Assembly: GCA_045650705.1 (NCBI GenBank)
Contig: JAZRRK010000037.1
Span: 12,151-76,150 of the forward strand
Reading direction: 5' to 3'
DNA length: 64,000 nucleotides
Origin: Clostridia bacterium
GTDB lineage: Bacteria; Bacillota; Clostridia; TANB77; CAG-508
Positions 1 to 64,000 of the stretch are shown here, one piece after another. Below the pieces are notes generated by a model. That model made no database searches. It was not told the origin of the DNA and saw only the letters and a program-made list of their open reading frames with translations. The translations under genes were made by a program, and so were the position numbers. Positions within the stretch are counted from its first letter, which is position 1; each line of letters begins with the position of its first letter.

Positions 1-1011
1 ATAAGGTGTTCCAAATGCTCCCTGAGTTGTAATGCTCATAACACTATATTTTGAAACACATAATTTAGGATTTGAAAGTTTTAGAATTACTTTACTTACA
101 CCATCTTCATATTCTTGTGATATTATACTAGTTTCTAAATTTTCTACTTTTATTTCTGTAATATTTTCTCCTGATGGATTATGAATATTACATGATATTG
201 TTGCTTCATTTTCGTTTTGTTCTAATATTTCTATTGATAATAAATCTGCTAGGTCACTATCTTCTACTTCTGGAAGTGGTATATATTCCTGCCTTGGCAT
301 TACTTCTGGCATATTTATATGTGGATAGTATCCCTTACTTACTAATTCATCTACATTAAATTCTCCACCATTTTTATTTAGTACTTGGTTTTGAAAATTT
401 GTATCCCAAAGTGCTAACATACTTGTTTTTTTACTAACACTATTAGTAAAAGTTTCATCACAAAAATAGTAGCAATTTTCTACAGTTCCACTAGCAGAAC
501 TTACTGTGTTTGGTCCTTTTGTGAATTCTTCCCAGTTACCAATTCCAACAGAATATGAATTTTCTAGCTTTAATCCTGAAGCAACCAGATATACCAAATT
601 GGCAATTTTCTCATTTACACCATCTTGTTTTAATGTATTTATAGAAGCTAAAGTATATACATTCTTTACTGTACCTTTTACGTAATTCTGTCCAGTTATA
701 ACAGATACTTCTCTAGTTTGCCCTTCTGCTAATGGCATTATTGCTTCAATATTTTTTCCATATACATATCCATTTTGGATTGTACCTCTGTTATATCTAC
801 ACACAGCATATAAATGATTGGCTCCATATATTGGTTCTTTCATATTAATTACAAAGTTTTCTATTATTCCTGTTGCCCCATTCATCCAGCCAAATAAATT
901 TATTTCTGTATTAGAAACAGCATTACTTTCTATCAAATTAATCTGTATATTTCTCAAGACCCCATTATTTTCAGCAAAAATTCCGATAGAAGTTTGTAAC
1001 TTCATTTTCAT
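1..1011 (-). CDS. Continuation of the giant surface protein (beta-helix-like repeats). Open to the window edge and in a different frame from 971..4495.
   Basis: My own minus-strand translation from ~1011 down to base 1 gives about 335 codons without a stop (..SIGIFAENNGVLRNIQINLIESNAV..NLFGWMNGATGIIENFVINM..GYYPHINMPEVMPRQEYIPLPE..GAFGTPY). It is absent from the ORF track because it runs off the window. Its repeat unit continues the LFNRIGEQGIVENLVYDI unit at the C-terminus of 971..4495. Confidence 0.7.
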   Translation of the reverse strand, partial: MKMKLQTSIGIFAENNGVLRNIQINLIESNAVSNTEINLFGWMNGATGIIENFVINMKEPIYGANHLYAVCRYNRGTIQNGYVYGKNIEAIMPLAEGQTREVSVITGQNYVKGTVKNVYTLASINTLKQDGVNEKIANLVYLVASGLKLENSYSVGIGNWEEFTKGPNTVSSASGTVENCYYFCDETFTNSVSKKTSMLALWDTNFQNQVLNKNGGEFNVDELVSKGYYPHINMPEVMPRQEYIPLPEVEDSDLADLLSIEILEQNENEATISCNIHNPSGENITEIKVENLETSIISQEYEDGVSKVILKLSNPKLCVSKYSVMSITTQGAFGTPY

Positions 1012-4000
1012 TGTTTAATTTTATATCATATACTAAGTTCTCTACAATACCCTGTTCTCCTATTCTGTTAAAAAGATATCTACTACTCTTAATATCTCTT
1101 ACAAGAGTATGTCCATTAAAATCTAAAACTCCATGCCATTGTGCTCCAGTAAGACAACATGCTCTCCCAGTAAAGTCTAAATCATTTACTACTATATAAT
1201 GTCCATATGGCTGAATCTCTAAAAATTCTTCTTCGTTTGATATTGCTTTTATTTCGTCTTCTTTTTTTATCTCTAGTTCGTAATAATCTAAGGTGTAATA
1301 TCTATCTCTTATTTTTACTAAAAGCTCTATACGGCAAGTTGTTCCTTCTTTTAAATTAGAAAAAGTTTTTATTGCATTTTCTACTTTATGATTTTCGCCT
1401 ATTTCTTCATAACGTTCTTCTTTTATTAGATTATTATTTTCGTATATTCTTATATAATAATCATTTGTTACAATTTCTTGTTTTTTATCTTCTAAGTTTA
1501 CTGACACTTCTAATTCTCTTTGATATGCAAATTCTTCATATCTTGTTTTTTTATCTCCCAGTTCTATCTGTACATTTTTCAGGTTTAGTCCGTAATTTGA
1601 ATTAACCACATTGAAACCTACATACCCTGTTTCATCTACTTGTAACGTGTATTGGTATTCTTTCCATTCGGTATTGCTTAAGTTTGTTATTCTTGTATAA
1701 TTTTGATTTATAGCCTCTTTGCCATTTTGTACCCATATATAATAACTATCTACTTCTCCTAATAACATTGCACTAAATGATAGCGTAACAGTTTGTCCTG
1801 AATATTCTCTTAAGTCATACACGTAATGTTGGTTACCTGTTATAGTTAAAATTCCAGTTTCAGCATTGTATTCTTTTGTATAAGCTCCTTGACTATTAAA
1901 CAAAGAACGGCTTACCCAATTTACTTCTGATGCTACATTTATTAGGTTTTTTCCTGTTCCTTTTTTACTTACAGAATGTAATTTTAGTTCTCCATTAATT
2001 CCCATTTCTGTTATAACTTCTTCTCTGTATATCTCATAGTTTTGCTCGTATGTTGAGTTATCGCTTCCTTCATTGTATTGATCTGCATAATATGCTATTG
2101 TATATGTTTCATTTTCTTCTAGTTTATTATATTGTTTTCTTTCGTATTCTCCATTTGTTTTTATACTTTCTAATATTATAATATTATTTTTTCTATCTCT
2201 TATTTCTAATCTAACACTATTTGTTAGTACTGCTCCATCTTCATCTTGTATTTTTACATCAAAGTCTATTATTTCTCCTGTTACAAATTGATTTTTTATT
2301 AATACTTTTGCTGGTTTCTTCTTAGTTATAAAACTATTTCCTGTTTGTTCTTCTTCTGCTTGTTCCTCTACACTGCCCTGTTTTATTCTTGTATTTATTT
2401 CATAGTTATATTCTGTATTAGAGTTTAAACCTGTTAGTTCTTGCAATATTATTTCTTCTGCTTTTATTTTTTCTTTATCTAAAGATTTGTTATAAATTAT
2501 ATTTTCTTCTTTGTCTTTTACTATTAACTCTATATAATCTATAAGTTGTATCAATCGTTTATCTGTTTTCATTTCATCTATTTGTATTGATAACACTGCT
2601 CGATTTGGCTCTAATTCTGTTATTGCTGTATTCCAATATAGGTTGCCTAAAGATGCTAGTGGCATTGTTGTAAATGTAGCTTCTCCTATTTTATTATTTC
2701 TTCTTATCCCTTTTTCGTCGTCTAAATCATAATCTGCATAAAAGCATATTCTATAATATCCATTGGGGTCTAGGTCTGTTCTCGTTATTTCTTTATCTTT
2801 TTGTTCTAACTTTCCTCTTATTATTTCTTGTTTATTGTCTAATATAACATAATAATAATTTTCTAGTTTTACATTGTCTTTATTATCTAATTTAATTGTC
2901 ATTTCTGTTATATGTACTTCTTGTGTTTTCATTTGTACTCTTACACTTGGTATAGCTTTTGATGTTCTTGTTTTTCCTTTTCCGTTTTCTACTTTTAATT
3001 CATTTCCTTGTTTATCATATATTTGAATTTTATATGTTACTTTTTGGTCTGATTTTACAGTTTCACTTGTTTTGTAGTTAATAGTTTCTCCATTTTTTAG
3101 CTTATTTATATCGCTATTACTTAGTTTGTATTTTATTCCATCTATTTCTATCTCTATTTTTGATATTCCTTTTACTACTTCATCATTTATATCGTTTCCT
3201 ATTTTGAAGTTCTTTATTTCTACTTTGTTTGAATATATCTCTCCTGGTTCATGCTCTAGCTTTATACTTCCTAAATCCTTTATTGTTCCTGTTTTTATTT
3301 TGCCTTTATAGAAAGTTTCTTGTACTTCTTGGTTTTGTTCGTTGTAATATTTATATTGTCCTTCTATTTCAAACTCTGTCTCTGGAACTAGTCCTGTTAT
3401 TTCTAATATTCCACTACTTAGTATTTGTCTTCTTTGATATGTTTTGTTGTTCCTTGTTACTACAAATATTGCCTCAGTTATTCTTCCTTGAGGATCATTT
3501 ATCTGAATATTTGTTTTTGCTGTATATACTCTTGCTTCGAATTCTTCTGCTGTTATTGTTGGTCTTATATAGGCTTGTTCTCCACTTTCTCCTTCTGAAC
3601 CTTCATTTTCTGTGCCTTCACCTTCTATTGCTCCTCCTACACTATTTCCCCCTGTACTTCCTTCTACACCTTCAGTTGCTTCATCATCTTTTTCCTCTTC
3701 TGGTTTTGTTTGTATTTCTGGATTCTCTTCTATTATTCCTAATTTCTTTAGAAAGTCTTCATAGCTTATTTCTTCCATTGTTTCTATTGCTACTTTGCTA
3801 TTTCCATCTATTTCTAATATATTATTATATATTAATTTATCTTCTTCTACTTCATAATATGTTATGTACTCTTCTGTGAAATATATTATGCTATTTACTG
3901 GTATTACATACTCTCCTATTTCTGTTTGTATCTTTATTTCTTTTGTTGTTACATATGTTCCTTCACCTGTTTCTAACAATATGTATTCATTGTTATCTGC

Positions 4001-4495
4001 TTTACTTAAATCATGGGCATTGTACAGCTTTCCTTCTGCTAACATAAAGTTTTCATAGCCTTCTACTTTTTCATAATTTCTTGTTATTATATTTGCATCT
4101 TCTGAGATGTTTAATAGAGCAGATTTTCCATTTACGTATATTGGATAAACTATATCTATATTCTTTTTTTCTTTTCCACCCACATAATAACTTTTTCTCT
4201 TTTCATAGATTGTTTCCTGTTCTTCTACTTTTATTAATGGAATTGCTTGTTCTGCGCTCTCGAAATTTTCACTTTTTAAGTTTTTTGTTACTATTTTTGC
4301 TTCTATTCCATATCCTTCATACATTATTGTACTTATTGGCGCATAACGAAGAGCCATATAATAAAATATTATTAGGATGGCACATATGAGTATAAGCCCT
4401 CCTAATAAAAATATTGGCATATGATTTCTATTAATTTTATTTTCTTTTTTATTATTTCCTTTTTTTATCTTTTCTTTTTTTCTAGATTCTTTCAT
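971..4495 (-). CDS. Giant N-terminally membrane-anchored surface protein with FN3-like repeats, then a beta-helix (GLUG/Zmp-related-like) region.
   Basis: 1174-aa ORF. Lys-rich N-terminus followed by one TM helix (IFLLGGLILICAILIIFYYMAL). An acidic G/E/S linker. Repeated ~90-100 aa units with GLxPxTEY-type motifs. The C-terminal FTGRA..GAQWHGVLDFNGHTL..IGEQGIVENL pattern is typical of parallel beta-helix adhesin or protease-associated domains. The ORF ends at TGA 971-973, but the protein evidently continues in another frame. Confidence 0.75.
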   Translation of the reverse strand: MKESRKKEKIKKGNNKKENKINRNHMPIFLLGGLILICAILIIFYYMALRYAPISTIMYEGYGIEAKIVTKNLKSENFESAEQAIPLIKVEEQETIYEKRKSYYVGGKEKKNIDIVYPIYVNGKSALLNISEDANIITRNYEKVEGYENFMLAEGKLYNAHDLSKADNNEYILLETGEGTYVTTKEIKIQTEIGEYVIPVNSIIYFTEEYITYYEVEEDKLIYNNILEIDGNSKVAIETMEEISYEDFLKKLGIIEENPEIQTKPEEEKDDEATEGVEGSTGGNSVGGAIEGEGTENEGSEGESGEQAYIRPTITAEEFEARVYTAKTNIQINDPQGRITEAIFVVTRNNKTYQRRQILSSGILEITGLVPETEFEIEGQYKYYNEQNQEVQETFYKGKIKTGTIKDLGSIKLEHEPGEIYSNKVEIKNFKIGNDINDEVVKGISKIEIEIDGIKYKLSNSDINKLKNGETINYKTSETVKSDQKVTYKIQIYDKQGNELKVENGKGKTRTSKAIPSVRVQMKTQEVHITEMTIKLDNKDNVKLENYYYVILDNKQEIIRGKLEQKDKEITRTDLDPNGYYRICFYADYDLDDEKGIRRNNKIGEATFTTMPLASLGNLYWNTAITELEPNRAVLSIQIDEMKTDKRLIQLIDYIELIVKDKEENIIYNKSLDKEKIKAEEIILQELTGLNSNTEYNYEINTRIKQGSVEEQAEEEQTGNSFITKKKPAKVLIKNQFVTGEIIDFDVKIQDEDGAVLTNSVRLEIRDRKNNIIILESIKTNGEYERKQYNKLEENETYTIAYYADQYNEGSDNSTYEQNYEIYREEVITEMGINGELKLHSVSKKGTGKNLINVASEVNWVSRSLFNSQGAYTKEYNAETGILTITGNQHYVYDLREYSGQTVTLSFSAMLLGEVDSYYIWVQNGKEAINQNYTRITNLSNTEWKEYQYTLQVDETGYVGFNVVNSNYGLNLKNVQIELGDKKTRYEEFAYQRELEVSVNLEDKKQEIVTNDYYIRIYENNNLIKEERYEEIGENHKVENAIKTFSNLKEGTTCRIELLVKIRDRYYTLDYYELEIKKEDEIKAISNEEEFLEIQPYGHYIVVNDLDFTGRACCLTGAQWHGVLDFNGHTLVRDIKSSRYLFNRIGEQGIVENLVYDIKLNNENEVTNFYRNFC

Positions 4496-4512
4496 CTGTG
4501 TTGCCTCCCCTT

Positions 4513-5223
4513 CTATTTCTCAAACTCAAAACTTCGTAATATTTCTATTTTCTTTAATAATAATTGTTCTTTTTCTTGATATTTTAAAGAATCTGTACTT
4601 AAGTTTATTTCATACGCCTCAGTTTTTGCAGTTACATCTCCATAATTTGCTTCTTCTATGATTGTATACTTATCCTCTTGTTTTTGATATATTTCTACTG
4701 TTTGTCTATATGAAACTATGGCATATGAAAGTCTAGATAATTCATACGTTTGTTCTCCTACAGTTAGTGTAACAGGCTCTAAAAAAATGTATAAGTCATT
4801 TCCATCAAATAAGAATGAATTTCTTACTTGCTTTTTATATCCCTCATATTGTATATATGGAATATTATCTTCTAATTGCACCGCTGAAAAATGGTTTACT
4901 CTTTGCATATTACCTTCATCTACAGGAAATACTATTGCCATATCTTCTGGCAATAATAATTTGTTTTCTATATCTTGATAATATATTGGTGTACTATCTA
5001 ACTCAATTTTTACATCTTCCATCTGTAAATTTGTTATACCATTATTTTGTTTGCTTATTTCTAAATTTCCTTTATATTCTACTCTTCTTCCACCAAAGTA
5101 TTGATAAAATTGATGTTCTTCTAGTTTATTAGTATTTAAATTTGAAATATATTTTGCTATAATTACAATTACTGCCATCATCACAAAAACAAATATTATT
5201 TTTATAATACCATCTTTTTTCAT
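4513..5223 (-). CDS. Membrane-anchored protein of unknown function (single N-terminal TM).
   Basis: 236-aa ORF with N-terminal TM IIKIIFVFVMMAVIVIIAKYI. Its start overlaps the upstream ORF by 4 nt, and it ends 17 nt before the giant gene. Confidence 0.6.
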   Translation of the reverse strand: MKKDGIIKIIFVFVMMAVIVIIAKYISNLNTNKLEEHQFYQYFGGRRVEYKGNLEISKQNNGITNLQMEDVKIELDSTPIYYQDIENKLLLPEDMAIVFPVDEGNMQRVNHFSAVQLEDNIPYIQYEGYKKQVRNSFLFDGNDLYIFLEPVTLTVGEQTYELSRLSYAIVSYRQTVEIYQKQEDKYTIIEEANYGDVTAKTEAYEINLSTDSLKYQEKEQLLLKKIEILRSFEFEK

Positions 5224-5514
5224 CTTTTCATTCTCTTTCCTCTCTTTTTAGGTTTTATTATATCTTCTACATTTTTTAAGAAGAAGTACATGGCATATAA
5301 TGTTACAAACATCATTAATGCAATTTCTACTTGTAATATATAGTTTTCATTGCTTATTTCTACTCTGTAGCCATGAAGAATATCTACAAAGTAAATTATA
5401 GTGGATTGGGCTATTATATTAATAGTTTCAAATATTGCTTTTCTAGGTGTTAATATTACATAAATTATTCCTGCTGTTATTATCATAACTATCATTGCTT
5501 CTATATTAATTTGA

Positions 5515-5537
<23 letters not shown>
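5220..5537 (-). CDS. Small polytopic membrane protein, unknown function.
   Basis: 105-aa ORF with a GTG start, about 3 hydrophobic helices and a Lys/Arg-rich C-terminus. It overlaps both neighbours. Confidence 0.45.
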
Positions 5538-8168
<2,631 letters not shown>

Positions 8169-8172
<4 letters not shown>

Positions 8173-9512
8173 CTATTTTCCTCACCTAACTCTTTAAATT
8201 TATCAAGGATTTGTTTCTCAGAAAGTGGGCAATATTTAGGTTGTTTAAGCTCTTCTTGTATTTTTCTTCCTTCTAGCATTTTTCTTCTTAGTTCTGGACT
8301 CATTTCATCCATATTTGCAAGTTCGTATACTTCTTTAGTTTCTAAGTAGCTTAGGAATTTTCTTCTTACACTTGCTCCTAGCTTTTTCATTTTTTCGTTT
8401 TGTACTGCTCCTCCAAGTCTTGATACTGATACTCCATAGTTTATAGCTGGTTTTTGACCTTTACTGAATTCTTTTTCAGAAAGCACTATTTGTCCATCTG
8501 TAATTGATATTATGTTTGTTGAAATATAATCTGTTATATCTCCACCTTTAGTTTCTACTATTGGTAATATTGTGATTGAACCACCATTTTTATGTTGACA
8601 TCCTTTTTCTAATAGTCTCGAATGTAAGTAGAATATATCTGCTGGATATGCTTCTCTACCTGGTGTTTTTCCAGATATCAAGCTTATTTCTCTGTAGTTA
8701 TCAGCATGTGCTTTTAAGTCATCTATAACTACTAAGACATCTTTTTTCTTATTCATATATTCTTCTGCAATTGATAGCCCTACATATGGAATTAAGCTTA
8801 TTACCGGTGGAGTATCATCATTTGTTGCTACGCACATCATTGTATATGATAATGCATTTCTTTTTAATAATTCATTATATATGTTTCTTATTTCTTTCTT
8901 TGTTTTTCCTACTGCAATATATATACATACTGTATTTTCACCATATTCTTTTCTTATTACACCTTGATTTACAATAGTATCTAGAGCTATTTGTGTTTTT
9001 CCAGTCTTTTTATCTCCTATTATTAATTGTCTTTGACCTTTTCCAATAGGATACATTAGGTCTATACCTGCAATTCCTGTTAACATTGGTCTACATACGT
9101 CTCTCCTATCCATAATAGGAACAATTGGGTTTTCTATGTTTATATATGTTGTTTTTTCAAAACTACGACCAGTTAATAAATCTACTCCGAATAAGTCTGT
9201 TATTCTTCCCATTGCTTCTGGTGCGAAAATTGCTTTAAATTGTTCACCTGTTGAACTTACAGTATCGCCAACTTGAATTGGTGCATATTGTTTAACAATA
9301 GCAATCGTTACAGACTCTTCTTTTATTTGGTTAACATATCCCATTGCTTTTTCCCAAATTGTTACTTTTTCAAAAAAAGATACATTTTCTAATCCTGATA
9401 CTTCGATAATGTAATCTTTTACGCTTATTACTTTCCCTGCTTCAAATACGTTTTGGTCATTTTTAATTTGCTCTATTTTTTTACTTATTAATTCATCAAT
9501 ATGTGTACTCAT
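8169..9512 (-). CDS. atpA: F1 ATPase alpha subunit (divergent, short).
   Basis: 447 aa. Walker A GDKKTGKT (canonical GDRQTGKT), PGREAYPADIFYLHSRLLEK, ISITDGQIVL, VSVSRLGG (arginine-finger region). Confidence 0.88.
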
Positions 9513-9523
9513 TTTTTCTTCTC

Positions 9524-10354
9524 CTATATACTATAATCATACATTTTTCCTTTGTAGTGTATAATAACACCCTCTGACATGTTTTTGTAAAAGTATGTTT
9601 TTATCTTTGGGTCTAAATTATCATATTTTAGGTCTTCTCTACCTATATATATATAGATAGTTGGATCTATTCTTTTTATTCTTTCTTGTAATTTTTCTAT
9701 TAGATTTCTAATTGTAAATTGACCTTTGTGAATTTTGTTTCCGTCTATATTTATCCATTTTCTTTCTTCTTCTGTTAAAACAGATTGTACTAATTCATAT
9801 TGGTCTTCTTTTGATAATGTTGAACATTCATATAATATTTTTTTATTAAATTGATTACAAAAATCTACCAATACTTTATATTCTTTTTCATCTTCATTTG
9901 TTTTATGCTCTGTTATAAATTTTTTTATTGTTTCTTCAATGTCTAAATTGAATTTTTTCTTTAATTGTTTATAATTGCTAAAGAAAGATGCTTCTTTATA
10001 TTGCGGAGTTGGAATATCATATATAACTTCCGGCCTCCTTGGAATCTCTTTTTGTATGCCTTTATATTCTCTCATCTTTGCTAGCACTTCTTCTATTTTT
10101 TCGCTGAATATTTCCTCTGGTGCATTTTGTATTTGCTTTGTTGAATTTAATTTTCTTTTTTCTTCTTCAATTTGCTTTCTTAGGCTTTCTAATTCATTTT
10201 CCTTTTCTTCTACTAAATAGTTATACTCTTGTAACTTATCTAAAAACCATTTTTTCGCACTTTGATTTATTCTTTTTATAACATTATTAAATATGAATAC
10301 TGAAAATCCAAGCATTATAATTACAATTACTATATTTGCTATGATTATTTCCAT
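9524..10354 (-). CDS. Peripheral-stalk-like protein (b-like TM plus coiled coil, with an extra C-terminal domain that may be delta-like).
   Basis: 276 aa. N-terminal TM IIIANIVIVIIMLGFSVFIF followed by a charged coiled coil (EEKENELESLRKQIEEEKRKL). It sits between c and alpha, where atpF-atpH lie in canonical operons. Confidence 0.5.
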   Translation of the reverse strand: MEIIIANIVIVIIMLGFSVFIFNNVIKRINQSAKKWFLDKLQEYNYLVEEKENELESLRKQIEEEKRKLNSTKQIQNAPEEIFSEKIEEVLAKMREYKGIQKEIPRRPEVIYDIPTPQYKEASFFSNYKQLKKKFNLDIEETIKKFITEHKTNEDEKEYKVLVDFCNQFNKKILYECSTLSKEDQYELVQSVLTEEERKWINIDGNKIHKGQFTIRNLIEKLQERIKRIDPTIYIYIGREDLKYDNLDPKIKTYFYKNMSEGVIIHYKGKMYDYSI

Positions 10355-10380
10355 TTTTTACGCTCCTTTTAGCTTTTGTT

Positions 10381-10629
<249 letters not shown>

Positions 10630-10639
10630 TTATCCTCCT

Positions 10640-12085
10640 TTAATAATTTTTTGCTTTTGCTTGTATATTAATTTGTATTGCTTTACCATCAAATTTTGCA
10701 TTTTCTATTTTTAAAATTATGTCTTTTCCATAATGATAATCTAAACTTCCTGTCCATCCAGCCGTTGTGGCAGATTTTTCTAAATCAACCTGTGTTCTCT
10801 CTTTTGCTTCGCCATCAACATATAAAACTATTTCTGCCTCATCTATGTTTTGATTTTTATCTAAAATTAATTCAAAATAGATTTTTGTTAATGTTATTTT
10901 TGTTATTTTTAATGTTGATGTTACTTTTGTTGTTCTCGCTGATGTAATGTCTTCTATACTCTCTTCTAAAATTCCCTCATCATTTATTTGTTTTGTTCCT
11001 AAAGTAATTTTGTATTCTTGATTCTGATTCAAACCAGTAATTCTATATTTGTTTTCTTGTTTATCTAATGCTATTGTTTTTGCAGTTCCTGCTCCATCTA
11101 CTAACAAGTATACTGTTTGATATTTATTTTCTGGATCTATAACATTGTATTCTACATCTATATATGTTGAACCTGTGCTTGTCCCTCTCAATTGTACACT
11201 CTTTGCAAGTTCCGTCTTTTCTGTTCCATTATTATCTGTTTCTATATTTATGTTAGTATTGTTTTGCTGATTATTAATTGTTGTATTATTGTTAATTATT
11301 GTACTTTGATTATTTGTAGTAGTACTTTGATTGTTTGTAATAGTGCTTCCATTATTTATAACCGTACTTTGATTGTTTGTAGATTGAATTATCGTTGCAG
11401 GTTCTTGTTTTTCTTCTGGTTTTACATATTGGTTTGTACTTCCTATAATTTTCTTTAAATCGATTTCTTCATCATTATAAATCAATTTCTCGTTTGCCAC
11501 GTCAAATTTAAATGTTTGTGTATTAATTACCATTGGCTTTATTGTTCTAGAATTTAGTTCATTATTTAATAAATATGTATTTCCTGCTTTATCTATTAAA
11601 ACTAACAAATACCCTGTTGTACTTAGTGAGCCTGTTTCATTTGTAATGGTGTTTCCTATTACTATATATTTTCTATCTCCTAGTTTGTATAATTGGTCTT
11701 CTGATGTTTTTGATATTGTAGTATTTTGTGTTAGTTTTGCAACAGCTCCATCTGTATAAATACGATACATTTTTCCATATAAATTAACTGTTTTTGTACT
11801 TTCTTGATATGCTACACATTGTGTTCCTAATTTGTATTCTTCATTTGTATCGTTTGTCTTTAAATAATAACTGCCTGTCCACTTTTTTTGTATAGTAGCC
11901 TCTTCTTCTAATTGTATTGGGTTATATTCTTCATCATAGAGAAAGTTATCGCTTTCTATTATATACTCTTCTTTTGGCATTTTTAGTACCATACTCAAAC
12001 ACCAAATTAATATGGCAATAATTCCTATTATGATTATTGTGAATATAGCAAACGATTTCTTATTGCCTGCCGTTAACTTTCTCAT
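10640..12085 (-). CDS. Membrane-anchored surface protein with an N/Q/S/T-rich linker and FN3-like C-terminal domains.
   Basis: I place the start at ATG 12085 (MRKLTAG..) behind AAGGAGG. The ORF-track start at 12121 overlaps the upstream gene. TM helix FAIFTIIIIGIIAILIWCL. GLNQNQEYKITL is an FN3-type motif. The stop lies 13 nt before the c-like gene. Confidence 0.65.
   Translation of the reverse strand: MRKLTAGNKKSFAIFTIIIIGIIAILIWCLSMVLKMPKEEYIIESDNFLYDEEYNPIQLEEEATIQKKWTGSYYLKTNDTNEEYKLGTQCVAYQESTKTVNLYGKMYRIYTDGAVAKLTQNTTISKTSEDQLYKLGDRKYIVIGNTITNETGSLSTTGYLLVLIDKAGNTYLLNNELNSRTIKPMVINTQTFKFDVANEKLIYNDEEIDLKKIIGSTNQYVKPEEKQEPATIIQSTNNQSTVINNGSTITNNQSTTTNNQSTIINNNTTINNQQNNTNINIETDNNGTEKTELAKSVQLRGTSTGSTYIDVEYNVIDPENKYQTVYLLVDGAGTAKTIALDKQENKYRITGLNQNQEYKITLGTKQINDEGILEESIEDITSARTTKVTSTLKITKITLTKIYFELILDKNQNIDEAEIVLYVDGEAKERTQVDLEKSATTAGWTGSLDYHYGKDIILKIENAKFDGKAIQINIQAKAKNY
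11225..11392 (-). repeat. Imperfect tandem repeats encoding the NNQST-type low-complexity linker.
   Basis: gtactttgattgtttgt-like units recur at least 3 times. The protein reads QSTNNQSTVINNGSTITNNQSTTTNNQSTIINNNTTINNQQNNTNIN. Confidence 0.6.
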
Positions 12086-12101
12086 GATTTTTTCCTCCTT
12101 A

Positions 12102-15100
12102 TTATGTTCCTGTGTATACATATTCTACTGTTGCTGAATCTATTATTATTTCTCCTTTTTCTGCGTCTTCTTTTATGAATTGTATTTCTATATGATAGAT
12201 TCCATCTTTTATAATATTTTCTTCTAATGTATACATATAATATTTTTCTTCTGATGCTGTAATAACTCTTGGTACAAATTCTACTGTTCTACTAGATAAA
12301 TATCCACTTGTATTATAAACAGAGTATCTTACCTTATCAATTTCTTCTAATTTATAGCTTTCTGTGAACCTTAAGTCTATTTGAGCTTCATCTTTTTCAT
12401 TTGTAAGTGCTACAATTTTTCCTATTGTGATTCCATATTCATTTGTTGATAATACTATGCAGTCTTTAGTTAGTTGTTTTATGTTTGTATTTTTATTTTC
12501 ATAATCTAACTCTACAGCTACTCTTAATGTATATTTTCTATTTAAATCTACATTCTCTATTGTAAATTTTTTATTAATCTCATCAATGCTGTATGTTCTA
12601 TTTTTTACTTCTTCTGGTGTAATATCATTTTGCTTATCATCTAGTATTGTAACTTTATAATTATTTCCTACAATCATGCAATCTTCATCATAAATTGTTA
12701 TTCTATATTCAATATTGCTTTTTTCTCCATTTAGTACTCTCTCTCCTCTAATTGCAATTACTGGTTCTTCTAGTTCTTCTAAATAAAACTCATGTGTTTT
12801 CTTTCCTAGTTCCAACTCTATCTCTTCTCCTGATACATTTGTAACATATGCAAGTGGAATTATTTCAATCTGATATTTTGCACCAAAATCAATTATACTT
12901 CCTGGATTTACTTCTAATGATTTTTGCATTTCTTCATTAAATATTCTGTCATCTGGTATTTCAATTGCTATTTCCTCATATTGTTGTGTTTCTTCATTGT
13001 ATTTTGTTAAACGATATTTAATCACATTATATCCCATTGTTCTACCTAACTTGTAATTTATGTTTATTGATTTATTTTCATAATCTTCTGGAACATATTC
13101 TACGTTTATGTCACTTATTCCTACATCTGTTAGTGTTGAAAAATAATACATTTTTCCTATTACTTCATAGTCAATATCATACAAATATTTTTCCTCTTCT
13201 ATATAATTTCCTGTTTCTTCATTATACGATTTTAAGATTACCCTTAATTGCATTCCGTAATATGTTTTTGGTGATAAGTTCTCTATTACTATTGCACTAC
13301 TAAAATCTGATAATTTTTTTTCTATTGTTTTTACTAGTACTGGATTAGCACCAGTCTCAGTAGTTTCAAATAAATCAATATAAATTTTATTATCTTTAAT
13401 CTCTGTTTTTCCATCTTTGATAATATTGGCTTGCATTGTAATTCTAGAAAGCTCTGATGTGATTCTTAAATTTCCATTTTCGTCTATCAAGCTTATTCCT
13501 GGTATTATCTCTTCAAATTTTATTATATTATCTCCTATATGAGTAAGTTCTGTTTCATATACTTCTTTTTGTAATATTGTTCCATATTCATATAACATTC
13601 CTTTTTCACTATATTGTAATGTAATGTTATTTTGATATTTACTATTTACTGCATTAATAATACTTATCTGATTTGGTGCTGTGTCTGGTTCACGATAATA
13701 TAAACTTCCCATTGTAGAAGTATTCTCTACAAAATTACCTTCATTATTTAATGTGTAATAGTATCCTGCTTCTGAACTTAAGCAAGCTTTCTGATAAATT
13801 ACATATTCTGATGTTGCGTCATATCCAACATGTCCACTATCATAGTAAGCCTTAACTAAAACTTCTGTTTCTTTGTTAAGTAAGTTTCCAATATCGTTAA
13901 AATTAACTGTTAAATTATTACTATTTGATAATGTTTTTAAATCTGATACGTATCTTGTACTTCCATCTGTTGCATTTAGTATTACTTGGAATGCTGCTAC
14001 TTTCTCAATGTTTGATATATTAAATGTACTTCCTGAACTATCTTGTATATTAATAACTATACGATTACTATCTAAAGATACTTTATATTTTAGGTTTGAA
14101 ATATCATTTTCTTGTTCAAAGTATTCTTGTATTAGTATATTTTCTTTTGATGTAGTATCTTTCATTACTGATTGTTCTACACTAATCTTTAAATCACCAC
14201 TATATAAGTTACTAAATGTTATTGTATTAAATTCTCCTTCTGCAGTTTCTTCTATTTCTTTTGCATCCACAATCTTATTGCCAATTACTGCAACCATTTC
14301 ATTATTAGTTAGAGCATTATCCACATCTTTTAATTGATATTTATATGTTCTTGTATTATTTGTAGAGCTTGATGGGTATAGTATAATTTGAGCCATTTCT
14401 TTCTCTGGTGATACTGTAACTGATTTTAAAACTACTTTTTCACCTTCAATATATGGTGGATAATATATATCATCAATTTCTCCATTACCATCTAAATCTA
14501 CTTCTATTTCATATGTAAAATAATATTTGTTACCCCTTGCTAATCCGTCTTCATCTATAATATCTTTAGCAGTTCCTTTTCCAACATTAAATGTTGCTAC
14601 TGGAATAATTCCATCTTCGCCTACTTCAATTTCGATAACTTCAACTTCTTTATTTGTTGTAGCATCTATCGCACGATATCTTACTTTCTTAGCATACCCC
14701 CCACTATTGTCATATTTTGCCTGTACACGATATCCTACTACTGTACTACTTTGTAATTCTTCAGATGGTGTATCACTATTATAATTTCTTATTGGCTCTA
14801 CGACTAGTGCATCATCTGGATCAGACGGCAAATCAGGCATATATCCATTTGTTTTAATAACAAACATAGATTGTATTATTGGTATCTCATTTTCATATTC
14901 TGTATAATCATACGCATTTGAGACTGTAATTGTATAGTATTCATCTCTGAAATCTTCGTTTTTTGCTCCAAAGAACGCTGGTGTAATTTCTATTGATTCA
15001 TCATAATAGTTAGCTTTTAATTCACTGACATATGGTTCTATATTAGTATCCACAACCTTTGTAGTTCTTCTTAGAGTTCCTTGTGGTACTTCTCCTTCTG

Positions 15101-17474
15101 GTGTCTGCCCTGAATAAATACTAAATACCATTCCTGTTAATGTTTGTGCTTCTAACTCTTCTCCTTCTTCATTTTCTGAAGACAACTGAAATTTTATGTT
15201 AAAAGTATTTTCTATATTTTCTGTTTCTTGTTCAAAATTTGCAACTAAATTTTCTGGTTCTTTTGTTTTAACAATTACACCACCAATATAGCATTTATCA
15301 ATTGGTTCATTTCCATCTTTTAAATCAACTGTTCCATAAACTGCAAATTTGTAAGTTTCATTTGCCCTTAAATTATTTACTGATACTGGTATGTTTAGTG
15401 ACCCTTGTGATGTAAAAGTTTCTGTTTTTCCTACTGAATCTGTATATGTTACATGTAAAATGCTATCATCTTCAAGTTGTATTGTATTATCGTTGTCTTC
15501 AATTACTATTGTACCTTCTATTCTTTCAAATGTTATTTTCTCTTCTTCAAAGCTTACTGTTGGGAATACTGCACCATCCATTCTCATTTGTGCACTATAT
15601 TCGCTTTCATATTCGCAGATTTTCTCATTATCATCGAAAATTGCAACAACCTTATATGTATAAGCCACATTTCTTATAATTGTTTCATCTATTGGAAGTT
15701 CTATTTCTGTTTTGTCTGATTCTACTACTTTTACTGGTGTTTCATTTAGCATTCTCATATCATAAATTTCATATCTATAGCTTGTAATACCAGAGTGTTC
15801 ATCTTCTACATTATTTATCTTTAAAGTAAATTTCCCATCCCTTTTATTTGTTTCATACTCTGTTCCACTAATTACTGGTCTATTTTTTAGTGTAGTGTGG
15901 TATTGTGATATATCAAATCCATTTACCAATATTTGACCATTGTATAATACATTTGTTAATCTTACTTCATATTTTGTGTTAGGATCTAAGTCTTTAAATT
16001 CTACGTTTACCTCACTACCTTTTATTATGCTCTCATTTATAACGTCTTGTGCTTGTAGTTCTTGTCCATCTTCTGTCAATATTTTAACCTCTGCTCTTGT
16101 AATTCCAGAGTTTTCTTCAAATTTTACTTTAAAGCTCATACTCTTGTTGGTAAATACGTCTTTTTCAAAACTTACACCTGTTATGTTCGTTCTGAATTGT
16201 TTGTATATAAAATTCTTTTGATATACTATATCTTCTACTTGATAAGCTGATTCTACTTGCATAATGTATTCTGTATCTGGCTCTAAACTTTGTACGTCTA
16301 ATTCTATTTCATATTCTCCTAAAGCATATTGTGTTTCATATACTGTTTTTCCTGTTGCTACTCTTATAATTTTTATGTTTGTATCACTTTTTAATAATGC
16401 TTCTTCATCTGTTATTTGTAAACCTGCTGTTACTCCAGTTGTAGTTACTTCAAATTTCGTTACTTTAATTTTTGGAGTTTTTATTGTTTCTTCATTGTTG
16501 TCTACTATGTTTGAATTATCTCCACTTCCATTTCCATTTATTTGTGGTAAGTTTTCTTCATTATTATTTTGTTGCTGATTGTTTTGATTTATTGTTTGTC
16601 CATTATTTTCTTGTTGTTCATTATTTTGATTTATTGTATCTCCATTATTAGTTTGAGTATTGTTACTTCCATTATTTTGTATTATAACTTCTTGTTCTTG
16701 ATTTTCTTCTTCATCTTCTTCACTAAGATCTACTATTGTTACATTGTCGTCCGAATCTATTACCATATTTTCCAAGCTCATTTGATTTTCATCATTTTTG
16801 CGAACAATTTTACTTGCTAAATTCATTTCTATACCATCTGGCAAATATAAAACAGTTTCTTGTCCAATAGTCTGATATGTTATCTCTTGATTATATATTT
16901 TAATTATTTCATTATCTAAATATTCAAACTCTAGATATCCATTAATTGTCTTTTCTGTTCCATCTTCAAATGATATTGTTATATCCTTTCCTGCAATTAG
17001 ATATTTATTTGTATCAATCTTCCATAATGGATATGAAAAGCTTAATTGTTTATTTAGATTTTGAATTGTATATTTATCTCCAGATTTTGTTAAAGTTTTA
17101 TTAGCCAGAATATTATAGTAGAAAATCGGGTCACTTTCTATCTCAGTCAAATCTACCAGTACGCCATTTTTAAATGCACTAATTGAGCCATCTGTATAAT
17201 GAATAAAATTATTTTTGTTTGATATTACTTTTTCTCCATTTGTGTCTTCAAATGTTATTTGTTCATTATAGTTTTCTTTATACTTTTGCTCTCCGCTAAA
17301 GTAATATCTTTCTACATCATTTTCATTATCCAATTTACTTTGTAATATATATCCCGAATCCGTAAATGTTTTATATATTTTCTGCTCAACTTTCATTGCA
17401 TTATAAACTAAAATACTAGATAATACTAATCCTATTAATAAGATAATTAAAATATATTTTTTCATATGCTTCAT
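12102..17474 (-). CDS. Giant (1790 aa) N-terminally anchored surface protein made of many FN3/Ig-like repeats.
   Basis: TM helix YILIILLIGLVLSSILVY, a juxtamembrane region, an acidic then N/Q-rich linker, then more than 10 units of ~95 aa with LEPDTEY, LDPNTKYEV, LRANETYKF and LSPKTYYGM motifs. There is no LPXTG or other C-terminal anchor. Confidence 0.8.
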   Translation of the reverse strand: MKHMKKYILIILLIGLVLSSILVYNAMKVEQKIYKTFTDSGYILQSKLDNENDVERYYFSGEQKYKENYNEQITFEDTNGEKVISNKNNFIHYTDGSISAFKNGVLVDLTEIESDPIFYYNILANKTLTKSGDKYTIQNLNKQLSFSYPLWKIDTNKYLIAGKDITISFEDGTEKTINGYLEFEYLDNEIIKIYNQEITYQTIGQETVLYLPDGIEMNLASKIVRKNDENQMSLENMVIDSDDNVTIVDLSEEDEEENQEQEVIIQNNGSNNTQTNNGDTINQNNEQQENNGQTINQNNQQQNNNEENLPQINGNGSGDNSNIVDNNEETIKTPKIKVTKFEVTTTGVTAGLQITDEEALLKSDTNIKIIRVATGKTVYETQYALGEYEIELDVQSLEPDTEYIMQVESAYQVEDIVYQKNFIYKQFRTNITGVSFEKDVFTNKSMSFKVKFEENSGITRAEVKILTEDGQELQAQDVINESIIKGSEVNVEFKDLDPNTKYEVRLTNVLYNGQILVNGFDISQYHTTLKNRPVISGTEYETNKRDGKFTLKINNVEDEHSGITSYRYEIYDMRMLNETPVKVVESDKTEIELPIDETIIRNVAYTYKVVAIFDDNEKICEYESEYSAQMRMDGAVFPTVSFEEEKITFERIEGTIVIEDNDNTIQLEDDSILHVTYTDSVGKTETFTSQGSLNIPVSVNNLRANETYKFAVYGTVDLKDGNEPIDKCYIGGVIVKTKEPENLVANFEQETENIENTFNIKFQLSSENEEGEELEAQTLTGMVFSIYSGQTPEGEVPQGTLRRTTKVVDTNIEPYVSELKANYYDESIEITPAFFGAKNEDFRDEYYTITVSNAYDYTEYENEIPIIQSMFVIKTNGYMPDLPSDPDDALVVEPIRNYNSDTPSEELQSSTVVGYRVQAKYDNSGGYAKKVRYRAIDATTNKEVEVIEIEVGEDGIIPVATFNVGKGTAKDIIDEDGLARGNKYYFTYEIEVDLDGNGEIDDIYYPPYIEGEKVVLKSVTVSPEKEMAQIILYPSSSTNNTRTYKYQLKDVDNALTNNEMVAVIGNKIVDAKEIEETAEGEFNTITFSNLYSGDLKISVEQSVMKDTTSKENILIQEYFEQENDISNLKYKVSLDSNRIVINIQDSSGSTFNISNIEKVAAFQVILNATDGSTRYVSDLKTLSNSNNLTVNFNDIGNLLNKETEVLVKAYYDSGHVGYDATSEYVIYQKACLSSEAGYYYTLNNEGNFVENTSTMGSLYYREPDTAPNQISIINAVNSKYQNNITLQYSEKGMLYEYGTILQKEVYETELTHIGDNIIKFEEIIPGISLIDENGNLRITSELSRITMQANIIKDGKTEIKDNKIYIDLFETTETGANPVLVKTIEKKLSDFSSAIVIENLSPKTYYGMQLRVILKSYNEETGNYIEEEKYLYDIDYEVIGKMYYFSTLTDVGISDINVEYVPEDYENKSININYKLGRTMGYNVIKYRLTKYNEETQQYEEIAIEIPDDRIFNEEMQKSLEVNPGSIIDFGAKYQIEIIPLAYVTNVSGEEIELELGKKTHEFYLEELEEPVIAIRGERVLNGEKSNIEYRITIYDEDCMIVGNNYKVTILDDKQNDITPEEVKNRTYSIDEINKKFTIENVDLNRKYTLRVAVELDYENKNTNIKQLTKDCIVLSTNEYGITIGKIVALTNEKDEAQIDLRFTESYKLEEIDKVRYSVYNTSGYLSSRTVEFVPRVITASEEKYYMYTLEENIIKDGIYHIEIQFIKEDAEKGEIIIDSATVEYVYTGT
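16500..16690 (-). repeat. Tandem degenerate repeats encoding the N/Q-rich linker (NNGDTINQNNEQQENNGQTINQNNQQQNNN).
   Basis: ttgatttattgt.t.tccattatt units are repeated at the DNA level. Confidence 0.55.
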
Positions 17475-17525
17475 CCTTTTTTATGATTATTATATTTTTT
17501 ATACTTGTTTTTTTCCTTCAATTTT

Positions 17526-17555
17526 ATTATAATGTCGTTTTAATTATTATGTCAA
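17526..17555 (-). promoter_or_regulatory. SigA-type promoter of the giant-protein/ATPase operon.
   Basis: The minus strand reads TTGACA (17555-17550), an 18-nt spacer, then TATAAT (17531-17526). It lies about 50 nt upstream of the first ATG at 17474. Confidence 0.6.
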
Positions 17556-17907
17556 CATTTTTTTGACTTATTTTCCTTTCACTTTCTGGTACTTTTGGTG
17601 CATATTTCCTTCTCTATATTACAGTTCTTGTTTTAATTATGTAATATATTAACATAATTAAAAGAGTTAGGGCTTTGTTTTAATTTTTAAATTATTAATA
17701 TATGCCCCTTCACTCTAATATGTTAATTCTATTTATATTCTTCTGTAAACCGATTATGTCTACAGTTCCAACGCTTTCAGCATTTTCTGTTTTTTTATTA
17801 TACTATATATCATCTCTCTTTTCAAGCATTTTTTTACCTTTTTCTACAATATCTTTTCTTTCTTTATCCTTTTCGTCAGAGCTTTATTTTATTGTGTTTT
17901 TCATATA

Positions 17908-18189
17908 TTATAGATTTTCTTTTTCTCCGTTTTTTATATATTCTTTTTCATATTTTAATTTTGTTGCCATTCCTCCTCTTATATGTCTTTCTGCTTTGTT
18001 CTCGTCTAGAACCTGCCTTACTTCTATTGCTAATGCTTGGTTTATATGTATTAATCTTTCACTTACATCTTTATGTACTGTACTTTTAGAAACTCCAAAT
18101 TTTTTAGCTGCTCCTCTTACTGTGTCTTTTGAATCTATAATATAATGCGCTAAATTTACTGCTCTTTCTTCTATTGATATTCCTCTCAT
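17908..18189 (-). CDS. spoIIID: Sporulation transcription regulator SpoIIID.
   Basis: 93 aa. ..TVRGAAKKFGVSKSTVHKDVSERL.. and ..AERHIRGGMATKLKYEKE closely match the SpoIIID HTH and C-terminal basic region. Confidence 0.9.
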   Translation of the reverse strand: MRGISIEERAVNLAHYIIDSKDTVRGAAKKFGVSKSTVHKDVSERLIHINQALAIEVRQVLDENKAERHIRGGMATKLKYEKEYIKNGEKENL

Positions 18190-18253
18190 TTTAAAACCCC
18201 CATACGAATACTTTTTGTTTAAGTGTATTCGTATTAGGGTTGGATTATGATAT

Positions 18254-19100
18254 CTAAATCATATCCATATATTTTTTTGTCTCCTTATATCCTAATTCAT
18301 ATAAGTAGTCTATTTTTGTATAATCTAATAACTGAACATCTTTGGTTTTTAAGCTTAATATGCAATCTGCTCCTTCCATTTCATAGTTAGATAACTCTTG
18401 GCATAAAATTTGCATTGAATTTTCTACTACTTCTATAATATTTTTTTCTTTTTTATTGCTTCGTTCTTTTTGAAATTTTATGCATAATACTTTGTCTGCT
18501 CCATTTTCTTTTGCTACTTTCCACGGAACATTTTCCCTTATTCCACCATCGATTAACTTTGTGTTTTTGTAGTCGCAAGGAGAAAATAGACCTGGATAGC
18601 TACAACTCGCCCTTACTGCCTTTCCTATATTAATATTATTTTCGTATATAATTTCATCTGAATATGTATTACGTTTATTCACTGAAGAGAAAATATATAA
18701 CGCTCCTGTATGTAAATCCACACTAGGAATTAATAATGTTTTTTTTATTTGATTTATATTATATATACCTTTTTTATGTGCTGCTTCATTAATTATTTCC
18801 TCTATTATCTCCCCACTGTTTAACCCATCAATAATAAGTGTTCTTTTTATAATTATTCCAAATATTGCTTTTACTATATTTTTTACATCTATGTATTTTA
18901 TTTTCTTACAATATTTTTTAAAAAGTTCTAAAATTTCATCTGAGTTATATCCGCATTGTATTTAAGCTGGCCACAATACTTCCAGAAGATGTTCCAGATA
19001 TTATGTCATATTCTATATTCTTTTCTTCAAGTGCTTTTAAAGCTCCTATATGAGCAGCACCTTTGACTCCTCCACCTGCTAAACAAATTGCTAATTTCAT
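18254..19100 (-). pseudogene. Patatin-like phospholipase gene with a frameshift.
   Basis: ATG at 19100 gives MKLAICLAGGGVKGAAHIGALKALEEKNIEYDIISGTSSGSIVASLNTMRI-stop, with the oxyanion GGGxxG and GxSxG motifs. A second frame continues QCGYNSDEILELFKKYCKK..LLIPSVDLHTGALYIF into the 155-aa ORF 18254..18721, which carries the DGG catalytic Asp motif (LIDGGIRENVP). The frames break near 18955-18970. Confidence 0.75.
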
Positions 19101-19212
19101 AAAATCACCTAAACTATTGTATTCTTTTCTAGTATTTTTTGTGTAATTATTTAAATAGTATAATTCTCTATTTCTGGTAAATAATATATTTATAATATTA
19201 TTGGAGGTTTTT

Positions 19213-19647
19213 ATGGATAATCAAAATTTAAATATTTTAGATGAAGTTAATAAAGGAGCTACTATGGGAATGGATGCTCTATCATTTGTTTCTGAAAAGG
19301 TGGATGACCATAAATTTAAAGAGGTTTTAAGCACTGAATATAACAAATATAAAGATATCTCAAGACGAGTTAATGAATTATATACTAATTATAGCACTAA
19401 AGAGCCTCATGAAACTAATGCTATGAATAAAGTAATGACTTGGTATGGTATACAAATTAGAACAATTAAAGATAGTACTACATCAAAATTATCTGAATTA
19501 TTAATGCAAGGAACTAATATGGGGATTATTGAAGGAAGACGTCTTCTGAATCAAAATCCAAATGCTGCAAATGATGTGCATTCTATACTAAACGATTTCG
19601 TTACTATGCAAGAAGATAGTGTCGAAACTTTAAAAAAATATCTATAA
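19213..19647 (+). CDS. Small helical (four-helix-bundle-like) protein, unknown function.
   Basis: ATG at 19213 lies 6 nt after GGAGG. The ORF-track start at 19201 is TTG inside the RBS. One of the few plus-strand genes. Confidence 0.6.
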   Translation: MDNQNLNILDEVNKGATMGMDALSFVSEKVDDHKFKEVLSTEYNKYKDISRRVNELYTNYSTKEPHETNAMNKVMTWYGIQIRTIKDSTTSKLSELLMQGTNMGIIEGRRLLNQNPNAANDVHSILNDFVTMQEDSVETLKKYL

Positions 19648-19681
19648 ATTTTAAAAATGATTTTGAGATAAATTCTCAAAA

Positions 19682-20314
19682 TCATTTTTTCTTTACATTA
19701 TTACAATATTCTTTTATAGGGCATTCTAAACACTTTGGTTTTCTTGAATCACATATTTTTCTTCCATGCCATACTAATAAATGGTTTACATCTTTGTAAT
19801 ATTTCTTCGGAATAATCTTTAAAACATCTTGTTCAATTTTTGTTGGCTCACTATTTTTAGACATCCCTAATCTATTTAAAATTCTTTTGGCATGGGTATC
19901 TATAGCGATTCCTTGTGGATTATTAAATGCCTCTAACATTATTACATTTGCACTCTTTCTACCTACTCCTGGTAGTTTGGTTAGTTCTTCCATTGTTTGA
20001 GGAACATTTCCATTATATTTTTCTAATATTTCCTTTGCCATTAATTTAATATTTTTTGCTTTGTTTTTATAAAATCCACATGGATATATTATCTTTTCTA
20101 AATCTTCTAATTCTATACTACATATTGATTCTGGGGTAGAATATTTCTCAAACAATTTAGGAGTTACTTTATTTACTCTTTCATCTGTACATTGTGCTGA
20201 TAACATAACTGCTATTACAAGCTCAAATGGAGTTTTAAAGTCTAAACTGCATGTTGCTTCTGGATAATATTGTTTTAATTTTTCTATTATTTCTACTACT
20301 TCTTCTTTTTTCAA
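19682..20314 (-). CDS. nth: Endonuclease III.
   Basis: HhH-GPD motif LPGVGRKSANVIM and a C-terminal 4Fe-4S cysteine cluster CDSRKPKCLECPIKEYC. Confidence 0.92.
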   Translation of the reverse strand: MKKEEVVEIIEKLKQYYPEATCSLDFKTPFELVIAVMLSAQCTDERVNKVTPKLFEKYSTPESICSIELEDLEKIIYPCGFYKNKAKNIKLMAKEILEKYNGNVPQTMEELTKLPGVGRKSANVIMLEAFNNPQGIAIDTHAKRILNRLGMSKNSEPTKIEQDVLKIIPKKYYKDVNHLLVWHGRKICDSRKPKCLECPIKEYCNNVKKK

Positions 20315-20335
20315 TTTTTCATCTTTTCCTTTTTT

Positions 20336-21301
20336 CTATTTGAATAATTGTATCATATAAAATACATATGTTAATGCTAACACTCCTGCTTTATATCTTG
20401 TTATAGTATCTTTTTTACCTACAAAACATGATATCCATATAAATAATATCACTCCTGCTAGTAAAATTAGATTATCAATAAACTCTTTAGAAAATGCTAA
20501 TGGAGTTATCATTGCTCCTACTCCTAGTATTAAGAAAGAATTTAATATACATGATCCAATTAAATTTCCTACTGCTAAACCACCTTCTTGCTTTACGACA
20601 GCAATTACTGATGTAATAAATTCTGGTAAAGCGGTTCCTATTGCAACAATTGTCAATCCTATAACTCTTTCACTGATTCCAAAAATCATGGCTAATTGGC
20701 TAGCTTCATCAACAACTAAATCTCCACCAACTTTCAATAATACAACCCCTATAATTATATATAGTATTGAAAGTAGAATTTTATTTTTAGGTTTAATATG
20801 ATTTTTTTTATTTTCTCTCCCGGATTTCCAAATATCTTTAATTTCTATAAAAATTGGATATAAAAAATAAAGAAAATAAAGAATTACTAATACTCTTCCG
20901 TCAAATTTATTAATAATTCCTGGCTCACTACCATATAATCCTATTCCCATAATTAAAATAGCAAGTGTTGATATATATGCAACTGGTAAGTGAATTATTT
21001 TAACATCTTTTTCTAATTTTATAGGTCGTAACATTGCTGTTATACTTAAAATAAATAATAAATTACATAAATTACTACCTATTGCATTACCTATTATTAA
21101 ATCTGATGCACCTTTATGAGCAGAACTAATTGTTATCATCAACTCTGGCATAGATGTTCCAAGTGCTACAATTGTTAACCCGATTATCATCTCTGGTATA
21201 TTAAATCGTTTTGCAATATTGCTTGAACCCCTAACTAATAAATCTGCACCAATAATCAAGCAAATAAATCCTACACATATTAATATAATTGCTTGAATCA
21301 C
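20336..21301 (-). CDS. CaCA-family sodium/calcium antiporter (YrbG-like).
   Basis: 321 aa, polytopic, with two alpha-repeats GTSMPE and GTALPE. GTG start. Confidence 0.85.
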   Translation of the reverse strand: MIQAIILICVGFICLIIGADLLVRGSSNIAKRFNIPEMIIGLTIVALGTSMPELMITISSAHKGASDLIIGNAIGSNLCNLLFILSITAMLRPIKLEKDVKIIHLPVAYISTLAILIMGIGLYGSEPGIINKFDGRVLVILYFLYFLYPIFIEIKDIWKSGRENKKNHIKPKNKILLSILYIIIGVVLLKVGGDLVVDEASQLAMIFGISERVIGLTIVAIGTALPEFITSVIAVVKQEGGLAVGNLIGSCILNSFLILGVGAMITPLAFSKEFIDNLILLAGVILFIWISCFVGKKDTITRYKAGVLALTYVFYMIQLFK

Positions 21302-21530
21302 TTAGTTTCCTCCTTTGCTATTATTCTGTATTAGTATACCACAAAACACAGAATAATACAAAATATATTTCTTTTTTATATTTTATTATATGATTATAAT
21401 TAAAATATTTTTATTGGAGGTTTTACGTAGAATATTCTATAATTGTTATAATAAAGCCATTTTCAAAATATTTAAAGTCTAATATGTAATTTATCCACAA
21501 TATATTGTGCATATTGTGGATGTTTTTTTA

Positions 21531-22265
21531 TCATTTTCCAATAAACATTTGAACATATATTTTTCCATATTTTGGGCTATTAACTACTGCTAATCCTGTG
21601 TAATTATAATTATTACTTAAAATATTTGCCTTATGCCCCTCAGAGTTCATCCATGCCTTTACTGCTCCACTATTACTAGAATTTCCTGCAATATTTTCTC
21701 CAGCAGCTTTATATGTTATTCCAAAGCTCTTCATCATGTCAAAAGGAGAACCATATGTTGGAGAGTTGTGTGAAAAATAATTATTATCAACCATGTCCTG
21801 TGCTTTTGCTCTAGCAACATTTTGTAATTCTGCATCTATTTTTAGGGCTGATAATCCTGCAGAAGTTCTCTGTGCATTTATTAAATCGAAAGTCTCTTGT
21901 TCATCAGCAGTTAGTCCATTGCTATTTGTTTGTCCTGTTGTGTTATTCTCTGTTGTTGTTTCAGATTTTGTTGGATAAATTAATCTTACATATGATTTAC
22001 TTACCATACCAATATAATCTTTATCTGTCTGTATTACATACCAATCTCCAATTTGAGCAAATATTCTTACATATTCATTCTTATATACCATTGTTACTAC
22101 TTTATAATTTGTACCTGGTCCTTGTCTAACATTTAGTCCAGATGCTGTTACTATACCAGTTGTTGTTCCAACTGTTTGATAATGTGTCATTGCAGTTGAT
22201 ATATTTGATGTGAATAATATCATAATAAGTAAAACTAAAGAAATTATAAGTTTTTTAATTTTCAA
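21531..22265 (-). CDS. Secreted SH3b plus CAP/SCP (YkwD-like) domain protein.
   Basis: Signal peptide, an SH3_3-like segment GLNVRQGPGTNYKVV..GDWYVIQ, and a C-terminal CAP domain (FSHNSPTYGSP..GENIA..WMNSEGHKANIL). Confidence 0.8.
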   Translation of the reverse strand: MKIKKLIISLVLLIMILFTSNISTAMTHYQTVGTTTGIVTASGLNVRQGPGTNYKVVTMVYKNEYVRIFAQIGDWYVIQTDKDYIGMVSKSYVRLIYPTKSETTTENNTTGQTNSNGLTADEQETFDLINAQRTSAGLSALKIDAELQNVARAKAQDMVDNNYFSHNSPTYGSPFDMMKSFGITYKAAGENIAGNSSNSGAVKAWMNSEGHKANILSNNYNYTGLAVVNSPKYGKIYVQMFIGK

Positions 22266-22311
22266 AATAAATCATCTCCTTAATTTTATTATGATATTTT
22301 TTTTTAATTTT

Positions 22312-22353
22312 ATACAAAAAAAATATCAGCTCGAAATTTTCATTCGAGCTGAT
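22312..22353 (-). terminator. Rho-independent terminator.
   Basis: Stem atcagctcgaa/ttcgagctgat followed by a U-run on the minus strand. Confidence 0.7.
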
Positions 22354-22362
22354 TTAAAAGGT

Positions 22363-22557
22363 TTAGAAAAGTAACAACAGACCTATGAGGACACATCCTC
22401 CATTGATAAATATTACTTTTTCTATCTCCGTTCTGTCTTTGCGGAGTCCTAAAATCTTATATACATTATATCCTATAAATGTTATAAGCATTATACTCCG
22501 CCAGGTCTTATTAACTATTGCAATAATCACCATGATTACTAATAATATAGACCACAT
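22363..22557 (-). CDS. Small two-TM membrane protein, unknown function.
   Basis: 64-aa hydrophobic ORF followed by a terminator. No other support. Confidence 0.4.
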   Translation of the reverse strand: MWSILLVIMVIIAIVNKTWRSIMLITFIGYNVYKILGLRKDRTEIEKVIFINGGCVLIGLLLLF

Positions 22558-22634
22558 GTTGTCTCTCCTTTCTTTAAATTACCTGAACGGCTATTGTATG
22601 TATATTATACCATATCTAGGCTATTTTTACAATT

Positions 22635-23969
22635 TTAGTATCTTTGTCTTCTTGATTCAGCATCTCCCCAAGGAGTTTTTTCATCTTCTACATCTCTGTT
22701 TCTATTATTTTCTTTTTCACTCTTTTCTATAATTTCTTCATTTACTTTTTGTTTTGCAGCTTCTTCTGGTAGATGTTCTTCCCCTATCATATAATTATAT
22801 ATACTTATTGCTTCTTCTTTATTGTATCCTTCATCAATAAATCTATCAATTGTTTGTCTAGGACTTAAATCTTGTATCTGAACACCATCATCTGCTAATG
22901 CTGTTTTTTCTACTGCTTCATATCTATTACTAACATCCTCTGGTTTAACTTCATTAGTACGTGTATCACTTAAGTTGTCTACTACTTTTGAATTATAATC
23001 TCTACCTCTTCCTTCTATACCATATCCTGTCCATTCACCATTTGTTCCTAGTCTCATTTCTTCGAATTCTAAATAGCCTTGTTCTATATGGCACGCAATA
23101 CGAATATCTCTTGCATTTCTATTTGTATTTGTAAGTCCTTTAGTTGTCATTACCTGATATGGTATTTCTTTTTTTACTGGATTACCGTCTTCTCCTAAAC
23201 TTACAACATTCTCTTGTAATTTTGTTGTTGAATCATTAAAGAATTTTGAGGGTTGAGTTTGTCCATTTTTATCTGTATATTCTGCTTTTATTTTTCCATC
23301 ATTATCCCTATAGAAATATAGTCCTTCTTCATCTTTTAATTGAGGATAGTTTTTAAAAAACTGGCTATCTTTTCTTATTATAAAAATGTTTTTAGTAGCT
23401 ATATGTTTTTTTTGTGCTATTTTTTCTTTCTCTTCTTCATCACTTTTTTCTTTATTGTTTTCATCATCTTCTTTTTCGTCTTCTTGCTCGTCGTCTTCTT
23501 TTTCATCATCATCTTTATCTTTTATACTGTCATCTTTATCTTTTTGTTTTCTATCTTTTTCTATCTCTTCTTTTGTTTTTGCTTCTATTTCTTTTAATTT
23601 TTCTTGTAATTTTGATAAATCTACTTTGTCTTTTTCTAATCCAAGTAAATTTAACATATCTCCTAATTTTTTCCTATCTTCATCTGAATATTTTTCATCT
23701 TTTAATATATCAACATTTGGTGTTAGTCTTCCTTCTTCATCTATTGTTGCTATTTTTACATCTTCATCATTAAACTTTATATATACACCATATTCAACTA
23801 TATCTTTCTCGGTTTCATTCTCTATTTCTTGCCTATGTTTTTCTTCAATCATTACATTCTCTAATCTTATTTTGCTCAATTCTAGATTAACATTTTCATA
23901 ATATTTTTCTGTTTCTATTGCATCTTTTTTCATATCTTGTGCTAAATCTTGTCCTTCATTTTCTTCCAT
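22635..23969 (-). CDS. Acidic protein of unknown function, last gene of the T4SS-like block.
   Basis: I place the start at ATG 23969 (MEENEGQ) behind AAGGGGGG. There is a long D/E/K low-complexity stretch and no TM helix. Confidence 0.55.
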   Translation of the reverse strand: MEENEGQDLAQDMKKDAIETEKYYENVNLELSKIRLENVMIEEKHRQEIENETEKDIVEYGVYIKFNDEDVKIATIDEEGRLTPNVDILKDEKYSDEDRKKLGDMLNLLGLEKDKVDLSKLQEKLKEIEAKTKEEIEKDRKQKDKDDSIKDKDDDEKEDDEQEDEKEDDENNKEKSDEEEKEKIAQKKHIATKNIFIIRKDSQFFKNYPQLKDEEGLYFYRDNDGKIKAEYTDKNGQTQPSKFFNDSTTKLQENVVSLGEDGNPVKKEIPYQVMTTKGLTNTNRNARDIRIACHIEQGYLEFEEMRLGTNGEWTGYGIEGRGRDYNSKVVDNLSDTRTNEVKPEDVSNRYEAVEKTALADDGVQIQDLSPRQTIDRFIDEGYNKEEAISIYNYMIGEEHLPEEAAKQKVNEEIIEKSEKENNRNRDVEDEKTPWGDAESRRQRY

Positions 23970-23982
23970 AACAATTCCCCCC

Positions 23983-25254
23983 TTATACATTAAATTCTAT
24001 TGTATAATCTGTATCGCTAATTATATTTACTTTAAACTGTTTTTCTATTTTATTAGACATTGTACTTATGTTTTCTCTAATTATTACTACACATATTCCT
24101 TCTTCATTTACTTCTCTTGTTTCTATTATATTTCTTTCAAAAAAGTTCTGTTGTACATATATTTCAAAATCCTGCTGTGTTGGAAAATATTCTGTTTTAA
24201 ATGTTGTATCTAATAAATTATATGCATTTGTATAATCTTTTGAATTTAACATTTGAATAAACTGTTTAGAAATCTCTTCTATTTGCTCATCTTCAGTATA
24301 TTCAGAGTAATCTTTTAATGTATAATTATCTAGCATTATTCTATAATTCATATATGATGTTTCTATAATTTTATAATAGTTACCATTTTCATCTGTTCCT
24401 ACATATATTTTTTCTTCATCTTCTTCTATTACATTATATTGCATTAACTGTATATTTTGTATCTGTTCTTGTTTTTGGTTAATATAATTTATAAACTCAT
24501 TTATATTTCCAAATCTTTTATTTCTATATTCTTCATCTAATAAATCGTATGCTTTTTGAGTGTTATTATATATTTGAAATAAATAATCTTCTAAATATAT
24601 TTCCATTTGTTTTACATCGTCTACATATTCTTTTTCAAAATTATTGTATAATCCTTTGTTAATTGTAATATCTTCATTTTTTGATAATGCGATTGTAGCA
24701 AAAGTTTCTTCTTGTACTGTTTCCAATTTATATGTATTATTTTGTAAGTCTATGTAAATTATGATAAAACTATCTTGTTCTGTTGCTGTAAAATCTCCAT
24801 TTGCTATTGTTAATGTACCTTTTATATAATATTTACTTTGATATTCATTTTGTGTTACGTATGCTTCTTTTGCTATGTATTTAAAATTATTAGATATTGT
24901 GTAACTTGCATTTCCGCCTAATTCGTTAACTGCATCGGCGTTTCCTTCTTTTATATAATTAAAATATTTAGTTATATTATTTGTTAAACTATATAAAGTA
25001 GAGTTATTATCTACTTTTTCTATTGCTGTGTTTACTTCTAATTGTGGATTATATTCAATAACTTCTTCTTCACTTTCTTCTATTTCATTTTCTATAGAAC
25101 TACTTATAGAATTATTAATATTAGATGTACTGTTAATTATTATTTCATTATTTACATTTTTTTCCGTATCTTTTACACTTAAAACAATTATTGTTCCAGT
25201 TAATACTACTGCAAACATGATTAAAATAATTATTAATAGCTTTAATTCTTTCAT
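23983..25254 (-). CDS. Membrane-anchored extracytoplasmic protein. VirB8/TcpC-like role possible but unproven.
   Basis: 423 aa with N-terminal TM LLIIILIMFAVVLTGTIIVL. The position after the hydrolase matches Gram-positive T4SS gene order. Confidence 0.45.
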   Translation of the reverse strand: MKELKLLIIILIMFAVVLTGTIIVLSVKDTEKNVNNEIIINSTSNINNSISSSIENEIEESEEEVIEYNPQLEVNTAIEKVDNNSTLYSLTNNITKYFNYIKEGNADAVNELGGNASYTISNNFKYIAKEAYVTQNEYQSKYYIKGTLTIANGDFTATEQDSFIIIYIDLQNNTYKLETVQEETFATIALSKNEDITINKGLYNNFEKEYVDDVKQMEIYLEDYLFQIYNNTQKAYDLLDEEYRNKRFGNINEFINYINQKQEQIQNIQLMQYNVIEEDEEKIYVGTDENGNYYKIIETSYMNYRIMLDNYTLKDYSEYTEDEQIEEISKQFIQMLNSKDYTNAYNLLDTTFKTEYFPTQQDFEIYVQQNFFERNIIETREVNEEGICVVIIRENISTMSNKIEKQFKVNIISDTDYTIEFNV

Positions 25255-26579
25255 ACATCCTCCAAAGTATTAGTTATCGCAAAATATTCTACACAAGATG
25301 TTAATACAGTATCTACATCTATCCATCCGGTTTTTCCAGGTTGTGTTGAACTTGGGTTTGATAAATATACTTCATTTGTTTCTTCATTATAATCTAATAT
25401 TGCCATCCAGTGTTGTGAATTTGTAAAAATGCTACTTCCTGTATATTTTATTCCACCAATAGTAACTCCATTTTTACCTAAAACTAAAATTATTACTGGT
25501 CTATTTGATTGTAAATGTGTTATTATATTATTTTTTTGTGTTTCTGTTAATTCTGTTTTATTACCTGTATGGGGTCTACTATATCTTACTCCATATGCAT
25601 TGGCTGCTGTTAATGGATAAAAAGTTGTCAAATCCCCCTCGCCATCTGATATTTTTATTACTATATCTTTTGGATTTATATCTGCATTTTGGTATCCACT
25701 TACTATAACTGCAATACTTGTTAAACAACAACCATCATATTTTATTGTTGTAGTTATTTCTTTGCCTTGGCTATTTGTATATCTGATCCACTCATGTTCT
25801 GCATATGAGCCCTTTATTTGTTTATAATTTCTATATTGTTTTCCCGAATAACTTATGTATATATTGTCATACCCATCTCCTGTTTGTGCTATTTCTCCGG
25901 TTGTAATTATTCCTGCATTTATAGCTGTTTTTTGCATACTATTTACAATATTGTTTGTCCATTCTGTAACAGTTTCATCACCTTCTGGAAGGTATGCTTC
26001 TGCAATTTCTTGTATAGTTGTAAGTCCTTCTTCTTTCCATTTCTTAGCTTTTTCATCAATATTTGTTAGAAAACTATCTAAATTAAAATCGCTACTTCCT
26101 TCTGCTTCTTCAAATATTACTGTTATTAAAAAACCTGCAGTATAACCATTATCATCCTGCCACGTTTTTATTTCACTTATTTTCTCTTTTAGAGCATTTT
26201 TTAATTCTTCGCTTTCAGTATCATATAAATCTATAAAACTTTCAATTTCTGTTTCATCTAGATTCCATTCTTCATTATTAGCTATATCTATATTGGTTTC
26301 CTGTGTAGTAGTAATAGAAGACATTGAAGATTCATCTTCCTCATCTGAACTTCCTTTTCCGCTAATCGGTATTGTAAATAATGAAACTACAACTATAACT
26401 ACTAGTATTGGCCACAATATTTTTAATAATGCTATCATAGTCATTACAGTTGCTTTTACTGCTATAAAAAATTTCTTTATTTTCTGAGCTTTTTTCATAT
26501 TCTTTTCTAATATCTCTTTGCCTCGTTTTAATGCCTCATTCTCTTCTTTTGAATAGTTGTTTTTATTTCCATCTTCCAT
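25251..26579 (-). CDS. Membrane-anchored papain-like cysteine peptidase (C39-like/CHAP-like). Candidate T4SS cell-wall hydrolase.
   Basis: TM helix near the N-terminus. C-terminal domain with Cys in YDGCCLTSIAVI and His in SQHWMAILDY. Confidence 0.55.
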   Translation of the reverse strand: MEDGNKNNYSKEENEALKRGKEILEKNMKKAQKIKKFFIAVKATVMTMIALLKILWPILVVIVVVSLFTIPISGKGSSDEEDESSMSSITTTQETNIDIANNEEWNLDETEIESFIDLYDTESEELKNALKEKISEIKTWQDDNGYTAGFLITVIFEEAEGSSDFNLDSFLTNIDEKAKKWKEEGLTTIQEIAEAYLPEGDETVTEWTNNIVNSMQKTAINAGIITTGEIAQTGDGYDNIYISYSGKQYRNYKQIKGSYAEHEWIRYTNSQGKEITTTIKYDGCCLTSIAVIVSGYQNADINPKDIVIKISDGEGDLTTFYPLTAANAYGVRYSRPHTGNKTELTETQKNNIITHLQSNRPVIILVLGKNGVTIGGIKYTGSSIFTNSQHWMAILDYNEETNEVYLSNPSSTQPGKTGWIDVDTVLTSCVEYFAITNTLEDV

Positions 26580-26640
26580 TACTATTCACCTCATCTCTTT
26601 TTAATATTTTAGGCAGATTTGCATCTGCCTAATTCATATT

Positions 26641-28824
26641 TTAACTCCAGAAATCTTTCATTTGATCATACAAATCTCCTGCATCTTTTTTACTTAAGCC
26701 TCCATAGTTTTCCACATATTGTATGAATTGATTTTTCCCTGTTATTCCTAACTCTTTTGCTTTACTTGCTATTGTTGCATTTCTTGCTACTACTTTTGCA
26801 TCTTTTCCATGTTTTCGTACTATGTCTGCCATTGTGCTTGCATCTTTTACCCCTGCTCCTTTAAGCATGTTATACTCTGATGCTCCTATTCCTGCGTTCG
26901 CTAGTGTTGGTATATCTTTTATTGATATTCCCTCTGCTTTTTCATATGCTTTGTATGTGTCTCCTGTTATTCCATTTTGTAACGCTTCCCTTATTTTACT
27001 TGCATCTGTTATTCCATTATCTAAAAATTGTTGTGTTGCCTCTTTTACGTTTATTCCTTGTGCTTCACATATTTTTTGTATGCTTTCATCTTGTGCTATC
27101 ATTTTATATCCATCACTTTTATAGAATTGCTTATCAAATTGTCTATTACTATATGCTTCTACACCAAATTTCCCCTGTTGATAATCTTTATATGTATCTT
27201 TTCCTAGTTTGCCTAAATTTCCTAATGCATTACTTGTTAATGCTGAACCTGCTGCTACTCCTCCTCCTATTAATGCTGCTGCATCTTTTCCTCCTGATGC
27301 TACTGTTGCTGCTAGCCCAACTGTTGCTCCTAATACTGCTCCTGGGGCTTTCTTTAGTAGACCTATTCCTGCTGATTTTATTCCATCTACTCCTTTTATT
27401 GCTAATCCTTTTCCTGCATTTCCTAGACCTCTTCCTATTCCACCTGAGCTTCCTGAACCTGTTCCTCCGCCAGTTGAACCTGAATTTCCTGTGTCCGTTT
27501 CTGCTCCGGCTGCACCTAGTCCTCCTGTGTTTGAACCTGAGCCATCTCCACTTGAACTTCCTGAACCACTTGCTCCTGCTCCGCCTCCATTTCTTGTTGC
27601 TGTTCTTACTCCATTTGAGCTTCCTGATGCTCCTGAACCTGCTCCTTCTGCTCCTTCTTTTGGTGGTTTTCCTTTTATTTTGTTTAGCATGCTCATTACC
27701 ATTGCTCCTCCTGCTGCTGCTCCTAGTTGACTTGTTGGTGACTCTGATTTCATTCCAAACATTTCTTTTATGAATTTCTCTGCTGGTACTAAGAATGCTA
27801 ATGCTACTATTGCATATAAAATATTCTCTGTTGCAAATGAAAATGCACTACTTATTAAGACTGTATATAGTAATAAATGTACTGGTTGTATTAAACAATT
27901 AAATATGTATTCTCTTAGCCAAAAACTAAATGCTTGGGCTTTTCCATCTTTTATTTTATCTAATGGGTATGTTAATGCTATCATTGGTGCTACCATTGTT
28001 AAAAATGCCATAAATACTACCCTTTTTAAGTATTGGAATGTGAATACAAAAGTTAATATTACCAATGCTAAATACATTACTGTATATCCAAATGCTTCTT
28101 TTATTTCTCCACCAAACTCTGAAGCTTCATTTGCTTTATCTCTTACTAAGCTCATTAATTTATCCGATGTATTTCCATCTAAAGTTGTGCCTGCTACATT
28201 ATTTTGTATTATTTCATTTAAATTTTGTGTTACACTTAACATAAATGCCATTATATAATGTAACATAAATAAAATACATATTGCAACTAACCAATCTTTT
28301 AACATATTTTTGTATTTTGCTTTATCTTGTGCTGAACTGCTACTTAATATTATTCTTATACCTACGTATACTAACACTGATAATAGTCCTACTAATGCTA
28401 TTGTTCTTAATGCTTGATACCATGTTGATATGGTGCTTTGTAAAGCGTGTGCGGTTGATTCTATCTCAGTTACCTTTGTAATATTTGGTATATGCGATAA
28501 ATCATAAGCATAGACAGTAGTCTCATTATAGGTTATATTCTCTCCAGAACAATATACACTTATCTTCACGCATAAGCAATTGTTTTTAACCCAAAAAGTC
28601 GCATCTTCTGGTTTGTGGGTTATGCCATTACTATCAGTGAAAGTATAGCCATATTGAACGATAGCGTCAAAAACCACATTGCCTACTGCATTATATCCCG
28701 TATCATCTTCTGGAAAATTTTCACCTAGTCTAATATTAGACAAGCCAAGATTTTCAAATGCTTCCTCCGATACTCCAGGAATATACTCAAGTAAACCGTG
28801 TTCCATTTCCTTGTACCCAATCAT
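26641..28824 (-). CDS. VirB6/TrbL-like polytopic membrane protein with a long G/S/A-rich linker and a C-terminal helical domain.
   Basis: 727 aa. About 6 TM helices between residues ~140 and 370, then ~170 residues of Gly/Ser/Ala low complexity, which is locally GC-rich DNA (27200-27730). Confidence 0.6.
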   Translation of the reverse strand: MIGYKEMEHGLLEYIPGVSEEAFENLGLSNIRLGENFPEDDTGYNAVGNVVFDAIVQYGYTFTDSNGITHKPEDATFWVKNNCLCVKISVYCSGENITYNETTVYAYDLSHIPNITKVTEIESTAHALQSTISTWYQALRTIALVGLLSVLVYVGIRIILSSSSAQDKAKYKNMLKDWLVAICILFMLHYIMAFMLSVTQNLNEIIQNNVAGTTLDGNTSDKLMSLVRDKANEASEFGGEIKEAFGYTVMYLALVILTFVFTFQYLKRVVFMAFLTMVAPMIALTYPLDKIKDGKAQAFSFWLREYIFNCLIQPVHLLLYTVLISSAFSFATENILYAIVALAFLVPAEKFIKEMFGMKSESPTSQLGAAAGGAMVMSMLNKIKGKPPKEGAEGAGSGASGSSNGVRTATRNGGGAGASGSGSSSGDGSGSNTGGLGAAGAETDTGNSGSTGGGTGSGSSGGIGRGLGNAGKGLAIKGVDGIKSAGIGLLKKAPGAVLGATVGLAATVASGGKDAAALIGGGVAAGSALTSNALGNLGKLGKDTYKDYQQGKFGVEAYSNRQFDKQFYKSDGYKMIAQDESIQKICEAQGINVKEATQQFLDNGITDASKIREALQNGITGDTYKAYEKAEGISIKDIPTLANAGIGASEYNMLKGAGVKDASTMADIVRKHGKDAKVVARNATIASKAKELGITGKNQFIQYVENYGGLSKKDAGDLYDQMKDFWS

Positions 28825-29423
28825 GTCCGATATTCAGCAGTCAAGAAAATAACTTTAGAATCTATCATATTTGACCACAAAAAAACCGGACCCCCAGAAT
28901 TACCGCCGGACGAGATTTTCAAGCCCCAACGATTTAAGTACTCAGATGTATATTCACCTTTTAGAAGTTTATTACCAACATACACATCGTTTTCCCATAT
29001 GCTCTGGAATTTATAAATAGTTTCCATTTTATAACCATTCTTATCAATAAGCTTCATAATGTCTATTAGTTCTTGATCGCTCTCTAAATGTGCCAAATTA
29101 TTTTTTACTTCTGTTTTATATTCGTTATCACCTATAAAGTTTATTTTCAATCCTGCTACTCTGTCTAAAAATATTATTCCTGGAGAATACAGTATTTCCG
29201 AGTCTCCTGTATAACTTGCTATATCCCAAGTTCCTACCATCATTTTTTGCATTACCTGCAAAAATAAGTCTGCTATGAATCTTAATAAATCAAAAAGTCC
29301 ATTAATTAAATCTTTACCAACCTTTGACCAAGATACTGCTTGCACTTCATTTGGCATAATAAAATTACTTACCATTATTATTGTTATTAATACTATTATT
29401 GTTTTCTTTATTAATATACTCAT
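28821..29423 (-). CDS. Membrane-anchored or secreted protein, unknown function.
   Basis: 200 aa with N-terminal TM/signal IIVLITIIMVSNFIMPNEVQA. A 4-nt ATGA overlap with the next gene. Confidence 0.5.
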   Translation of the reverse strand: MSILIKKTIIVLITIIMVSNFIMPNEVQAVSWSKVGKDLINGLFDLLRFIADLFLQVMQKMMVGTWDIASYTGDSEILYSPGIIFLDRVAGLKINFIGDNEYKTEVKNNLAHLESDQELIDIMKLIDKNGYKMETIYKFQSIWENDVYVGNKLLKGEYTSEYLNRWGLKISSGGNSGGPVFLWSNMIDSKVIFLTAEYRT

Positions 29424-29505
29424 TTATTTTCCCCTCTCTATTAAGGTTTATCTCTATCATTTATTATACCATATTTTTCTGGCATTTTAAAGTTTTTATG
29501 TAAAT

Positions 29506-31467
29506 TTATCCATTTCTTTCTGCTAATTTGTTTAAGTTTGTTTCCATAAATTCAAATTCTTTTCTTGTTGGTGTTATTTGTAATATTGCTGTATCTGCTC
29601 CTACTTTAAATAGCCCTTCTCCTATTGTACATGTTACTAAGAAGTTTGCTTCTCCTTCGCTTAATTTAAATACTTCTTTTAAATATTGTATTTCAGATTT
29701 ATCTTGCGCTAAGAATAGTTTTGTATCTGATGATGTTAGTACTGCTTGTGCTTCTGGTTTTTCATAGAAGTCTTGGAATCTTTGTGATACTATTGCTAAT
29801 GATACATTTCTTTTTCTTGCACGTCTTGCCATTTTATTTAAAAAGTCTACAGCTTCTGGGAATGGTAATAACATCCACGCTTCATCTACTAAAACTCTTT
29901 TCTTTGTAGCTCTATTTCTATCCTCACTATTTTTCTTTACAAATTTTTCCCATATCCAAGATAATAGTATTTGCTGTGCAAGTGGTCTTGCAAATCTTTC
30001 TTCTAATTGTGATATATCTAAGTTTATAAATGGCACTCCTTCTAATAAATCAAAAGTTGATTGTCCATCAAAATATGCCATTTGTCCATTTAGCTCTCTT
30101 ACATATTGTTTCATAACTTTTTTCAAGTAGCTATAGTGGAATGTATAGTTTTCATCTGTATTTTCTTCTGCTTTTTTCATTAATGTTTTATACCAAGAAC
30201 CTATTGTTGGCATTTCTTTTTTATCTCTTGCTAAATTTCCTAATCGTAATCCACTAGCTGAATCTTTATATAAGCTATTTGGATCTGCTGTTATTCCACA
30301 TCTTGTATATTCTTCCGCTACTGCTTCTGCTATTATTTGTTTTGTAAGCTCGTTTACTTCATCACTTCTTGTACTTCCTCTTGCCATTGTAATTAATGCT
30401 TGTGTTACGTCTTCTATTTTATTTTCTACATTTAATACTGTTCTTTCTCTTCCTGTTATTTCATCCTTTACTTTTTCTTCTTCTATATCAAATAAATTTA
30501 TTATAGTTTGTGATGTTGGACTTATAACAACATTTATTCCGCCTAAACTTTCTGCAACTATTTTATATTCTCCTTCAGCATCTAGTGCTAAACTTTCTAT
30601 TCCCATAAGTACTGCTGAACGTGATATTAATGTTTTCATTGTAACAGATTTACCTGCACCAGATTTAGCAAATACTACCATATTATAATTTGCTAAACTT
30701 TGATGGAAATTATCAAATAAAACTGGTACTCCTGTTTGTTTATTCATTCCTAGAGGTATTCCACTTAAATGTCCTACTTCTGATGTTGTAAATGGGAAAA
30801 CTGTTGCCATAGAATTACGGTCAAATGTATGTACTTTTTTTATTGAATCTTTCATAAGTGGTACATTTGATTGTAAAGCCTCATCTTGCATTGCCCAAGC
30901 TGATTTTATTCCTACTAATGTCTTTGAAAGCTCTGTTGCTAATAATTTAGAGTATGCTTCTAAACTTTGTAAATTATATGTAAACAAAGTTGCAACAATT
31001 GATGCTTCAAATAATTTATTAAATCCTGATGCTATTTCGTCTCTTAAAGCTTCTGTTTCCATTCTTTTTTGAGCTAGTATACTTTCACGATTTATATTTC
31101 CTCTATCTGCGGCTACTATTCTTTCTGTTTCTAATTGATTAATTACTCTATTTAATTCATTTTGAGACCTTGCTTCTGGAACTGGGTTTATATAAATTGA
31201 GGTATTTATATCTCCAAATAGGTACATATCTCTAAATAATTCTGGGAATGTGCACATACGTGGAAGGCTAGATACAAAGAAACTTCTTGCATATCTAGTT
31301 GTATTCGAAAGTATCTCTAAGTGGTCTATATTAGATGCATCTATTCCAGATGGTGCTATTAATTCCTTAACAGTCTTTTTTCTTAATATGTTATATTCAG
31401 GTTCATTAGTTTTTAAATTATTCTGCATTTGTAGTTCTTCTTGTTCTCTTCTTTGTTTTTTGCTCAT
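29506..31467 (-). CDS. virB4: VirB4-family type IV secretion ATPase (Gram-positive TcpF/Orf16/CD1110-like).
   Basis: 653 aa. N-terminal ..LIAPSGIDASN..YARSFFVSSLPR.. pattern, Walker A VFAKSGAGKS, Walker B RVLVDEAW. Confidence 0.85.
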   Translation of the reverse strand: MSKKQRREQEELQMQNNLKTNEPEYNILRKKTVKELIAPSGIDASNIDHLEILSNTTRYARSFFVSSLPRMCTFPELFRDMYLFGDINTSIYINPVPEARSQNELNRVINQLETERIVAADRGNINRESILAQKRMETEALRDEIASGFNKLFEASIVATLFTYNLQSLEAYSKLLATELSKTLVGIKSAWAMQDEALQSNVPLMKDSIKKVHTFDRNSMATVFPFTTSEVGHLSGIPLGMNKQTGVPVLFDNFHQSLANYNMVVFAKSGAGKSVTMKTLISRSAVLMGIESLALDAEGEYKIVAESLGGINVVISPTSQTIINLFDIEEEKVKDEITGRERTVLNVENKIEDVTQALITMARGSTRSDEVNELTKQIIAEAVAEEYTRCGITADPNSLYKDSASGLRLGNLARDKKEMPTIGSWYKTLMKKAEENTDENYTFHYSYLKKVMKQYVRELNGQMAYFDGQSTFDLLEGVPFINLDISQLEERFARPLAQQILLSWIWEKFVKKNSEDRNRATKKRVLVDEAWMLLPFPEAVDFLNKMARRARKRNVSLAIVSQRFQDFYEKPEAQAVLTSSDTKLFLAQDKSEIQYLKEVFKLSEGEANFLVTCTIGEGLFKVGADTAILQITPTRKEFEFMETNLNKLAERNG

Positions 31468-32614
31468 CTAACTTACCTCCTTCTTTTGTCTCTTCTCCTT
31501 GTATTTTCTCAATCGCTTTTTCTGTAACATCTTTACCTACGTATTTTTGATTTTGTTTTACTAAATCTTCTGCCATTTGCTTTACTAATTTTTCAAATTG
31601 TTCTTCTTTTTGTTTTACTTTTCTCTCTTTCTCAGCTCTTACATCATCTATGGTTGCCATTGCTAAATTAAATGCATTTTCTTTTATTTGATTGTCTATT
31701 GCTTTCATTTTTTTATCTAAAACATCTGGAGCTGTTGAATATAATTCATTATATCCTGCTTCTAATGCTTTTTCTACACTATATATTTCTGCCTCATCTC
31801 TGTTGTATGCAATATATAGCAATTCTACTAACTCATTAGAGTTAAGAATTTTACATTTCATTTCACAAGAGAATAATGCTCTAATTAAACTTTGTGCTCT
31901 TGTATATAGTTCAGAGAAAATCATACTTTTCTTTTCTTCTTCATCTAATAAATCTGTTCCTATCTCTGCTGTATAATATGGAACTATTATGTAATAATGT
32001 TTTCTTAAAACATTTTTATTTTGGCTGGTTTTTTGTATGTCATTTATTACATCCAATCCATATTCATATAAATTTTTTAATCTTAATATTTCCCTTTTTA
32101 AAACCTGTGCTTGTTGTTCGTTGTAGTTCTCAGATTTTAACATAATGCTATATTCTTTTTGTTTATTATCTAATTCTTTTTTTGTATCTTCTAATTTATT
32201 TTTATAATTTGATATACTATCTTCTATATTTATTGTTCTTGTTTGTGTATATATTTGTATAGGATATCTTAATGTGTTTAAGAATTGTACAAATCCAGAT
32301 TCTACTGCTGTTTTTTCTACTTGAGACATTAAATCATAATTTATACCTTCACATTCTATTGCCATTAAGTATCTTGTTCCATTGTCTTGAACTATCATAT
32401 TATCTTCTATTTTATCAAATTGCATAAATTTAAATATTGATTTTTTTGTATATTGTGTTGCTATCTTTGTTGATGTTCCTGAAGTAACTTTTTCTTCTTC
32501 TTCAATTTTTTTCTTATTTTTATATGATATATAAAAATATATAAATGCCAATATCATTATAAAGAATATTAATAACACCAAAATTATTGTTAATCCATCC
32601 ATTAAATTATCCAT
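31418..32614 (-). CDS. T4SS-associated membrane-anchored coiled-coil protein, unknown function.
   Basis: 398 aa with N-terminal TM LTIILVLLIFFIMILAFIYFYI and no Walker A. It overlaps both the VirB3-like and VirB4 genes. Confidence 0.5.
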   Translation of the reverse strand: MDNLMDGLTIILVLLIFFIMILAFIYFYISYKNKKKIEEEEKVTSGTSTKIATQYTKKSIFKFMQFDKIEDNMIVQDNGTRYLMAIECEGINYDLMSQVEKTAVESGFVQFLNTLRYPIQIYTQTRTINIEDSISNYKNKLEDTKKELDNKQKEYSIMLKSENYNEQQAQVLKREILRLKNLYEYGLDVINDIQKTSQNKNVLRKHYYIIVPYYTAEIGTDLLDEEEKKSMIFSELYTRAQSLIRALFSCEMKCKILNSNELVELLYIAYNRDEAEIYSVEKALEAGYNELYSTAPDVLDKKMKAIDNQIKENAFNLAMATIDDVRAEKERKVKQKEEQFEKLVKQMAEDLVKQNQKYVGKDVTEKAIEKIQGEETKEGGKLDEQKTKKRTRRTTNAE

Positions 32615-32912
32615 TATTTCTTTCCTCCTCTGTTCCTACATATGTATAAATAACATTTCCTTTTTTCTTAAATTTCCACCATCTTATAAATGCTTTATCT
32701 ATTTCCTCTCCTCCCAATTTTCGTGTTATTTCTATTCCATTTGTATCTGGGATTTTAAATGTTCCTATTACAAACCCTATAGCTGCAAAAAATATGGCTA
32801 ATCCTATTCCTAACCATGTCATCTTTAATAAAGAACCAAATATATAATAGAATAATATTCCTATAACTCCTGTTGCACATGTGTATATTAAAGATTTTGT
32901 TGTAAATATCAT
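32607..32912 (-). CDS. VirB3/PrgI-like small two-TM protein.
   Basis: 101 aa with two TM helices, immediately upstream of the VirB4 region as in Gram-positive T4SS loci. Confidence 0.6.
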   Translation of the reverse strand: MIFTTKSLIYTCATGVIGILFYYIFGSLLKMTWLGIGLAIFFAAIGFVIGTFKIPDTNGIEITRKLGGEEIDKAFIRWWKFKKKGNVIYTYVGTEEERNNG

Positions 32913-33102
32913 TAATATTCTTCCGCTCGCCTTTTACATTTCTTGGTATATTATGTGTTGCCAATTTATATTCCTCCTTTGTACTAAAATCAATCTAATT
33001 ATAGTTATTTATATTATAACAAATAAAGTAGTAAATTGTAACATTTTAGCATAATGTAATACAAACTTAATAATTTTGTAATATTTTTGTAATATTAGGC
33101 AC

Positions 33103-33130
33103 AAAAAAACTGGTCCGAAGACCAGTTTTT
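33103..33130 (-). terminator. Rho-independent terminator after the pilin-like genes.
   Basis: Stem aaactggtc/gaccagttt with loop cgaa, flanked by A/T runs. Confidence 0.75.
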
Positions 33131-33139
33131 TAATGTATT

Positions 33140-33499
33140 CTATAATACATCAAATGTATTAATTAATAAGTTTGCAATTGTTATAGCTCCAAATACTACT
33201 ATAGTACCAACAATCAATGGAATAAAAGATTTTTTATATTCTGCTTTTTCTTCTAAGCTTCCCATCATATATTTAATACCAAGAACTGCTACTATAAGTA
33301 CTGCTGCTATAATTGCTATAAATTGTAAAGCATTTAAAATTGTTCCTGCTAATTTTGATACACTTGCTTTAGTATCTGAATCTATATCTTGTGATGTATC
33401 AATAGTTACTCCTCCAACTGTTGCAAATACTGGTGTCGCTACCATTATCATCATCATAGCTATCATTAATACAGAAACTATTTTTAAAGATTTTTTCAT
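33140..33499 (-). CDS. VirB2/TrbC-like pilin paralogue 3.
   Basis: Signal peptide ending VFA, two hydrophobic helices, and a short charged loop GIKYMMGSLEEKAEYKKSFIPLIVG. Confidence 0.65.
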   Translation of the reverse strand: MKKSLKIVSVLMIAMMMIMVATPVFATVGGVTIDTSQDIDSDTKASVSKLAGTILNALQFIAIIAAVLIVAVLGIKYMMGSLEEKAEYKKSFIPLIVGTIVVFGAITIANLLINTFDVL

Positions 33500-33589
33500 T
33501 TTTATTTCCCCTTTCTTTAATATTTACTTTATATTGGCATTTCTTAAATAATTTAAGAAAATGTTAATAACTGTTCTTATAACTTTCTA

Positions 33590-34075
33590 TTATTTCGTAT
33601 AGCTTCCTCCACTACCTGCTTGATGTTCTTTTTCCGGATCTGAAAGTACTTGTCTATCATCTTCTGTTAATACTCCTGGTGTCGGTGCTACATCATTTCC
33701 TATCTGAACTACTATCTTCCATATTCCAAATGCTGCAAATACTACAAACACCCCTATAACATATGGTACTAATGTTTCTTTTATCTTTGCTTTTTCATCT
33801 ACACTACCGAACATAAACTGTATTCCTATTATCATTCCTACTGCCACTGCTAATATTACTGCTATTGAGAATAATATATTATATATTGTTGTTGATGTCT
33901 CTTTTAATGCATCTTCATCTATCACTTCATTTGAGTCTTTTTTTGAAAGAAAATCGTCGCCTTGTTCTATAAAATCACTCATTGTTGAAGCATATGTTGA
34001 TGTATTAAATGTTATATTTTCTAATATCAATACAGCCATTACTATTATAAAAATTCTTATTAATAATTTTCTCAT
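33590..34075 (-). CDS. VirB2/TrbC-like pilin paralogue 2, with a C-terminal extension.
   Basis: Same architecture. Loop GIQFMFGSVDEKAKIKETLVPYVIG. Confidence 0.65.
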   Translation of the reverse strand: MRKLLIRIFIIVMAVLILENITFNTSTYASTMSDFIEQGDDFLSKKDSNEVIDEDALKETSTTIYNILFSIAVILAVAVGMIIGIQFMFGSVDEKAKIKETLVPYVIGVFVVFAAFGIWKIVVQIGNDVAPTPGVLTEDDRQVLSDPEKEHQAGSGGSYTK

Positions 34076-34086
34076 TTAATCACCTC

Positions 34087-34446
34087 TTATATGTCTGCAA
34101 GATTTTCAATTATTTCTATTACTAGTGATATTCCTACTAATAAAAAACAACCCAATATATATGGTGGTAATGTTTTTTTGTATTCTGCTTTTCCTTCTAC
34201 ACTACTGAACAAATATTTTATTCCTATTATAGAAAGAGTAACTACTGAAACTAATATTCCTATGTATTTTATCCAACCCAGTACAATTTCTGCTCTATCT
34301 AAAAAAGTTCCTTGATCTAGTTTTTGTTCTGGATCGTAGTAATCTGGATTATCTATTGCATATACACTATTTACTAATATGCATATTGTAAATATTATTA
34401 GTGCTATTGAAACTATTAACTTTGTGTTTAGTTTTATCATCTTCAT
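34087..34446 (-). CDS. VirB2/TrbC-like pilin paralogue 1.
   Basis: I place the start at ATG 34446 (MKMIKL) behind GGAGGTG. Loop GIKYLFSSVEGKAEYKKTLPPYILG. Confidence 0.65.
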   Translation of the reverse strand: MKMIKLNTKLIVSIALIIFTICILVNSVYAIDNPDYYDPEQKLDQGTFLDRAEIVLGWIKYIGILVSVVTLSIIGIKYLFSSVEGKAEYKKTLPPYILGCFLLVGISLVIEIIENLADI

Positions 34447-34623
34447 TAGCACCTCCATTCATATTATCATTTTTATTATAGCATTTTTTTACATTTTATG
34501 CAACTTTTTATGTTGATTTTATTTTGTTTTTATATTTTTTTAATTATATTTTAATATTTTTGTATTTTTTTGTCAATTGTTTTTCATAAAAAAAAATTCA
34601 AATGCTTTCACATTTGAATTTTT

Positions 34624-34640
34624 TGGAGCAGGTAGTAGGG
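34624..34640 (-). repeat. Copy of the tRNA-Gly 3' end (16 of 17 nt), att-like.
   Basis: tggagcaggtagtaggg compared with tggagcaggtagtggga at 36100-36116. It is immediately preceded by a terminator-like hairpin (34600-34623). Confidence 0.65.
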
Positions 34641-34797
34641 CCACTCGCACTCGCGTCGGAAAAGATGTCCACCCGGACATCTTTTGCCTGCGTTTCGGCA
34701 GACCTTAACCTGCTCGAAACTTGGCAACCTCCTTTTCGATTCCCACTTTTAAGTTAATATAAAAAGAATCATAGCTTTGCTATGATTCTTTTTTCTG

Positions 34798-34808
34798 TGG
34801 AGCAGGTA
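34798..34808 (-). repeat. Copy of the tRNA-Gly 3' end (11 nt), att-like.
   Basis: tggagcaggta, immediately preceded by the hairpin aaaaagaatcatagc/gctatgattcttttt (34763-34795). Confidence 0.5.
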
Positions 34809-34975
34809 TCCGTTTTTATACTATTCCTGCCTATTCCCTATTATCCCTAAATATCTGTAATCCTTGAAACAAGCGAATTTGCTATTTCAGCCTATTTCAC
34901 GTTATCCTACAATATTTTTGCTATTGCATACTTTATTGCATACTTTTTATCTGTTTTTATACACCTATTCCTCCG

Positions 34976-35542
34976 TTATATAGTATCTATTGCTTTTTTA
35001 ATTTGTTCTTTTTGACTCTCGAAATTAAACTTTGTTATAGGTATTCTTCCAACCATATTAGTTTTTAAAAAATGATTTAATATATCAAATGATTTCAATG
35101 TTTCTTCTGTTCCATTGCCACTTCCACCAGCACAAGCAATGCAAATTATATTTTTTCCTTTAATCATAGAATTTTCGTTGAACGCATCACATCTTTTAAT
35201 TCTATCAAAAAATGTTTTAGCAGATTCACTCATTTCCCAAAAATAAACAGGAGTAATAAATATATATGCATCAAATTGTTTCATATAATCGTAAATACTA
35301 TTAAAATCATCTTTTAAAATACATTTATTTTCTTCTAAACAAATTCCCCAACCTCGATTTCCACATGCAAGACATCTAGCTATATTTTTCTTATTCATAC
35401 ATATATGTTCTGTCTCACAACTCAATTCCTTCAATTCTTTTTCACATTGTTCTACACAAGCAAAAGTTAAACCTTGTTTGTTCGGAATATAACTATCTTC
35501 ATTAACCTTATTTGCACTAAAACTTAATATTAATACTTTCAT
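34976..35542 (-). CDS. Flavodoxin-fold FMN reductase / iron-sulfur flavoprotein-like protein.
   Basis: 188 aa. MKVLILSFS.. N-terminus, Cys cluster CLACGNRGWGIC, ..FITPVYFWEMS... Confidence 0.7.
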   Translation of the reverse strand: MKVLILSFSANKVNEDSYIPNKQGLTFACVEQCEKELKELSCETEHICMNKKNIARCLACGNRGWGICLEENKCILKDDFNSIYDYMKQFDAYIFITPVYFWEMSESAKTFFDRIKRCDAFNENSMIKGKNIICIACAGGSGNGTEETLKSFDILNHFLKTNMVGRIPITKFNFESQKEQIKKAIDTI

Positions 35543-35638
35543 ATTTTTTAAAATTCCTCCTATTAAATTATTATTTTCTTTTCATTATATCATATTTATA
35601 TAACATGACAAAATGAAAAAAGAATTTTTAATTAACAT

Positions 35639-35667
35639 TTGACATATAATAAAATAAATGCTATACT
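35639..35667 (+). promoter_or_regulatory. Consensus SigA promoter driving a short transcript.
   Basis: TTGACA (35639-35644), a 17-nt spacer, then TATACT (35662-35667). Confidence 0.65.
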
Positions 35668-35671
35668 ATTA

Positions 35672-35745
35672 TTAGCTTAAATGCATGAAACTGTTCGTAT
35701 GAACAACACCAGATATGTGGTAGTGACACATATCTCTTTTTTTTG
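35672..35745 (+). ncRNA. Candidate ~75-nt sRNA, copy 1 of 2.
   Basis: Lies between the promoter above and an intrinsic terminator (agatatgtg/cacatatct plus T8, 35711-35744). Homologous to 39293-39376 through the shared blocks tagcttaa, tgttcg.a.gaa, the terminator and tttttttgcaaa. No conserved ORF. Confidence 0.5.
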
Positions 35746-35759
35746 CAAAAAATAAAACA

Positions 35760-35771
35760 GAGCAGGTAGTG
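35760..35771 (-). repeat. 12-nt match to the tRNA-Gly 3' end, embedded in a hairpin.
   Basis: gagcaggtagtg. It forms part of the stem-loop cagagcag-gtagtga-ctgctctg, which also acts as a minus-strand terminator. Confidence 0.4.
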
Positions 35772-35789
35772 ACTGCTCTGAACTGATTA

Positions 35790-35885
35790 TCAGTTTTTAT
35801 TTGTGTTGTTTCTATATGTATTCAATTCTTCTTCCAATTTTTCAATTTTCTGAAGTAGAATCCATATAAGCATAAAACTGCTCAT
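35790..35885 (-). CDS. 31-codon small ORF convergent with the sRNA (copy 1).
   Basis: AAAGGAGGTG RBS 9 nt before ATG 35885. MSSFMLIWILLQKIEKLEEELNTYRNNTNKN, followed by a terminator. Too short for the ORF track. Confidence 0.45.
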   Translation of the reverse strand: MSSFMLIWILLQKIEKLEEELNTYRNNTNKN

Positions 35886-36099
35886 ACTCTTTCAACACCT
35901 CCTTTCTCAAAGATTTCCTTTGAAAAGGATATGCTTATTATACAAAGTTCTTAAATAAAAAACAATATTTTTTCTAATTTTTTCCAGTTTTTCTTTCGTA
36001 AAATATACTTATTTTTTCTACTGCATACCTATTGCATACTTTTTGATAAAATAAAAACCTTATAACTACTGTTTTCAGTATTTATAAGGTTTTGCTATT

Positions 36100-36173
36100 T
36101 GGAGCAGGTAGTGGGAATCGAACCCACGTAGCCAGCTTGGAAGGCTGGGGTTCTACCATTGAACTACACCTGC
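36100..36173 (-). tRNA. tRNA-Gly (anticodon UCC).
   Basis: The minus strand reads GCAGGTG-TA-GTTC-AATGGTA-GAAC-C-CCAGC-CTTCCAA-GCTGG-CTAC-GTGGG-TTCGATT-CCCAC-TACCTGC-TCCA. This is a full cloverleaf with encoded CCA. Confidence 0.93.
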
Positions 36174-36256
36174 ATCTCCCTCTCACAGTTTGTTATTATA
36201 AACCTTTTTTTTATAAATGTCAATACTTTTTTTAAATTTTTTTAAAAAAATTTAAA

Positions 36257-36435
36257 TTCAAGTGTAAAGCTTATATATTATAGATTTTAACTTGCGGTCT
36301 CCAGCCGCGGTTTATTAACTACTATACTCTAATTAACTAATACGATAACTACTATTAGAATATTAATTGCACGCCTCCGGCTACTCAAGGGTCGACCTCG
36401 TTTTCAATCTATAATATATAAGCTTTACACTTGAA
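36257..36435 (+). repeat. Palindrome-armed GC-core element, copy 1.
   Basis: 30/30 complementary arms ttcaagtgtaaagcttatatattatagatt / aatctataatatataagctttacacttgaa enclose the conserved blocks ATTTTAACTTGCGGTCTCCAGCCGCGGTTTATTAAC .. TACGA .. AATTGCACGCCTCCGGCTACTCAAGGGTCGACCTCGTTTTCAAT. Confidence 0.9.
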
Positions 36436-36484
36436 TAGTCAATTGACCCATTTACTCTTCACTATTCACTATTAATTATTCACT

Positions 36485-36515
36485 AAAAAAATGACAGGTT
36501 TACCTGTCATTTTTT
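36485..36515 (-). terminator. ppdK terminator.
   Basis: Stem atgacagg/cctgtcat with a U-run on the minus strand, 5 nt after the stop. Confidence 0.8.
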
Positions 36516-36519
36516 AGAT

Positions 36520-39159
36520 TTATGCTCTTGGATTTTTTAATGCTGCTTGTGCTGCTGCTAATCTTGCGATTGGAACTCTAAATGGTGAACATGATACGTA
36601 TGTTAATCCTACATTGTGGCAGAATTCTACGCTTGATGGTTCTCCACCGTGTTCTCCACAGATTCCTAATTTGATATTAGGTCTTGTAGCTTTTCCTTTT
36701 TCTACAGCCATTTTTACAAGTTGACCTACACCGTTTTGGTCTAGTTTTGCAAATGGATCTGATTCATATATTTTTGATTTGTAGTAAGCATCTAAGAATT
36801 TACCAGCATCATCTCTTGAGAATCCAAATGTCATTTGTGTTAAGTCATTTGTACCAAATGAGAAGAATTCAGCTTCTTCAGCAATTTCATTTGCTAATAA
36901 TGCTGCTCTTGGAATTTCAATCATTGTACCAATATGGTATTCAATGTCTGATCCTTTTTCTTTCTTAACTTGTTCTGCTGTTTCTACAACTACGTCTTTT
37001 ACGAATTTTAATTCTTTCTTTTCTCCAATTAATGGAATCATTATTTCTGGAACGATATCGTATCCATCTTCTGCTTTAACTTCTATAGCAGCTTCCATTA
37101 ATGCTCTTGTTTGCATTTTAGCTATTTCTGGATATGTAACAGCTAAACGGCATCCTCTATGACCCATCATTGGGTTAAATTCGTGTAAGTCAGCACATTT
37201 TGCTTTTAAGTGTTCTACTGTAACACCCATATCGTTTGCTAATGCTTTTATGTCTTCTTCCTCTGTAGGTAAGAATTCATGTAGAGGTGGATCTAAGTAA
37301 CGTACTGTCATTGGTAATCCTTTTAACTCTTTGTACATTGCTTTGAAGTCACCTTTTTGGAATGGTATTAATTCGTTAAGTGCAGCTTCACGAGCTTCTA
37401 CTGTTTCTGATAATATCATTTTTCTAATTTTTGGTATTCTTTCTTCATCAAAGAACATATGCTCTGTACGGCAAAGTCCGATACCTTCTGCTCCTAAATG
37501 AACAGCATTTTTTGTATCTCTTGGATTGTCTGCGTTTGTTCTAACTTTTAATGTTCTGTATTTATCAGCCCAAGCCATTATTCTTCCGAAGTTTCCACTT
37601 ACAGAAGCTTCAACTGTTTTGATATCTCCTTTGTATATTTTTCCAGTTGTTCCATCTAATGAAATGTAATCTCCTTCATGGAATGTGTATCCGCCAAGTT
37701 CGAATTCTTTAGCTTCTTCATTCATTTTTATATCTCCGCATCCTGATACACAGCATGTTCCCATACCACGTGCAACAACGGCTGCGTGTGATGTCATACC
37801 ACCACGTACTGTTAAGATACCTTGTGCAGCTACCATACCTTCGATATCTTCTGGTGTTGTTTCAAGACGTACTAATACTACTCTTTCACCTTTTCCACCT
37901 TTTCCTAATTCTTTAGCTTCTTCTGCTGTAAATACTACTTTACCTGCAGCTGCTCCTGGAGATGCTGGTAATGCTTCACCAATTACTTCTCCTGCTTTTA
38001 GGCTATCTTTATCGAATGTAGGGTGTAATAATTGATCTAAAGATTTAGCTTCTATTCTTAGAACTGCTTCTTTTTCATCAATCATTCCTTCATCTACTAG
38101 ATCACAAGCAATATTTATAGCAGCTGGAGCTGTTCTTTTTCCATTTCTTGTTTGTAAGAAGTATAATTTTCCTTCTTGGATTGTGAATTCCATATCTTGC
38201 ATATCTTTGTAGTGATTTTCTAGTTTATTTGCTATTTCCATGAATTGTTTATAGCAATCTGGTAAATCTTCTGCAAGTTTTGTGATTGGTTGTGGTGTTC
38301 TAACACCTGCAACAACGTCTTCACCTTGTGCATTAATTAAGTATTCACCATATATTCCTTTTTCACCTGTTGATGGGTTTCTTGTGAATGCAACACCTGT
38401 TCCAGATGTTTCTCCCATGTTTCCGAAAACCATAGCTTGTACGTTTACAGCTGTTCCCCAGTCACCTGGTATATCATTCATTCTTCTGTAAACTATAGCT
38501 CTTGGGTTGTCCCAGCTTCTGAATACGGCTTTAACTGCTCCCATTAATTGTTCAATTGGATCTTGTGGGAAGTCTTCACCATTCATTTTTTCTTTGTAAA
38601 CAGCTTTGAATCTATTTACTAATTCTTTTAAATCTTCAGTTGTTAATTCTGTATCGAATTTAACTCCTTTTTCTTCTTTTAATTCATCAATTATTTTTTC
38701 GAAGAATGTTTTTGGAACTTCCATAACAACATCTGAATACATTTGAATAAATCTTCTATATGAATCATATGCGAATCTTGGATTTCCTGTTTTTGCTGCA
38801 AATCCTTCAACTGCAACATCATTTAAACCTAAGTTTAATATTGTATCCATCATACCAGGCATTGATGCTCTAGCACCACTTCTTACTGATACTAATAATG
38901 GGTCACTATTGTCTCCAAATTTTTTCCCTTGCATTTCTTCTAATTTCTTTAATGCGGCAAAGATTTGTTCTTGAATTTCTTCATTTACTTTTTTACCGTC
39001 ATTGTAATATTCTGTACAAGCTTCTGTTGAAACTGTAAAACCTTGTGGGATTGGTAGACCTAAATTTGTCATTTCTGCTAAGTTAGCACCTTTTCCACCT
39101 AATAATTCACGCATATTTGCATTTCCTTCTTTAAAAAGGTATACGTACTTTTTGCTCAT
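36520..39159 (-). CDS. ppdK: Pyruvate, phosphate dikinase.
   Basis: 879 aa. GGKGANLAEM, phospho-His motif GGMTSHAAVVARGMG, C-terminal PEP-utilizer TIM barrel motifs. Confidence 0.95.
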   Translation of the reverse strand: MSKKYVYLFKEGNANMRELLGGKGANLAEMTNLGLPIPQGFTVSTEACTEYYNDGKKVNEEIQEQIFAALKKLEEMQGKKFGDNSDPLLVSVRSGARASMPGMMDTILNLGLNDVAVEGFAAKTGNPRFAYDSYRRFIQMYSDVVMEVPKTFFEKIIDELKEEKGVKFDTELTTEDLKELVNRFKAVYKEKMNGEDFPQDPIEQLMGAVKAVFRSWDNPRAIVYRRMNDIPGDWGTAVNVQAMVFGNMGETSGTGVAFTRNPSTGEKGIYGEYLINAQGEDVVAGVRTPQPITKLAEDLPDCYKQFMEIANKLENHYKDMQDMEFTIQEGKLYFLQTRNGKRTAPAAINIACDLVDEGMIDEKEAVLRIEAKSLDQLLHPTFDKDSLKAGEVIGEALPASPGAAAGKVVFTAEEAKELGKGGKGERVVLVRLETTPEDIEGMVAAQGILTVRGGMTSHAAVVARGMGTCCVSGCGDIKMNEEAKEFELGGYTFHEGDYISLDGTTGKIYKGDIKTVEASVSGNFGRIMAWADKYRTLKVRTNADNPRDTKNAVHLGAEGIGLCRTEHMFFDEERIPKIRKMILSETVEAREAALNELIPFQKGDFKAMYKELKGLPMTVRYLDPPLHEFLPTEEEDIKALANDMGVTVEHLKAKCADLHEFNPMMGHRGCRLAVTYPEIAKMQTRALMEAAIEVKAEDGYDIVPEIMIPLIGEKKELKFVKDVVVETAEQVKKEKGSDIEYHIGTMIEIPRAALLANEIAEEAEFFSFGTNDLTQMTFGFSRDDAGKFLDAYYKSKIYESDPFAKLDQNGVGQLVKMAVEKGKATRPNIKLGICGEHGGEPSSVEFCHNVGLTYVSCSPFRVPIARLAAAQAALKNPRA

Positions 39160-39257
39160 AAATTATTCCATCCTTTCATCTATATAAAATTACTGGTATA
39201 TTATATATCACATTTCCGTAAATGTAAAGAGATTTTTTAGATTTTTTTAAATAATGT

Positions 39258-39286
39258 TTGACTTATTACCAAATATGTGTTATTAT
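39258..39286 (+). promoter_or_regulatory. SigA promoter with an extended -10, driving a short transcript.
   Basis: TTGACT, a 17-nt spacer ending in TGT, then TATTAT. Confidence 0.6.
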
Positions 39287-39292
39287 ATATCT

Positions 39293-39376
39293 AGCTTAAG
39301 CAAATGTGTTCTTTGTTCGGAAGAAGTCATTTGTATCCAAGTATGTGTACTGCTATTACACATACTTATTTTTTTG
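39293..39376 (+). ncRNA. Candidate ~80-nt sRNA, copy 2 of 2.
   Basis: Terminator aagtatgtgt/acacatactt plus T7 (39339-39375). Homologous blocks with 35672-35745. Confidence 0.5.
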
Positions 39377-39440
39377 CAAATTAAAAGCAGGAGCAAACTG
39401 CTATTTCACTCCCACTTTCGACTATGTACATGTATACCCT

Positions 39441-39542
39441 CTAGTCTTTGTTCTTTTGTTTCTCTTGCTCAGTTTTTGTAGATTTTTCTTTTTCTTTCAA
39501 AAGCATCTCTACTAAGCGCAAAATAAGTTCGGAATTTGTCAT
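39441..39542 (-). CDS. 33-codon small ORF convergent with the sRNA (copy 2).
   Basis: AAAGGGGGG RBS 7 nt before ATG 39542. MTNSELILRLVEMLLKEKEKSTKTEQEKQKNKD. The layout matches 35790-35885. Confidence 0.4.
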   Translation of the reverse strand: MTNSELILRLVEMLLKEKEKSTKTEQEKQKNKD

Positions 39543-39615
39543 TAGTATCCCCCCTTTCCACCTTTAGCGAAAGGTTGGTGTTATTTTATAATATTTTTAC
39601 CAAAAAGGCAATATT

Positions 39616-41460
39616 TTATTGTAAATTTTTTACAATTTTTTCTGCACTTAATCCATACTTATCCTCTAAGTTTTCTACTTTTCCATGCTCTACAAATATG
39701 TCATCATAGCCATATGATTTTATCTTTATGTTTTGTAGGTTATTTTTATTTATTAGTGCTAGTATCTCTGAGCCTAGACCTCCTTTTAATAAGTTATCTT
39801 CTATTGTTATAACATTTTTTGTTTTTTCTATTGATTTTAGTATTGTTTCTTCATCTAGTGGTTTTAGAAATCTTGCGTTTATGATTTCTACACTTTTTTC
39901 AGGTAATAAATCCGCTATTTCTTTGGCTCTTTCTACCATCTTGCCTATTGCAATTATACTTAAATCTGTTCCTTCTTTTATTATTTCTACTTTTCCTAAC
40001 TCTATTTTTTCTGTTTTTTCAAATTCTAAATTTTCTCCTCCTCTTGGATATCTTATAAATACAGGTCTATCTATACTTACTGCAAATTCTAACATTTTTT
40101 CTAGCTCTTCAAAATTCTTTGGTGCCATAATTACTATATTTGGTATTGATGGTAGGAATGATAAATCAAATATTCCTTGGTGTGTCTCTCCATCGTTCCC
40201 TACAACTCCTGCTCTATCTATACATACAGTTACTGGAATGCTTGATAATGCTATATCGTGCACTATTTGATCATATCCTCTTTGAAGAAATGATGAGTAT
40301 ATTGGTAATACTGGCTTCAAACCTGCTTTTGCCATTCCTGCAATTAATCCCAGTGCATGCTGTTCTGCTATTCCTACATCAAAAAATCTATTCGGAAATT
40401 CTTCTGCAAATTTTTTTAGTCCTGTTCCATCTTTCATTGCTGCTGTTACAGCTACTATCTTTTCGTCTTTTTTTGCAAGCTCTACCAATTTATTTCCAAA
40501 TACTTCTGAATAGTCTTTACTTTTTTTCTTTAATAGCTCTCCTGTATCTTTGTTGTATGCAGATATTCCGTGAAATTTATCTGGATTTTTTTCTGCAATT
40601 TCATATCCTTTTCCTTTTTTAGTTACTATATGTATTAAAACTGGACCTTGTATTTTCTTGCTTCTTTGCATTATGTCTTCAAGTTCTTTTATATTATGAC
40701 CATCTACTGGCCCTAGATAAGTAAATCCTATATCTTCAAAATACATATTTGGTATTATAGCTCTCTTTATTACCTGTTTTGTATAATGAGCGAAATTAAC
40801 TAATGGCTTGCCTATTATTGGTATATTATTAGTTATTTCTTTTATTTTCCTATTTGACCTTGTATATCCTGTTTTTGTTCTTATTTTACTTAAATATTGT
40901 GGAATTCCCCCCACGTTTTTAGATATACTCATTTCGTTATCATTTAATATTACTGTTACATTTGTCTGGCTAGAACCTGCATCATTTAGTGCCTCTAATG
41001 CCATACCTCCTGTTAAAGAGCCATCTCCAATTACAGCTATTACTTTATAATCTTCTTTTAATATGTCTCGTGCTCTTGCCATTCCTGTTGCTATTGAAAT
41101 TGATGTACTACTATGACCTGTATTAAAACTATCATATTCTGATTCACATATTTTTGGAAATCCAGATATTCCTTCAAACTGCCTTATTGTATGTATTTTA
41201 TCCTTTCTACCTGTTAACATTTTATGTACATAGCATTGATGCCCTACATCCCATATTATTTGGTCCTCTGGTGTATTAAATACTGAGTGAAGAGCTACCG
41301 TTAATTCTACTACTCCTAGATTAGATGCTACGTGTCCTCCATTTTTAGAAGTTACATCTATAACTACTTTTCTAAGTTCTTCACATAACTCTTTTTTTTC
41401 TTCTATATTTAATTTCTTTAAATCTTCTGGTAAGTTTATTTTATCTAAAATTTTGTTCAT
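39616..41460 (-). CDS. dxs: 1-deoxy-D-xylulose-5-phosphate synthase.
   Basis: 614 aa. GGHVASNLGVVELT, ThDP motif VIGDGSLTGGMALEALN, transketolase-like C-terminal domains. Confidence 0.95.
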   Translation of the reverse strand: MNKILDKINLPEDLKKLNIEEKKELCEELRKVVIDVTSKNGGHVASNLGVVELTVALHSVFNTPEDQIIWDVGHQCYVHKMLTGRKDKIHTIRQFEGISGFPKICESEYDSFNTGHSSTSISIATGMARARDILKEDYKVIAVIGDGSLTGGMALEALNDAGSSQTNVTVILNDNEMSISKNVGGIPQYLSKIRTKTGYTRSNRKIKEITNNIPIIGKPLVNFAHYTKQVIKRAIIPNMYFEDIGFTYLGPVDGHNIKELEDIMQRSKKIQGPVLIHIVTKKGKGYEIAEKNPDKFHGISAYNKDTGELLKKKSKDYSEVFGNKLVELAKKDEKIVAVTAAMKDGTGLKKFAEEFPNRFFDVGIAEQHALGLIAGMAKAGLKPVLPIYSSFLQRGYDQIVHDIALSSIPVTVCIDRAGVVGNDGETHQGIFDLSFLPSIPNIVIMAPKNFEELEKMLEFAVSIDRPVFIRYPRGGENLEFEKTEKIELGKVEIIKEGTDLSIIAIGKMVERAKEIADLLPEKSVEIINARFLKPLDEETILKSIEKTKNVITIEDNLLKGGLGSEILALINKNNLQNIKIKSYGYDDIFVEHGKVENLEDKYGLSAEKIVKNLQ

Positions 41461-41484
41461 AAATCCTCCGTTATATATCTCTCT

Positions 41485-41653
41485 AGTTTAAAGCTTAAAT
41501 ATATAGATTTTAACTTGCGGTCTCCAGCCGCGGTTTATTAACTACTATCTTCTAAATTACTACTACGATAATTAGTATTATAATAATAATTGCACGCCTC
41601 CGGCTACTCAATGGTCGACCTCGTTTGCAATCTATATATTTAAGCTTTAAACT
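41485..41653 (+). repeat. Palindrome-armed GC-core element, copy 2.
   Basis: 25/25 complementary arms agtttaaagcttaaatatatagatt / aatctatatatttaagctttaaact with the same core blocks. Confidence 0.9.
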
Positions 41654-41759
41654 GAATGCTACTAACATTTTATATTCATTTGTGCTAATTGTCAATATTG
41701 ACTTTTCACATTTTTTTTGATATTATACATTAATATTATATTGGAAAGAAGGCTATTAT

Positions 41760-42485
41760 ATGGATATTTGCTCTGAAATTTTTACTGTTACTTTGCCTGA
41801 TGTTGGAGAAAAAAACGGGCTGACTAATAAAGGTATTTTAAGAATGCTACAAGAGATTGCCTGTCATCATTCTGCTTTATCAGGATTCAGCGTTAATGAA
41901 TCAACTATTACCGGTTTTGCTTGGATTCTTTTAAATTGGAAATTACAAGTTTTTTCAAGACCTGTTTGGAATACCAAATTAAAAATAAATACATGGTCTA
42001 GTAAACATACCCTTATTGCTTTTTATAGAGATTTTGAAATATTAGATGAAAATAATAATTTAATTGCAATTGCAACTTCTAAATGGGTATTATTTGATTT
42101 TAATAAAAATGGCATTGCTAAAATCACTAAAGAAATGGAAGACAGATATACTCATGTAGATAAACATGTTTTTGATGGTCCTATGGATGAAAAATTAAGA
42201 GAATCAGAAAATAGTAAATTCATTTCTGAATATACTGTTTGTAGAAGAGATATAGATACTAACCATCATGTAAATAACTTGAATTATTTAGATTTTGCAT
42301 ATGAAGCTATTCCAGAAGATATTTTTTTTAATAATGATTTTAAAAATGTTGAAATTATGTATAAGCATCAGGCAAAATTAGGTGAAACTTTAAATCTATT
42401 CTATGCTAAACAAGAGGATTCAAATATTGTTACTGTAAAAAATAAAGAAGATAATAAATTACATTGTATTGTAAAATTATATTAA
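41760..42485 (+). CDS. Acyl-ACP thioesterase.
   Basis: 241 aa with double hot-dog family pattern (..WILLNWKLQV.., ..RRDIDTNHHVNNLNYLDFA..). Confidence 0.8.
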   Translation: MDICSEIFTVTLPDVGEKNGLTNKGILRMLQEIACHHSALSGFSVNESTITGFAWILLNWKLQVFSRPVWNTKLKINTWSSKHTLIAFYRDFEILDENNNLIAIATSKWVLFDFNKNGIAKITKEMEDRYTHVDKHVFDGPMDEKLRESENSKFISEYTVCRRDIDTNHHVNNLNYLDFAYEAIPEDIFFNNDFKNVEIMYKHQAKLGETLNLFYAKQEDSNIVTVKNKEDNKLHCIVKLY

Positions 42486-42517
42486 AACAAAGGCAGCCAT
42501 TCGGCTGCCTTTGTTTT
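42486..42517. terminator. Bidirectional terminator.
   Basis: aaacaaaggcagcc-attc-ggctgcctttgttt. Confidence 0.8.
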
Positions 42518-42851
42518 AGAGGATTATTCTGTCTTTGAACCTCCGATATACGATTCCATACTCATCAAGAGTCTTTTTGTCCTGTACTTTCAATCTTTTG
42601 TACAGTTTTTTCTGCCCCCTCTTTTTAGCATAGTGTATATCTCTTATTATCGAACTTTTTACTTTTCTCACATGTTCAATAGTTTTAGTGGTTATTTCAT
42701 AAAGCCACGGTTTAGTCTCGTATCCCAGAACCTCTTCAATGAACTCTCTTTGTTCATCGCTCAGTTTTTTGGTTACTTCCTTTTTCCCTGCTTCCTTTTG
42801 CGTTCTCAGCTGATATTTCAGTCCTGATAACCGGTTCTGATTGTTTTTCAT
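42516..42851 (-). CDS. Basic 111-aa protein, unknown function.
   Basis: Lys/Arg-rich ORF, visibly less AT-rich than its neighbours, bracketed by two bidirectional terminators. Confidence 0.5.
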   Translation of the reverse strand: MKNNQNRLSGLKYQLRTQKEAGKKEVTKKLSDEQREFIEEVLGYETKPWLYEITTKTIEHVRKVKSSIIRDIHYAKKRGQKKLYKRLKVQDKKTLDEYGIVYRRFKDRIIL

Positions 42852-42958
42852 TTCTAATCTCCTCTTATAAATATAGATTTTCTACATAATTAGTAGAATA
42901 TGTATATTATACCATATTTTTGATTTTATGTAAACATTTCGATGTTATTTCACTTATT

Positions 42959-42994
42959 TAAAAAAATTCCCCAGTTGAATTTATCTGGGGAATT
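42959..42994 (-). terminator. spo0A terminator.
   Basis: Stem aattccccag/ctggggaatt with a U-run on the minus strand. Confidence 0.75.
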
Positions 42995-42997
42995 CTT

Positions 42998-43825
42998 TTA
43001 TGCTGTTTTTAATTCTAGTCTTAATTTGTCAGCTATCATTGCTATAAATTCGCTGTTTGTTGGTTTTCCTTTTGCTGCTGAGATTGTGTATCCGAATATG
43101 CTTTCTACTGCATCGTTTTTGCCTCTTGCCCAAGCAACTTCTATTGCATGACGTATTGCACGTTCTACTCTTGATGGAGTTGTGTGATATTTTGTTGCTA
43201 TATCTGGATATAATTGTTTTGTTATTTGATTAATTATATCTATGTCTTGCACTACCATCATTATTGCTTCTCTTAAATATTGGTAACCTTTTATATGTGC
43301 AGGTACTCCTATTTCATGTATTACATTTGTTACCAATGCTTCCAAGCTTTCTTGATTCTTTTTATCTATTTCATTTATTTCTATGTATTTGGTTCGATTA
43401 TCTCTAGCAGTATAGCAATTATCTATTTTTGATGTTGGTGTTGGCTTATAATTTTTTATATCTCTTATTCTATTTATTAGTACTTCAATATCAAATGGTT
43501 TTACTACATAATATTCTGCTCCTAAGCTTATAGCTTTTTGTGTTATTTTTGTTTGTCCTACTGCTGATAACATTATACAAGTTGGCATTTTCTCAACATT
43601 ACTTGATTGAAGCTTCTCTAAAACTCCCAGTCCATCTAAATATGGCATTATTACGTCTAATAATAACACATCTGGTTTGCTTGCTAACACTCTCTCACAA
43701 GCTTCTTTTCCATCTCGCGCTATTCCTATAACTTCCATATCATTTTCTTTACTTAAATGGTTAACTAATGTTGTAGCAAAATCAGCATTATCGTCTGCAA
43801 TTAAAATAGTAATTTTGTCGTTCAA
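42998..43825 (-). CDS. spo0A: Sporulation master regulator Spo0A.
   Basis: Receiver domain ([21 protein letters not shown]) plus the Spo0A-specific C-terminal domain ([34 protein letters not shown]). Confidence 0.95.
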
Positions 43826-43938
43826 TTTGATACCTCCTAAAAAATAATTGTAAAATATTTACAATTTGCATTATAATACGTTTTTACCAATAATGCAAGC
43901 CTTTTTTAGAAATTTTTTCCATTTTTGCTATTTTTGGT

Positions 43939-44568
43939 TTATATTTCAACGAATTTTTCTTTTATAATCTCATATTTTTCAATCTTAAAATTGTTATTAT
44001 TATAATTATTCTCAATTTTTTGTGATAATTCCTCTAATATTTCTATAATTATATTTATTTTCTCTAAATATTCTATCTCTACTATCTTTATATTCATTTT
44101 GTCTAAGTAATATTTAAGTGGTTCTAAATAATTATATTCTACCTGTATTCTTGCCTCATATCCTTTTGCTTTAGTTATTATCTCTGTCCTTTGCAATGCT
44201 TCTTCTGTTGCTCCACTATATGCTCTAACTAATCCTCCTGTTCCTAACAATATACCTCCAAAGTATCTTGTTACTACAACTAATATATTTGATAATCCTT
44301 TTTCAAGTACTATTTTTAGCATAGGTGCTCCAGCAGTCCCTTGTGGCTCTCCATCATCATTGTATTTTACAGCGATTCCTCCATCACCAGTTTCTATTGC
44401 ATATGCAAAACAGTTATGTCTGGCATCATTATACTGTTTCTTTATTTTCTTTATATAATCTTCTGCTTCTTCTGCAGTTTCTACATAAAAAATATGTGCG
44501 ATGAATTTCGATTTTTTTTCGACTATTTCTGCTGATACGTTTTGTTTTATTGCCTTAAATGTTTGCAT
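43939..44568 (-). CDS. yigZ: YigZ/IMPACT-family protein.
   Basis: I place the start at ATG 44568 (MQTFKAIK) behind AGGAGGTG. KSKFIAH..DARHNCFAY..DDGEPQGTAGAPML motifs. Confidence 0.85.
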   Translation of the reverse strand: MQTFKAIKQNVSAEIVEKKSKFIAHIFYVETAEEAEDYIKKIKKQYNDARHNCFAYAIETGDGGIAVKYNDDGEPQGTAGAPMLKIVLEKGLSNILVVVTRYFGGILLGTGGLVRAYSGATEEALQRTEIITKAKGYEARIQVEYNYLEPLKYYLDKMNIKIVEIEYLEKINIIIEILEELSQKIENNYNNNNFKIEKYEIIKEKFVEI

Positions 44569-45823
44569 AAGCACCTCCTGCCACATAACCAGTTGACCAT
44601 GCAATCTGTAAATTGAATCCTCCTGTAAATGCATCTAAATCTATAATTTCTCCTGCAAAATGTAATCCTTTTACTATTTTTGACTCCATAGTTTTAGGAT
44701 TTATTTCTTTTATGTTTATCCCTCCAGATGTTATTATTGCTTCTTCTATACTTCTAAATCCATTTAAAGTAAGCTCAAAATTTTTAAGAATTTTTACTAT
44801 TTTTTTTCTTTCTTCTTTTGTTATTTCATTTATTTTCTTCTCTGGATTTATTCCTGTAATTTCTATTAGTGGTTCTATCATTTTTCTTGGCAATAATTTT
44901 TCCAAACTATTTTTAAATTGTTTATTCTTTAGCTCTTCAAAATCTCTTAATATTCTGTTATCTAATTTTTCTTCATCTAATGCAGGTTTTAGGTCTATAT
45001 ATATTTTTATTTTGTTTTCTTTTAACAGATTTTCTATGCTTTTATATCTAATTAATATTGCAGAACTACTTAAGATGATAGGACCTGACAATCCGTAGTG
45101 AGTAAATAACATCTCTCCAAAATCTTCATATATAATTTTGTTCTCATTTTTGATTTTTATGGCTACATTTTTTAATGATAATCCTTGCATTTGTCTGCAT
45201 AATTCTAGTGAAGTTTCATTACAAGTTAATGGAACTAATGATGGTTTTATATTTGTTATTGTATGTCCTAACATTTGTGCTATTTTATATCCATCTCCTG
45301 TTGAACCTGTAACAGGGTAACTTTTTCCTCCTGTTGCTAAAATTACTTTATCTGCTAATATCTTTTCTATTTTACTATTATATTCTCCTTCTATTCCTGT
45401 TGTAACTCCAGCTTCCGTAAGGATTTTTGTTACTTTAAAATTTGTTTTAACTTGAACATTAAGTTGCTTTAATTTTCGTGTAAATGCATTTAATACATCT
45501 TGTGCTTTATCTGAGACAGGAAAAATTCTTCCTCCTCTTTCAACCTTTGTTGTAACTCCTTGTTCTTTTAAAAAATTTATTATATCTTGATTATTATATT
45601 CATTAAATGCGCTATATAAAAATTTAGAATTTTGTGGAATATTTTGCATGAATTCTTCCATATCAGCTGAATTAGTAATATTACATCTTCCTTTACCTGT
45701 TATTAGCAGTTTTTTCCCTAATGATTCCATTTTTTCTAATATGGTTACATTATTTCCTTGTTCAGCTGAAGTAATTGCAGACATTAATCCTGCTGGTCCA
45801 CCACCGATTACTAGAACTTTCAT
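44555..45823 (-). CDS. HI0933/BaiN-like NAD(FAD)-utilizing flavoprotein.
   Basis: I place the start at ATG 45823 (MKVLVIGGGPAGLM) behind GGAGGAG. The C-terminal GLHFAGEIIDLDAFTGGFNLQ motif is typical of the family. Confidence 0.85.
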   Translation of the reverse strand: MKVLVIGGGPAGLMSAITSAEQGNNVTILEKMESLGKKLLITGKGRCNITNSADMEEFMQNIPQNSKFLYSAFNEYNNQDIINFLKEQGVTTKVERGGRIFPVSDKAQDVLNAFTRKLKQLNVQVKTNFKVTKILTEAGVTTGIEGEYNSKIEKILADKVILATGGKSYPVTGSTGDGYKIAQMLGHTITNIKPSLVPLTCNETSLELCRQMQGLSLKNVAIKIKNENKIIYEDFGEMLFTHYGLSGPIILSSSAILIRYKSIENLLKENKIKIYIDLKPALDEEKLDNRILRDFEELKNKQFKNSLEKLLPRKMIEPLIEITGINPEKKINEITKEERKKIVKILKNFELTLNGFRSIEEAIITSGGINIKEINPKTMESKIVKGLHFAGEIIDLDAFTGGFNLQIAWSTGYVAGGAYANI

Positions 45824-45842
45824 ATTTTCTCCTCCAATTTTA

Positions 45843-45890
45843 AGAACCCCCAATCAGCTTCGCTGACAGCCCCCTTATTAAAGGGGCTTT
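45843..45890 (-). repeat. GC-rich double-hairpin repeat unit, inverted copy of 55082-55126.
   Basis: The reverse complement aaagcccctttaataagggggctgtcagcgaagctgattgggggttct shares its first 26 nt exactly with the 55082 copy. The second stem shows compensatory changes. Confidence 0.8.
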
Positions 45891-45905
45891 TTGGCTTGTC
45901 CTCAT

Positions 45906-45931
45906 TCGGACGACCAATGGTCGCCCCTACA
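45906..45931 (-). repeat. GGGCG-stem hairpin repeat, copy 1 of 3.
   Basis: tcggacgaccaatggtcgcccctaca. Same family as 63158-63183 and 63287-63312. Confidence 0.75.
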
Positions 45932-45955
45932 TTTTTTTATTTGATTTACAAACTA

Positions 45956-46070
45956 GCCCAACGCAGGGGCTTATATATTTAGAAAAAATCGAGGACCCCC
46001 GAAAAACCTCGAAGGCGTAACCATCGTGAGCTCGATTTTAAATAAATATATAACCCCGACAAGATTGGGC
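45956..46070. repeat. Long imperfect hairpin with AT-rich arms and a GC-rich core.
   Basis: The arm segments gcccaa / ggggcttatatattta / aaaatcgag pair with ctcgatttt / taaatatataacccc / ttgggc. Core: gacccccgaaaaacctcgaaggcgtaaccatcgtgag. Confidence 0.65.
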
Positions 46071-46087
46071 GGATTTTATACTATTCA

Positions 46088-47338
46088 TTATTCACTAACA
46101 ATCTGTGAAATTGCTTTAAGAACTCCCATCTTACCATACTCATAAGTCAATCCTCCTTGAAGAAAAGCCGTATATGGTGGTCTTATTGGTGCATCACATG
46201 ATAATTCTATTGATGAGCCTTGTACGAATGCTCCTGCGGCCATTATTACTTTATCCGTATATCCTGGCATGTCCCATGGCTCTGGTATTGAATTTGAATC
46301 TACTGGTGAGCCCATTTGTATTCCTTGGCAGAATTTTATTAGTTTTTCAGCATCTTCAAAATTTATAAGCTGAACTATATCTGTTCTTTTTTCATTATAT
46401 TTTGGTGATACTTCATAACCTAATTTTTCTAACATTCTGCTTGCAAATATGGCAGTTTTTAAAGAATTTGCCACTACTTGTGGTGCTAGAAATAAACCTT
46501 GTAGTATCTGCTTATTTGCCCCTAATGTCGGTCCTACTTCTTTCCCTTGTCCTGGAACAGTTAGTCTCTCTGCTGCTAATTCAACTAGGTCTTTTTTTCC
46601 TGCTATATATGCACCATTTGGAGCTATTCCTCCTCCTAAATTCTTTATTAATGATCCTACTATTAAGTCTGCTCCCAGTGATGTTGGTTCTATTGTATCT
46701 GTAAATTCTCCATAACAGTTATCTATCATAATAACTGCTTCTTTATTTACTTTTCTTATTTCTTCTATCACTTTTTTTATACTTTCTAATGATAAACTCT
46801 TTCTTAAACTATATCCTCTTGAACGTTGCATGCATATTAGTTTTACATTTCCTTGCTTTACTCTTTCTACTATTTTAGGTGTATCAAATTCATCACCTAT
46901 TAAATCTATTTGTTCATATTTCACCCCATAGCTTTTTAATGAGCTTTTATTTTCTACTATTCCTATCACTTCATCTAAAGTATCATATGGCTTTCCATTT
47001 ATGCTAAGCATTGTATCTCCTGGTCTTAGCATTGAGAATAAAGCAACTGTTAATGCATGTGTTCCAGATATAAATTGATTTCTAACTACCGCATCTTCTG
47101 CTCCTAGTACCTCTGCAAATATTTGCTCTATGGTATCTCTTCCTATATCTCCATAACCATATCCTGTTGTGCTTCCAAAATGCATATCTGATAATTTATA
47201 CTTTTGTAATGCTATTAATACTTTTAAACTATTTTCTTCTTTTATTTTATCTACTTTTTCAAATTCTGTTTTTATTTCCTTTTCTACTTGTTCAGATAAC
47301 TCTATTATTTCATTGCTTATTCCGAATTTTTTGTACAT
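46088..47338 (-). CDS. YnbB-type (aluminium-resistance family) PLP-dependent Cys/Met-metabolism enzyme.
   Basis: 416 aa. ..HFGSTTGYGYGDIGRD..FISGTHALT.. is the family pattern. Confidence 0.8.
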   Translation of the reverse strand: MYKKFGISNEIIELSEQVEKEIKTEFEKVDKIKEENSLKVLIALQKYKLSDMHFGSTTGYGYGDIGRDTIEQIFAEVLGAEDAVVRNQFISGTHALTVALFSMLRPGDTMLSINGKPYDTLDEVIGIVENKSSLKSYGVKYEQIDLIGDEFDTPKIVERVKQGNVKLICMQRSRGYSLRKSLSLESIKKVIEEIRKVNKEAVIMIDNCYGEFTDTIEPTSLGADLIVGSLIKNLGGGIAPNGAYIAGKKDLVELAAERLTVPGQGKEVGPTLGANKQILQGLFLAPQVVANSLKTAIFASRMLEKLGYEVSPKYNEKRTDIVQLINFEDAEKLIKFCQGIQMGSPVDSNSIPEPWDMPGYTDKVIMAAGAFVQGSSIELSCDAPIRPPYTAFLQGGLTYEYGKMGVLKAISQIVSE

Positions 47339-47358
47339 AGCTTTCTCTCCTTATATAA

Positions 47359-47462
47359 GAAAAGACAAGGGGACGTTCCTTTTGTCTATAGGATTACAGA
47401 GTTTTTGACATTAAATAAAGCCTCAAACCCTATAGACAAAAGGAACGTCCCCTTGTCTTTTC
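47359..47462. repeat. 34-bp perfect inverted repeat with a 36-nt spacer.
   Basis: gaaaagacaaggggacgttccttttgtctatagg (47359-47392) and its exact reverse complement (47429-47462). Confidence 0.9.
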
Positions 47463-47509
47463 CCTTGCTTTTATTTTAAACTAGGGCAGGTTTAAACCTG
47501 CCCCTAATT

Positions 47510-48835
47510 TTATTCATCATCTTCTTCATCATCTTTGTTTTCTAGTTCTTCTACTTGATTTTTGCATGCTTTTACCCAAAGAATTCTTTTTTCTTCATAT
47601 TCTTCTATTTTATAAGTTACTAATTTTGTTTCAATTTCTGGTTTTTCATCATCTTCAGGTATTCTACCTAATAGTTCTATTAGATAGCCAGATAATGTAT
47701 CATAATCGCCTTCTGGAATATCTACTTCTAATATTTTTCTTAAGTCATATATACTTACACTTCCATCTATCATAAAAGTATTATCATCAATTTTTTCATA
47801 CTCTTTTTCTACATCATCATATTCATCGAAGATATTACCAACAATTTCTTCTATCATGTCTTCCATTGTTATTATTCCTGCTGTTCCACCATATTCGTCT
47901 ACTACAATAGCTAGTTGTTGTTTATTCTTTTGCATTTCTTTAAATAACTCGTTTATTGGCTTTCCTTCTGATACAAAATATGCATCTCTCATTATTTTCT
48001 TTATTTTTACTTCTTTTTTAGAGTATACTTGTGCTAATAAGTCTTTTATAAATAATACTCCAACTATATTATCAATGTTTTCTTCATATACTGGAATTCT
48101 GCTATATTTATATTCTTTTAAATCTGATAAAATATCTTCTATTTTAGATGTTACATCTATTGCATATACTTCTGTTCTATGTATCATTGCTTCTGATACA
48201 GTTTTATCATTAAATTCGAATACGTTATTTATTAATTCTCTTTCTTCTTCTTCAATTGAGCCTTTTTCTTCTCCAACATCAACCATCATTCTTATTTCTT
48301 CTTCTGTAACTGTTTCTTCATCTTGTGGTCCTATTCCTAATAATTTACATATTGCATTTGTTGAAAAATTCAAGAAATTAACAATTGGAGATGTTGCGAT
48401 GTGTATAATTCTAATTACTCCTACTGCTCCAAAAGCTATTTTTTCTGGGTTTTTCATTCCTATTCTTTTAGGTACCAATTCCCCAAATACAATTGTGAAG
48501 TATGAAAGAATCATTGTTATTATAACTATTGATATAGTTTCCCATGTCTCTATTCCTAACGTAATTATGCTATTTAGATTTGGTGCTAATTCGCTTGCAA
48601 ATGCATCTGCTGCAAATGCACTTGATAAAAATCCTGCAAGTGTAATTCCTACTTGTATTGTTGATAAAAATTTGCTTGGTTCTTTAAGCATTTTTTTAAT
48701 TTTCTTTGCCTTTTTATTTCCATCTTTTGCTTGTCTGTCTATTTTTGCATCATTTAAAGATATAAATGCTATTTCTGATGCGGCGAAAAAAGCATTTATT
48801 AAAATAAGTACTACTAGTACTAACAGTGAAATCAT
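47510..48835 (-). CDS. CNNM/TlyC-family transporter-associated protein (DUF21-CBS-CorC).
   Basis: 441 aa. N-terminal 4-TM DUF21, a CBS pair and a CorC_HlyC C-terminal domain pattern. Confidence 0.85.
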   Translation of the reverse strand: MISLLVLVVLILINAFFAASEIAFISLNDAKIDRQAKDGNKKAKKIKKMLKEPSKFLSTIQVGITLAGFLSSAFAADAFASELAPNLNSIITLGIETWETISIVIITMILSYFTIVFGELVPKRIGMKNPEKIAFGAVGVIRIIHIATSPIVNFLNFSTNAICKLLGIGPQDEETVTEEEIRMMVDVGEEKGSIEEEERELINNVFEFNDKTVSEAMIHRTEVYAIDVTSKIEDILSDLKEYKYSRIPVYEENIDNIVGVLFIKDLLAQVYSKKEVKIKKIMRDAYFVSEGKPINELFKEMQKNKQQLAIVVDEYGGTAGIITMEDMIEEIVGNIFDEYDDVEKEYEKIDDNTFMIDGSVSIYDLRKILEVDIPEGDYDTLSGYLIELLGRIPEDDEKPEIETKLVTYKIEEYEEKRILWVKACKNQVEELENKDDEEDDE

Positions 48836-49049
48836 TCTCTTGTTTCACTTACTCCTTTCTCTTGTTACTAAGATTATTCCTAATTTTATACAATTATTTA
48901 ATATTATATAATGAATTACAGAAATTGTCAACGGGTTAAAAAATCAGTTGCTTCAAAAATAAATTTTTTATATAAAATGGGTAGCTCGACTCAGCTACCC
49001 ATTTACCATAATTATATTTTTCTGTTAACATATATTTGCCGAATATTTT

Positions 49050-50162
49050 TTACCTTTCATTCTTTCCCTCTTCAACCTTACTCTTAAAAGTTTCATTATA
49101 TATTTCTTGAACAACTTCATTTTTCATTATATTGTCATCTAGCTTAATTTCATCTTTAAAAGATTTTTGTACTGTAGTAGTAGTTGTTGTTGTTGGCACT
49201 GGTAAGGCTGGTTGTTTTTTAAATAAGCTCTTAAATGTTTCCCATCTACTAGGATCTCCTGCGCCTCTTTTTGTAAATAAACTTTTAAATGCTTCCCATT
49301 TTGATTGAGTTTGAGTAAGATTTGTATTATTTATATTATTTATATTATTTGTATTATATAATGAGTCTTTCGCATAAGTATAATCATGTATTTTATTTTC
49401 ACTTCTTCTAACTAATCTTTCACAATTATTTATACTTTTATCTAAAGCAGATCTAGTAGTCAAATTATCTATTGCCTCATTATATTTTGGATTATTAAAT
49501 AATTTTTTCAAATTATTTCTTTCTACTTGTCTTTCTCCAACTAATGTTTTATGCTCTCCTTCTAACTTTGCTTTATCTGAGTCTAGTTTAGCTTTATCTG
49601 TAGCATAGTTTGAATCTGCTGGATCTAACTTCGATAACTTTGCATCAATATCTTTAATTTCACTTTCTTTTTTATTGATTTCAAAAGATTTATTTTCAAT
49701 TGTATTAACAATCACAGTAGCTTGGGGATGTTTTCCTATCATATTCTTTAATTGTTCTAAATTTGCTTTCTTTTCTTCTTGCTCTTTCTTTTGAGTTTCA
49801 AATTTTTTAATTTGTCTTTCTGTTTTTATATCTATAGCTCTACTACATTGTTCTTTAACTTCTGGCATTGCTTTTACATATTCTATCACATTATCAATAT
49901 CTTCTTTATTTCTTTCTAGTAAATTTTTTACCATTTCAATTCTAAACTTTATATCGTTTAATTCTGTTATTGCATTATTTAGATCTGTTTGATATCTCTT
50001 CTTTTCTGAATTTGTTTTTGCTGTTTTTAGGTTGTTTTCTGCTGTTTCTTTATTCTTTTCTGCTACTTCTAAATCTTTTTCTTCTTTTTCTAGATTTGTT
50101 TTATATTTTGTTGTTGCATTTTTAAGTCTTAGATATTCATTATTTAAATCCTCTAAATTCAT
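49050..50162 (-). CDS. Coiled-coil protein, unknown function.
   Basis: 370 aa, K/E/N-rich heptad-like sequence, internal duplication WEAFKSLFTKR / WETFKSLFKKQ, poly-Thr run. Followed by terminator 48962-49004. Confidence 0.55.
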   Translation of the reverse strand: MNLEDLNNEYLRLKNATTKYKTNLEKEEKDLEVAEKNKETAENNLKTAKTNSEKKRYQTDLNNAITELNDIKFRIEMVKNLLERNKEDIDNVIEYVKAMPEVKEQCSRAIDIKTERQIKKFETQKKEQEEKKANLEQLKNMIGKHPQATVIVNTIENKSFEINKKESEIKDIDAKLSKLDPADSNYATDKAKLDSDKAKLEGEHKTLVGERQVERNNLKKLFNNPKYNEAIDNLTTRSALDKSINNCERLVRRSENKIHDYTYAKDSLYNTNNINNINNTNLTQTQSKWEAFKSLFTKRGAGDPSRWETFKSLFKKQPALPVPTTTTTTTVQKSFKDEIKLDDNIMKNEVVQEIYNETFKSKVEEGKNER

Positions 50163-50163
50163 A

Positions 50164-50307
50164 TTATTCCTCCTCTACTTTCTTTATTTCCATTTCGCAT
50201 CTTTCTATTAAGTCGTCTGCTTTTTCAATCAATTCCTCTGATTCATATTTTAAATCTAAAATCTTATTAAATACTTCTAATGTTTCTCTTTTTTCTTTTT
50301 CGTCCAT
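50164..50307 (-). CDS. 47-codon acidic helical ORF coupled to the coiled-coil gene.
   Basis: AGGAGGTATAATT-ATG at 50307. Its stop lies 1 nt before the ATG of 49050..50162. MDEKEKRETLEVFNKILDLKYESEELIEKADDLIERCEMEIKKVEEE. Confidence 0.4.
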   Translation of the reverse strand: MDEKEKRETLEVFNKILDLKYESEELIEKADDLIERCEMEIKKVEEE

Positions 50308-50387
50308 AATTATACCTCCTATTTATAGATATACCTATTTAATATTTTAGCATATATTCTCATTTTTTGCAAACTTTTGTCATAAAT

Positions 50388-51083
50388 TTATTCAAAAAGA
50401 TTGAATCCCATATGTTTTTGTAATTCTACATCTATTGTTTTTCTTACATACAAGTTATTAGCACTACAATATTTCTTTATTGCCTCTTCTGTTGCTGAAC
50501 CGAATTTTCCATTTGGAGTACCAGTAAAAAGTCCTAATTTTTTTAACCTTTTCTGTATTTCCAATACATCTGAACCATACATTCCTGATTTTAAAATTCT
50601 AAAACCCTTACCAAATGCTCCATAGGGTCCATCTATTATAGTTACTTTTGTTCCTATTGGTATGATTTTATATAGTTCGGCTACCTCACTATTTTCCATT
50701 CTTATGCAACCATGTGAACTTGCCCAACCGAGTGACCCTTGCTCTAAAGTTCCATGTATACCAAATTGTCCCCATGGTACATTTAATCCCATCCAACTTC
50801 CTCCAAACCCTTCTCCCCATTTAGCTTTGGATATTATTGTCCATGTTCCTATTGGGGATGGGGTTGACCACTTTCCTCCTGAGCATTTATATGTTTTTAT
50901 TAATTCATTGTCTTGAAATAAATATAGTTTGGATTCTTCAACATCTACAAGTATTTTATATTCTGAATTTCTAGAACTTGTTTGTATTGATATGTTCTCC
51001 TGTGGTTTATGCATACTTAAAATTATTCCAAACATTAATAATATTCCTATTATAATTATTTTATTCTTTTTAAAAATTATCAT
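50388..51083 (-). CDS. L,D-transpeptidase (YkuD) with a C-terminal peptidoglycan-binding domain.
   Basis: Catalytic motif SSHGCIRM. C-terminal ..DVLEIQKRLKKLGLFTGTPNGKFGSATEEAIKKY (PG_binding_1-like). Confidence 0.88.
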   Translation of the reverse strand: MIIFKKNKIIIIGILLMFGIILSMHKPQENISIQTSSRNSEYKILVDVEESKLYLFQDNELIKTYKCSGGKWSTPSPIGTWTIISKAKWGEGFGGSWMGLNVPWGQFGIHGTLEQGSLGWASSHGCIRMENSEVAELYKIIPIGTKVTIIDGPYGAFGKGFRILKSGMYGSDVLEIQKRLKKLGLFTGTPNGKFGSATEEAIKKYCSANNLYVRKTIDVELQKHMGFNLFE

Positions 51084-51137
51084 AATAGTAATTTTATTCG
51101 TATTTGTTTTATTTAAGAACTCATATCTTATTTATAT

Positions 51138-51316
51138 ACTCACTCTCGCGATTAAATAATATAAATTGAAAACGAGGTCGACCCTTGAGTAGCCGGAGGC
51201 GTGCAATTATAATTACAATAATAGTTCTCGTAATAGTCAATTAGAAGAAGAACGTTAATAAACCGCGGATGGAGACCGCAAGTTAAAATTTATATTATTT
51301 AATCGCGAGAGTGAGT
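51138..51316 (-). repeat. Palindrome-armed GC-core element, copy 3 (inverted orientation).
   Basis: 30/30 complementary arms actcactctcgcgattaaataatataaatt / aatttatattatttaatcgcgagagtgagt. The core is the reverse complement of copies 1, 2 and 4. Confidence 0.9.
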
Positions 51317-51353
51317 TTTTAGCAAAAAATACGTCCCATTGGGACGCATTTTA

Positions 51354-53102
51354 TTAGTCTACATATTTTTCTCTTTTCTTATATGTTGTGTGTAATAATT
51401 CATGTGCTTTGTGACTTCCTGGTTTTTCTAGATATTCTTTATATAGTTTTTTGATTGCTGGGTTTTCATGTGATTTTCTTATAGTGCTCTTTTCATCTAT
51501 TGTATAAAGTGCCTCTGCTCTCTTTGCTCTTACATCTATATCATTTCTTATTTTTGAGCTTACTATTGGTTGACCACCACCCATTACGCATCCTCCTGGA
51601 CATGCCATTATTTCTACAAATTGATAGTCTGCTTTTCCTGCTTTTATTTCTTCTAATATGCTTTGAGCATTTGCTAATCCATGTGCTACTGCAACTTTCA
51701 CTTCTGTCTCTCCTATTTTTACAGTAGATTTCTTTACACCTTTTTTACCTCTAACTTCTTCAAAGTCTAGTTTTGCTAATTCTTTTCCTGTTATTGTTTC
51801 GTATGCAGTTCTTAATGCTGCTTCCATTACTCCACCTGTTGTTCCAAATATTGCTCCTGCTCCTGTTGCCTCTCCCATTGGATCATCGAATTCTGAATCC
51901 TCTAATGTTTTAAAGTCTATATTTGCTTGTTTTATCATTCTTGCAAGCTCACGTGTTGTTATAACACTATCTACATTTTCTAATTCATCGTTTTTCATTT
52001 CTTCTCTTGTTTTTTCAAATTTCTTAGCTACACATGGCATTACTGATACTACATACATTTTTTTAGGGTCTATTCCTTCTTTTTCTGCATAGTATGATTT
52101 TAATATTGCTCCAAACATTTGGTGTGGTGATTTACAGCTAGATAAATGTTCTATTTGGTCTGGATAATTCATTTCAATATATCTTATCCATCCTGGGCTA
52201 CATGATGTTATCATTGGTAATATTCCACCATTTTGTAATCTTTCTATTAATTCATTTGCTTCTTCCATTATTGTTAAATCTGCTGCTGTGTTTGTATCAA
52301 ATATTTTATCAAACCCTATTCTCTTTAATGCTGTTACCATTTTACCTGTTACTGATGTTCCTATTGGATATCCAAATTCTTCACCTAATGCTGCTCTTAC
52401 TGCTGGTGCTGTTTGAACAACAACATAAGTATCTTTATCTCTTATTTTTCTCCATACAGTTTGGGTTTCGTCTTTTTCTTTTAAAGCACCTACTGGACAT
52501 GCATTTATACATTGTCCACAAAATGTACAGTTTACATTATTTAAACTTTCATCATTTTCTGCAGCAATTCTTGACTCAAATCCACGTCCAGCAACATCTA
52601 TTGCTGATACTTTTTGTATATTCTTACATGCTGCTACACATCTTTTACACATTATACATTTACTATTATCTCTGACAATTGATGGTGATAGTTCATCTAT
52701 TGTTGGTTCCACTTTTTGGCCTTCATATTCTATATTTGTTACTCCAAATTTTTCAGATAGTGTCTGTAATTCACAGTTTCCGTTTCTTACACAAGTTAAA
52801 CAATCTCTGTTATGTGTTGATAATATTAAATCTAACATTATTCTTCTTGAATCATTTAGCTCTGGTGTGTCTGTTTTTACATTCATTCCATCTTCAGCTT
52901 GGGTTATGCATGATGGAACAAATCCCCTTCTTCCTTCTATCTCTACTATACACATTCTGCAGTCTCCTGCAGCATTTATTTCTTTCAAGAAACATAGTGT
53001 TGGAATATTTATATTTGCTTTTCTTGCTGCTTGTAATACGGTAGTTCCTCTCTCTACTTCTACCTCTTTACCGTCTATTGTTAGTTTTATTAATTCTGCC
53101 AT
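51354..53102 (-). CDS. hydA: [FeFe]-hydrogenase catalytic subunit.
   Basis: 582 aa. N-terminal 2Fe-2S and 4Fe-4S domains. H-cluster motifs TSCSPGW, MPCVAKKFE, ACPGGCVMGGGQP. Confidence 0.93.
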   Translation of the reverse strand: MAELIKLTIDGKEVEVERGTTVLQAARKANINIPTLCFLKEINAAGDCRMCIVEIEGRRGFVPSCITQAEDGMNVKTDTPELNDSRRIMLDLILSTHNRDCLTCVRNGNCELQTLSEKFGVTNIEYEGQKVEPTIDELSPSIVRDNSKCIMCKRCVAACKNIQKVSAIDVAGRGFESRIAAENDESLNNVNCTFCGQCINACPVGALKEKDETQTVWRKIRDKDTYVVVQTAPAVRAALGEEFGYPIGTSVTGKMVTALKRIGFDKIFDTNTAADLTIMEEANELIERLQNGGILPMITSCSPGWIRYIEMNYPDQIEHLSSCKSPHQMFGAILKSYYAEKEGIDPKKMYVVSVMPCVAKKFEKTREEMKNDELENVDSVITTRELARMIKQANIDFKTLEDSEFDDPMGEATGAGAIFGTTGGVMEAALRTAYETITGKELAKLDFEEVRGKKGVKKSTVKIGETEVKVAVAHGLANAQSILEEIKAGKADYQFVEIMACPGGCVMGGGQPIVSSKIRNDIDVRAKRAEALYTIDEKSTIRKSHENPAIKKLYKEYLEKPGSHKAHELLHTTYKKREKYVD

Positions 53103-53138
53103 TTTATTATTTCACTCCTCTTATTAATTATTTTATTG

Positions 53139-53198
53139 AGTCGAAGCAAAAGTGGTATATGCTCAGGAAAGATGCAAGATGCCGCTTTTCATTCGACT
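53139..53198 (-). repeat. Intercistronic hairpin between hydB and hydA.
   Basis: agtcgaagcaaaagtgg pairs with ccgcttttcattcgact (7 bp, a 2-nt mismatch, 8 bp) around a 26-nt loop. Confidence 0.55.
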
Positions 53199-53203
53199 AG
53201 GCA

Positions 53204-55057
53204 TTAAATAGCTTTGAAGTGGCACTTACTAGCGCACAATCCACATTTAATACATTTTTCTGTATCTATTTTAAATCCTTCTTCTCTATTACCAACAATT
53301 GCTCCTACAGGACATTGTTTAGCACATAATCCACATCTCTTACATTTTTCTGAATTTATTTGCATTTTCTTTAATGCTTTACATTCTCCTGCTGGACAAT
53401 TTTTGTTTTCAATGTGTTCTATGTATTCGTTTTTGAAATAATGTAATGTGCTTAATACTGGATTTGGAGCTGTTTGACCTAGTCCACATACAGATGTCAT
53501 TTTTATAGTTTGGGCTAATTTTTCAAGTTTTTCTATATCTCCCTCTTCACCTTTTCCTTCTGTAATTCTTTCTAACATTTCAAGCATTCTTTTTGTACCT
53601 ATTCTACAAGGTGTACATTTTCCACAGCTTTCATCTACTGTAAATCCTAAGTAGAATTTTGCTAAGTTTACCATACATTTAGAATCATCCATTACTATTA
53701 ATCCACCAGACCCCATCATTGAACCTATTTTTGCTAATGATTCATAATCTATTGGTGTATCTAAATGTTCTTCTGGTATACATCCTCCTGAAGGTCCTCC
53801 TGTTTGTGCAGCTTTAAATTCTCTACCATTTGGAATTCCTCCGCCTATATCAAATACGATTTCTCTTAAAGTTGTTCCCATTGGAACTTCTACTAATCCT
53901 ACATTTACAACATTTCCACCTAATGCAAATACCTTTGTTCCTTTTGAAGTTTCAGTTCCTATGTTTGAATACCATTTTGCTCCATTTAAAATAATTTTTG
54001 TTATGTTTGCATATGTTTCAACATTGTTTATTAATGTTGGCTTCATAAATAGGCCTGCATTTGCTGGAAATGGTGGTTTTAAACGTGGGCGTCCACTTTT
54101 TCCTTCTATTGATTCTAGTAATGCTGTTTCTTCTCCACATACAAATGCTCCTGCGCCTAAACGTATTTCTAGGTCAAATTCAAAATCTGTTCCGAATATA
54201 TTTTTACCTAATATTCCATATTCTTTTGCTTGGTCTATAGCTGTTTGGAATCTATGTACTGCTATAGGATATTCTGCTCTAACGTAGATGTATCCTTTAT
54301 TTGCTCCTATTGCATATCCTGCAATCATCATTGCTTCTACAATACAATGTGGGTCACCTTCTAATATACTTCTATCCATAAATGCGCCTGGATCTCCCTC
54401 ATCTGCATTACATACTACATATTTTTGAGTTCCTTTTGCTATTCTTGTAAATTCCCATTTCTTACCTGTTGGGAATCCTGCTCCACCTCTTCCACGAAGC
54501 CCTGAATCTAAAACTTCTCTTATAACATCCTCTGGTTTCATTTCTAACAATACCTTTTCTAATGCTTTATATCCATCAAATGCAATATATTCATCAATAT
54601 TTTCTGGATCTATTATCCCACAGTTTTGAAGTGCAATTCTCTTTTGCTTTTTATAGAAGTTTAATTCATCTAATCTCTTTACTGTAGTTTCATCTATATC
54701 TTTACATAGTAATCTTTCTACAATTTTTCCTTCTACTATATGTGTGTTAATAATTTCTTCACAATCTTCTGGTGTACAATGTGCATAAAACACATCTTCT
54801 GGTCTGATTATTACTATTGGGCCTTTTGCACAAAGTCCAAAACATCCTGTTTGTATTACTTTTACATTTTCTATATGTTTTTCTTCTAATATTTTTCTAA
54901 ATGTTTCTATTATTTTTGGTGATTTTGAAGATGTACAACCTGTTCCACGACATACTAATATGTGTTTTTCTTTCGTATTTGCTTTTAAATTTACTCTTAA
55001 ATCCAGTTCTGCTCTTTTTGATTCTCTAATTTCATGTATTTCTTGTAAAGATTTCAT
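53204..55057 (-). CDS. hydB: NuoF-like flavoprotein subunit of a bifurcating hydrogenase.
   Basis: 617 aa. GRGGAGFPTGKKW FMN/NADH motif, N-terminal thioredoxin-like 2Fe-2S, C-terminal 2x[4Fe-4S] CxxCxxCxxxCP. Confidence 0.92.
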   Translation of the reverse strand: MKSLQEIHEIRESKRAELDLRVNLKANTKEKHILVCRGTGCTSSKSPKIIETFRKILEEKHIENVKVIQTGCFGLCAKGPIVIIRPEDVFYAHCTPEDCEEIINTHIVEGKIVERLLCKDIDETTVKRLDELNFYKKQKRIALQNCGIIDPENIDEYIAFDGYKALEKVLLEMKPEDVIREVLDSGLRGRGGAGFPTGKKWEFTRIAKGTQKYVVCNADEGDPGAFMDRSILEGDPHCIVEAMMIAGYAIGANKGYIYVRAEYPIAVHRFQTAIDQAKEYGILGKNIFGTDFEFDLEIRLGAGAFVCGEETALLESIEGKSGRPRLKPPFPANAGLFMKPTLINNVETYANITKIILNGAKWYSNIGTETSKGTKVFALGGNVVNVGLVEVPMGTTLREIVFDIGGGIPNGREFKAAQTGGPSGGCIPEEHLDTPIDYESLAKIGSMMGSGGLIVMDDSKCMVNLAKFYLGFTVDESCGKCTPCRIGTKRMLEMLERITEGKGEEGDIEKLEKLAQTIKMTSVCGLGQTAPNPVLSTLHYFKNEYIEHIENKNCPAGECKALKKMQINSEKCKRCGLCAKQCPVGAIVGNREEGFKIDTEKCIKCGLCASKCHFKAI

Positions 55058-55191
55058 AAATACACGTCCTTTCTATAATCTAAAGCCCCTTTAATAAGGG
55101 GGCTGTCGCGAAGCGACTGGGGTTCTTTAACTAATTAATAAAGAACCTTCCGTCAGACCTTCGGTCTGCCACCTCCCTTATTAAGGGAGGT
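55058..55191 (-). repeat. Array of five GC-rich hairpins filling the hydC-hydB spacer. It includes the repeat unit 55082-55126.
   Basis: gcccctt-taat-aaggggc; gtcgc-gaa-gcgac; ggttcttta-actaatt-aataaagaacc; cagacc-ttcg-ggtctg; cctccctt-atta-agggagg. Confidence 0.8.
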
Positions 55192-55686
55192 CTATTCAAT
55201 CTTTGATTTATATTCCTCAATAACTCTATCTAATAACTCCGGAGTTGCATTACCATATACTTCATCATTTACTGTGAATACAGGAGCTAAACCACATGCA
55301 CCAATACATCTCGTTGCTTCTATTGAAAATTTTCCATCTGGTGTTGTCTCTCCAACATCTATACCCAATTTTTCTTTTAGTCTATCTAATACTTGTTCTG
55401 AACCTTTTACAAAGCAGGCAGTTCCTAAACATACTGCTACATTGTATTTTCCCTTTGGTTTTAAAGTAAATCTTGAGTAAAATGTTATTACTCCATAAAC
55501 TTCTGCCATTGTTAGACCTAAATGCTCTGAAATAGCTAGCTGTGCATGTTTTGGTATATAACCATAAGCTTCTTGTACTTCGTTTAATACTTGAATTAAA
55601 TTACTTTTATCTTTTTCATATTTAGATAGGACCTCTTCAATCTTCTCATCTTTGTGGTTTGCTCCACAATTACAATTACAATCCAT
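55192..55686 (-). CDS. hydC: NuoE-like 2Fe-2S subunit of a bifurcating hydrogenase.
   Basis: I place the start at ATG 55686 (MDCNCNCG) behind AGGAGGAAACC. Cys motif CLGTAC..CIGACGLAP. Confidence 0.9.
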   Translation of the reverse strand: MDCNCNCGANHKDEKIEEVLSKYEKDKSNLIQVLNEVQEAYGYIPKHAQLAISEHLGLTMAEVYGVITFYSRFTLKPKGKYNVAVCLGTACFVKGSEQVLDRLKEKLGIDVGETTPDGKFSIEATRCIGACGLAPVFTVNDEVYGNATPELLDRVIEEYKSKIE

Positions 55687-55817
55687 ATGGTTTCCTCCTA
55701 TTTTTATTTTACTACATATACTATTATAATATATATTTTTTAAATATACATCACTTTTTATAAAAAATTTCTTAATAATCATATAAAATTAAAAGGCAAC
55801 TTTCGTTACCTACTAAC

Positions 55818-57053
55818 TTAAATTACTATTTTTAATAATTGCATTATTTCAAAAAAGTAATGCAATACACCTTTTTTCTCTATTGTTTCTTTTGTCTTTA
55901 TTGATATTTCATCTATTATCATATCTCCCTTTCTTACTATTATCTTTCCAACTTCTGTATCTGCTAAAACTGGTGCTTCAAATTCTATTATTGCAGTTGA
56001 ATCTAATGTTATGTTCTCATTTTCTTTCAATGGATACATTATGTATCTTTCATTTTCTATGTATATTTCTGGTTGCCTTGTTACGCCTTTCTCTACTCTT
56101 ATTCTCTTTTCATTTGTGTTACACCAAGCTTCGTATTCACTTGCAACTAATTCCTCTATATTAACTAATTTATAATTTTTATATGCATATTCTATAAGTT
56201 TTATAGAATCCTGTGTCCTTATTTTTCTTGTATCTGCACCTAGTACAACTGTTATTATTTCGAATCCATCTCTATTAGTTGATGTTACTAAACATCTGCC
56301 AGCTTTACTTGTATATCCTGTTTTTACTCCATTTACTCCATCTAAATATCCTAAAAGCTCATTTGTATTTGATATTGTTTTTGGATATCCGTTTATTGTT
56401 ACTGTATATTGCTTAGTATTTACTACTTCTGATATTTTTGGATTATTAAGTGCATTATCTGTAATTATTGCTAATTCTAATGCAGTTGTATAATGGTTAT
56501 CTCTATCTAGTCCATGTGGAGTTATAAAGTGGGTATTTTGTAATCCCAATTGCTCTGCTTTGTTGTTCATAAGCTCTGCAAAATTTTCTACACTCCCTGA
56601 TACACTTATGGCTATTTGAACTGCTGCATCATTCCCTGAACATAGCATTAGTCCATATAACAAATCATTGTATGTTATTTTATCTCCTGTATGTAAACCT
56701 AATCTTGAACCTATAGTATTCGCTGCTTCTTTATCCACAATTACTTCTTCGTTCAATCGGTCTATTCCTATTTGTTCTAACATTACTATTGATGTCATTA
56801 TTTTAGTTGTACTTGCCATTGGCACAGGAGTATTTTCATCTTTTCCCCATAGTACAGTTCCAGAAGACCTATCATATATTACGGCATATCTTGATAATAT
56901 TGATGGTTCTTCATCTTTTTGAGATTCTTGTAATGCTTCATCTAGCCATGTGTAATCCCATGCATCTGGATCTTCTTCTTGAGCAAAACTAGTAACATTA
57001 AAACTAAGTATTATAGTTAATAATATTATTACTAAAAACTTTTTTATTTTCAT
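55818..57053 (-). CDS. D-alanyl-D-alanine carboxypeptidase (PBP5 type).
   Basis: SxxK (ASTTK), SxN (CSGND) and KTG (VKTGYT) motifs, plus a signal peptide. I place the start at ATG 57053 behind AAGGTGA. Confidence 0.9.
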   Translation of the reverse strand: MKIKKFLVIILLTIILSFNVTSFAQEEDPDAWDYTWLDEALQESQKDEEPSILSRYAVIYDRSSGTVLWGKDENTPVPMASTTKIMTSIVMLEQIGIDRLNEEVIVDKEAANTIGSRLGLHTGDKITYNDLLYGLMLCSGNDAAVQIAISVSGSVENFAELMNNKAEQLGLQNTHFITPHGLDRDNHYTTALELAIITDNALNNPKISEVVNTKQYTVTINGYPKTISNTNELLGYLDGVNGVKTGYTSKAGRCLVTSTNRDGFEIITVVLGADTRKIRTQDSIKLIEYAYKNYKLVNIEELVASEYEAWCNTNEKRIRVEKGVTRQPEIYIENERYIMYPLKENENITLDSTAIIEFEAPVLADTEVGKIIVRKGDMIIDEISIKTKETIEKKGVLHYFFEIMQLLKIVI

Positions 57054-57101
57054 TTTTGAAATCACCTTGTATATGTATATTCTGTTTTTTTAATCTTTAT
57101 G

Positions 57102-57278
57102 TTAGCCTAAACCTTACTTAATATAGATTTTAACTTGCGGTCTCCAGACGCGGTTTATTGCCTACTTTTCTTTAATTTAATACTACGATAACTACTATTG
57201 GAATAATAACTGCACGCCTACCGGCTACTCATGGGGTCGACCTCGTTTGCAATCTATATTAATTAAAGTTTAGGCTAA
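57102..57278 (+). repeat. Palindrome-armed GC-core element, copy 4.
   Basis: Arms ttagcctaaaccttacttaatatagatt / aatctatattaattaaagtttaggctaa (26 of 28 paired). The core carries a few substitutions (CCAGACGCGG, CCTACCGG). Confidence 0.88.
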
Positions 57279-57401
57279 TAATGTATTTATAAAAAGTTTA
57301 TCATAATGAATTTTTTTATTCAATATTTTTTCCATTTTCTGTTTACAAATTTTAAAAAAGGTTATATTATATTGTATATTAATATGGAAGGTGGTTTGTT
57401 T

Positions 57402-58805
57402 ATGAATGAAACTGAAAAGTTAAAGGATTTTTTATTTGATAATAAAAAATATGGTTGGGATTCTTTATCTGATGAATCTAAACAAGATATAAGTAAGTTT
57501 AGTGATGAATTTATTCATTTTCTTAATAAAAGTAAAACTGAAAGAGAAGCAACTGAATTTATCGTAGAGATTTTACAAAAAAATGGTTTTGTCGATTTAA
57601 AAGATAAAATGATTTTAGTTCCTGGAGATAGAATTTACTATGTTAATAGAGAAAAATCTGTTTATTGTGCAATTATTGGAGCTAAACCTATTGAAGCCGG
57701 ATTAAATATAATTGGCTCTCATATAGATTCTCCAAGATTAGATTTAAAACCAAATCCTCTTTATGAAGATACCGGTTTTGCATTCTTTAAAACACATTAT
57801 TATGGAGGTATAAAAAAATATCAATGGACTACAATACCTCTAAGTATTCACGGAGTTATAGTTAAAGCTAATGGGGAAAAAATTAAAGTTAATATTGGAG
57901 AAGATGATTCTGATCCTATATTCACTATTACAGACCTTTTGCCTCATTTAGCACAAGAGCAAATGGAAAAGAAATTAAAAGATGGTATTTCTGGAGAAGA
58001 TTTAAATCTATTAATTGGTAGCATTCCTGTAGGGGATGAAAAAATATCTGAAAGAGTTAAATTAAACATATTGAAAATTTTGAATGACAAATATGGCATT
58101 ACAGAAAGAGATTTTGTAAGCTCTGAACTTGAGTTAGTTCCTGCTTTTAAAGCAAGAAGTTTAGGATTTGATAAGAGTATGGTAGCTGGATACGGTCAAG
58201 ATGATAGAGTATGTGCTTATACATCTTTAAGAGCTCTTTTAAATATTGAAAATCCTTCAAAAACTGCTATATGTATCTTTGCGGATAAAGAAGAGATTGG
58301 AAGTATGGGAAATACTGGTATGGAATCACATGTATTTGATACTTTTGTTTCTGAGTTATTAAATAAAACTAATACTAATAGACCTAATCTATTAGACAAA
58401 GTGTTCTGTAATTCTAAAATGCTTTCAGCAGATGTTGATGCTGGTTTAGATCCTATTTATGTTTCTGTATCTGAGAGAAATAATGCTGCATATTTAGGAA
58501 AAGGAATTGGACTTAATAAATATACAGGAGCTCGTGGTAAATCTGGTGCTTCTGATGCAAATGCAGAATATGTTGCTACTATAAGAAATATTTTTGAATC
58601 TAATAATATTTCTTATCAAGTAAGTGAGCTTGGAAAAGTTGATACTGGTGGAGGCGGAACAATTGCCTACATTTTAGCAAATAAAGGTGTAGATGTAATA
58701 GATTGTGGCGTTCCAGTATTATCAATGCATTCTCCTTATGAAGTTACAAGCAAATTTGACATATATGAAGCTTATAAAGCTTATAAGGCATTTTGGAACA
58801 ATTAA
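57402..58805 (+). CDS. M18-family aminopeptidase.
   Basis: I place the start at ATG 57402 (MNETEKL) behind GGAAGGTGG. GSHIDSPRLDLKP, FADKEEIGS and SMHSPYE motifs. Confidence 0.88.
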   Translation: MNETEKLKDFLFDNKKYGWDSLSDESKQDISKFSDEFIHFLNKSKTEREATEFIVEILQKNGFVDLKDKMILVPGDRIYYVNREKSVYCAIIGAKPIEAGLNIIGSHIDSPRLDLKPNPLYEDTGFAFFKTHYYGGIKKYQWTTIPLSIHGVIVKANGEKIKVNIGEDDSDPIFTITDLLPHLAQEQMEKKLKDGISGEDLNLLIGSIPVGDEKISERVKLNILKILNDKYGITERDFVSSELELVPAFKARSLGFDKSMVAGYGQDDRVCAYTSLRALLNIENPSKTAICIFADKEEIGSMGNTGMESHVFDTFVSELLNKTNTNRPNLLDKVFCNSKMLSADVDAGLDPIYVSVSERNNAAYLGKGIGLNKYTGARGKSGASDANAEYVATIRNIFESNNISYQVSELGKVDTGGGGTIAYILANKGVDVIDCGVPVLSMHSPYEVTSKFDIYEAYKAYKAFWNN

Positions 58806-58821
58806 TTATTAAAAAAGTGCA

Positions 58822-58854
58822 AGCTGGGAATTTATTAACTCCCAGCTCTTTTTT
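58822..58854 (+). terminator. Aminopeptidase terminator.
   Basis: Stem agctggga/tcccagct followed by a T-run. Confidence 0.8.
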
Positions 58855-58970
58855 CGGAATGCCCCTTTCGAGACATTCCCTCATATATCAACTAGGCACT
58901 GCCTAGAGGTTTTTATTATAGCACCTTTATTAGTTTTTGTCAAATATTTCCAGTAAATTTATTCAATTAT

Positions 58971-59468
58971 TTATTGTAAATAACTACTTATTTCCTGCAA
59001 TTCTTCGAAATTCTTTTGTCTAAATATTTCATAAGCCACTATCGCTACTGAATTTGATAAGTTTAGTGAACGAAGTGTAGGTCGCATTGGTATTCTAGCT
59101 GTTTTTTCTATATATTTTTTTAATACATCTTCTGGTAAACCTTTGGTTTCCTTGCCAAATAGAACAAATACTTCTTCCATTTTTGAATAGTCTATATCAG
59201 AATAGCAATGTGTCCCTTTTGTTGTTATAAAATACATATTATTTTCTTCTGGTTTATATTTTTCTAAAAATTCTTTAAAATTATTATGTTCTTCTATTTC
59301 TAATTTGTCCCAATAATCTAGCCCCGCTCTTTTTACTTGTTTTTCATCTATACTAAATCCAAGAGGTCTTACTAAATGTAGCTTTGCACCTATTGCTGCA
59401 CAAGTCCTTGCTATATTTCCTGTATTTTGTGGTATCTCTGGTTCAACTAAAACTATGTTTAATTTCAT
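58971..59468 (-). CDS. trmL: tRNA (cytidine/uridine-2'-O)-methyltransferase TrmL (SpoU family).
   Basis: 165 aa. IVLVEPEIPQNTGNIARTCAA.. and C-terminal ..RSLNLSNSVAIVAYE. Confidence 0.88.
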   Translation of the reverse strand: MKLNIVLVEPEIPQNTGNIARTCAAIGAKLHLVRPLGFSIDEKQVKRAGLDYWDKLEIEEHNNFKEFLEKYKPEENNMYFITTKGTHCYSDIDYSKMEEVFVLFGKETKGLPEDVLKKYIEKTARIPMRPTLRSLNLSNSVAIVAYEIFRQKNFEELQEISSYLQ

Positions 59469-59500
59469 AAATTATCTCCTCCTAGCATTCATTATTCACT

Positions 59501-59530
59501 AAAAATCCCCGGCTTTGCCGAGGATTTTTT
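59501..59530 (-). terminator. rpoC terminator.
   Basis: Stem aaaaatccccgg/ccgaggattttt (one mismatch) directly after the rpoC stop. Confidence 0.65.
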
Positions 59531-59531
59531 A

Positions 59532-62500
59532 CTATTCTTCTGTTGCTTCATTTCCTGTTGTTATATTTTTGTCTCTATACATTGTTAGTCCTGTTCCTGC
59601 TGGAATTAATTTTCCTATGATTACGTTTTCTTTTAGTCCTATTAATGAATCTCTCTTTCCTTTTATTGCTGCTTCTGTTAATACTCTTGTTGTTTCTTGG
59701 AAAGATGCTGCTGACAAGAAGCTTTCTGTTGCTAATGATGCCTTTGTTATTCCTAATAATACCCTTTGACCTTTTGCAGGCATTTTTCCTTCTTGTTCAA
59801 TATTTTTATTTTCTTCATTAAATTCATTAATATCAACTAATGAACCAACAAACATGCTAGTGTCTCCACTATCTTCAATCTTTATTTTCTTTAACATCTG
59901 TCTAGATATAATTTCAATATGCTTGTCGTTTATATCAACACCTTGGTTTCTATAAACTTTTTGTACTTCTGATGTTAAGTATTCAAATACTCCCTCTGGT
60001 CCTTTTATTGCTAATATTTCATTTGGATTTATTGTTCCTTCTGTTATAGGATCTCCTGCTTTTATATAGTCTCCATTTTTTACTCTTAGTTTAGATCCAA
60101 AGCTTATTGTATATGTTTTTGAGTCATCTTCACCTGTTACTGTAACTTCTTTTCTCTTCTTAGAGTCTTCTATTTTTACAGTTCCATTTATTTCAGAAAT
60201 TACTGCTAATCCCTTTGGTTTTCTAGCTTCAAATAACTCTTCAACCCTTGGAAGACCTTGTGTAATATCTCCTCCTGCAACACCACCTGTATGGAATGTT
60301 CTCATTGTAAGCTGTGTACCAGGCTCACCAATTGATTGTGCAGCTATAATTCCAACTGCTTCTCCTATATTTACTATTTTTCTTGTTGCTAATCCCATAC
60401 CATAGCATTTACTACATACACCATGTTTTGTATGGCATCCTAAAACTGAACGTACTTTTACTTTTGTAATTCCAGCTTCTATTATTTTATCTGCTATGTT
60501 TGGTAATATTAATGTATCTTTATCTACTATTAATTCTCCTGTTTGTGGATCTTTAATATCTTCATATGGGAATCTTCCTACTAATCTTTCATGTAATTTT
60601 TCTATTATTTGATTTCCATCTTTAATGTCTTCTATTTCAATATATTCCTCTGTTCCACAATCTTCTTCTCTTACTATTATGTCTTGGCTAACATCAACCA
60701 ATCTTCTTGTTAAATATCCAGAGTCGGCTGTTCTTAATGCTGTATCTGCTAAACCTTTTCTAGCACCGTGTGATGAAATGAAGTATTCTAGAACGTCTAA
60801 TCCCTCTCTAAAGCATGCTTTGATTGGAATTTCAACGGCTTTACCTGATGTATTTGCCATAAGTCCACGCATACCTGCAATCTGACGTAACTGATTCATA
60901 TTACCTCTTGCTCCTGATTGTGCCATCATGAATATTGGATTTAGTTCATCAAAATTGTCTTTCATTGCATCTGTTACATCACCTGTTGCTTTTTCCCAAA
61001 CTTTAATTACTGACTCATATCTTTCATCATCTGTAATTAAACCACGTTTGTATTGTTTTGCTATATTCTCTACTTCTGCTTCTGCATTTGCTAAGATTTC
61101 TTTTTTTGCTTCTGGAACTGCAACGTCAGCAACTGACACTGTTATAGCACCTTTTGTTGAATATTTGAAACCTGTTGCTTTTATATAGTCTAATAACTCT
61201 GCTGAAACATTTAATCCATGTTTATCTATACATTTTGCTATAATAGTTCCTAAATTTTTCTTCATAACTGGGAAGTTTATTTCTAATTCAAATGCATTTT
61301 CTGGATTGCTTCTATCTACAAATCCTAAATCTTGTGGGATTCCTTGATTATATATTAATCTTCCAACTGTTGTTTCTATTGTTTTTGTTACAATTTCTCC
61401 TTCTATTTCTTTTGTTCTTCTAACTTTTATTTTTGCATGAAGTCCTAAGTCTCCATTTTGGTATGCCATCATAGCTTCGTCTTCGTCTATGCAGTACATA
61501 CCTTCTCCTTTTTCTCCAGCTACTTCCATTGTTAAATAGTAACTTCCTAAAATCATATCTTGTGTTGGAACCGTTACTGGTTTACCATCTTGTGGTTTCA
61601 ATAAGTTATTTACTGATAACATTAAATATCTTGCTTCTGCTTGTGCTTCTGGTGATAATGGAACGTGAACTGCCATTTGGTCACCGTCGAAGTCAGCGTT
61701 GAAAGCTGTACATACTAATGGATGAAGTTTTAATGCTCTTCCTTCTACTAATACTGGTTCGAATGCTTGAATACCTAATCTATGTAGTGTTGGAGCACGG
61801 TTTAACATTACAGGGTGGTCTTTTATAACCTCTTCTAATATTCCCCATACTTCTGGATTTAATTTTTCTACCATTCTTTTAGCACTTTTAATGTTATGAG
61901 CTAACCCGCTTGCAACTAATACTTTCATTACAAATGATTTGAATAACTCTATTGCCATTTCTTTTGGTAATCCACATTGATATATTTTAAGTTCTGGTCC
62001 TACTACGATAACTGAACGTCCTGAATAGTCAACCCTTTTTCCAAGTAAGTTTTGTCTAAAACGTCCTTGTTTTCCTTTTAACATATCTGATAATGATTTT
62101 AATGGTCTATTTCCAGCTCCTGTTACTGGTCTTCCACGTCTTCCATTATCCATTAGGGCATCAACAGATTCTTGTAACATTCTCTTTTCATTTCTAACAA
62201 TTATCTCTGGTGCTCCTAATTCTAATAATCTTTTTAATCTGTTATTTCTATTTAGTACTCTTCTATATAAATCATTTAAGTCTGATGTTGCAAATCTTCC
62301 TCCATCTAATTGAACCATTGGTCTAATATCTGGTGGAATTACTGGTATAACATTTAATACCATCCACTCTGGTTTGTTTCCAGATAGTAAAAAGCTTTCT
62401 ACTGTATCTAATCTTTTTATTAGTTTTGCTTTTTTCTGTTCACTAGATTCTGCTATTTCTTTCTTTAGTCTATCTGATAATTTTTGTAAGTCTACTTTTT

Positions 62501-63059
62501 GCAATAGTGCTTTTATTGCTTCTGCACCCATTTGTGCTACAAATGAATTTTTTCCATATTTTTCTTCTGCATCATGATATTCTTTTTCTGTTAATATTTG
62601 TCCTTCTGTTAATCCTGATGTTCCTTTATCTGTAACTACATATGCTGCGAAGTATATAACTTTTTCTACACTTCTTGGAGATATATCTAATATTAATGCT
62701 ACTCTACTTGGAATTCCTTTGAAATACCAAATATGTGCCACTGGTGCTGCAAGTTCAATATGTCCCATTCTTTCACGTCTTACTTTTGATTTTGTTACTT
62801 CTACACCACATCTATCACAAATTATACCTTTATATCTTACTCTTTTATATTTACCACAATGACATTCCCAATCTTTTGTAGGTCCAAATATTTTTTCACA
62901 GTATAATCCATCTTTTTCTGGTTTTAATGTTCTATAATTGATTGTCTCAGGTTTTTTTACCTCTCCCTTTGACCATTCTCTTATTTTTTCATCTGATGCT
63001 AATCCTATTTGAATTTTATCAAATATCTCTAATTCGTCTTGTTTTTGATTATTTTCCAT
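59532..63059 (-). CDS. rpoC: RNA polymerase beta' subunit.
   Basis: 1175 aa. Zn-ribbon [23 protein letters not shown] and catalytic [12 protein letters not shown]. Confidence 0.97.
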
Positions 63060-63157
63060 TGAAGTTCTCTCCCTCCTTCAAAATGCGAAGCATTTTGTAC
63101 TCTTCACTATTAACTATTCATTATTCACTCTTCACTTTTTTAGCAAATTCTTCGAGT

Positions 63158-63183
63158 ACGGACGAGCGATGCTCGCCCCTACA
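63158..63183 (-). repeat. GGGCG-stem hairpin repeat, copy 2 of 3.
   Basis: acggacgagcgatgctcgcccctaca. Confidence 0.75.
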
Positions 63184-63286
63184 TTTTCCGTCTTTGCACA
63201 TTACCTAATTTACAAAATATACACTGCTCGAACAATTCCTTCCTGTCATTTTGTGAATTTGCAATGTTTTATTTAATTATTTTATC

Positions 63287-63312
63287 ACGGACGGCAACTA
63301 GCCGCCCCTATA
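63287..63312 (-). repeat. GGGCG-stem hairpin repeat, copy 3 of 3.
   Basis: acggacggcaactagccgcccctata, ending 1 nt before the rpoB stop codon. Confidence 0.75.
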
Positions 63313-63313
63313 A

Positions 63314-64000
<687 letters not shown>

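Follow-up and report, generated by a model that had tools for sequence, protein, structure and literature searches.

A divergent F1-like ATPase operon of gut Bacillota, linked to giant surface proteins and probably uncoupled from ion transport

F1-like ATPases have been described in the literature as specific to mycoplasmas, where the enzymes of type 2 (gliding) and of type 3 (MIB-MIP) work with surface proteins. In the type 2 enzyme, there is no peripheral-stalk gene, alpha lacks the H1 helix and beta carries a long N-terminal extension (PMC11864180). A protein of the Mycoplasma mobile machinery, GliD, was hypothesised to originate from a fusion of b and delta (PMC11864180). Seven genes form the cluster of the type 3 enzyme. 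Its X0 part consists of a 12-TM protein, a cytoplasmic protein of 19 kDa and a protein of 87 kDa that has a signal peptide and two TM helices, and contains neither a c-like nor a delta-like protein. The ATPase activity of this type is needed for the function of the linked surface proteins (MSC_0618/0619 cluster, MIB-MIP). A first reading of the present locus, made from the sequence only, had named the mycoplasma enzymes as precedent, in agreement with this literature. In gut Bacillota, the analysis reported here points to a large and hitherto undescribed family of rotary F1-like ATPases, which probably act as ATP-hydrolysing motors uncoupled from ions and working on surface proteins.

The genes were analysed in a window, i.e., the whole 64,000-nt stretch of Clostridia DNA, where they are all carried by the minus strand, in one direction from 17474 to past base 1, and form a compact block of 11 genes in the order G1, P493, c-like protein, b-delta fusion stalk, alpha, gamma, beta, epsilon-like protein, s180, P236 and G2 (Table 1). 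Neighbouring genes overlap by 4-23 nt or are separated by 1-26 nt. The sequence-only reading had counted twelve co-directional ORFs with gaps of 20 nt or less. Direction and compactness were confirmed, but the gap between the c-like and stalk genes is 26 nt and the count had to be lowered, because the two "small polytopic" proteins placed after epsilon correspond to a single ~180-aa, 5-TM gene (s180) split by a 1-nt insertion. The promoter-like sequence that had been proposed upstream of G1 is present as a perfect match within the 430-nt gap after spoIIID, and promoter-like sites overall occur at chance level (127 found, 121 expected). No Rfam element was detected in 17300-18300, and scanning of the window gave no convincing terminator inside the block that would split it into separate transcripts. 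The host is a spore-forming gut Clostridium; spo0A (42998-43825) and spoIIID (17908-18189), from which it had been called a spore-former, both lie in the window.

Table 1. Features of the operon, with coordinates in the window.
Feature	Size	Coordinates	Strand	Basis or remark
Promoter-like TTGACA-N18-TATAAT		17526..17555	-	12/12 consensus; ~50 nt upstream of G1 start codon
G1	1790 aa	12102..17474	-	TM 8-26
P493		10640..12121	-	TM 24-42; anchored G1 paralogue
c-like hairpin	81 aa	10381..10626	-	Pfam ATP-synt_C 30.8 bits, cut-off 24
b-delta fusion-like stalk protein	276 aa	9524..10354	-	AF2 model and Foldseek
F1 alpha-like	447 aa	8169..9512	-	PF00006, E 1.5e-71
F1 gamma-like	260 aa	7390..8172	-	PF00231, E 9e-26
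F1 beta-like, catalytic	452 aa	6030..7388	-	TIGR01039, 471 bits
Epsilon-like	98 aa	5741..6037	-	Position and size
s180, 5 TM	~180 aa	5220..5754	-	Split into 79-aa and 105-aa ORFs by 1-nt insertion
P236		4513..5223	-	Minimal anchored module: TM and all-beta ectodomain
G2	>1500 aa visible, runs off base 1	1..4495	-	Second giant, anchored

As judged by profile comparisons, alpha, beta and gamma are genuine but highly divergent F1 subunits. Together with the c-like protein, they match F-type Pfam and NCBIfam models, and the NCBIfam equivalog cut-offs were reached by beta only, marginally above that of TIGR01039 (atpD, cut-off 463 bits; E. coli beta, 875). Alpha obtained 409-430 bits with the atpA models, under their cut-offs of 484 and 554 (E. 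coli alpha control, 869), and gamma 65.6 bits with TIGR01146, which has a cut-off of 194 and gives 377 for E. coli gamma; relative to the E. coli controls, this is about one half for alpha and about one sixth for gamma. Alpha aligns to residues 7-435 of a 502-aa Bacillus alpha, its residue 4 being equivalent to canonical residue 7; the N-terminal helix, which binds delta in canonical enzymes, is kept, and the C-terminal domain is ~65 aa shorter than the canonical one. The arginine finger of alpha (SVSRLG) is preserved in 58/58 relatives, the Walker A and GxGERSREG motifs of beta are each found in 69/72, and the catalytic Glu motif is also intact in the alpha/beta pair. The motifs on which the F1 core had been called functional-looking were confirmed, and their conservation extends through the family. 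When alpha and beta were searched against the PDB, the closest relatives of the motor were canonical Bacillus and Fusobacterium F1; for beta these canonical subunits came first, with G1-beta of M. mobile lower. Directly 3' of beta, in all 48 related loci having full flanks, stands the epsilon-like gene. Its product is without the C-terminal helices of canonical epsilon, and its earlier assignment to epsilon agrees in position and size and in a weak motif resemblance judged by eye; it found no echo in Pfam, PDB-profile or hhalign searches.

The 276-aa protein encoded between the c-like protein and alpha models as a TM helix followed by a C-terminal delta/OSCP fold, i.e., as one fused b+delta chain. 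The AF2 model (pLDDT 77) comprises a helix (2-76), a helical bundle (121-229) and a four-strand sheet, and its top Foldseek matches consist almost entirely of delta/OSCP subunits and b-delta fusions from mycobacteria, with modest E-values (best match 6oqr_W, E 4.6e-3, prob 0.97; TM-scores of the matches, 0.26-0.40). Sequence searches with the stalk protein gave no significant matches, with weak OSCP matches in 2/35. The b/delta-like stalk protein announced in the sequence-only reading was therefore recovered at the level of the predicted fold.

Comparison of their sequences indicates that G1, P493, P236 and G2 are four paralogous single-pass proteins sharing a related membrane-proximal module. 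One N-terminal hydrophobic helix is predicted in each of the four, as had been claimed, and in the stalk protein too. The N-terminal module of P493 is homologous to the N-terminus of G1 (hhalign 97%, E 1e-10), to which P236 is also related (hhalign 85%), and a relationship to the G1 module is likewise seen for the N-terminus of G2 (hhalign 92.7%). In G1, the TM helix and a ~200-aa membrane-proximal module are followed by an N/Q/E-rich linker and an Ig/FN3-like array with at least 5 units of ~85 aa, and no sequence relative was found in the PDB. P493 is built likewise from a TM helix, the module, an N/Q/T-rich linker and one or two Ig-like domains (repeat unit 318-384). P236 gave a confident AF2 model (pLDDT 90.6, pTM 0.83) with ~21 strands, for which neither the PDB nor BFVD yielded a structural match (best E ~0.1, TM <0.2). 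Homologues of G2 measure 1600-2135+ aa. Arrays of FN3-like units had been assigned to the three largest proteins. Such units were detectable only in part: iterated HMM searches gave 5 in G1, 4 in G2 and 1 in P493, the Pfam fn3 match is borderline (24.9 for a cut-off of 25), and the three occurrences of the strict LxPxTxY motif all lie in G1. As regards the beta-helix end proposed for G2, the G2 tail in the window has no Pfam match, but GLUG motifs are carried by G2 homologues.

The gene order is kept at ~80 loci with an alpha identity of 56-93%, synteny of the giant genes reaches across classes, and the same layout was met in a Lachnospiraceae genome, Ca. Merdisoma sp. A profile of the stalk protein found 472 clusters at 50% identity, and both the catalytic motifs and the gene order have been kept in hundreds of lineages. 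Partners were counted in the 48 loci with full flanks, whose alpha identity is also 56-93%: the core subunits were present in 47-48, G1 in 41, P493 in 39 and P236 in 39, while G2 homologues directly follow P236 in 26/52 loci. These counts support a non-accidental linkage to the giants. The same ATPase without giants, regarded in the sequence-only reading as the mark of a chance linkage, was encountered in one clade (7/48 loci) that keeps the core next to other partner genes, as against 41/48 loci with G1; the giants are thus not obligatory partners. It is this gene linkage that suggests a mechanical, assembly or secretion output.

Secretion or assembly would be the task of the complex if it used ATP to secrete, insert, wall-thread or assemble the giants, in the manner of the F1-related FliI/FliH/FliJ, and did not act on them once mature. 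The synteny fits such an export motor as well as it fits a motor moving surface proteins, and the kinship of b-delta, beta and gamma with FliH, FliI and FliJ of type III export, to which they are homologous, favours it. Besides, the giants are very large (1790 aa for G1 and >3900 aa in L086) and contain disordered linkers, and may therefore need assistance. However, the anchors of all four surface proteins are ordinary, N-terminal and Sec-compatible, no export-gate homologue is present within the operon, and the genes specify a full rotary layout (alpha/beta heterohexamer, gamma, c-type rotor and stalk) instead of a homohexameric export ATPase, the FliI and SctN models scoring far lower than the F1 models. 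We consider an export motor unlikely, although it is the alternative to be taken most seriously.

Far less probable is a divergent but real ion-translocating ATPase or synthase, in which the c site would be unconventional, s180 would be a shrunken subunit a and the giants would be co-located for other reasons. The c-like protein keeps the GxGxGxG helix, the R-x-P-E loop and the C-terminal NP, the latter two as in c subunits of the Na+ type, e.g., in Ilyobacter tartaricus, and its GRNPE[TV]K loop, on the side of gamma and epsilon, is invariant; it stays under the cut-off of every NCBIfam c model. As stated in the sequence-only reading, the ion-binding carboxylate is missing: helix 2 is devoid of D/E in 65/66 unique relatives, and the equivalent position, 18 residues past the loop Pro, holds Ala in the window and one of A, T, S and N among relatives. 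The other candidate element is s180, the sole polytopic protein of the block, whose intact gene (163-231 aa) was recovered at 71 loci. Its five predicted hydrophobic segments and an N-out/C-in orientation, deduced by the positive-inside rule, are reminiscent of E. coli subunit a, which has this topology, and many s180 sequences carry an Arg in the second hydrophobic segment. These features of s180, together with a beta that just passes the atpD cut-off, speak for ion translocation. Nevertheless, this Arg is not conserved, and the family alignment of s180 contains no invariant residue at all. No subunit a was found among the operon proteins by Pfam, PDB profile search, hhalign or tblastn, and PF00119 (ATP-synt_A), whose absence had been anticipated, matched neither any operon protein nor any of 34 s180 homologues. 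Moreover, alpha and gamma fall far under their equivalog cut-offs, and giant genes that are syntenic across classes do not sit well with an ion-translocating enzyme. The earlier statement that no ORF has the size or topology of subunit a is too strong, because the intact 5-TM s180 resembles this subunit. The view that the complex is not an ion-driven synthase is supported by the lack of a helix-2 carboxylate, of a subunit-a homologue and of an invariant Arg in s180.

Two genes of the block are interrupted in the window. In s180, DNA alignment revealed a 1-nt insertion (ACACGG, where L005 has ACAGG). In G2, a stop occurs at 971 and another frame continues to base 1, with a frameshift near 985-1000, and its homologues read through in a single frame. 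With s180 and G2 frameshifted, the locus could be inactive in this genome; an assembly error is nonetheless likely, because the patatin-like gene adjoining the block, an unrelated neighbour, is frameshifted too. A decaying relic or chance adjacency, i.e., the remnant of a degenerate atp operon among surface-protein genes, would account for these two breaks and for the loss of the c carboxylate and subunit a, but is barely credible, being already contradicted by the conservation of motifs and gene order over hundreds of lineages, by close relatives with intact s180 and G2, and by the frameshifted neighbour, which suggests a sequence error.

According to the reading that we favour, a hydrolysing motor acting on surface proteins, ATP hydrolysis would turn gamma, the epsilon-like protein and the c-ring against the b-delta stator, presumably with neither proton nor sodium ion being carried. 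In that case, the torque or the cycle of conformations would be delivered to the surface proteins instead. It may be passed on by the 5-TM s180, the TM helices and the juxtamembrane beta-modules to the four surface proteins, whose disordered linkers and Ig-like arrays would let them span the cell wall. The output could be a movement or cyclic change of these proteins, as in adhesion and release, gliding-type motion or the resetting of a binding protein, which would parallel the F1-like ATPases of mycoplasmas, both those of gliding (type 2) and those linked to MIB-MIP (type 3).

Among known systems, the canonical Firmicute and Fusobacterial F1Fo shares the order c, b/delta, alpha, gamma, beta, epsilon (atpE-F-H-A-G-D-C). 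It differs from the present operon, which has no c carboxylate, subunit a or atpI, a fused b and delta, and an alpha ~65 C-terminal residues shorter. The operon was not assigned to it, alpha and gamma being under the cut-offs, c carboxylate and subunit a being absent, and the stalk being recognised as a fused fold. The mycobacterial b-delta fusion similarly joins a b-like TM helix and a delta fold in one chain (Foldseek matches 7nkd_d and 7njn_d), but is part of a normal proton-coupled enzyme that has subunit a, another b subunit and a carboxylate-bearing c-ring; no sequence similarity to the stalk described here was detectable. N-ATPase was rejected, since TIGR03305, TIGR03324, TIGR03323 and TIGR03322 gave 421, 354, 30 and 21 bits for cut-offs of 752, 750, 282 and 131, and no subunit a is present; the small operon proteins match no NCBIfam model. 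A FliI/SctN export ATPase was discarded as well, with two distinct subunits in the operon and model scores of at most 236 bits for cut-offs of 380-715.

The G1-ATPase of M. mobile (type 2) is comparable in its F1-derived alpha, beta and gamma, with intact catalytic features and no ion-coupled synthesis, and in working with giant surface proteins, as proposed here. The b+delta origin hypothesised for GliD (PMC11864180) can be set beside the fusion-like stalk modelled in this operon. In contrast to type 2, the operon encodes a membrane protein of the c type, a stalk with a TM anchor and an alpha with the N-terminal helix absent from G1-alpha, and its beta (452 aa) is without the ~300-aa N-terminal extension of M. 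mobile beta; the giants share the operon with the ATPase, and the hosts include walled spore-formers. With the models glide_MMOB1660 and glide_MMOB1670, the scores were 382 and 391 bits for cut-offs of 600 and 850, no better than those of the E. coli subunits (412 and 495). Membership in type 2 was rejected on account of these scores, the presence of a stalk, the alpha aligning to the canonical N-terminus and the beta without extension. The type 3 F1-like X0 ATPase is alike in its F1-like core, its non-canonical membrane sector without subunit a and its linkage to surface proteins. As compared by description, X0 is different here, being built from a c-like protein, a b-delta chain, the 5-TM s180 and the four single-pass paralogues. 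Apart from the F1 and c models and a borderline fn3, no Pfam model matched the operon proteins significantly, and thus nothing resembling MIB or MIP was seen. Type 3 was set aside, as MSC_0618_beta and MSC_0619_alpha reached 405 and 300 bits for cut-offs of 570 and 520 and the membrane proteins differ (an 81-aa hairpin, a 5-TM protein of ~180 aa and single-pass proteins). At the level of functional class, conserved catalytic residues, no functional ion path that could be recognised and linkage to surface proteins would place the family among the F1-like ATPases uncoupled from ions. Such machines have been reported from mycoplasmas, and this one would operate in a spore-forming gut Clostridium.

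In the window, an operon encodes a member of an F1-like ATPase family that combines an F1-type core, a c-type protein keeping the F1-facing loop but having no ion site, a stalk resembling a b-delta fusion, no subunit a, and a conserved linkage to four paralogous membrane-anchored proteins (G1, P493, P236 and G2, of which G1 and G2 are giants). This would be an ATP-hydrolysing F1-like motor without ion flow, working on the linked surface proteins. The sequence-only reading had proposed a mechanical, assembly or secretion device on a surface array, and work on surface proteins is kept as the best, fairly probable, explanation.

The genes form a head-to-tail block on the minus strand, from 17474 to past base 1, with junctions consisting of gaps of 1-26 nt or overlaps of 4-23 nt. 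The expected TTGACA-N18-TATAAT promoter was recovered as a perfect match, in an AT-rich window where promoter-like sites show no excess (127 vs 121 by chance). Splitting by internal terminators, which would have spoken against a single operon, was not seen, as no credible terminator was predicted within the block. No RNA element was matched by Rfam in its 5' region, and no defence system by PADLOC.

Features of the operon and of its neighbours (window positions)
Feature	Position	Strand	Remarks
G1	12102-17474	-	1790 aa
P493	10640-12121	-	
c-like protein	10381-10626	-	81 aa
Stalk protein	9524-10354	-	276 aa
alpha	8169-9512	-	447 aa
gamma	7390-8172	-	260 aa
beta	6030-7388	-	452 aa
epsilon-like protein	5741-6037	-	98 aa
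s180	5220-5754	-	79-aa + 105-aa ORFs
P236	4513-5223	-	
G2	971-4495, then another frame to base 1	-	
TTGACA-N18-TATAAT	17555-17526	-	~50 nt before G1 start
spoIIID	17908-18189	-	mother-cell sporulation regulator; directly upstream of operon, co-directional
Patatin-like phospholipase gene	18254-19100	-	just outside operon; frameshift-split, N-terminal part MKLAICLAGGGVKGAAHIGAL...GTSSGS in one frame, remainder in another
Secreted-type protein	21531-22265	-	SH3_3 + CAP (cysteine-rich secretory protein) domains
Run of four co-directional uncharacterised genes	22635-28824	-	451, 423, 442 and 727 aa
spo0A	42998-43825		

Eleven genes were counted rather than the twelve ORFs initially reported, the two "small polytopic" ORFs being a single gene, s180, coding for a ~180-aa five-segment membrane protein. 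Indeed, relatives carry one gene of ~165-230 aa at this position, and DNA alignment showed that one nucleotide is inserted in the window (ACACGG, against ACAGG in the closest relative). The reading frame of G2 is also broken, near 985-1000, and its homologues carry body and tail in one frame. Together with the split patatin-like gene, these frameshifts suggest either assembly indel errors or a decaying genome. Because the patatin-like gene is unrelated to the operon and frameshifted too, those of s180 and G2 are probably assembly errors and not decay.

The presence of both spoIIID and spo0A indicates that the host belongs to an endospore-forming lineage, as first proposed, of ~28% G+C. A linkage of the operon to spoIIID was rejected: the two adjoin in the window, and the SpoIIID motif occurs in no other locus flank. 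Further along, the run of uncharacterised genes includes a 442-aa protein with a Peptidase_C39-like domain and a glycine-rich 727-aa protein with a weak T4SS-pilin match, and may be a portion of a conjugative or secretion element.

Strong F-type Pfam matches were obtained for alpha, beta, gamma and c. Against the NCBI curated models, alpha reached 409-430 bits where the cut-offs are 484 and 554, gamma reached 66 bits (cut-off 194) and beta 471 bits (cut-off 463), where the E. coli controls on identical models gave 869, 377 and 875 bits for alpha, gamma and beta, respectively. By these curated-model scores, alpha, beta, gamma and c behave as a lineage apart. With the models for N-ATPase and for the mycoplasma enzymes of type 2 (glide_MMOB1660/1670) and type 3 (MSC_0618/0619), all scores were far under cut-off and not above those of the E. 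coli subunits; therefore, no special affinity to these families is indicated by the scores. The top PDB matches were the canonical F1 of Bacillus, Caldalkalibacillus and Fusobacterium, the M. mobile G1-beta scoring 322 bits vs 389 for the best match.

The core had been described as functional-looking, and its catalytic motifs are indeed preserved in relatives: the beta Walker A and GxGERSREG motifs are each found in 69/72, and SVSRLG, the arginine finger of alpha, in 58/58, with a DELSEED-like motif kept in just 16/72. To judge from these alignments, the catalytic core is under purifying selection across the family. The alpha subunit retains its N-terminal helix (residue 4 aligns to canonical residue 7) and is devoid of ~65 residues of the C-terminal domain. 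In several lineages of Bacilli metagenome-assembled genomes (MAGs), a C-terminal extension of ~75-650 aa begins at the site of the absent canonical helices (related loci L034:9962-13234, L024:3938-6889, L026:9989-12526 and 12 more); the two extensions that were read are low-complexity, that of L034 being strongly acidic and repeat-rich and that of L046 more mixed-charge.

The 276-aa stalk protein was resolved by structure prediction alone; no significant match came from Pfam run on the individual members, from PDB profiles or from hhalign comparisons with the E. coli subunits. In its AlphaFold2 model (pLDDT 77), an N-terminal helix of 75 residues opens with a TM segment and is followed by a disordered linker, a helical bundle and a small sheet. 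The 20 top Foldseek matches in the PDB were all delta/OSCP subunits, mycobacterial b-delta fusions among them, the best being E. coli delta (E 4.6e-3, probability 0.97). Hence, the protein is, on the strength of this predicted fold, a b-delta fusion-like peripheral stalk, in line with the b/delta-like assignment made at first sight; the retained alpha N-terminal helix is consistent with it. A stator is required only where something rotates. Used as a system-specific marker, the stalk profile retrieved 472 clusters at 50% identity, 283 with E <= 1e-10. The 98-aa protein is putatively assigned as the proposed reduced epsilon by its position; Pfam, applied member by member, PDB profiles and hhalign comparisons with the E. 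coli subunits returned no match.

A single hydrophobic helix is present at the N-terminus of each of the anchored proteins G1, P493, P236 and G2, as anticipated. Profile comparison showed that their membrane-proximal regions of ~200 aa are related (P493 vs G1, 97%, E 1e-10; G2 vs G1, 92.7%, E 4e-7; P236 vs G1, 85%), P236 being essentially this module alone. The high-confidence model of P236 (pLDDT 90.6, pTM 0.83) comprises a TM helix and an all-beta domain with ~21 strands, and nothing similar to it was found by structure in PDB or BFVD, nor by sequence. Past the module, G1, P493 and G2 continue with a low-complexity linker rich in N/Q/T/E, after which come Ig/FN3-like units. Of the arrays foreseen in the three largest proteins, an iterated HMM detected 5, 1 and 4 units in G1, P493 and G2, respectively; the Pfam fn3 score remained slightly under cut-off. 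GLUG motifs occur near residue 1650 in G2 homologues; similar repeats are visible by eye in the window G2 tail, which has no Pfam match. No Pfam or NCBIfam family was assigned to any non-F1 operon protein. The linkers and domain arrays would enable the surface proteins to cross peptidoglycan. That the complex instead serves to export or assemble the giants is an unlikely alternative.

In the membrane sector, the GxGxGxG helix of the c-like protein is preserved, and its GRNPE[TV]K loop is invariant. Canonical c subunits have an ion-binding Asp or Glu 18 residues past the loop proline; this position is Ala in the window and A, T, S or N in relatives, and helix 2 is free of acidic residues in 65/66 unique sequences, which bears out the reported loss of the carboxylate. 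The conserved C-terminal Asn-Pro was dropped as a family-specific external contact, as Na+-type c subunits, e.g., that of I. tartaricus, end likewise. At the level of the locus, the claimed lack of subunit a holds in part: ATP-synt_A matched neither any operon protein nor 34 s180 homologues, and PDB-profile, hhalign and tblastn searches were all negative, but s180 has five hydrophobic segments and its positive-inside charges suggest an N-out/C-in orientation resembling that of E. coli subunit a. An unconventional ion pump in which s180 would be a reduced subunit a could be drawn from this topology. However, s180 shows no homology signal and no invariant residue, the Arg of many members not being conserved, so that its identity with subunit a was rejected and such a pump is improbable. 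Because the c ion site and subunit a are missing and the s180 Arg is unconserved, ion translocation by the known mechanism is excluded as far as sequence can show, and the system is apparently not an ion-driven ATP synthase, as had been stated.

In a metagenome-wide search, the top proteins were alpha-like, 437-463 aa long and 72-92% identical to the window alpha, and a scan of species-representative genomes yielded 80 loci at 56-93% identity. These come from Lachnospiraceae, strain AM93-12TA among them, from uncultured Clostridia of the gut such as Ca. Merdicola, from MAGs of Bacilli, and from MAGs that bear the label Mollicutes, Tenericutes or Mycoplasmatota. The genes are usually arranged as G1, P493, c, stalk, alpha, gamma, beta, epsilon-like, s180, P236, whereas one clade has the permuted order G1, P493, P236, c, stalk, alpha, beta, epsilon-like, s180, gamma. 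The genes for stalk, gamma, beta and the epsilon-like protein each occur in 48/48 loci with full flanks, c-like in 47/48, and P493 and P236 in 39/48 each. The synteny survey showed G1 beside the ATPase core in 41/48. G2 homologues directly follow P236 in 26/52 loci, with lengths of at least 1600-2135 aa (end of fetched flank). A Ca. Merdisoma genome encodes, in order, 2345 and 597 aa, c, stalk, alpha, gamma, beta, 96, 172 and 238 aa, then >3929 aa, and a 1.57-Mb metagenomic contig (contig_6147 of ERZ28749910) shares this layout. Some relatives (L001:1-1468, also L002 and L011) have an extra co-directional 3638-aa giant gene upstream of G1, with no detectable similarity to G2.

ATPase genes without G1 do occur, in 7/48 full-flank loci that form one clade (57-59% alpha identity), against the 41 where G1 is linked. 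A relic or chance adjacency, set against this linkage and the purifying selection on the core, is very improbable. The G1-less clade (L053:8234-8968 and 14183-18902, L052, L055, L059, L071, L073, L082) keeps c, stalk, alpha, beta, epsilon-like, s175 and gamma, and lacks G1, P493 and P236. Its partners are an anchored protein of 244 aa, a coiled-coil protein of 278 aa and five paralogous signal-peptide proteins of 210-260 aa, whose N-terminal signals look TasA/SipW-like by eye (e.g., GATFAYFSA). A c-less variant (L087:8969-20786) has an upstream integrase-like gene in place of G1/P493 and keeps stalk, alpha, gamma, beta, 134-aa and 197-aa genes, then a giant of >2219 aa.

In the favoured motor working on surface proteins, ATP hydrolysis would turn gamma, the epsilon-like protein and the c-ring against the stalk. 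As no ion would be moved, the work would be delivered to the surface proteins, through s180 and the TM and module parts, and the output would be their movement or conformational cycling. More tentatively, and with less likelihood than the motor itself, the c-ring might be a purely mechanical, ion-independent rotor passing ATP-driven rotation through the membrane to an apparatus that spans the wall and consists of the four paralogous anchored proteins. The system would then be a new type of surface motor in bacteria, serving motility or active adhesion and common among uncultured Bacillota of the gut. It would also be a free-living-type ancestor of, or a sister to, the ATPases of mycoplasma gliding and of MIB-MIP, i.e., the missing intermediate from F1Fo to 'F1-like X0'.

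F1-like ATPases doing work besides ion-coupled ATP synthesis have been described as restricted to mycoplasmas, and no description of the present family was found in the published literature. The current idea on the origin of the M. mobile gliding motor from ATP synthase is a chance F1Fo-adhesin contact (PMC11864180). The present family could represent a possible intermediate state, where the rotor protein and the fused b-delta stalk are kept, the ion site and subunit a are lost and the giants are already in the operon. Its hosts are walled spore-forming Clostridia, Lachnospiraceae, and many Bacilli and 'Mollicutes'-labelled gut MAGs, and it may underlie an uncharacterised surface activity of these abundant, poorly known, host-associated bacteria. 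Two carriers, Lachnospiraceae bacterium AM93-12TA (JAQERH01) and Ca. Merdisoma sp. HCP28S3_D10 (GCA_052064755.1), are seemingly cultured isolates, making genetics and cryo-EM feasible.

Features tested as defining canonical F1Fo (curated-model scores of alpha and gamma, the c carboxylate and subunit a), N-ATPase and the mycoplasma enzymes of types 2 and 3 are not displayed by this system. The proposed use of the motor on surface proteins parallels the mycoplasma F1-like ATPases: the gliding motor works with giant surface proteins, and the type 3 enzyme is required for MIB-MIP function. The 'F1-like X0' enzymes are thus the closest in working, but the X0 of this family differs. Indeed, a c protein and a TM-anchored b-delta stalk are kept here, whereas in M. 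mobile they are absent, or represented by the subunit GliD, which is only hypothesised to be a b+delta derivative (PMC11864180).

Follow-up and report, generated by a model that had tools for sequence, protein, structure and literature searches.

A family of small non-coding palindromic elements with locus-specific arms and a constant-length core in intergenic regions of uncultured Firmicutes

The window, i.e., the whole 64-kb stretch of DNA analyzed, contains four homologous non-coding elements of 169-181 bp, designated c1 to c4. The genes adjoining these elements are ppdK, dxs, a thioesterase gene, hydA, ykuD, dac and an M18 peptidase gene. The four copies had been proposed in a sequence-only reading of this DNA, and all of them were found within 1-5 nt of where that reading placed them, with the closing arms it had described. 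Its core blocks were quoted correctly, although c3 and c4 vary slightly and c4 lacks CCGCGG. Within the 64 kb, GGTCGACC, GTCGAC and CCGCGG are confined to the elements, and every frame is full of stops, as it had stated (3-11 stops per frame, with a longest stop-free run of 45 codons). The features are as follows.

36256..36436, plus strand (strand A on plus): c1, whole element, 181 bp, between the ppdK terminator and the promoter of the tRNA at 36103-36173
36256..36286: c1 left arm (P1), complementary at 31/31 positions to 36406-36436
36406..36436: c1 right arm (P1), partner of 36256..36286
36289..36299, plus strand: c1 P2, 5' side on strand A, AAC-TTGC-GGTC
36394..36402, plus strand: c1 P2, 3' side on strand A, GACC-TC-GTT
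36341..36351, plus strand: c1 central invariant motif TACGATAACTA at the dyad centre, positions 86-96 of 181
41485..41653, plus strand (strand A on plus): c2, whole element, 169 bp, its complement probably in the dxs leader
41485..41509: c2 left arm (P1), paired 25/25
41629..41653: c2 right arm (P1), paired 25/25
41564..41574, plus strand: c2 central motif TACGATAATTA, positions 80-90 of 169; the preceding TAC gives TACTACGAT
51138..51316, minus strand (strand A on minus): c3, whole element, 179 bp, between the hydA terminator and ykuD
51138..51167: c3 arm (P1), paired 30/30
51287..51316: c3 arm (P1), paired 30/30
51222..51232, minus strand: c3 central motif TACGAGAACTA, positions 85-95 of 179
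57102..57278, plus strand (strand A on plus): c4, whole element, 177 bp, in the divergent spacer between dac and the M18 aminopeptidase gene
57102..57129: c4 left arm (P1), paired 26/28
57251..57278: c4 right arm (P1), paired 26/28
57184..57194, plus strand: c4 central motif TACGATAACTA, positions 83-93 of 177; with its 5' context, TACTACGAT

The genomic contexts were as previously described, with one refinement. The fourth copy, assigned earlier to a divergent promoter region, lies upstream of the M18 promoter (57342-57370; the real M18 start is 57402) and 48 nt upstream of the probable dac ATG (57053). In the case of c2, the promoter at 41695-41667 on the minus strand stops 13 nt ahead of the element, and the dxs ATG (41460) comes 24 nt past it. 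Both c2 and c4 probably sit inside mRNA leaders, those of dxs and dac, respectively.

Three extra copies were identified in related metagenome contigs: an ortholog of c2 (L020) and two diverged copies (L006a and L006b). The family sample is thus small, with seven members that represent six independent insertions and three subfamilies. Across the family, element size is 169-195 bp and there is no ORF. Core length is constant in all copies (124-126 nt), even though core identity between subfamilies, i.e., to L006a and L006b, is only 59-72%. GC-rich blocks are fixed in the core, and at the dyad centre every copy has an invariant motif, yrCGAnAAyTA.

The core is enclosed by a closing stem, P1, in which the inner ~16 bp are conserved (TTAAATAATATAGATT) and the outer 9-21 bp are variable. 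The outer arms differ among c1/c2/c4, c3, L006a and L006b, yet they remain complementary. For example, the outer 14 bp of the c3 arms (ACTCACTCTCGCGA) are unrelated to the outer arms of c1, c2 and c4, and despite this the c3 core is 89% identical to those of c1 and c2. The c3 arms can be extended to 35 nt at 94% pairing, and the arms of the L020 ortholog pair 28/28. A short, irregular inner helix, P2, pairs 36289-36299 with 36394-36402 in c1 (AAC:GTT, G:C and GGTC:GACC). One mismatch within it is conserved and reads C.T on strand A and A.G on the opposite strand. In L006a and L006b, this helix covaries (AAC:GTT to AAT:ATT, G:C to A:T and GGTC:GACC to GGCC:GGCC), and the mismatch is kept.

When P1 and P2 were counted together in the seven members, 98.1% of 264 cells were paired, with G.U in only 1-2 cells; slid controls gave 29-41%. 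Both sides have changed in 21/45 of these pairs, a value reached by 0/500 shuffles. Because the helices are almost purely Watson-Crick, both strands fold alike; the c1 fold has a z-score of -9.4 on one strand and -9.1 on the other, and 0/200 shuffles were equally stable. Covariation on the closing helix, as claimed by the sequence-only reading, is true as counted. Part of it is point-wise compensation, in c1, c2 and c4; in another part, in c3, L006a and L006b, the outer 9-21 bp are replaced wholesale while the inner ~16 bp are conserved. Arm complementarity extends to the additional copies (the L020 ortholog, L006a and L006b), which are included in the 98% pairing.

Orthologous spacers in related lineages provided information on the origin of these units. 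The thioesterase-dxs spacer measures 107-117 bp without the element (L003, L017, L022 and L023) and 300 bp with c2 (the window and L020/L021), and the insertion lies at the identical nucleotide position. Similarly, the hydA-ykuD site is empty in L023 and the dac-M18 site in L031 and L029, so that empty sites, which had been suggested as a check, are found in all these relatives (L003, L017, L022, L023, L029 and L031). The L006 lineage has its two diverged copies at positions other than those in the window and no copy within 21 kb around M18. Since the orthologous spacers are empty, the whole palindromic unit is an insertion, and since a pre-existing palindrome is absent from every empty site, the element brings its arms along. 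The same empty sites rule out that it entered a palindrome or a terminator loop already present. Copying of the outer arms from the target flank is also ruled out, as the empty L023 site contains nothing that corresponds to the outer arm of c3.

Flanking direct repeats are seen at L006a (TAATACTT twice, 8/8) and weakly at c4 (CATTA/CATAA). No target-site duplication was detected at c1, c2, c3 or L006b, and there is no fixed length. Target-site duplications, which had been named as a feature to look for, are thus not consistent among copies.

The interpretation that best accounts for these data, and to which we assign a probability of roughly 0.55, is that the elements form a previously undescribed family of foldback DNA elements that are small, MITE-like, non-coding and non-autonomous and whose single-strand or cruciform fold would be recognized in trans. 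The sequence-only reading had offered three options without choosing among them: a structured non-coding RNA, a foldback or MITE-like element, and a protein-bound cruciform site. The second fits best in view of the empty sites, the different insertion sites, the Watson-Crick stems on both strands and the mixed orientation; the first is weakened, and the third agrees with the data and partly coincides with the second. The mobile unit is the whole palindrome (variable outer arm, inner arm, P2 with its mismatch and core), as the empty sites show. Selection may act on intrastrand DNA pairing, in the form of an ssDNA hairpin or an extruded cruciform, and on sequence blocks at fixed spacing. Recognition would be carried out by a trans-acting, structure-specific enzyme encoded elsewhere. 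The arms would stay paired because only copies with an intact stem propagate, and arm-to-arm templated repair or conversion may contribute.

Several observations stand against the foldback reading. Copies do not share their outermost arm nucleotides, and target-site duplications are inconsistent, i.e., hallmarks of classical MITEs are missing. No autonomous partner or candidate enzyme was found in ~0.3 Mb of related DNA: the linked transposase that had been suggested as a further check was not found in the 64-kb window or in these loci, nor were relaxase and Rep genes, including in the conjugative-element region of the window. In addition, the relationships of cores and arms are discordant, with no demonstrated mechanism.

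Classical bacterial MITEs include Correia/NEMIS of Neisseria, ERIC of enterobacteria and RUP of pneumococcus (PMC3184786). Like the elements described here, they are 100-200 bp long, have terminal inverted repeats that form a long hairpin when transcribed, occupy intergenic or 5' leader sites and show insertion polymorphism; some include a promoter or terminator, and they can change what happens to an mRNA. Our family is small, non-coding, multi-copy (seven copies, 169-195 bp) and polymorphic for presence and absence. It differs in that classical MITEs have conserved termini and a TA or short target duplication, whereas here the outermost 9-21 bp differ, the conserved parts are internal (of the arms, only the inner ~16 bp are shared) and no fixed-length target-site duplication is found.

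Among known repeats, the one most like these elements is bcr1 of the Bacillus cereus group (Okstad 2004, Klevan 2007), a mobile and transcribed element of ~155 bp in which compensatory changes keep a cruciform-like fold (PMC3184786). Both are non-coding intergenic repeats of Firmicutes whose distribution is not conserved between related strains, and neither has a known transposase. However, bcr1 copies are flanked by 5-bp direct repeats and form two independent stem-loops (PMC3184786); in our elements, a regular 5-bp repeat is lacking, one stem closes the fold, with P2 inside it, the outer arms vary from locus to locus and core length does not change. The comparison with bcr1 at the sequence level was indirect, through a plasmid collection in which no similarity was found.

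If the foldback reading is true, the family is a well-delimited addition to the few intergenic foldback repeats of Gram-positive bacteria. It would also offer a clean natural experiment, with filled and empty sites, three subfamilies, a covarying stem with a mismatch and a core of fixed length. Two questions become testable: how arms stay perfect despite divergence between copies, for which single-strand fold selection and arm-to-arm templating are candidates, and which enzyme moves MITE-like elements that have neither conserved termini nor target duplications. Should the elements be decaying MITEs and nothing else, their value would be modest and mainly annotational.

A specific mechanistic version of the foldback/MITE explanation is that the elements are substrates, presented as a hairpin or cruciform, of an HUH endonuclease (Rep, relaxase or Y1-transposase type). 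The central motif would then be nicked in the apical loop, mobilization or replication would proceed through ssDNA, and the arms would be regenerated from each other as in rolling-hairpin systems. HUH-mediated transposition is not known to generate a target-site duplication, and a consistent one is lacking here. Moreover, the invariant motif lies exactly at the dyad apex, the Watson-Crick-only stem has conserved irregularities, and the arms are variable in length and nearly always perfect. A possible resemblance of CCGGCTACTC to the pT181 origin hairpin found no support in a literature search and was set aside.

RepB of the pMV158 family does not cleave its nick sequence unless a hairpin has been extruded and the sequence lies unpaired in its loop (PMC1851628). 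The pMV158 double-strand origin resembles our elements in that a short motif, TACTACGA(C/T), lies in an inverted-repeat loop and hairpin extrusion is needed to form the substrate. TACTACGAT, present in c2, c4 and L020, matches 8/9 positions of the nick sequence 5'-TACTACG/AC-3' (PMC1851628). In a comparison with TACTACGAC, the corresponding sequences of c1 and c3 are TAATACGAT and TATTACGAG, respectively. However, this likeness was noticed after the fact, and the window contains the same 8-mer at two further places, as a chance occurrence. The corresponding sequence is GCGCGAC in L006a and ACGCGAA in L006b, the diverged copies, leaving only CGA and AAyTA conserved, and the motif is just moderately unpaired in predicted folds (0.37-0.87). 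In contrast to the pMV158 origin, the elements are chromosomal and multi-copy and have much longer arms; no copy has an adjacent rep gene or direct-repeat bind sites, and Rep, relaxase and Y1 transposase genes were not found in the window or the related loci. The ssoA single-strand origin is similar only in layout, as a long hairpin with a conserved loop motif: its RSB (TTATGCCGAGAAAATTT) and CS-6 (TAGCGT) signatures are absent on both strands of every copy (consensus from PMC4598088).

On balance, we regard an HUH substrate as decidedly improbable. A long shot, in our estimate, is also its fuller form, a foldback transposon of a new mechanistic type. Here, a structure-specific enzyme, plausibly an HUH endonuclease, would nick the apex motif in a cruciform or ssDNA hairpin, the element would move as ssDNA with one arm resynthesized on the other, and some copies would have been domesticated as leader hairpins (e.g., at dxs). 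Such resynthesis would explain arms that are near-perfect, length-variable and locus-specific.

Another alternative is a family of invertons, in which the arms would serve as inverted repeats for a site-specific recombinase that flips the ~125-bp core, so that an internal promoter or terminator faces the neighbouring gene or points away from it. The two arms would stay identical through recombination within them. In gut Bacteroides and in Clostridioides difficile, invertible promoter regions are ~150-230 bp long and have flanking repeats of 19-35 bp. The elements share this size and layout, lie just upstream of a gene in every case, and have repeats that are locus-specific yet matched. The core occurs in both orientations among loci, and the inner arm is conserved, as expected of a recombinase site. 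Strand B has a promoter-like TTGAGT-17-TATTAT/TATAAT (9-10 of 12 matches); on strand A, TTTATT follows TTGCGGTCTCCAGCCGCGG, a hairpin that resembles a terminator. Upstream of a different gene, a TTGACA box is enclosed by a further inverted repeat, 34 bp long and unrelated to this one.

Nevertheless, the promoter-like match occurs at background rate (22 vs 26 expected in one region and 39 vs 36.5 in the other), and no recombinase gene was seen near any copy. Unlike invertons, the elements have homologous cores at different loci and are themselves insertions. The complementarity runs on into the core (P2 with its conserved mismatch), and the invariant motif sits on the dyad, a layout that suggests a hairpin and not an inverting segment. 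Locus-specific outer arms beyond the conserved site would have no role in inversion. Finally, no inversion was observed: all three c2 assemblies (window, L020 and L021) and both L006/L007 assemblies have one orientation, although assemblies show the majority form only. Taken together, these data make inversion very improbable.

Other known palindromic repeats were considered and rejected. REP/REPIN sequences, associated with RAYT, have two inverted units of GTAG and a GC-rich hairpin; here, a single GAGTAGCC-plus-hairpin is present on strand B only and is absent in L006b. Integron attC sites have R''/R' boxes (RYYYAAC / GTTRRRY) and occur in arrays with cassettes and an integrase. Here, P2 has the AAC/GTT, but the adjacent bases do not fit the boxes and are not complementary, and the copies lie scattered between housekeeping genes, in either orientation. 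IS200/IS605-type ends were also rejected.

As far as seen, the family does not extend beyond one narrow clade of uncultured Firmicutes, which have a low GC content, form spores and come from gut or rumen metagenomes. Searches with the window-type core pattern in 185,579 species-representative genomes yielded 2 isolated matches (Hoeflea and a deltaproteobacterial MAG), which we take as chance. Two metagenome pattern scans gave 0 matches; since the collection evidently lacks the L006 contig, which fits the second pattern, this negative result carries little weight. Viral contigs contained chance matches in coding sequence only, and BLAST of c1, L006a and L006b against plasmids and phages returned nothing relevant.

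The remaining alternative, which we consider unlikely, is a family of structured non-coding RNAs or cis-acting RNA leaders, with P1 and P2 as RNA helices and the GC blocks and motif as RNA sites, spread by duplication or as mobile RNA genes. The strong helix covariation and z-scores near -9 are consistent with it, as are small GC hairpins whose stems are kept while loops change (GCC-GGA-GGC, GCCC-AAAAGC-GGGC and GCC-GAGGA-GGC). However, a match to a known Rfam family, raised earlier as a possible outcome, was not obtained. Rfam 15 detected only a tRNA in the whole window at gathering score, and up to E = 10 the c1, L006a and L006b regions gave weak long-hairpin artefacts (plant miRNA precursors, CAESAR) far below that score. 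A near-absence of G.U pairs is unusual for RNA under selection, and the helices are Watson-Crick on both strands. The core has no supported internal consensus fold on either strand (-6.7 and -7.2 kcal/mol). The sense strand varies among copies, being strand B for c1, c2, c4 and L006a and strand A for c3 and L006b, and no conserved promoter or terminator delimiting the unit was found around the copies. Furthermore, a perfect RNA duplex of 25-37 bp would be an RNase III substrate rather than a stable scaffold.

The position and conservation of c2 also speak for the RNA alternative, as does the probable place of c4 in the dac leader. This copy lies directly 3' of a conserved promoter in the dxs 5' leader, and it is 97% identical to its ortholog in L020, compared with 67-72% at fourfold sites of the flanking genes; the flanking spacer is 87.5% identical. 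The two orthologs differ at 5/169 positions, plus two at the outer arm tip, and none of these differences falls in the inner arms, P2 or GC blocks. The dxs copy thus appears to be kept by selection. Such strong conservation of a fixed copy is unexpected for a purely selfish, dead-on-arrival insertion and in this respect counts against the foldback reading. It suggests either a function for the host or recent recombination; a neighbouring gene, orf111, is 97% identical at fourfold sites. Under the foldback reading, inserted copies would be carried along passively and become part of mRNAs, in the dxs leader for c2 and probably in the dac leader for c4, where a 5' hairpin of 25-30 bp may affect mRNA processing or stability. 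These essential or cell-wall genes appear to be transcribed through such a hairpin, and their expression should be affected.

Concerted evolution among paralogs was rejected as a cause of the c2 conservation, as the ortholog pair is 96-97% identical and paralogs 87-91%.

Reading of all four regions bore out the element described by the sequence-only reading, with conserved GC-rich core blocks and arms that are copy-specific yet complementary. The copies, designated c1-c4, were recovered as a single family by a repeat finder (D1, I1-I3), which also listed I8 (31 nt, 100%), I6 (35 nt, 94%) and I5, inverted repeats that correspond to closing arms. Their arms were checked directly.

Copies of the foldback element in the window
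36256-36436, c1, arms 31/31
41485-41653, c2, arms 25/25
51138-51316, c3, reverse orientation, arms 30/30
57102-57278, c4, arms 26/28

The elements have a G+C content of 33-36% (29.5% for the window), and GGTCGACC, GTCGAC and CCGCGG are, within the 64 kb, confined to them. As had been noted, stops occur throughout each reading frame (3-11 per frame). The elements are far more stable than shuffled sequences; for c1, z is -9.4 on one strand and -9.1 on the other. Here, c1 read on the + strand defines strand A, ATTTTAACTTGCGG..., and strand B is its complement, GATTGMAAACGAGGTCGACC....

The best homologue of Dxs was 86% identical, and close matches were all metagenomic. No usable match to the element was found by pattern scans of representative genomes, metagenome contigs and viral contigs, or by BLAST against plasmids and phages; further copies came from DNA around homologues of Dxs and of the M18 aminopeptidase. 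An ortholog of c2 occurs in related contigs L020/L021 at the identical nucleotide position and with the same arms. L006/L007 carry two diverged copies: L006a (9722-9916, arms 35/37), in the same spacer as c2 at another position, and L006b (2262-2440, arms 29/29), located elsewhere. In the L006 lineage, no copy was present in 21 kb around M18. The sequence-only reading had proposed a search for empty sites, and these were found for c2 (L003, L017, L022, L023), c3 (L023) and c4 (L031 and L029). No palindrome was present at these sites in the relatives, so the arms are part of the inserted unit. Filled and empty sites, lineage-specific positions and subfamily structure together show that the element is a DNA insertion, mobile or formerly mobile.

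A covariance model searched over 239 kb of related DNA detected no additional full copy, just a mini-palindrome in L023 (5634-5714, minus strand, 81 nt, E = 0.0013). Its perfect, AT-rich arms of 23 bp are similar to the c3 inner arms (…TATAAATTGAGG) and enclose a 35-nt core with ATCGTAG; it may be related to the family as a miniature form.

We aligned seven sequences (c1-c4, the L020 ortholog of c2, L006a and L006b). The inner ~16 bp of the closing helix, P1, are conserved (TTAAATAATATAGATT), and the outer 9-21 bp differ by locus: the outer arms of c1, c2 and c4 are homologous, with changes compensated point by point, and those of c3, L006a and L006b are unrelated. A small internal loop separates P1 from a short inner helix, P2. 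This consists of the pairings AAC:GTT, G:C (a single pair) and GGTC:GACC, the last two separated by a mismatch, purine-purine (or C.T), that is conserved. L006a and L006b instead have AAT:ATT, A:T and GGCC:GGCC, with three positions compensated and zero one-sided changes. Across P1 and P2, 98.1% of cells are paired (29-41% in slid controls), and 21 of 45 pairs have changed on both sides, which was matched by 0 of 500 shuffles. G.U accounts for one or two of 264 cells; thus, both strands fold equally well.

The enclosed core measures 124 nt in four copies and 126 nt in three, and its GC-rich blocks hold fixed positions; identity between subfamilies is just 59-72%. In two small GC hairpins the stems are retained and the loops vary, and consensus folding of either strand of the core gave nothing convincing (-6.7 and -7.2 kcal/mol). 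The sole invariant stretch of the AT-rich core middle, yrCGAnAAyTA (strand A), lies exactly on the dyad centre in all copies.

Neighbouring genes, assigned by Pfam scans, include ppdK, dxs, an acyl-ACP thioesterase gene, the hydrogenase genes hydA and nuoF-like, ykuD, and genes for a D-Ala-D-Ala carboxypeptidase and the M18 aminopeptidase. c1 is flanked by the ppdK terminator and the 12/12 promoter of a tRNA (36103-36173), and c3 is placed after the hydA terminator, where the sense strand is strand A. Upstream of dxs, all relatives keep an 11/12 promoter on the minus strand (41695-41667). c2 lies between this promoter and dxs, 13 nt from the -10 box and 24 nt from the ATG; from this arrangement we infer that the dxs mRNA starts with strand B of c2. 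The probable ATG of dac is 48 nt downstream of c4. Since the M18 promoter (57342-57370) sits between c4 and the M18 gene, which starts at 57402 (467-aa database protein, 100% identical), c4 is probably in the dac leader, as strand B. Two mechanical ORF starts (57306-57404, 57053-57065) were set too far upstream; that of the carboxypeptidase is probably the ATG at 57053, preceded by an AAGGTGA ribosome-binding site.

Leader positions and conservation of the c2 ortholog would fit a structured RNA. We regard this as unlikely: the sense strand is inconsistent across copies (A for c3, B in the dxs leader and the probable dac leader), and the strict Watson-Crick symmetry, the mixed orientation, the core without a fold, and sequence blocks fixed within a core of constant length all favor selection on folded DNA with protein-recognition blocks. 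Covariation in P2 around a conserved mismatch, and a motif placed on the dyad, further argue that intrastrand folding matters beyond duplex inverted repeats. We therefore favor, with a probability of roughly 0.55, a foldback element that is non-autonomous and is recognised in trans by a structure-specific enzyme. The enzyme would recognise the selected fold, and some mechanism may regenerate the arms. Secondary effects on mRNAs entered by the element are likely.

One version of this proposal, in which the apex motif is a nick site for an HUH enzyme, appears rather improbable. In three copies the motif is TACTACGAT, which agrees at 8/9 positions with the pMV158 nick sequence TACTACG/AC, cleaved by RepB solely in an extruded hairpin loop (PMC1851628). 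However, the resemblance was spotted post hoc and does not hold in the diverged copies, the 8-mer occurs at two other places in the window, and no HUH gene was found in the window or the related loci. Still less probable is an invertible switch, for which the size, the proximity to genes, the matched yet locus-specific repeats and weak promoter-like and terminator-like signals are suitable; it leaves the palindromy within the core and the dyad motif unaccounted for, and no flipped copy was seen.

The Bacillus cereus group repeat bcr1 is the closest analogue of the foldback element. It is ~155 bp long, transcribed and patchy among strains, with compensatory changes that keep a cruciform-like fold (PMC3184786); it differs in that its fold has two hairpins and that 5-bp repeats flank it regularly. 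Correia, ERIC and RUP elements are similar in size, hairpin and leader locations, but have conserved termini and target duplications. Because it lacks these two defining MITE features, we place the family outside every named one. An ssoA single-strand origin was ruled out on its defining motifs. The element is a real, non-random feature, and the family is previously undescribed, although of a broadly known kind. Its perfect yet locus-specific outer arms, fixed-length core and dyad-centred motif deserve follow-up, as does a leader copy apparently under selection.

That copy, c2, differs from its L020 ortholog at 5/169 positions, none in the inner arms, P2 or GC blocks; owing to two further substitutions at the outer-arm tip, the arms are 25 bp in the window and 28 bp in L020. 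Identity is 87.5% in the flanking spacer, and 67% and 72% at fourfold-degenerate sites of the genes on either side. Concerted evolution does not account for the conservation of c2, as window paralogs (87-91% alike) are less similar than the orthologs. c2 is either a fixed copy under purifying selection, perhaps adopted by the host, or part of a recently exchanged segment, given that a gene 1 kb away shows 97% identity at fourfold sites. This small gene is orf111 (42516-42851; L020 1318-1653); its neighbours are 67-81% identical at such sites, which suggests that a tract here was recently recombined or transferred locally.

All four window copies lie within the 28 kb chromosomal backbone and none in the ~35 kb (1-35600, adjoining the tRNA at 36103-36173) that resembles an integrated conjugative element.

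Features of the putative conjugative element
971-4495, 12102-17474, among several very large ORFs without family match
25251-26579, C39-like peptidase
26641-28824, pLS20_p028-like conjugation membrane protein
29506-31467, VirB4/TraG-P-loop ATPase

It also holds three F1-ATPase alpha, beta and gamma-like genes (6030-9512), with no further subunit of an ATP synthase identified nearby. In L023, the same tRNA is accompanied by T4SS genes and by a repeated copy of its 3' end. The ppdK-tRNA spacer of L023, where the window has c1, is filled by a separate family of five tandem ~44 bp units (14550-14760), each with a GC-rich hairpin (GTAGGGGCGGGGTTCCACCCCCGCCC...). Straight after dxs, in the place of ppdK, L006 has a UPF0236-type transposase fragment and a 362-aa ORF without family match (11861-13963).

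A second, unrelated foldback (47359-47462), with 34-bp perfect arms around 36 nt containing a TTGACA box, lies ~20 nt ahead of the start of the methionine gamma-lyase gene (47338). The corresponding spacer is just 46-56 bp in L022 and L023, so this foldback is also an insertion, and it could be an invertible promoter.
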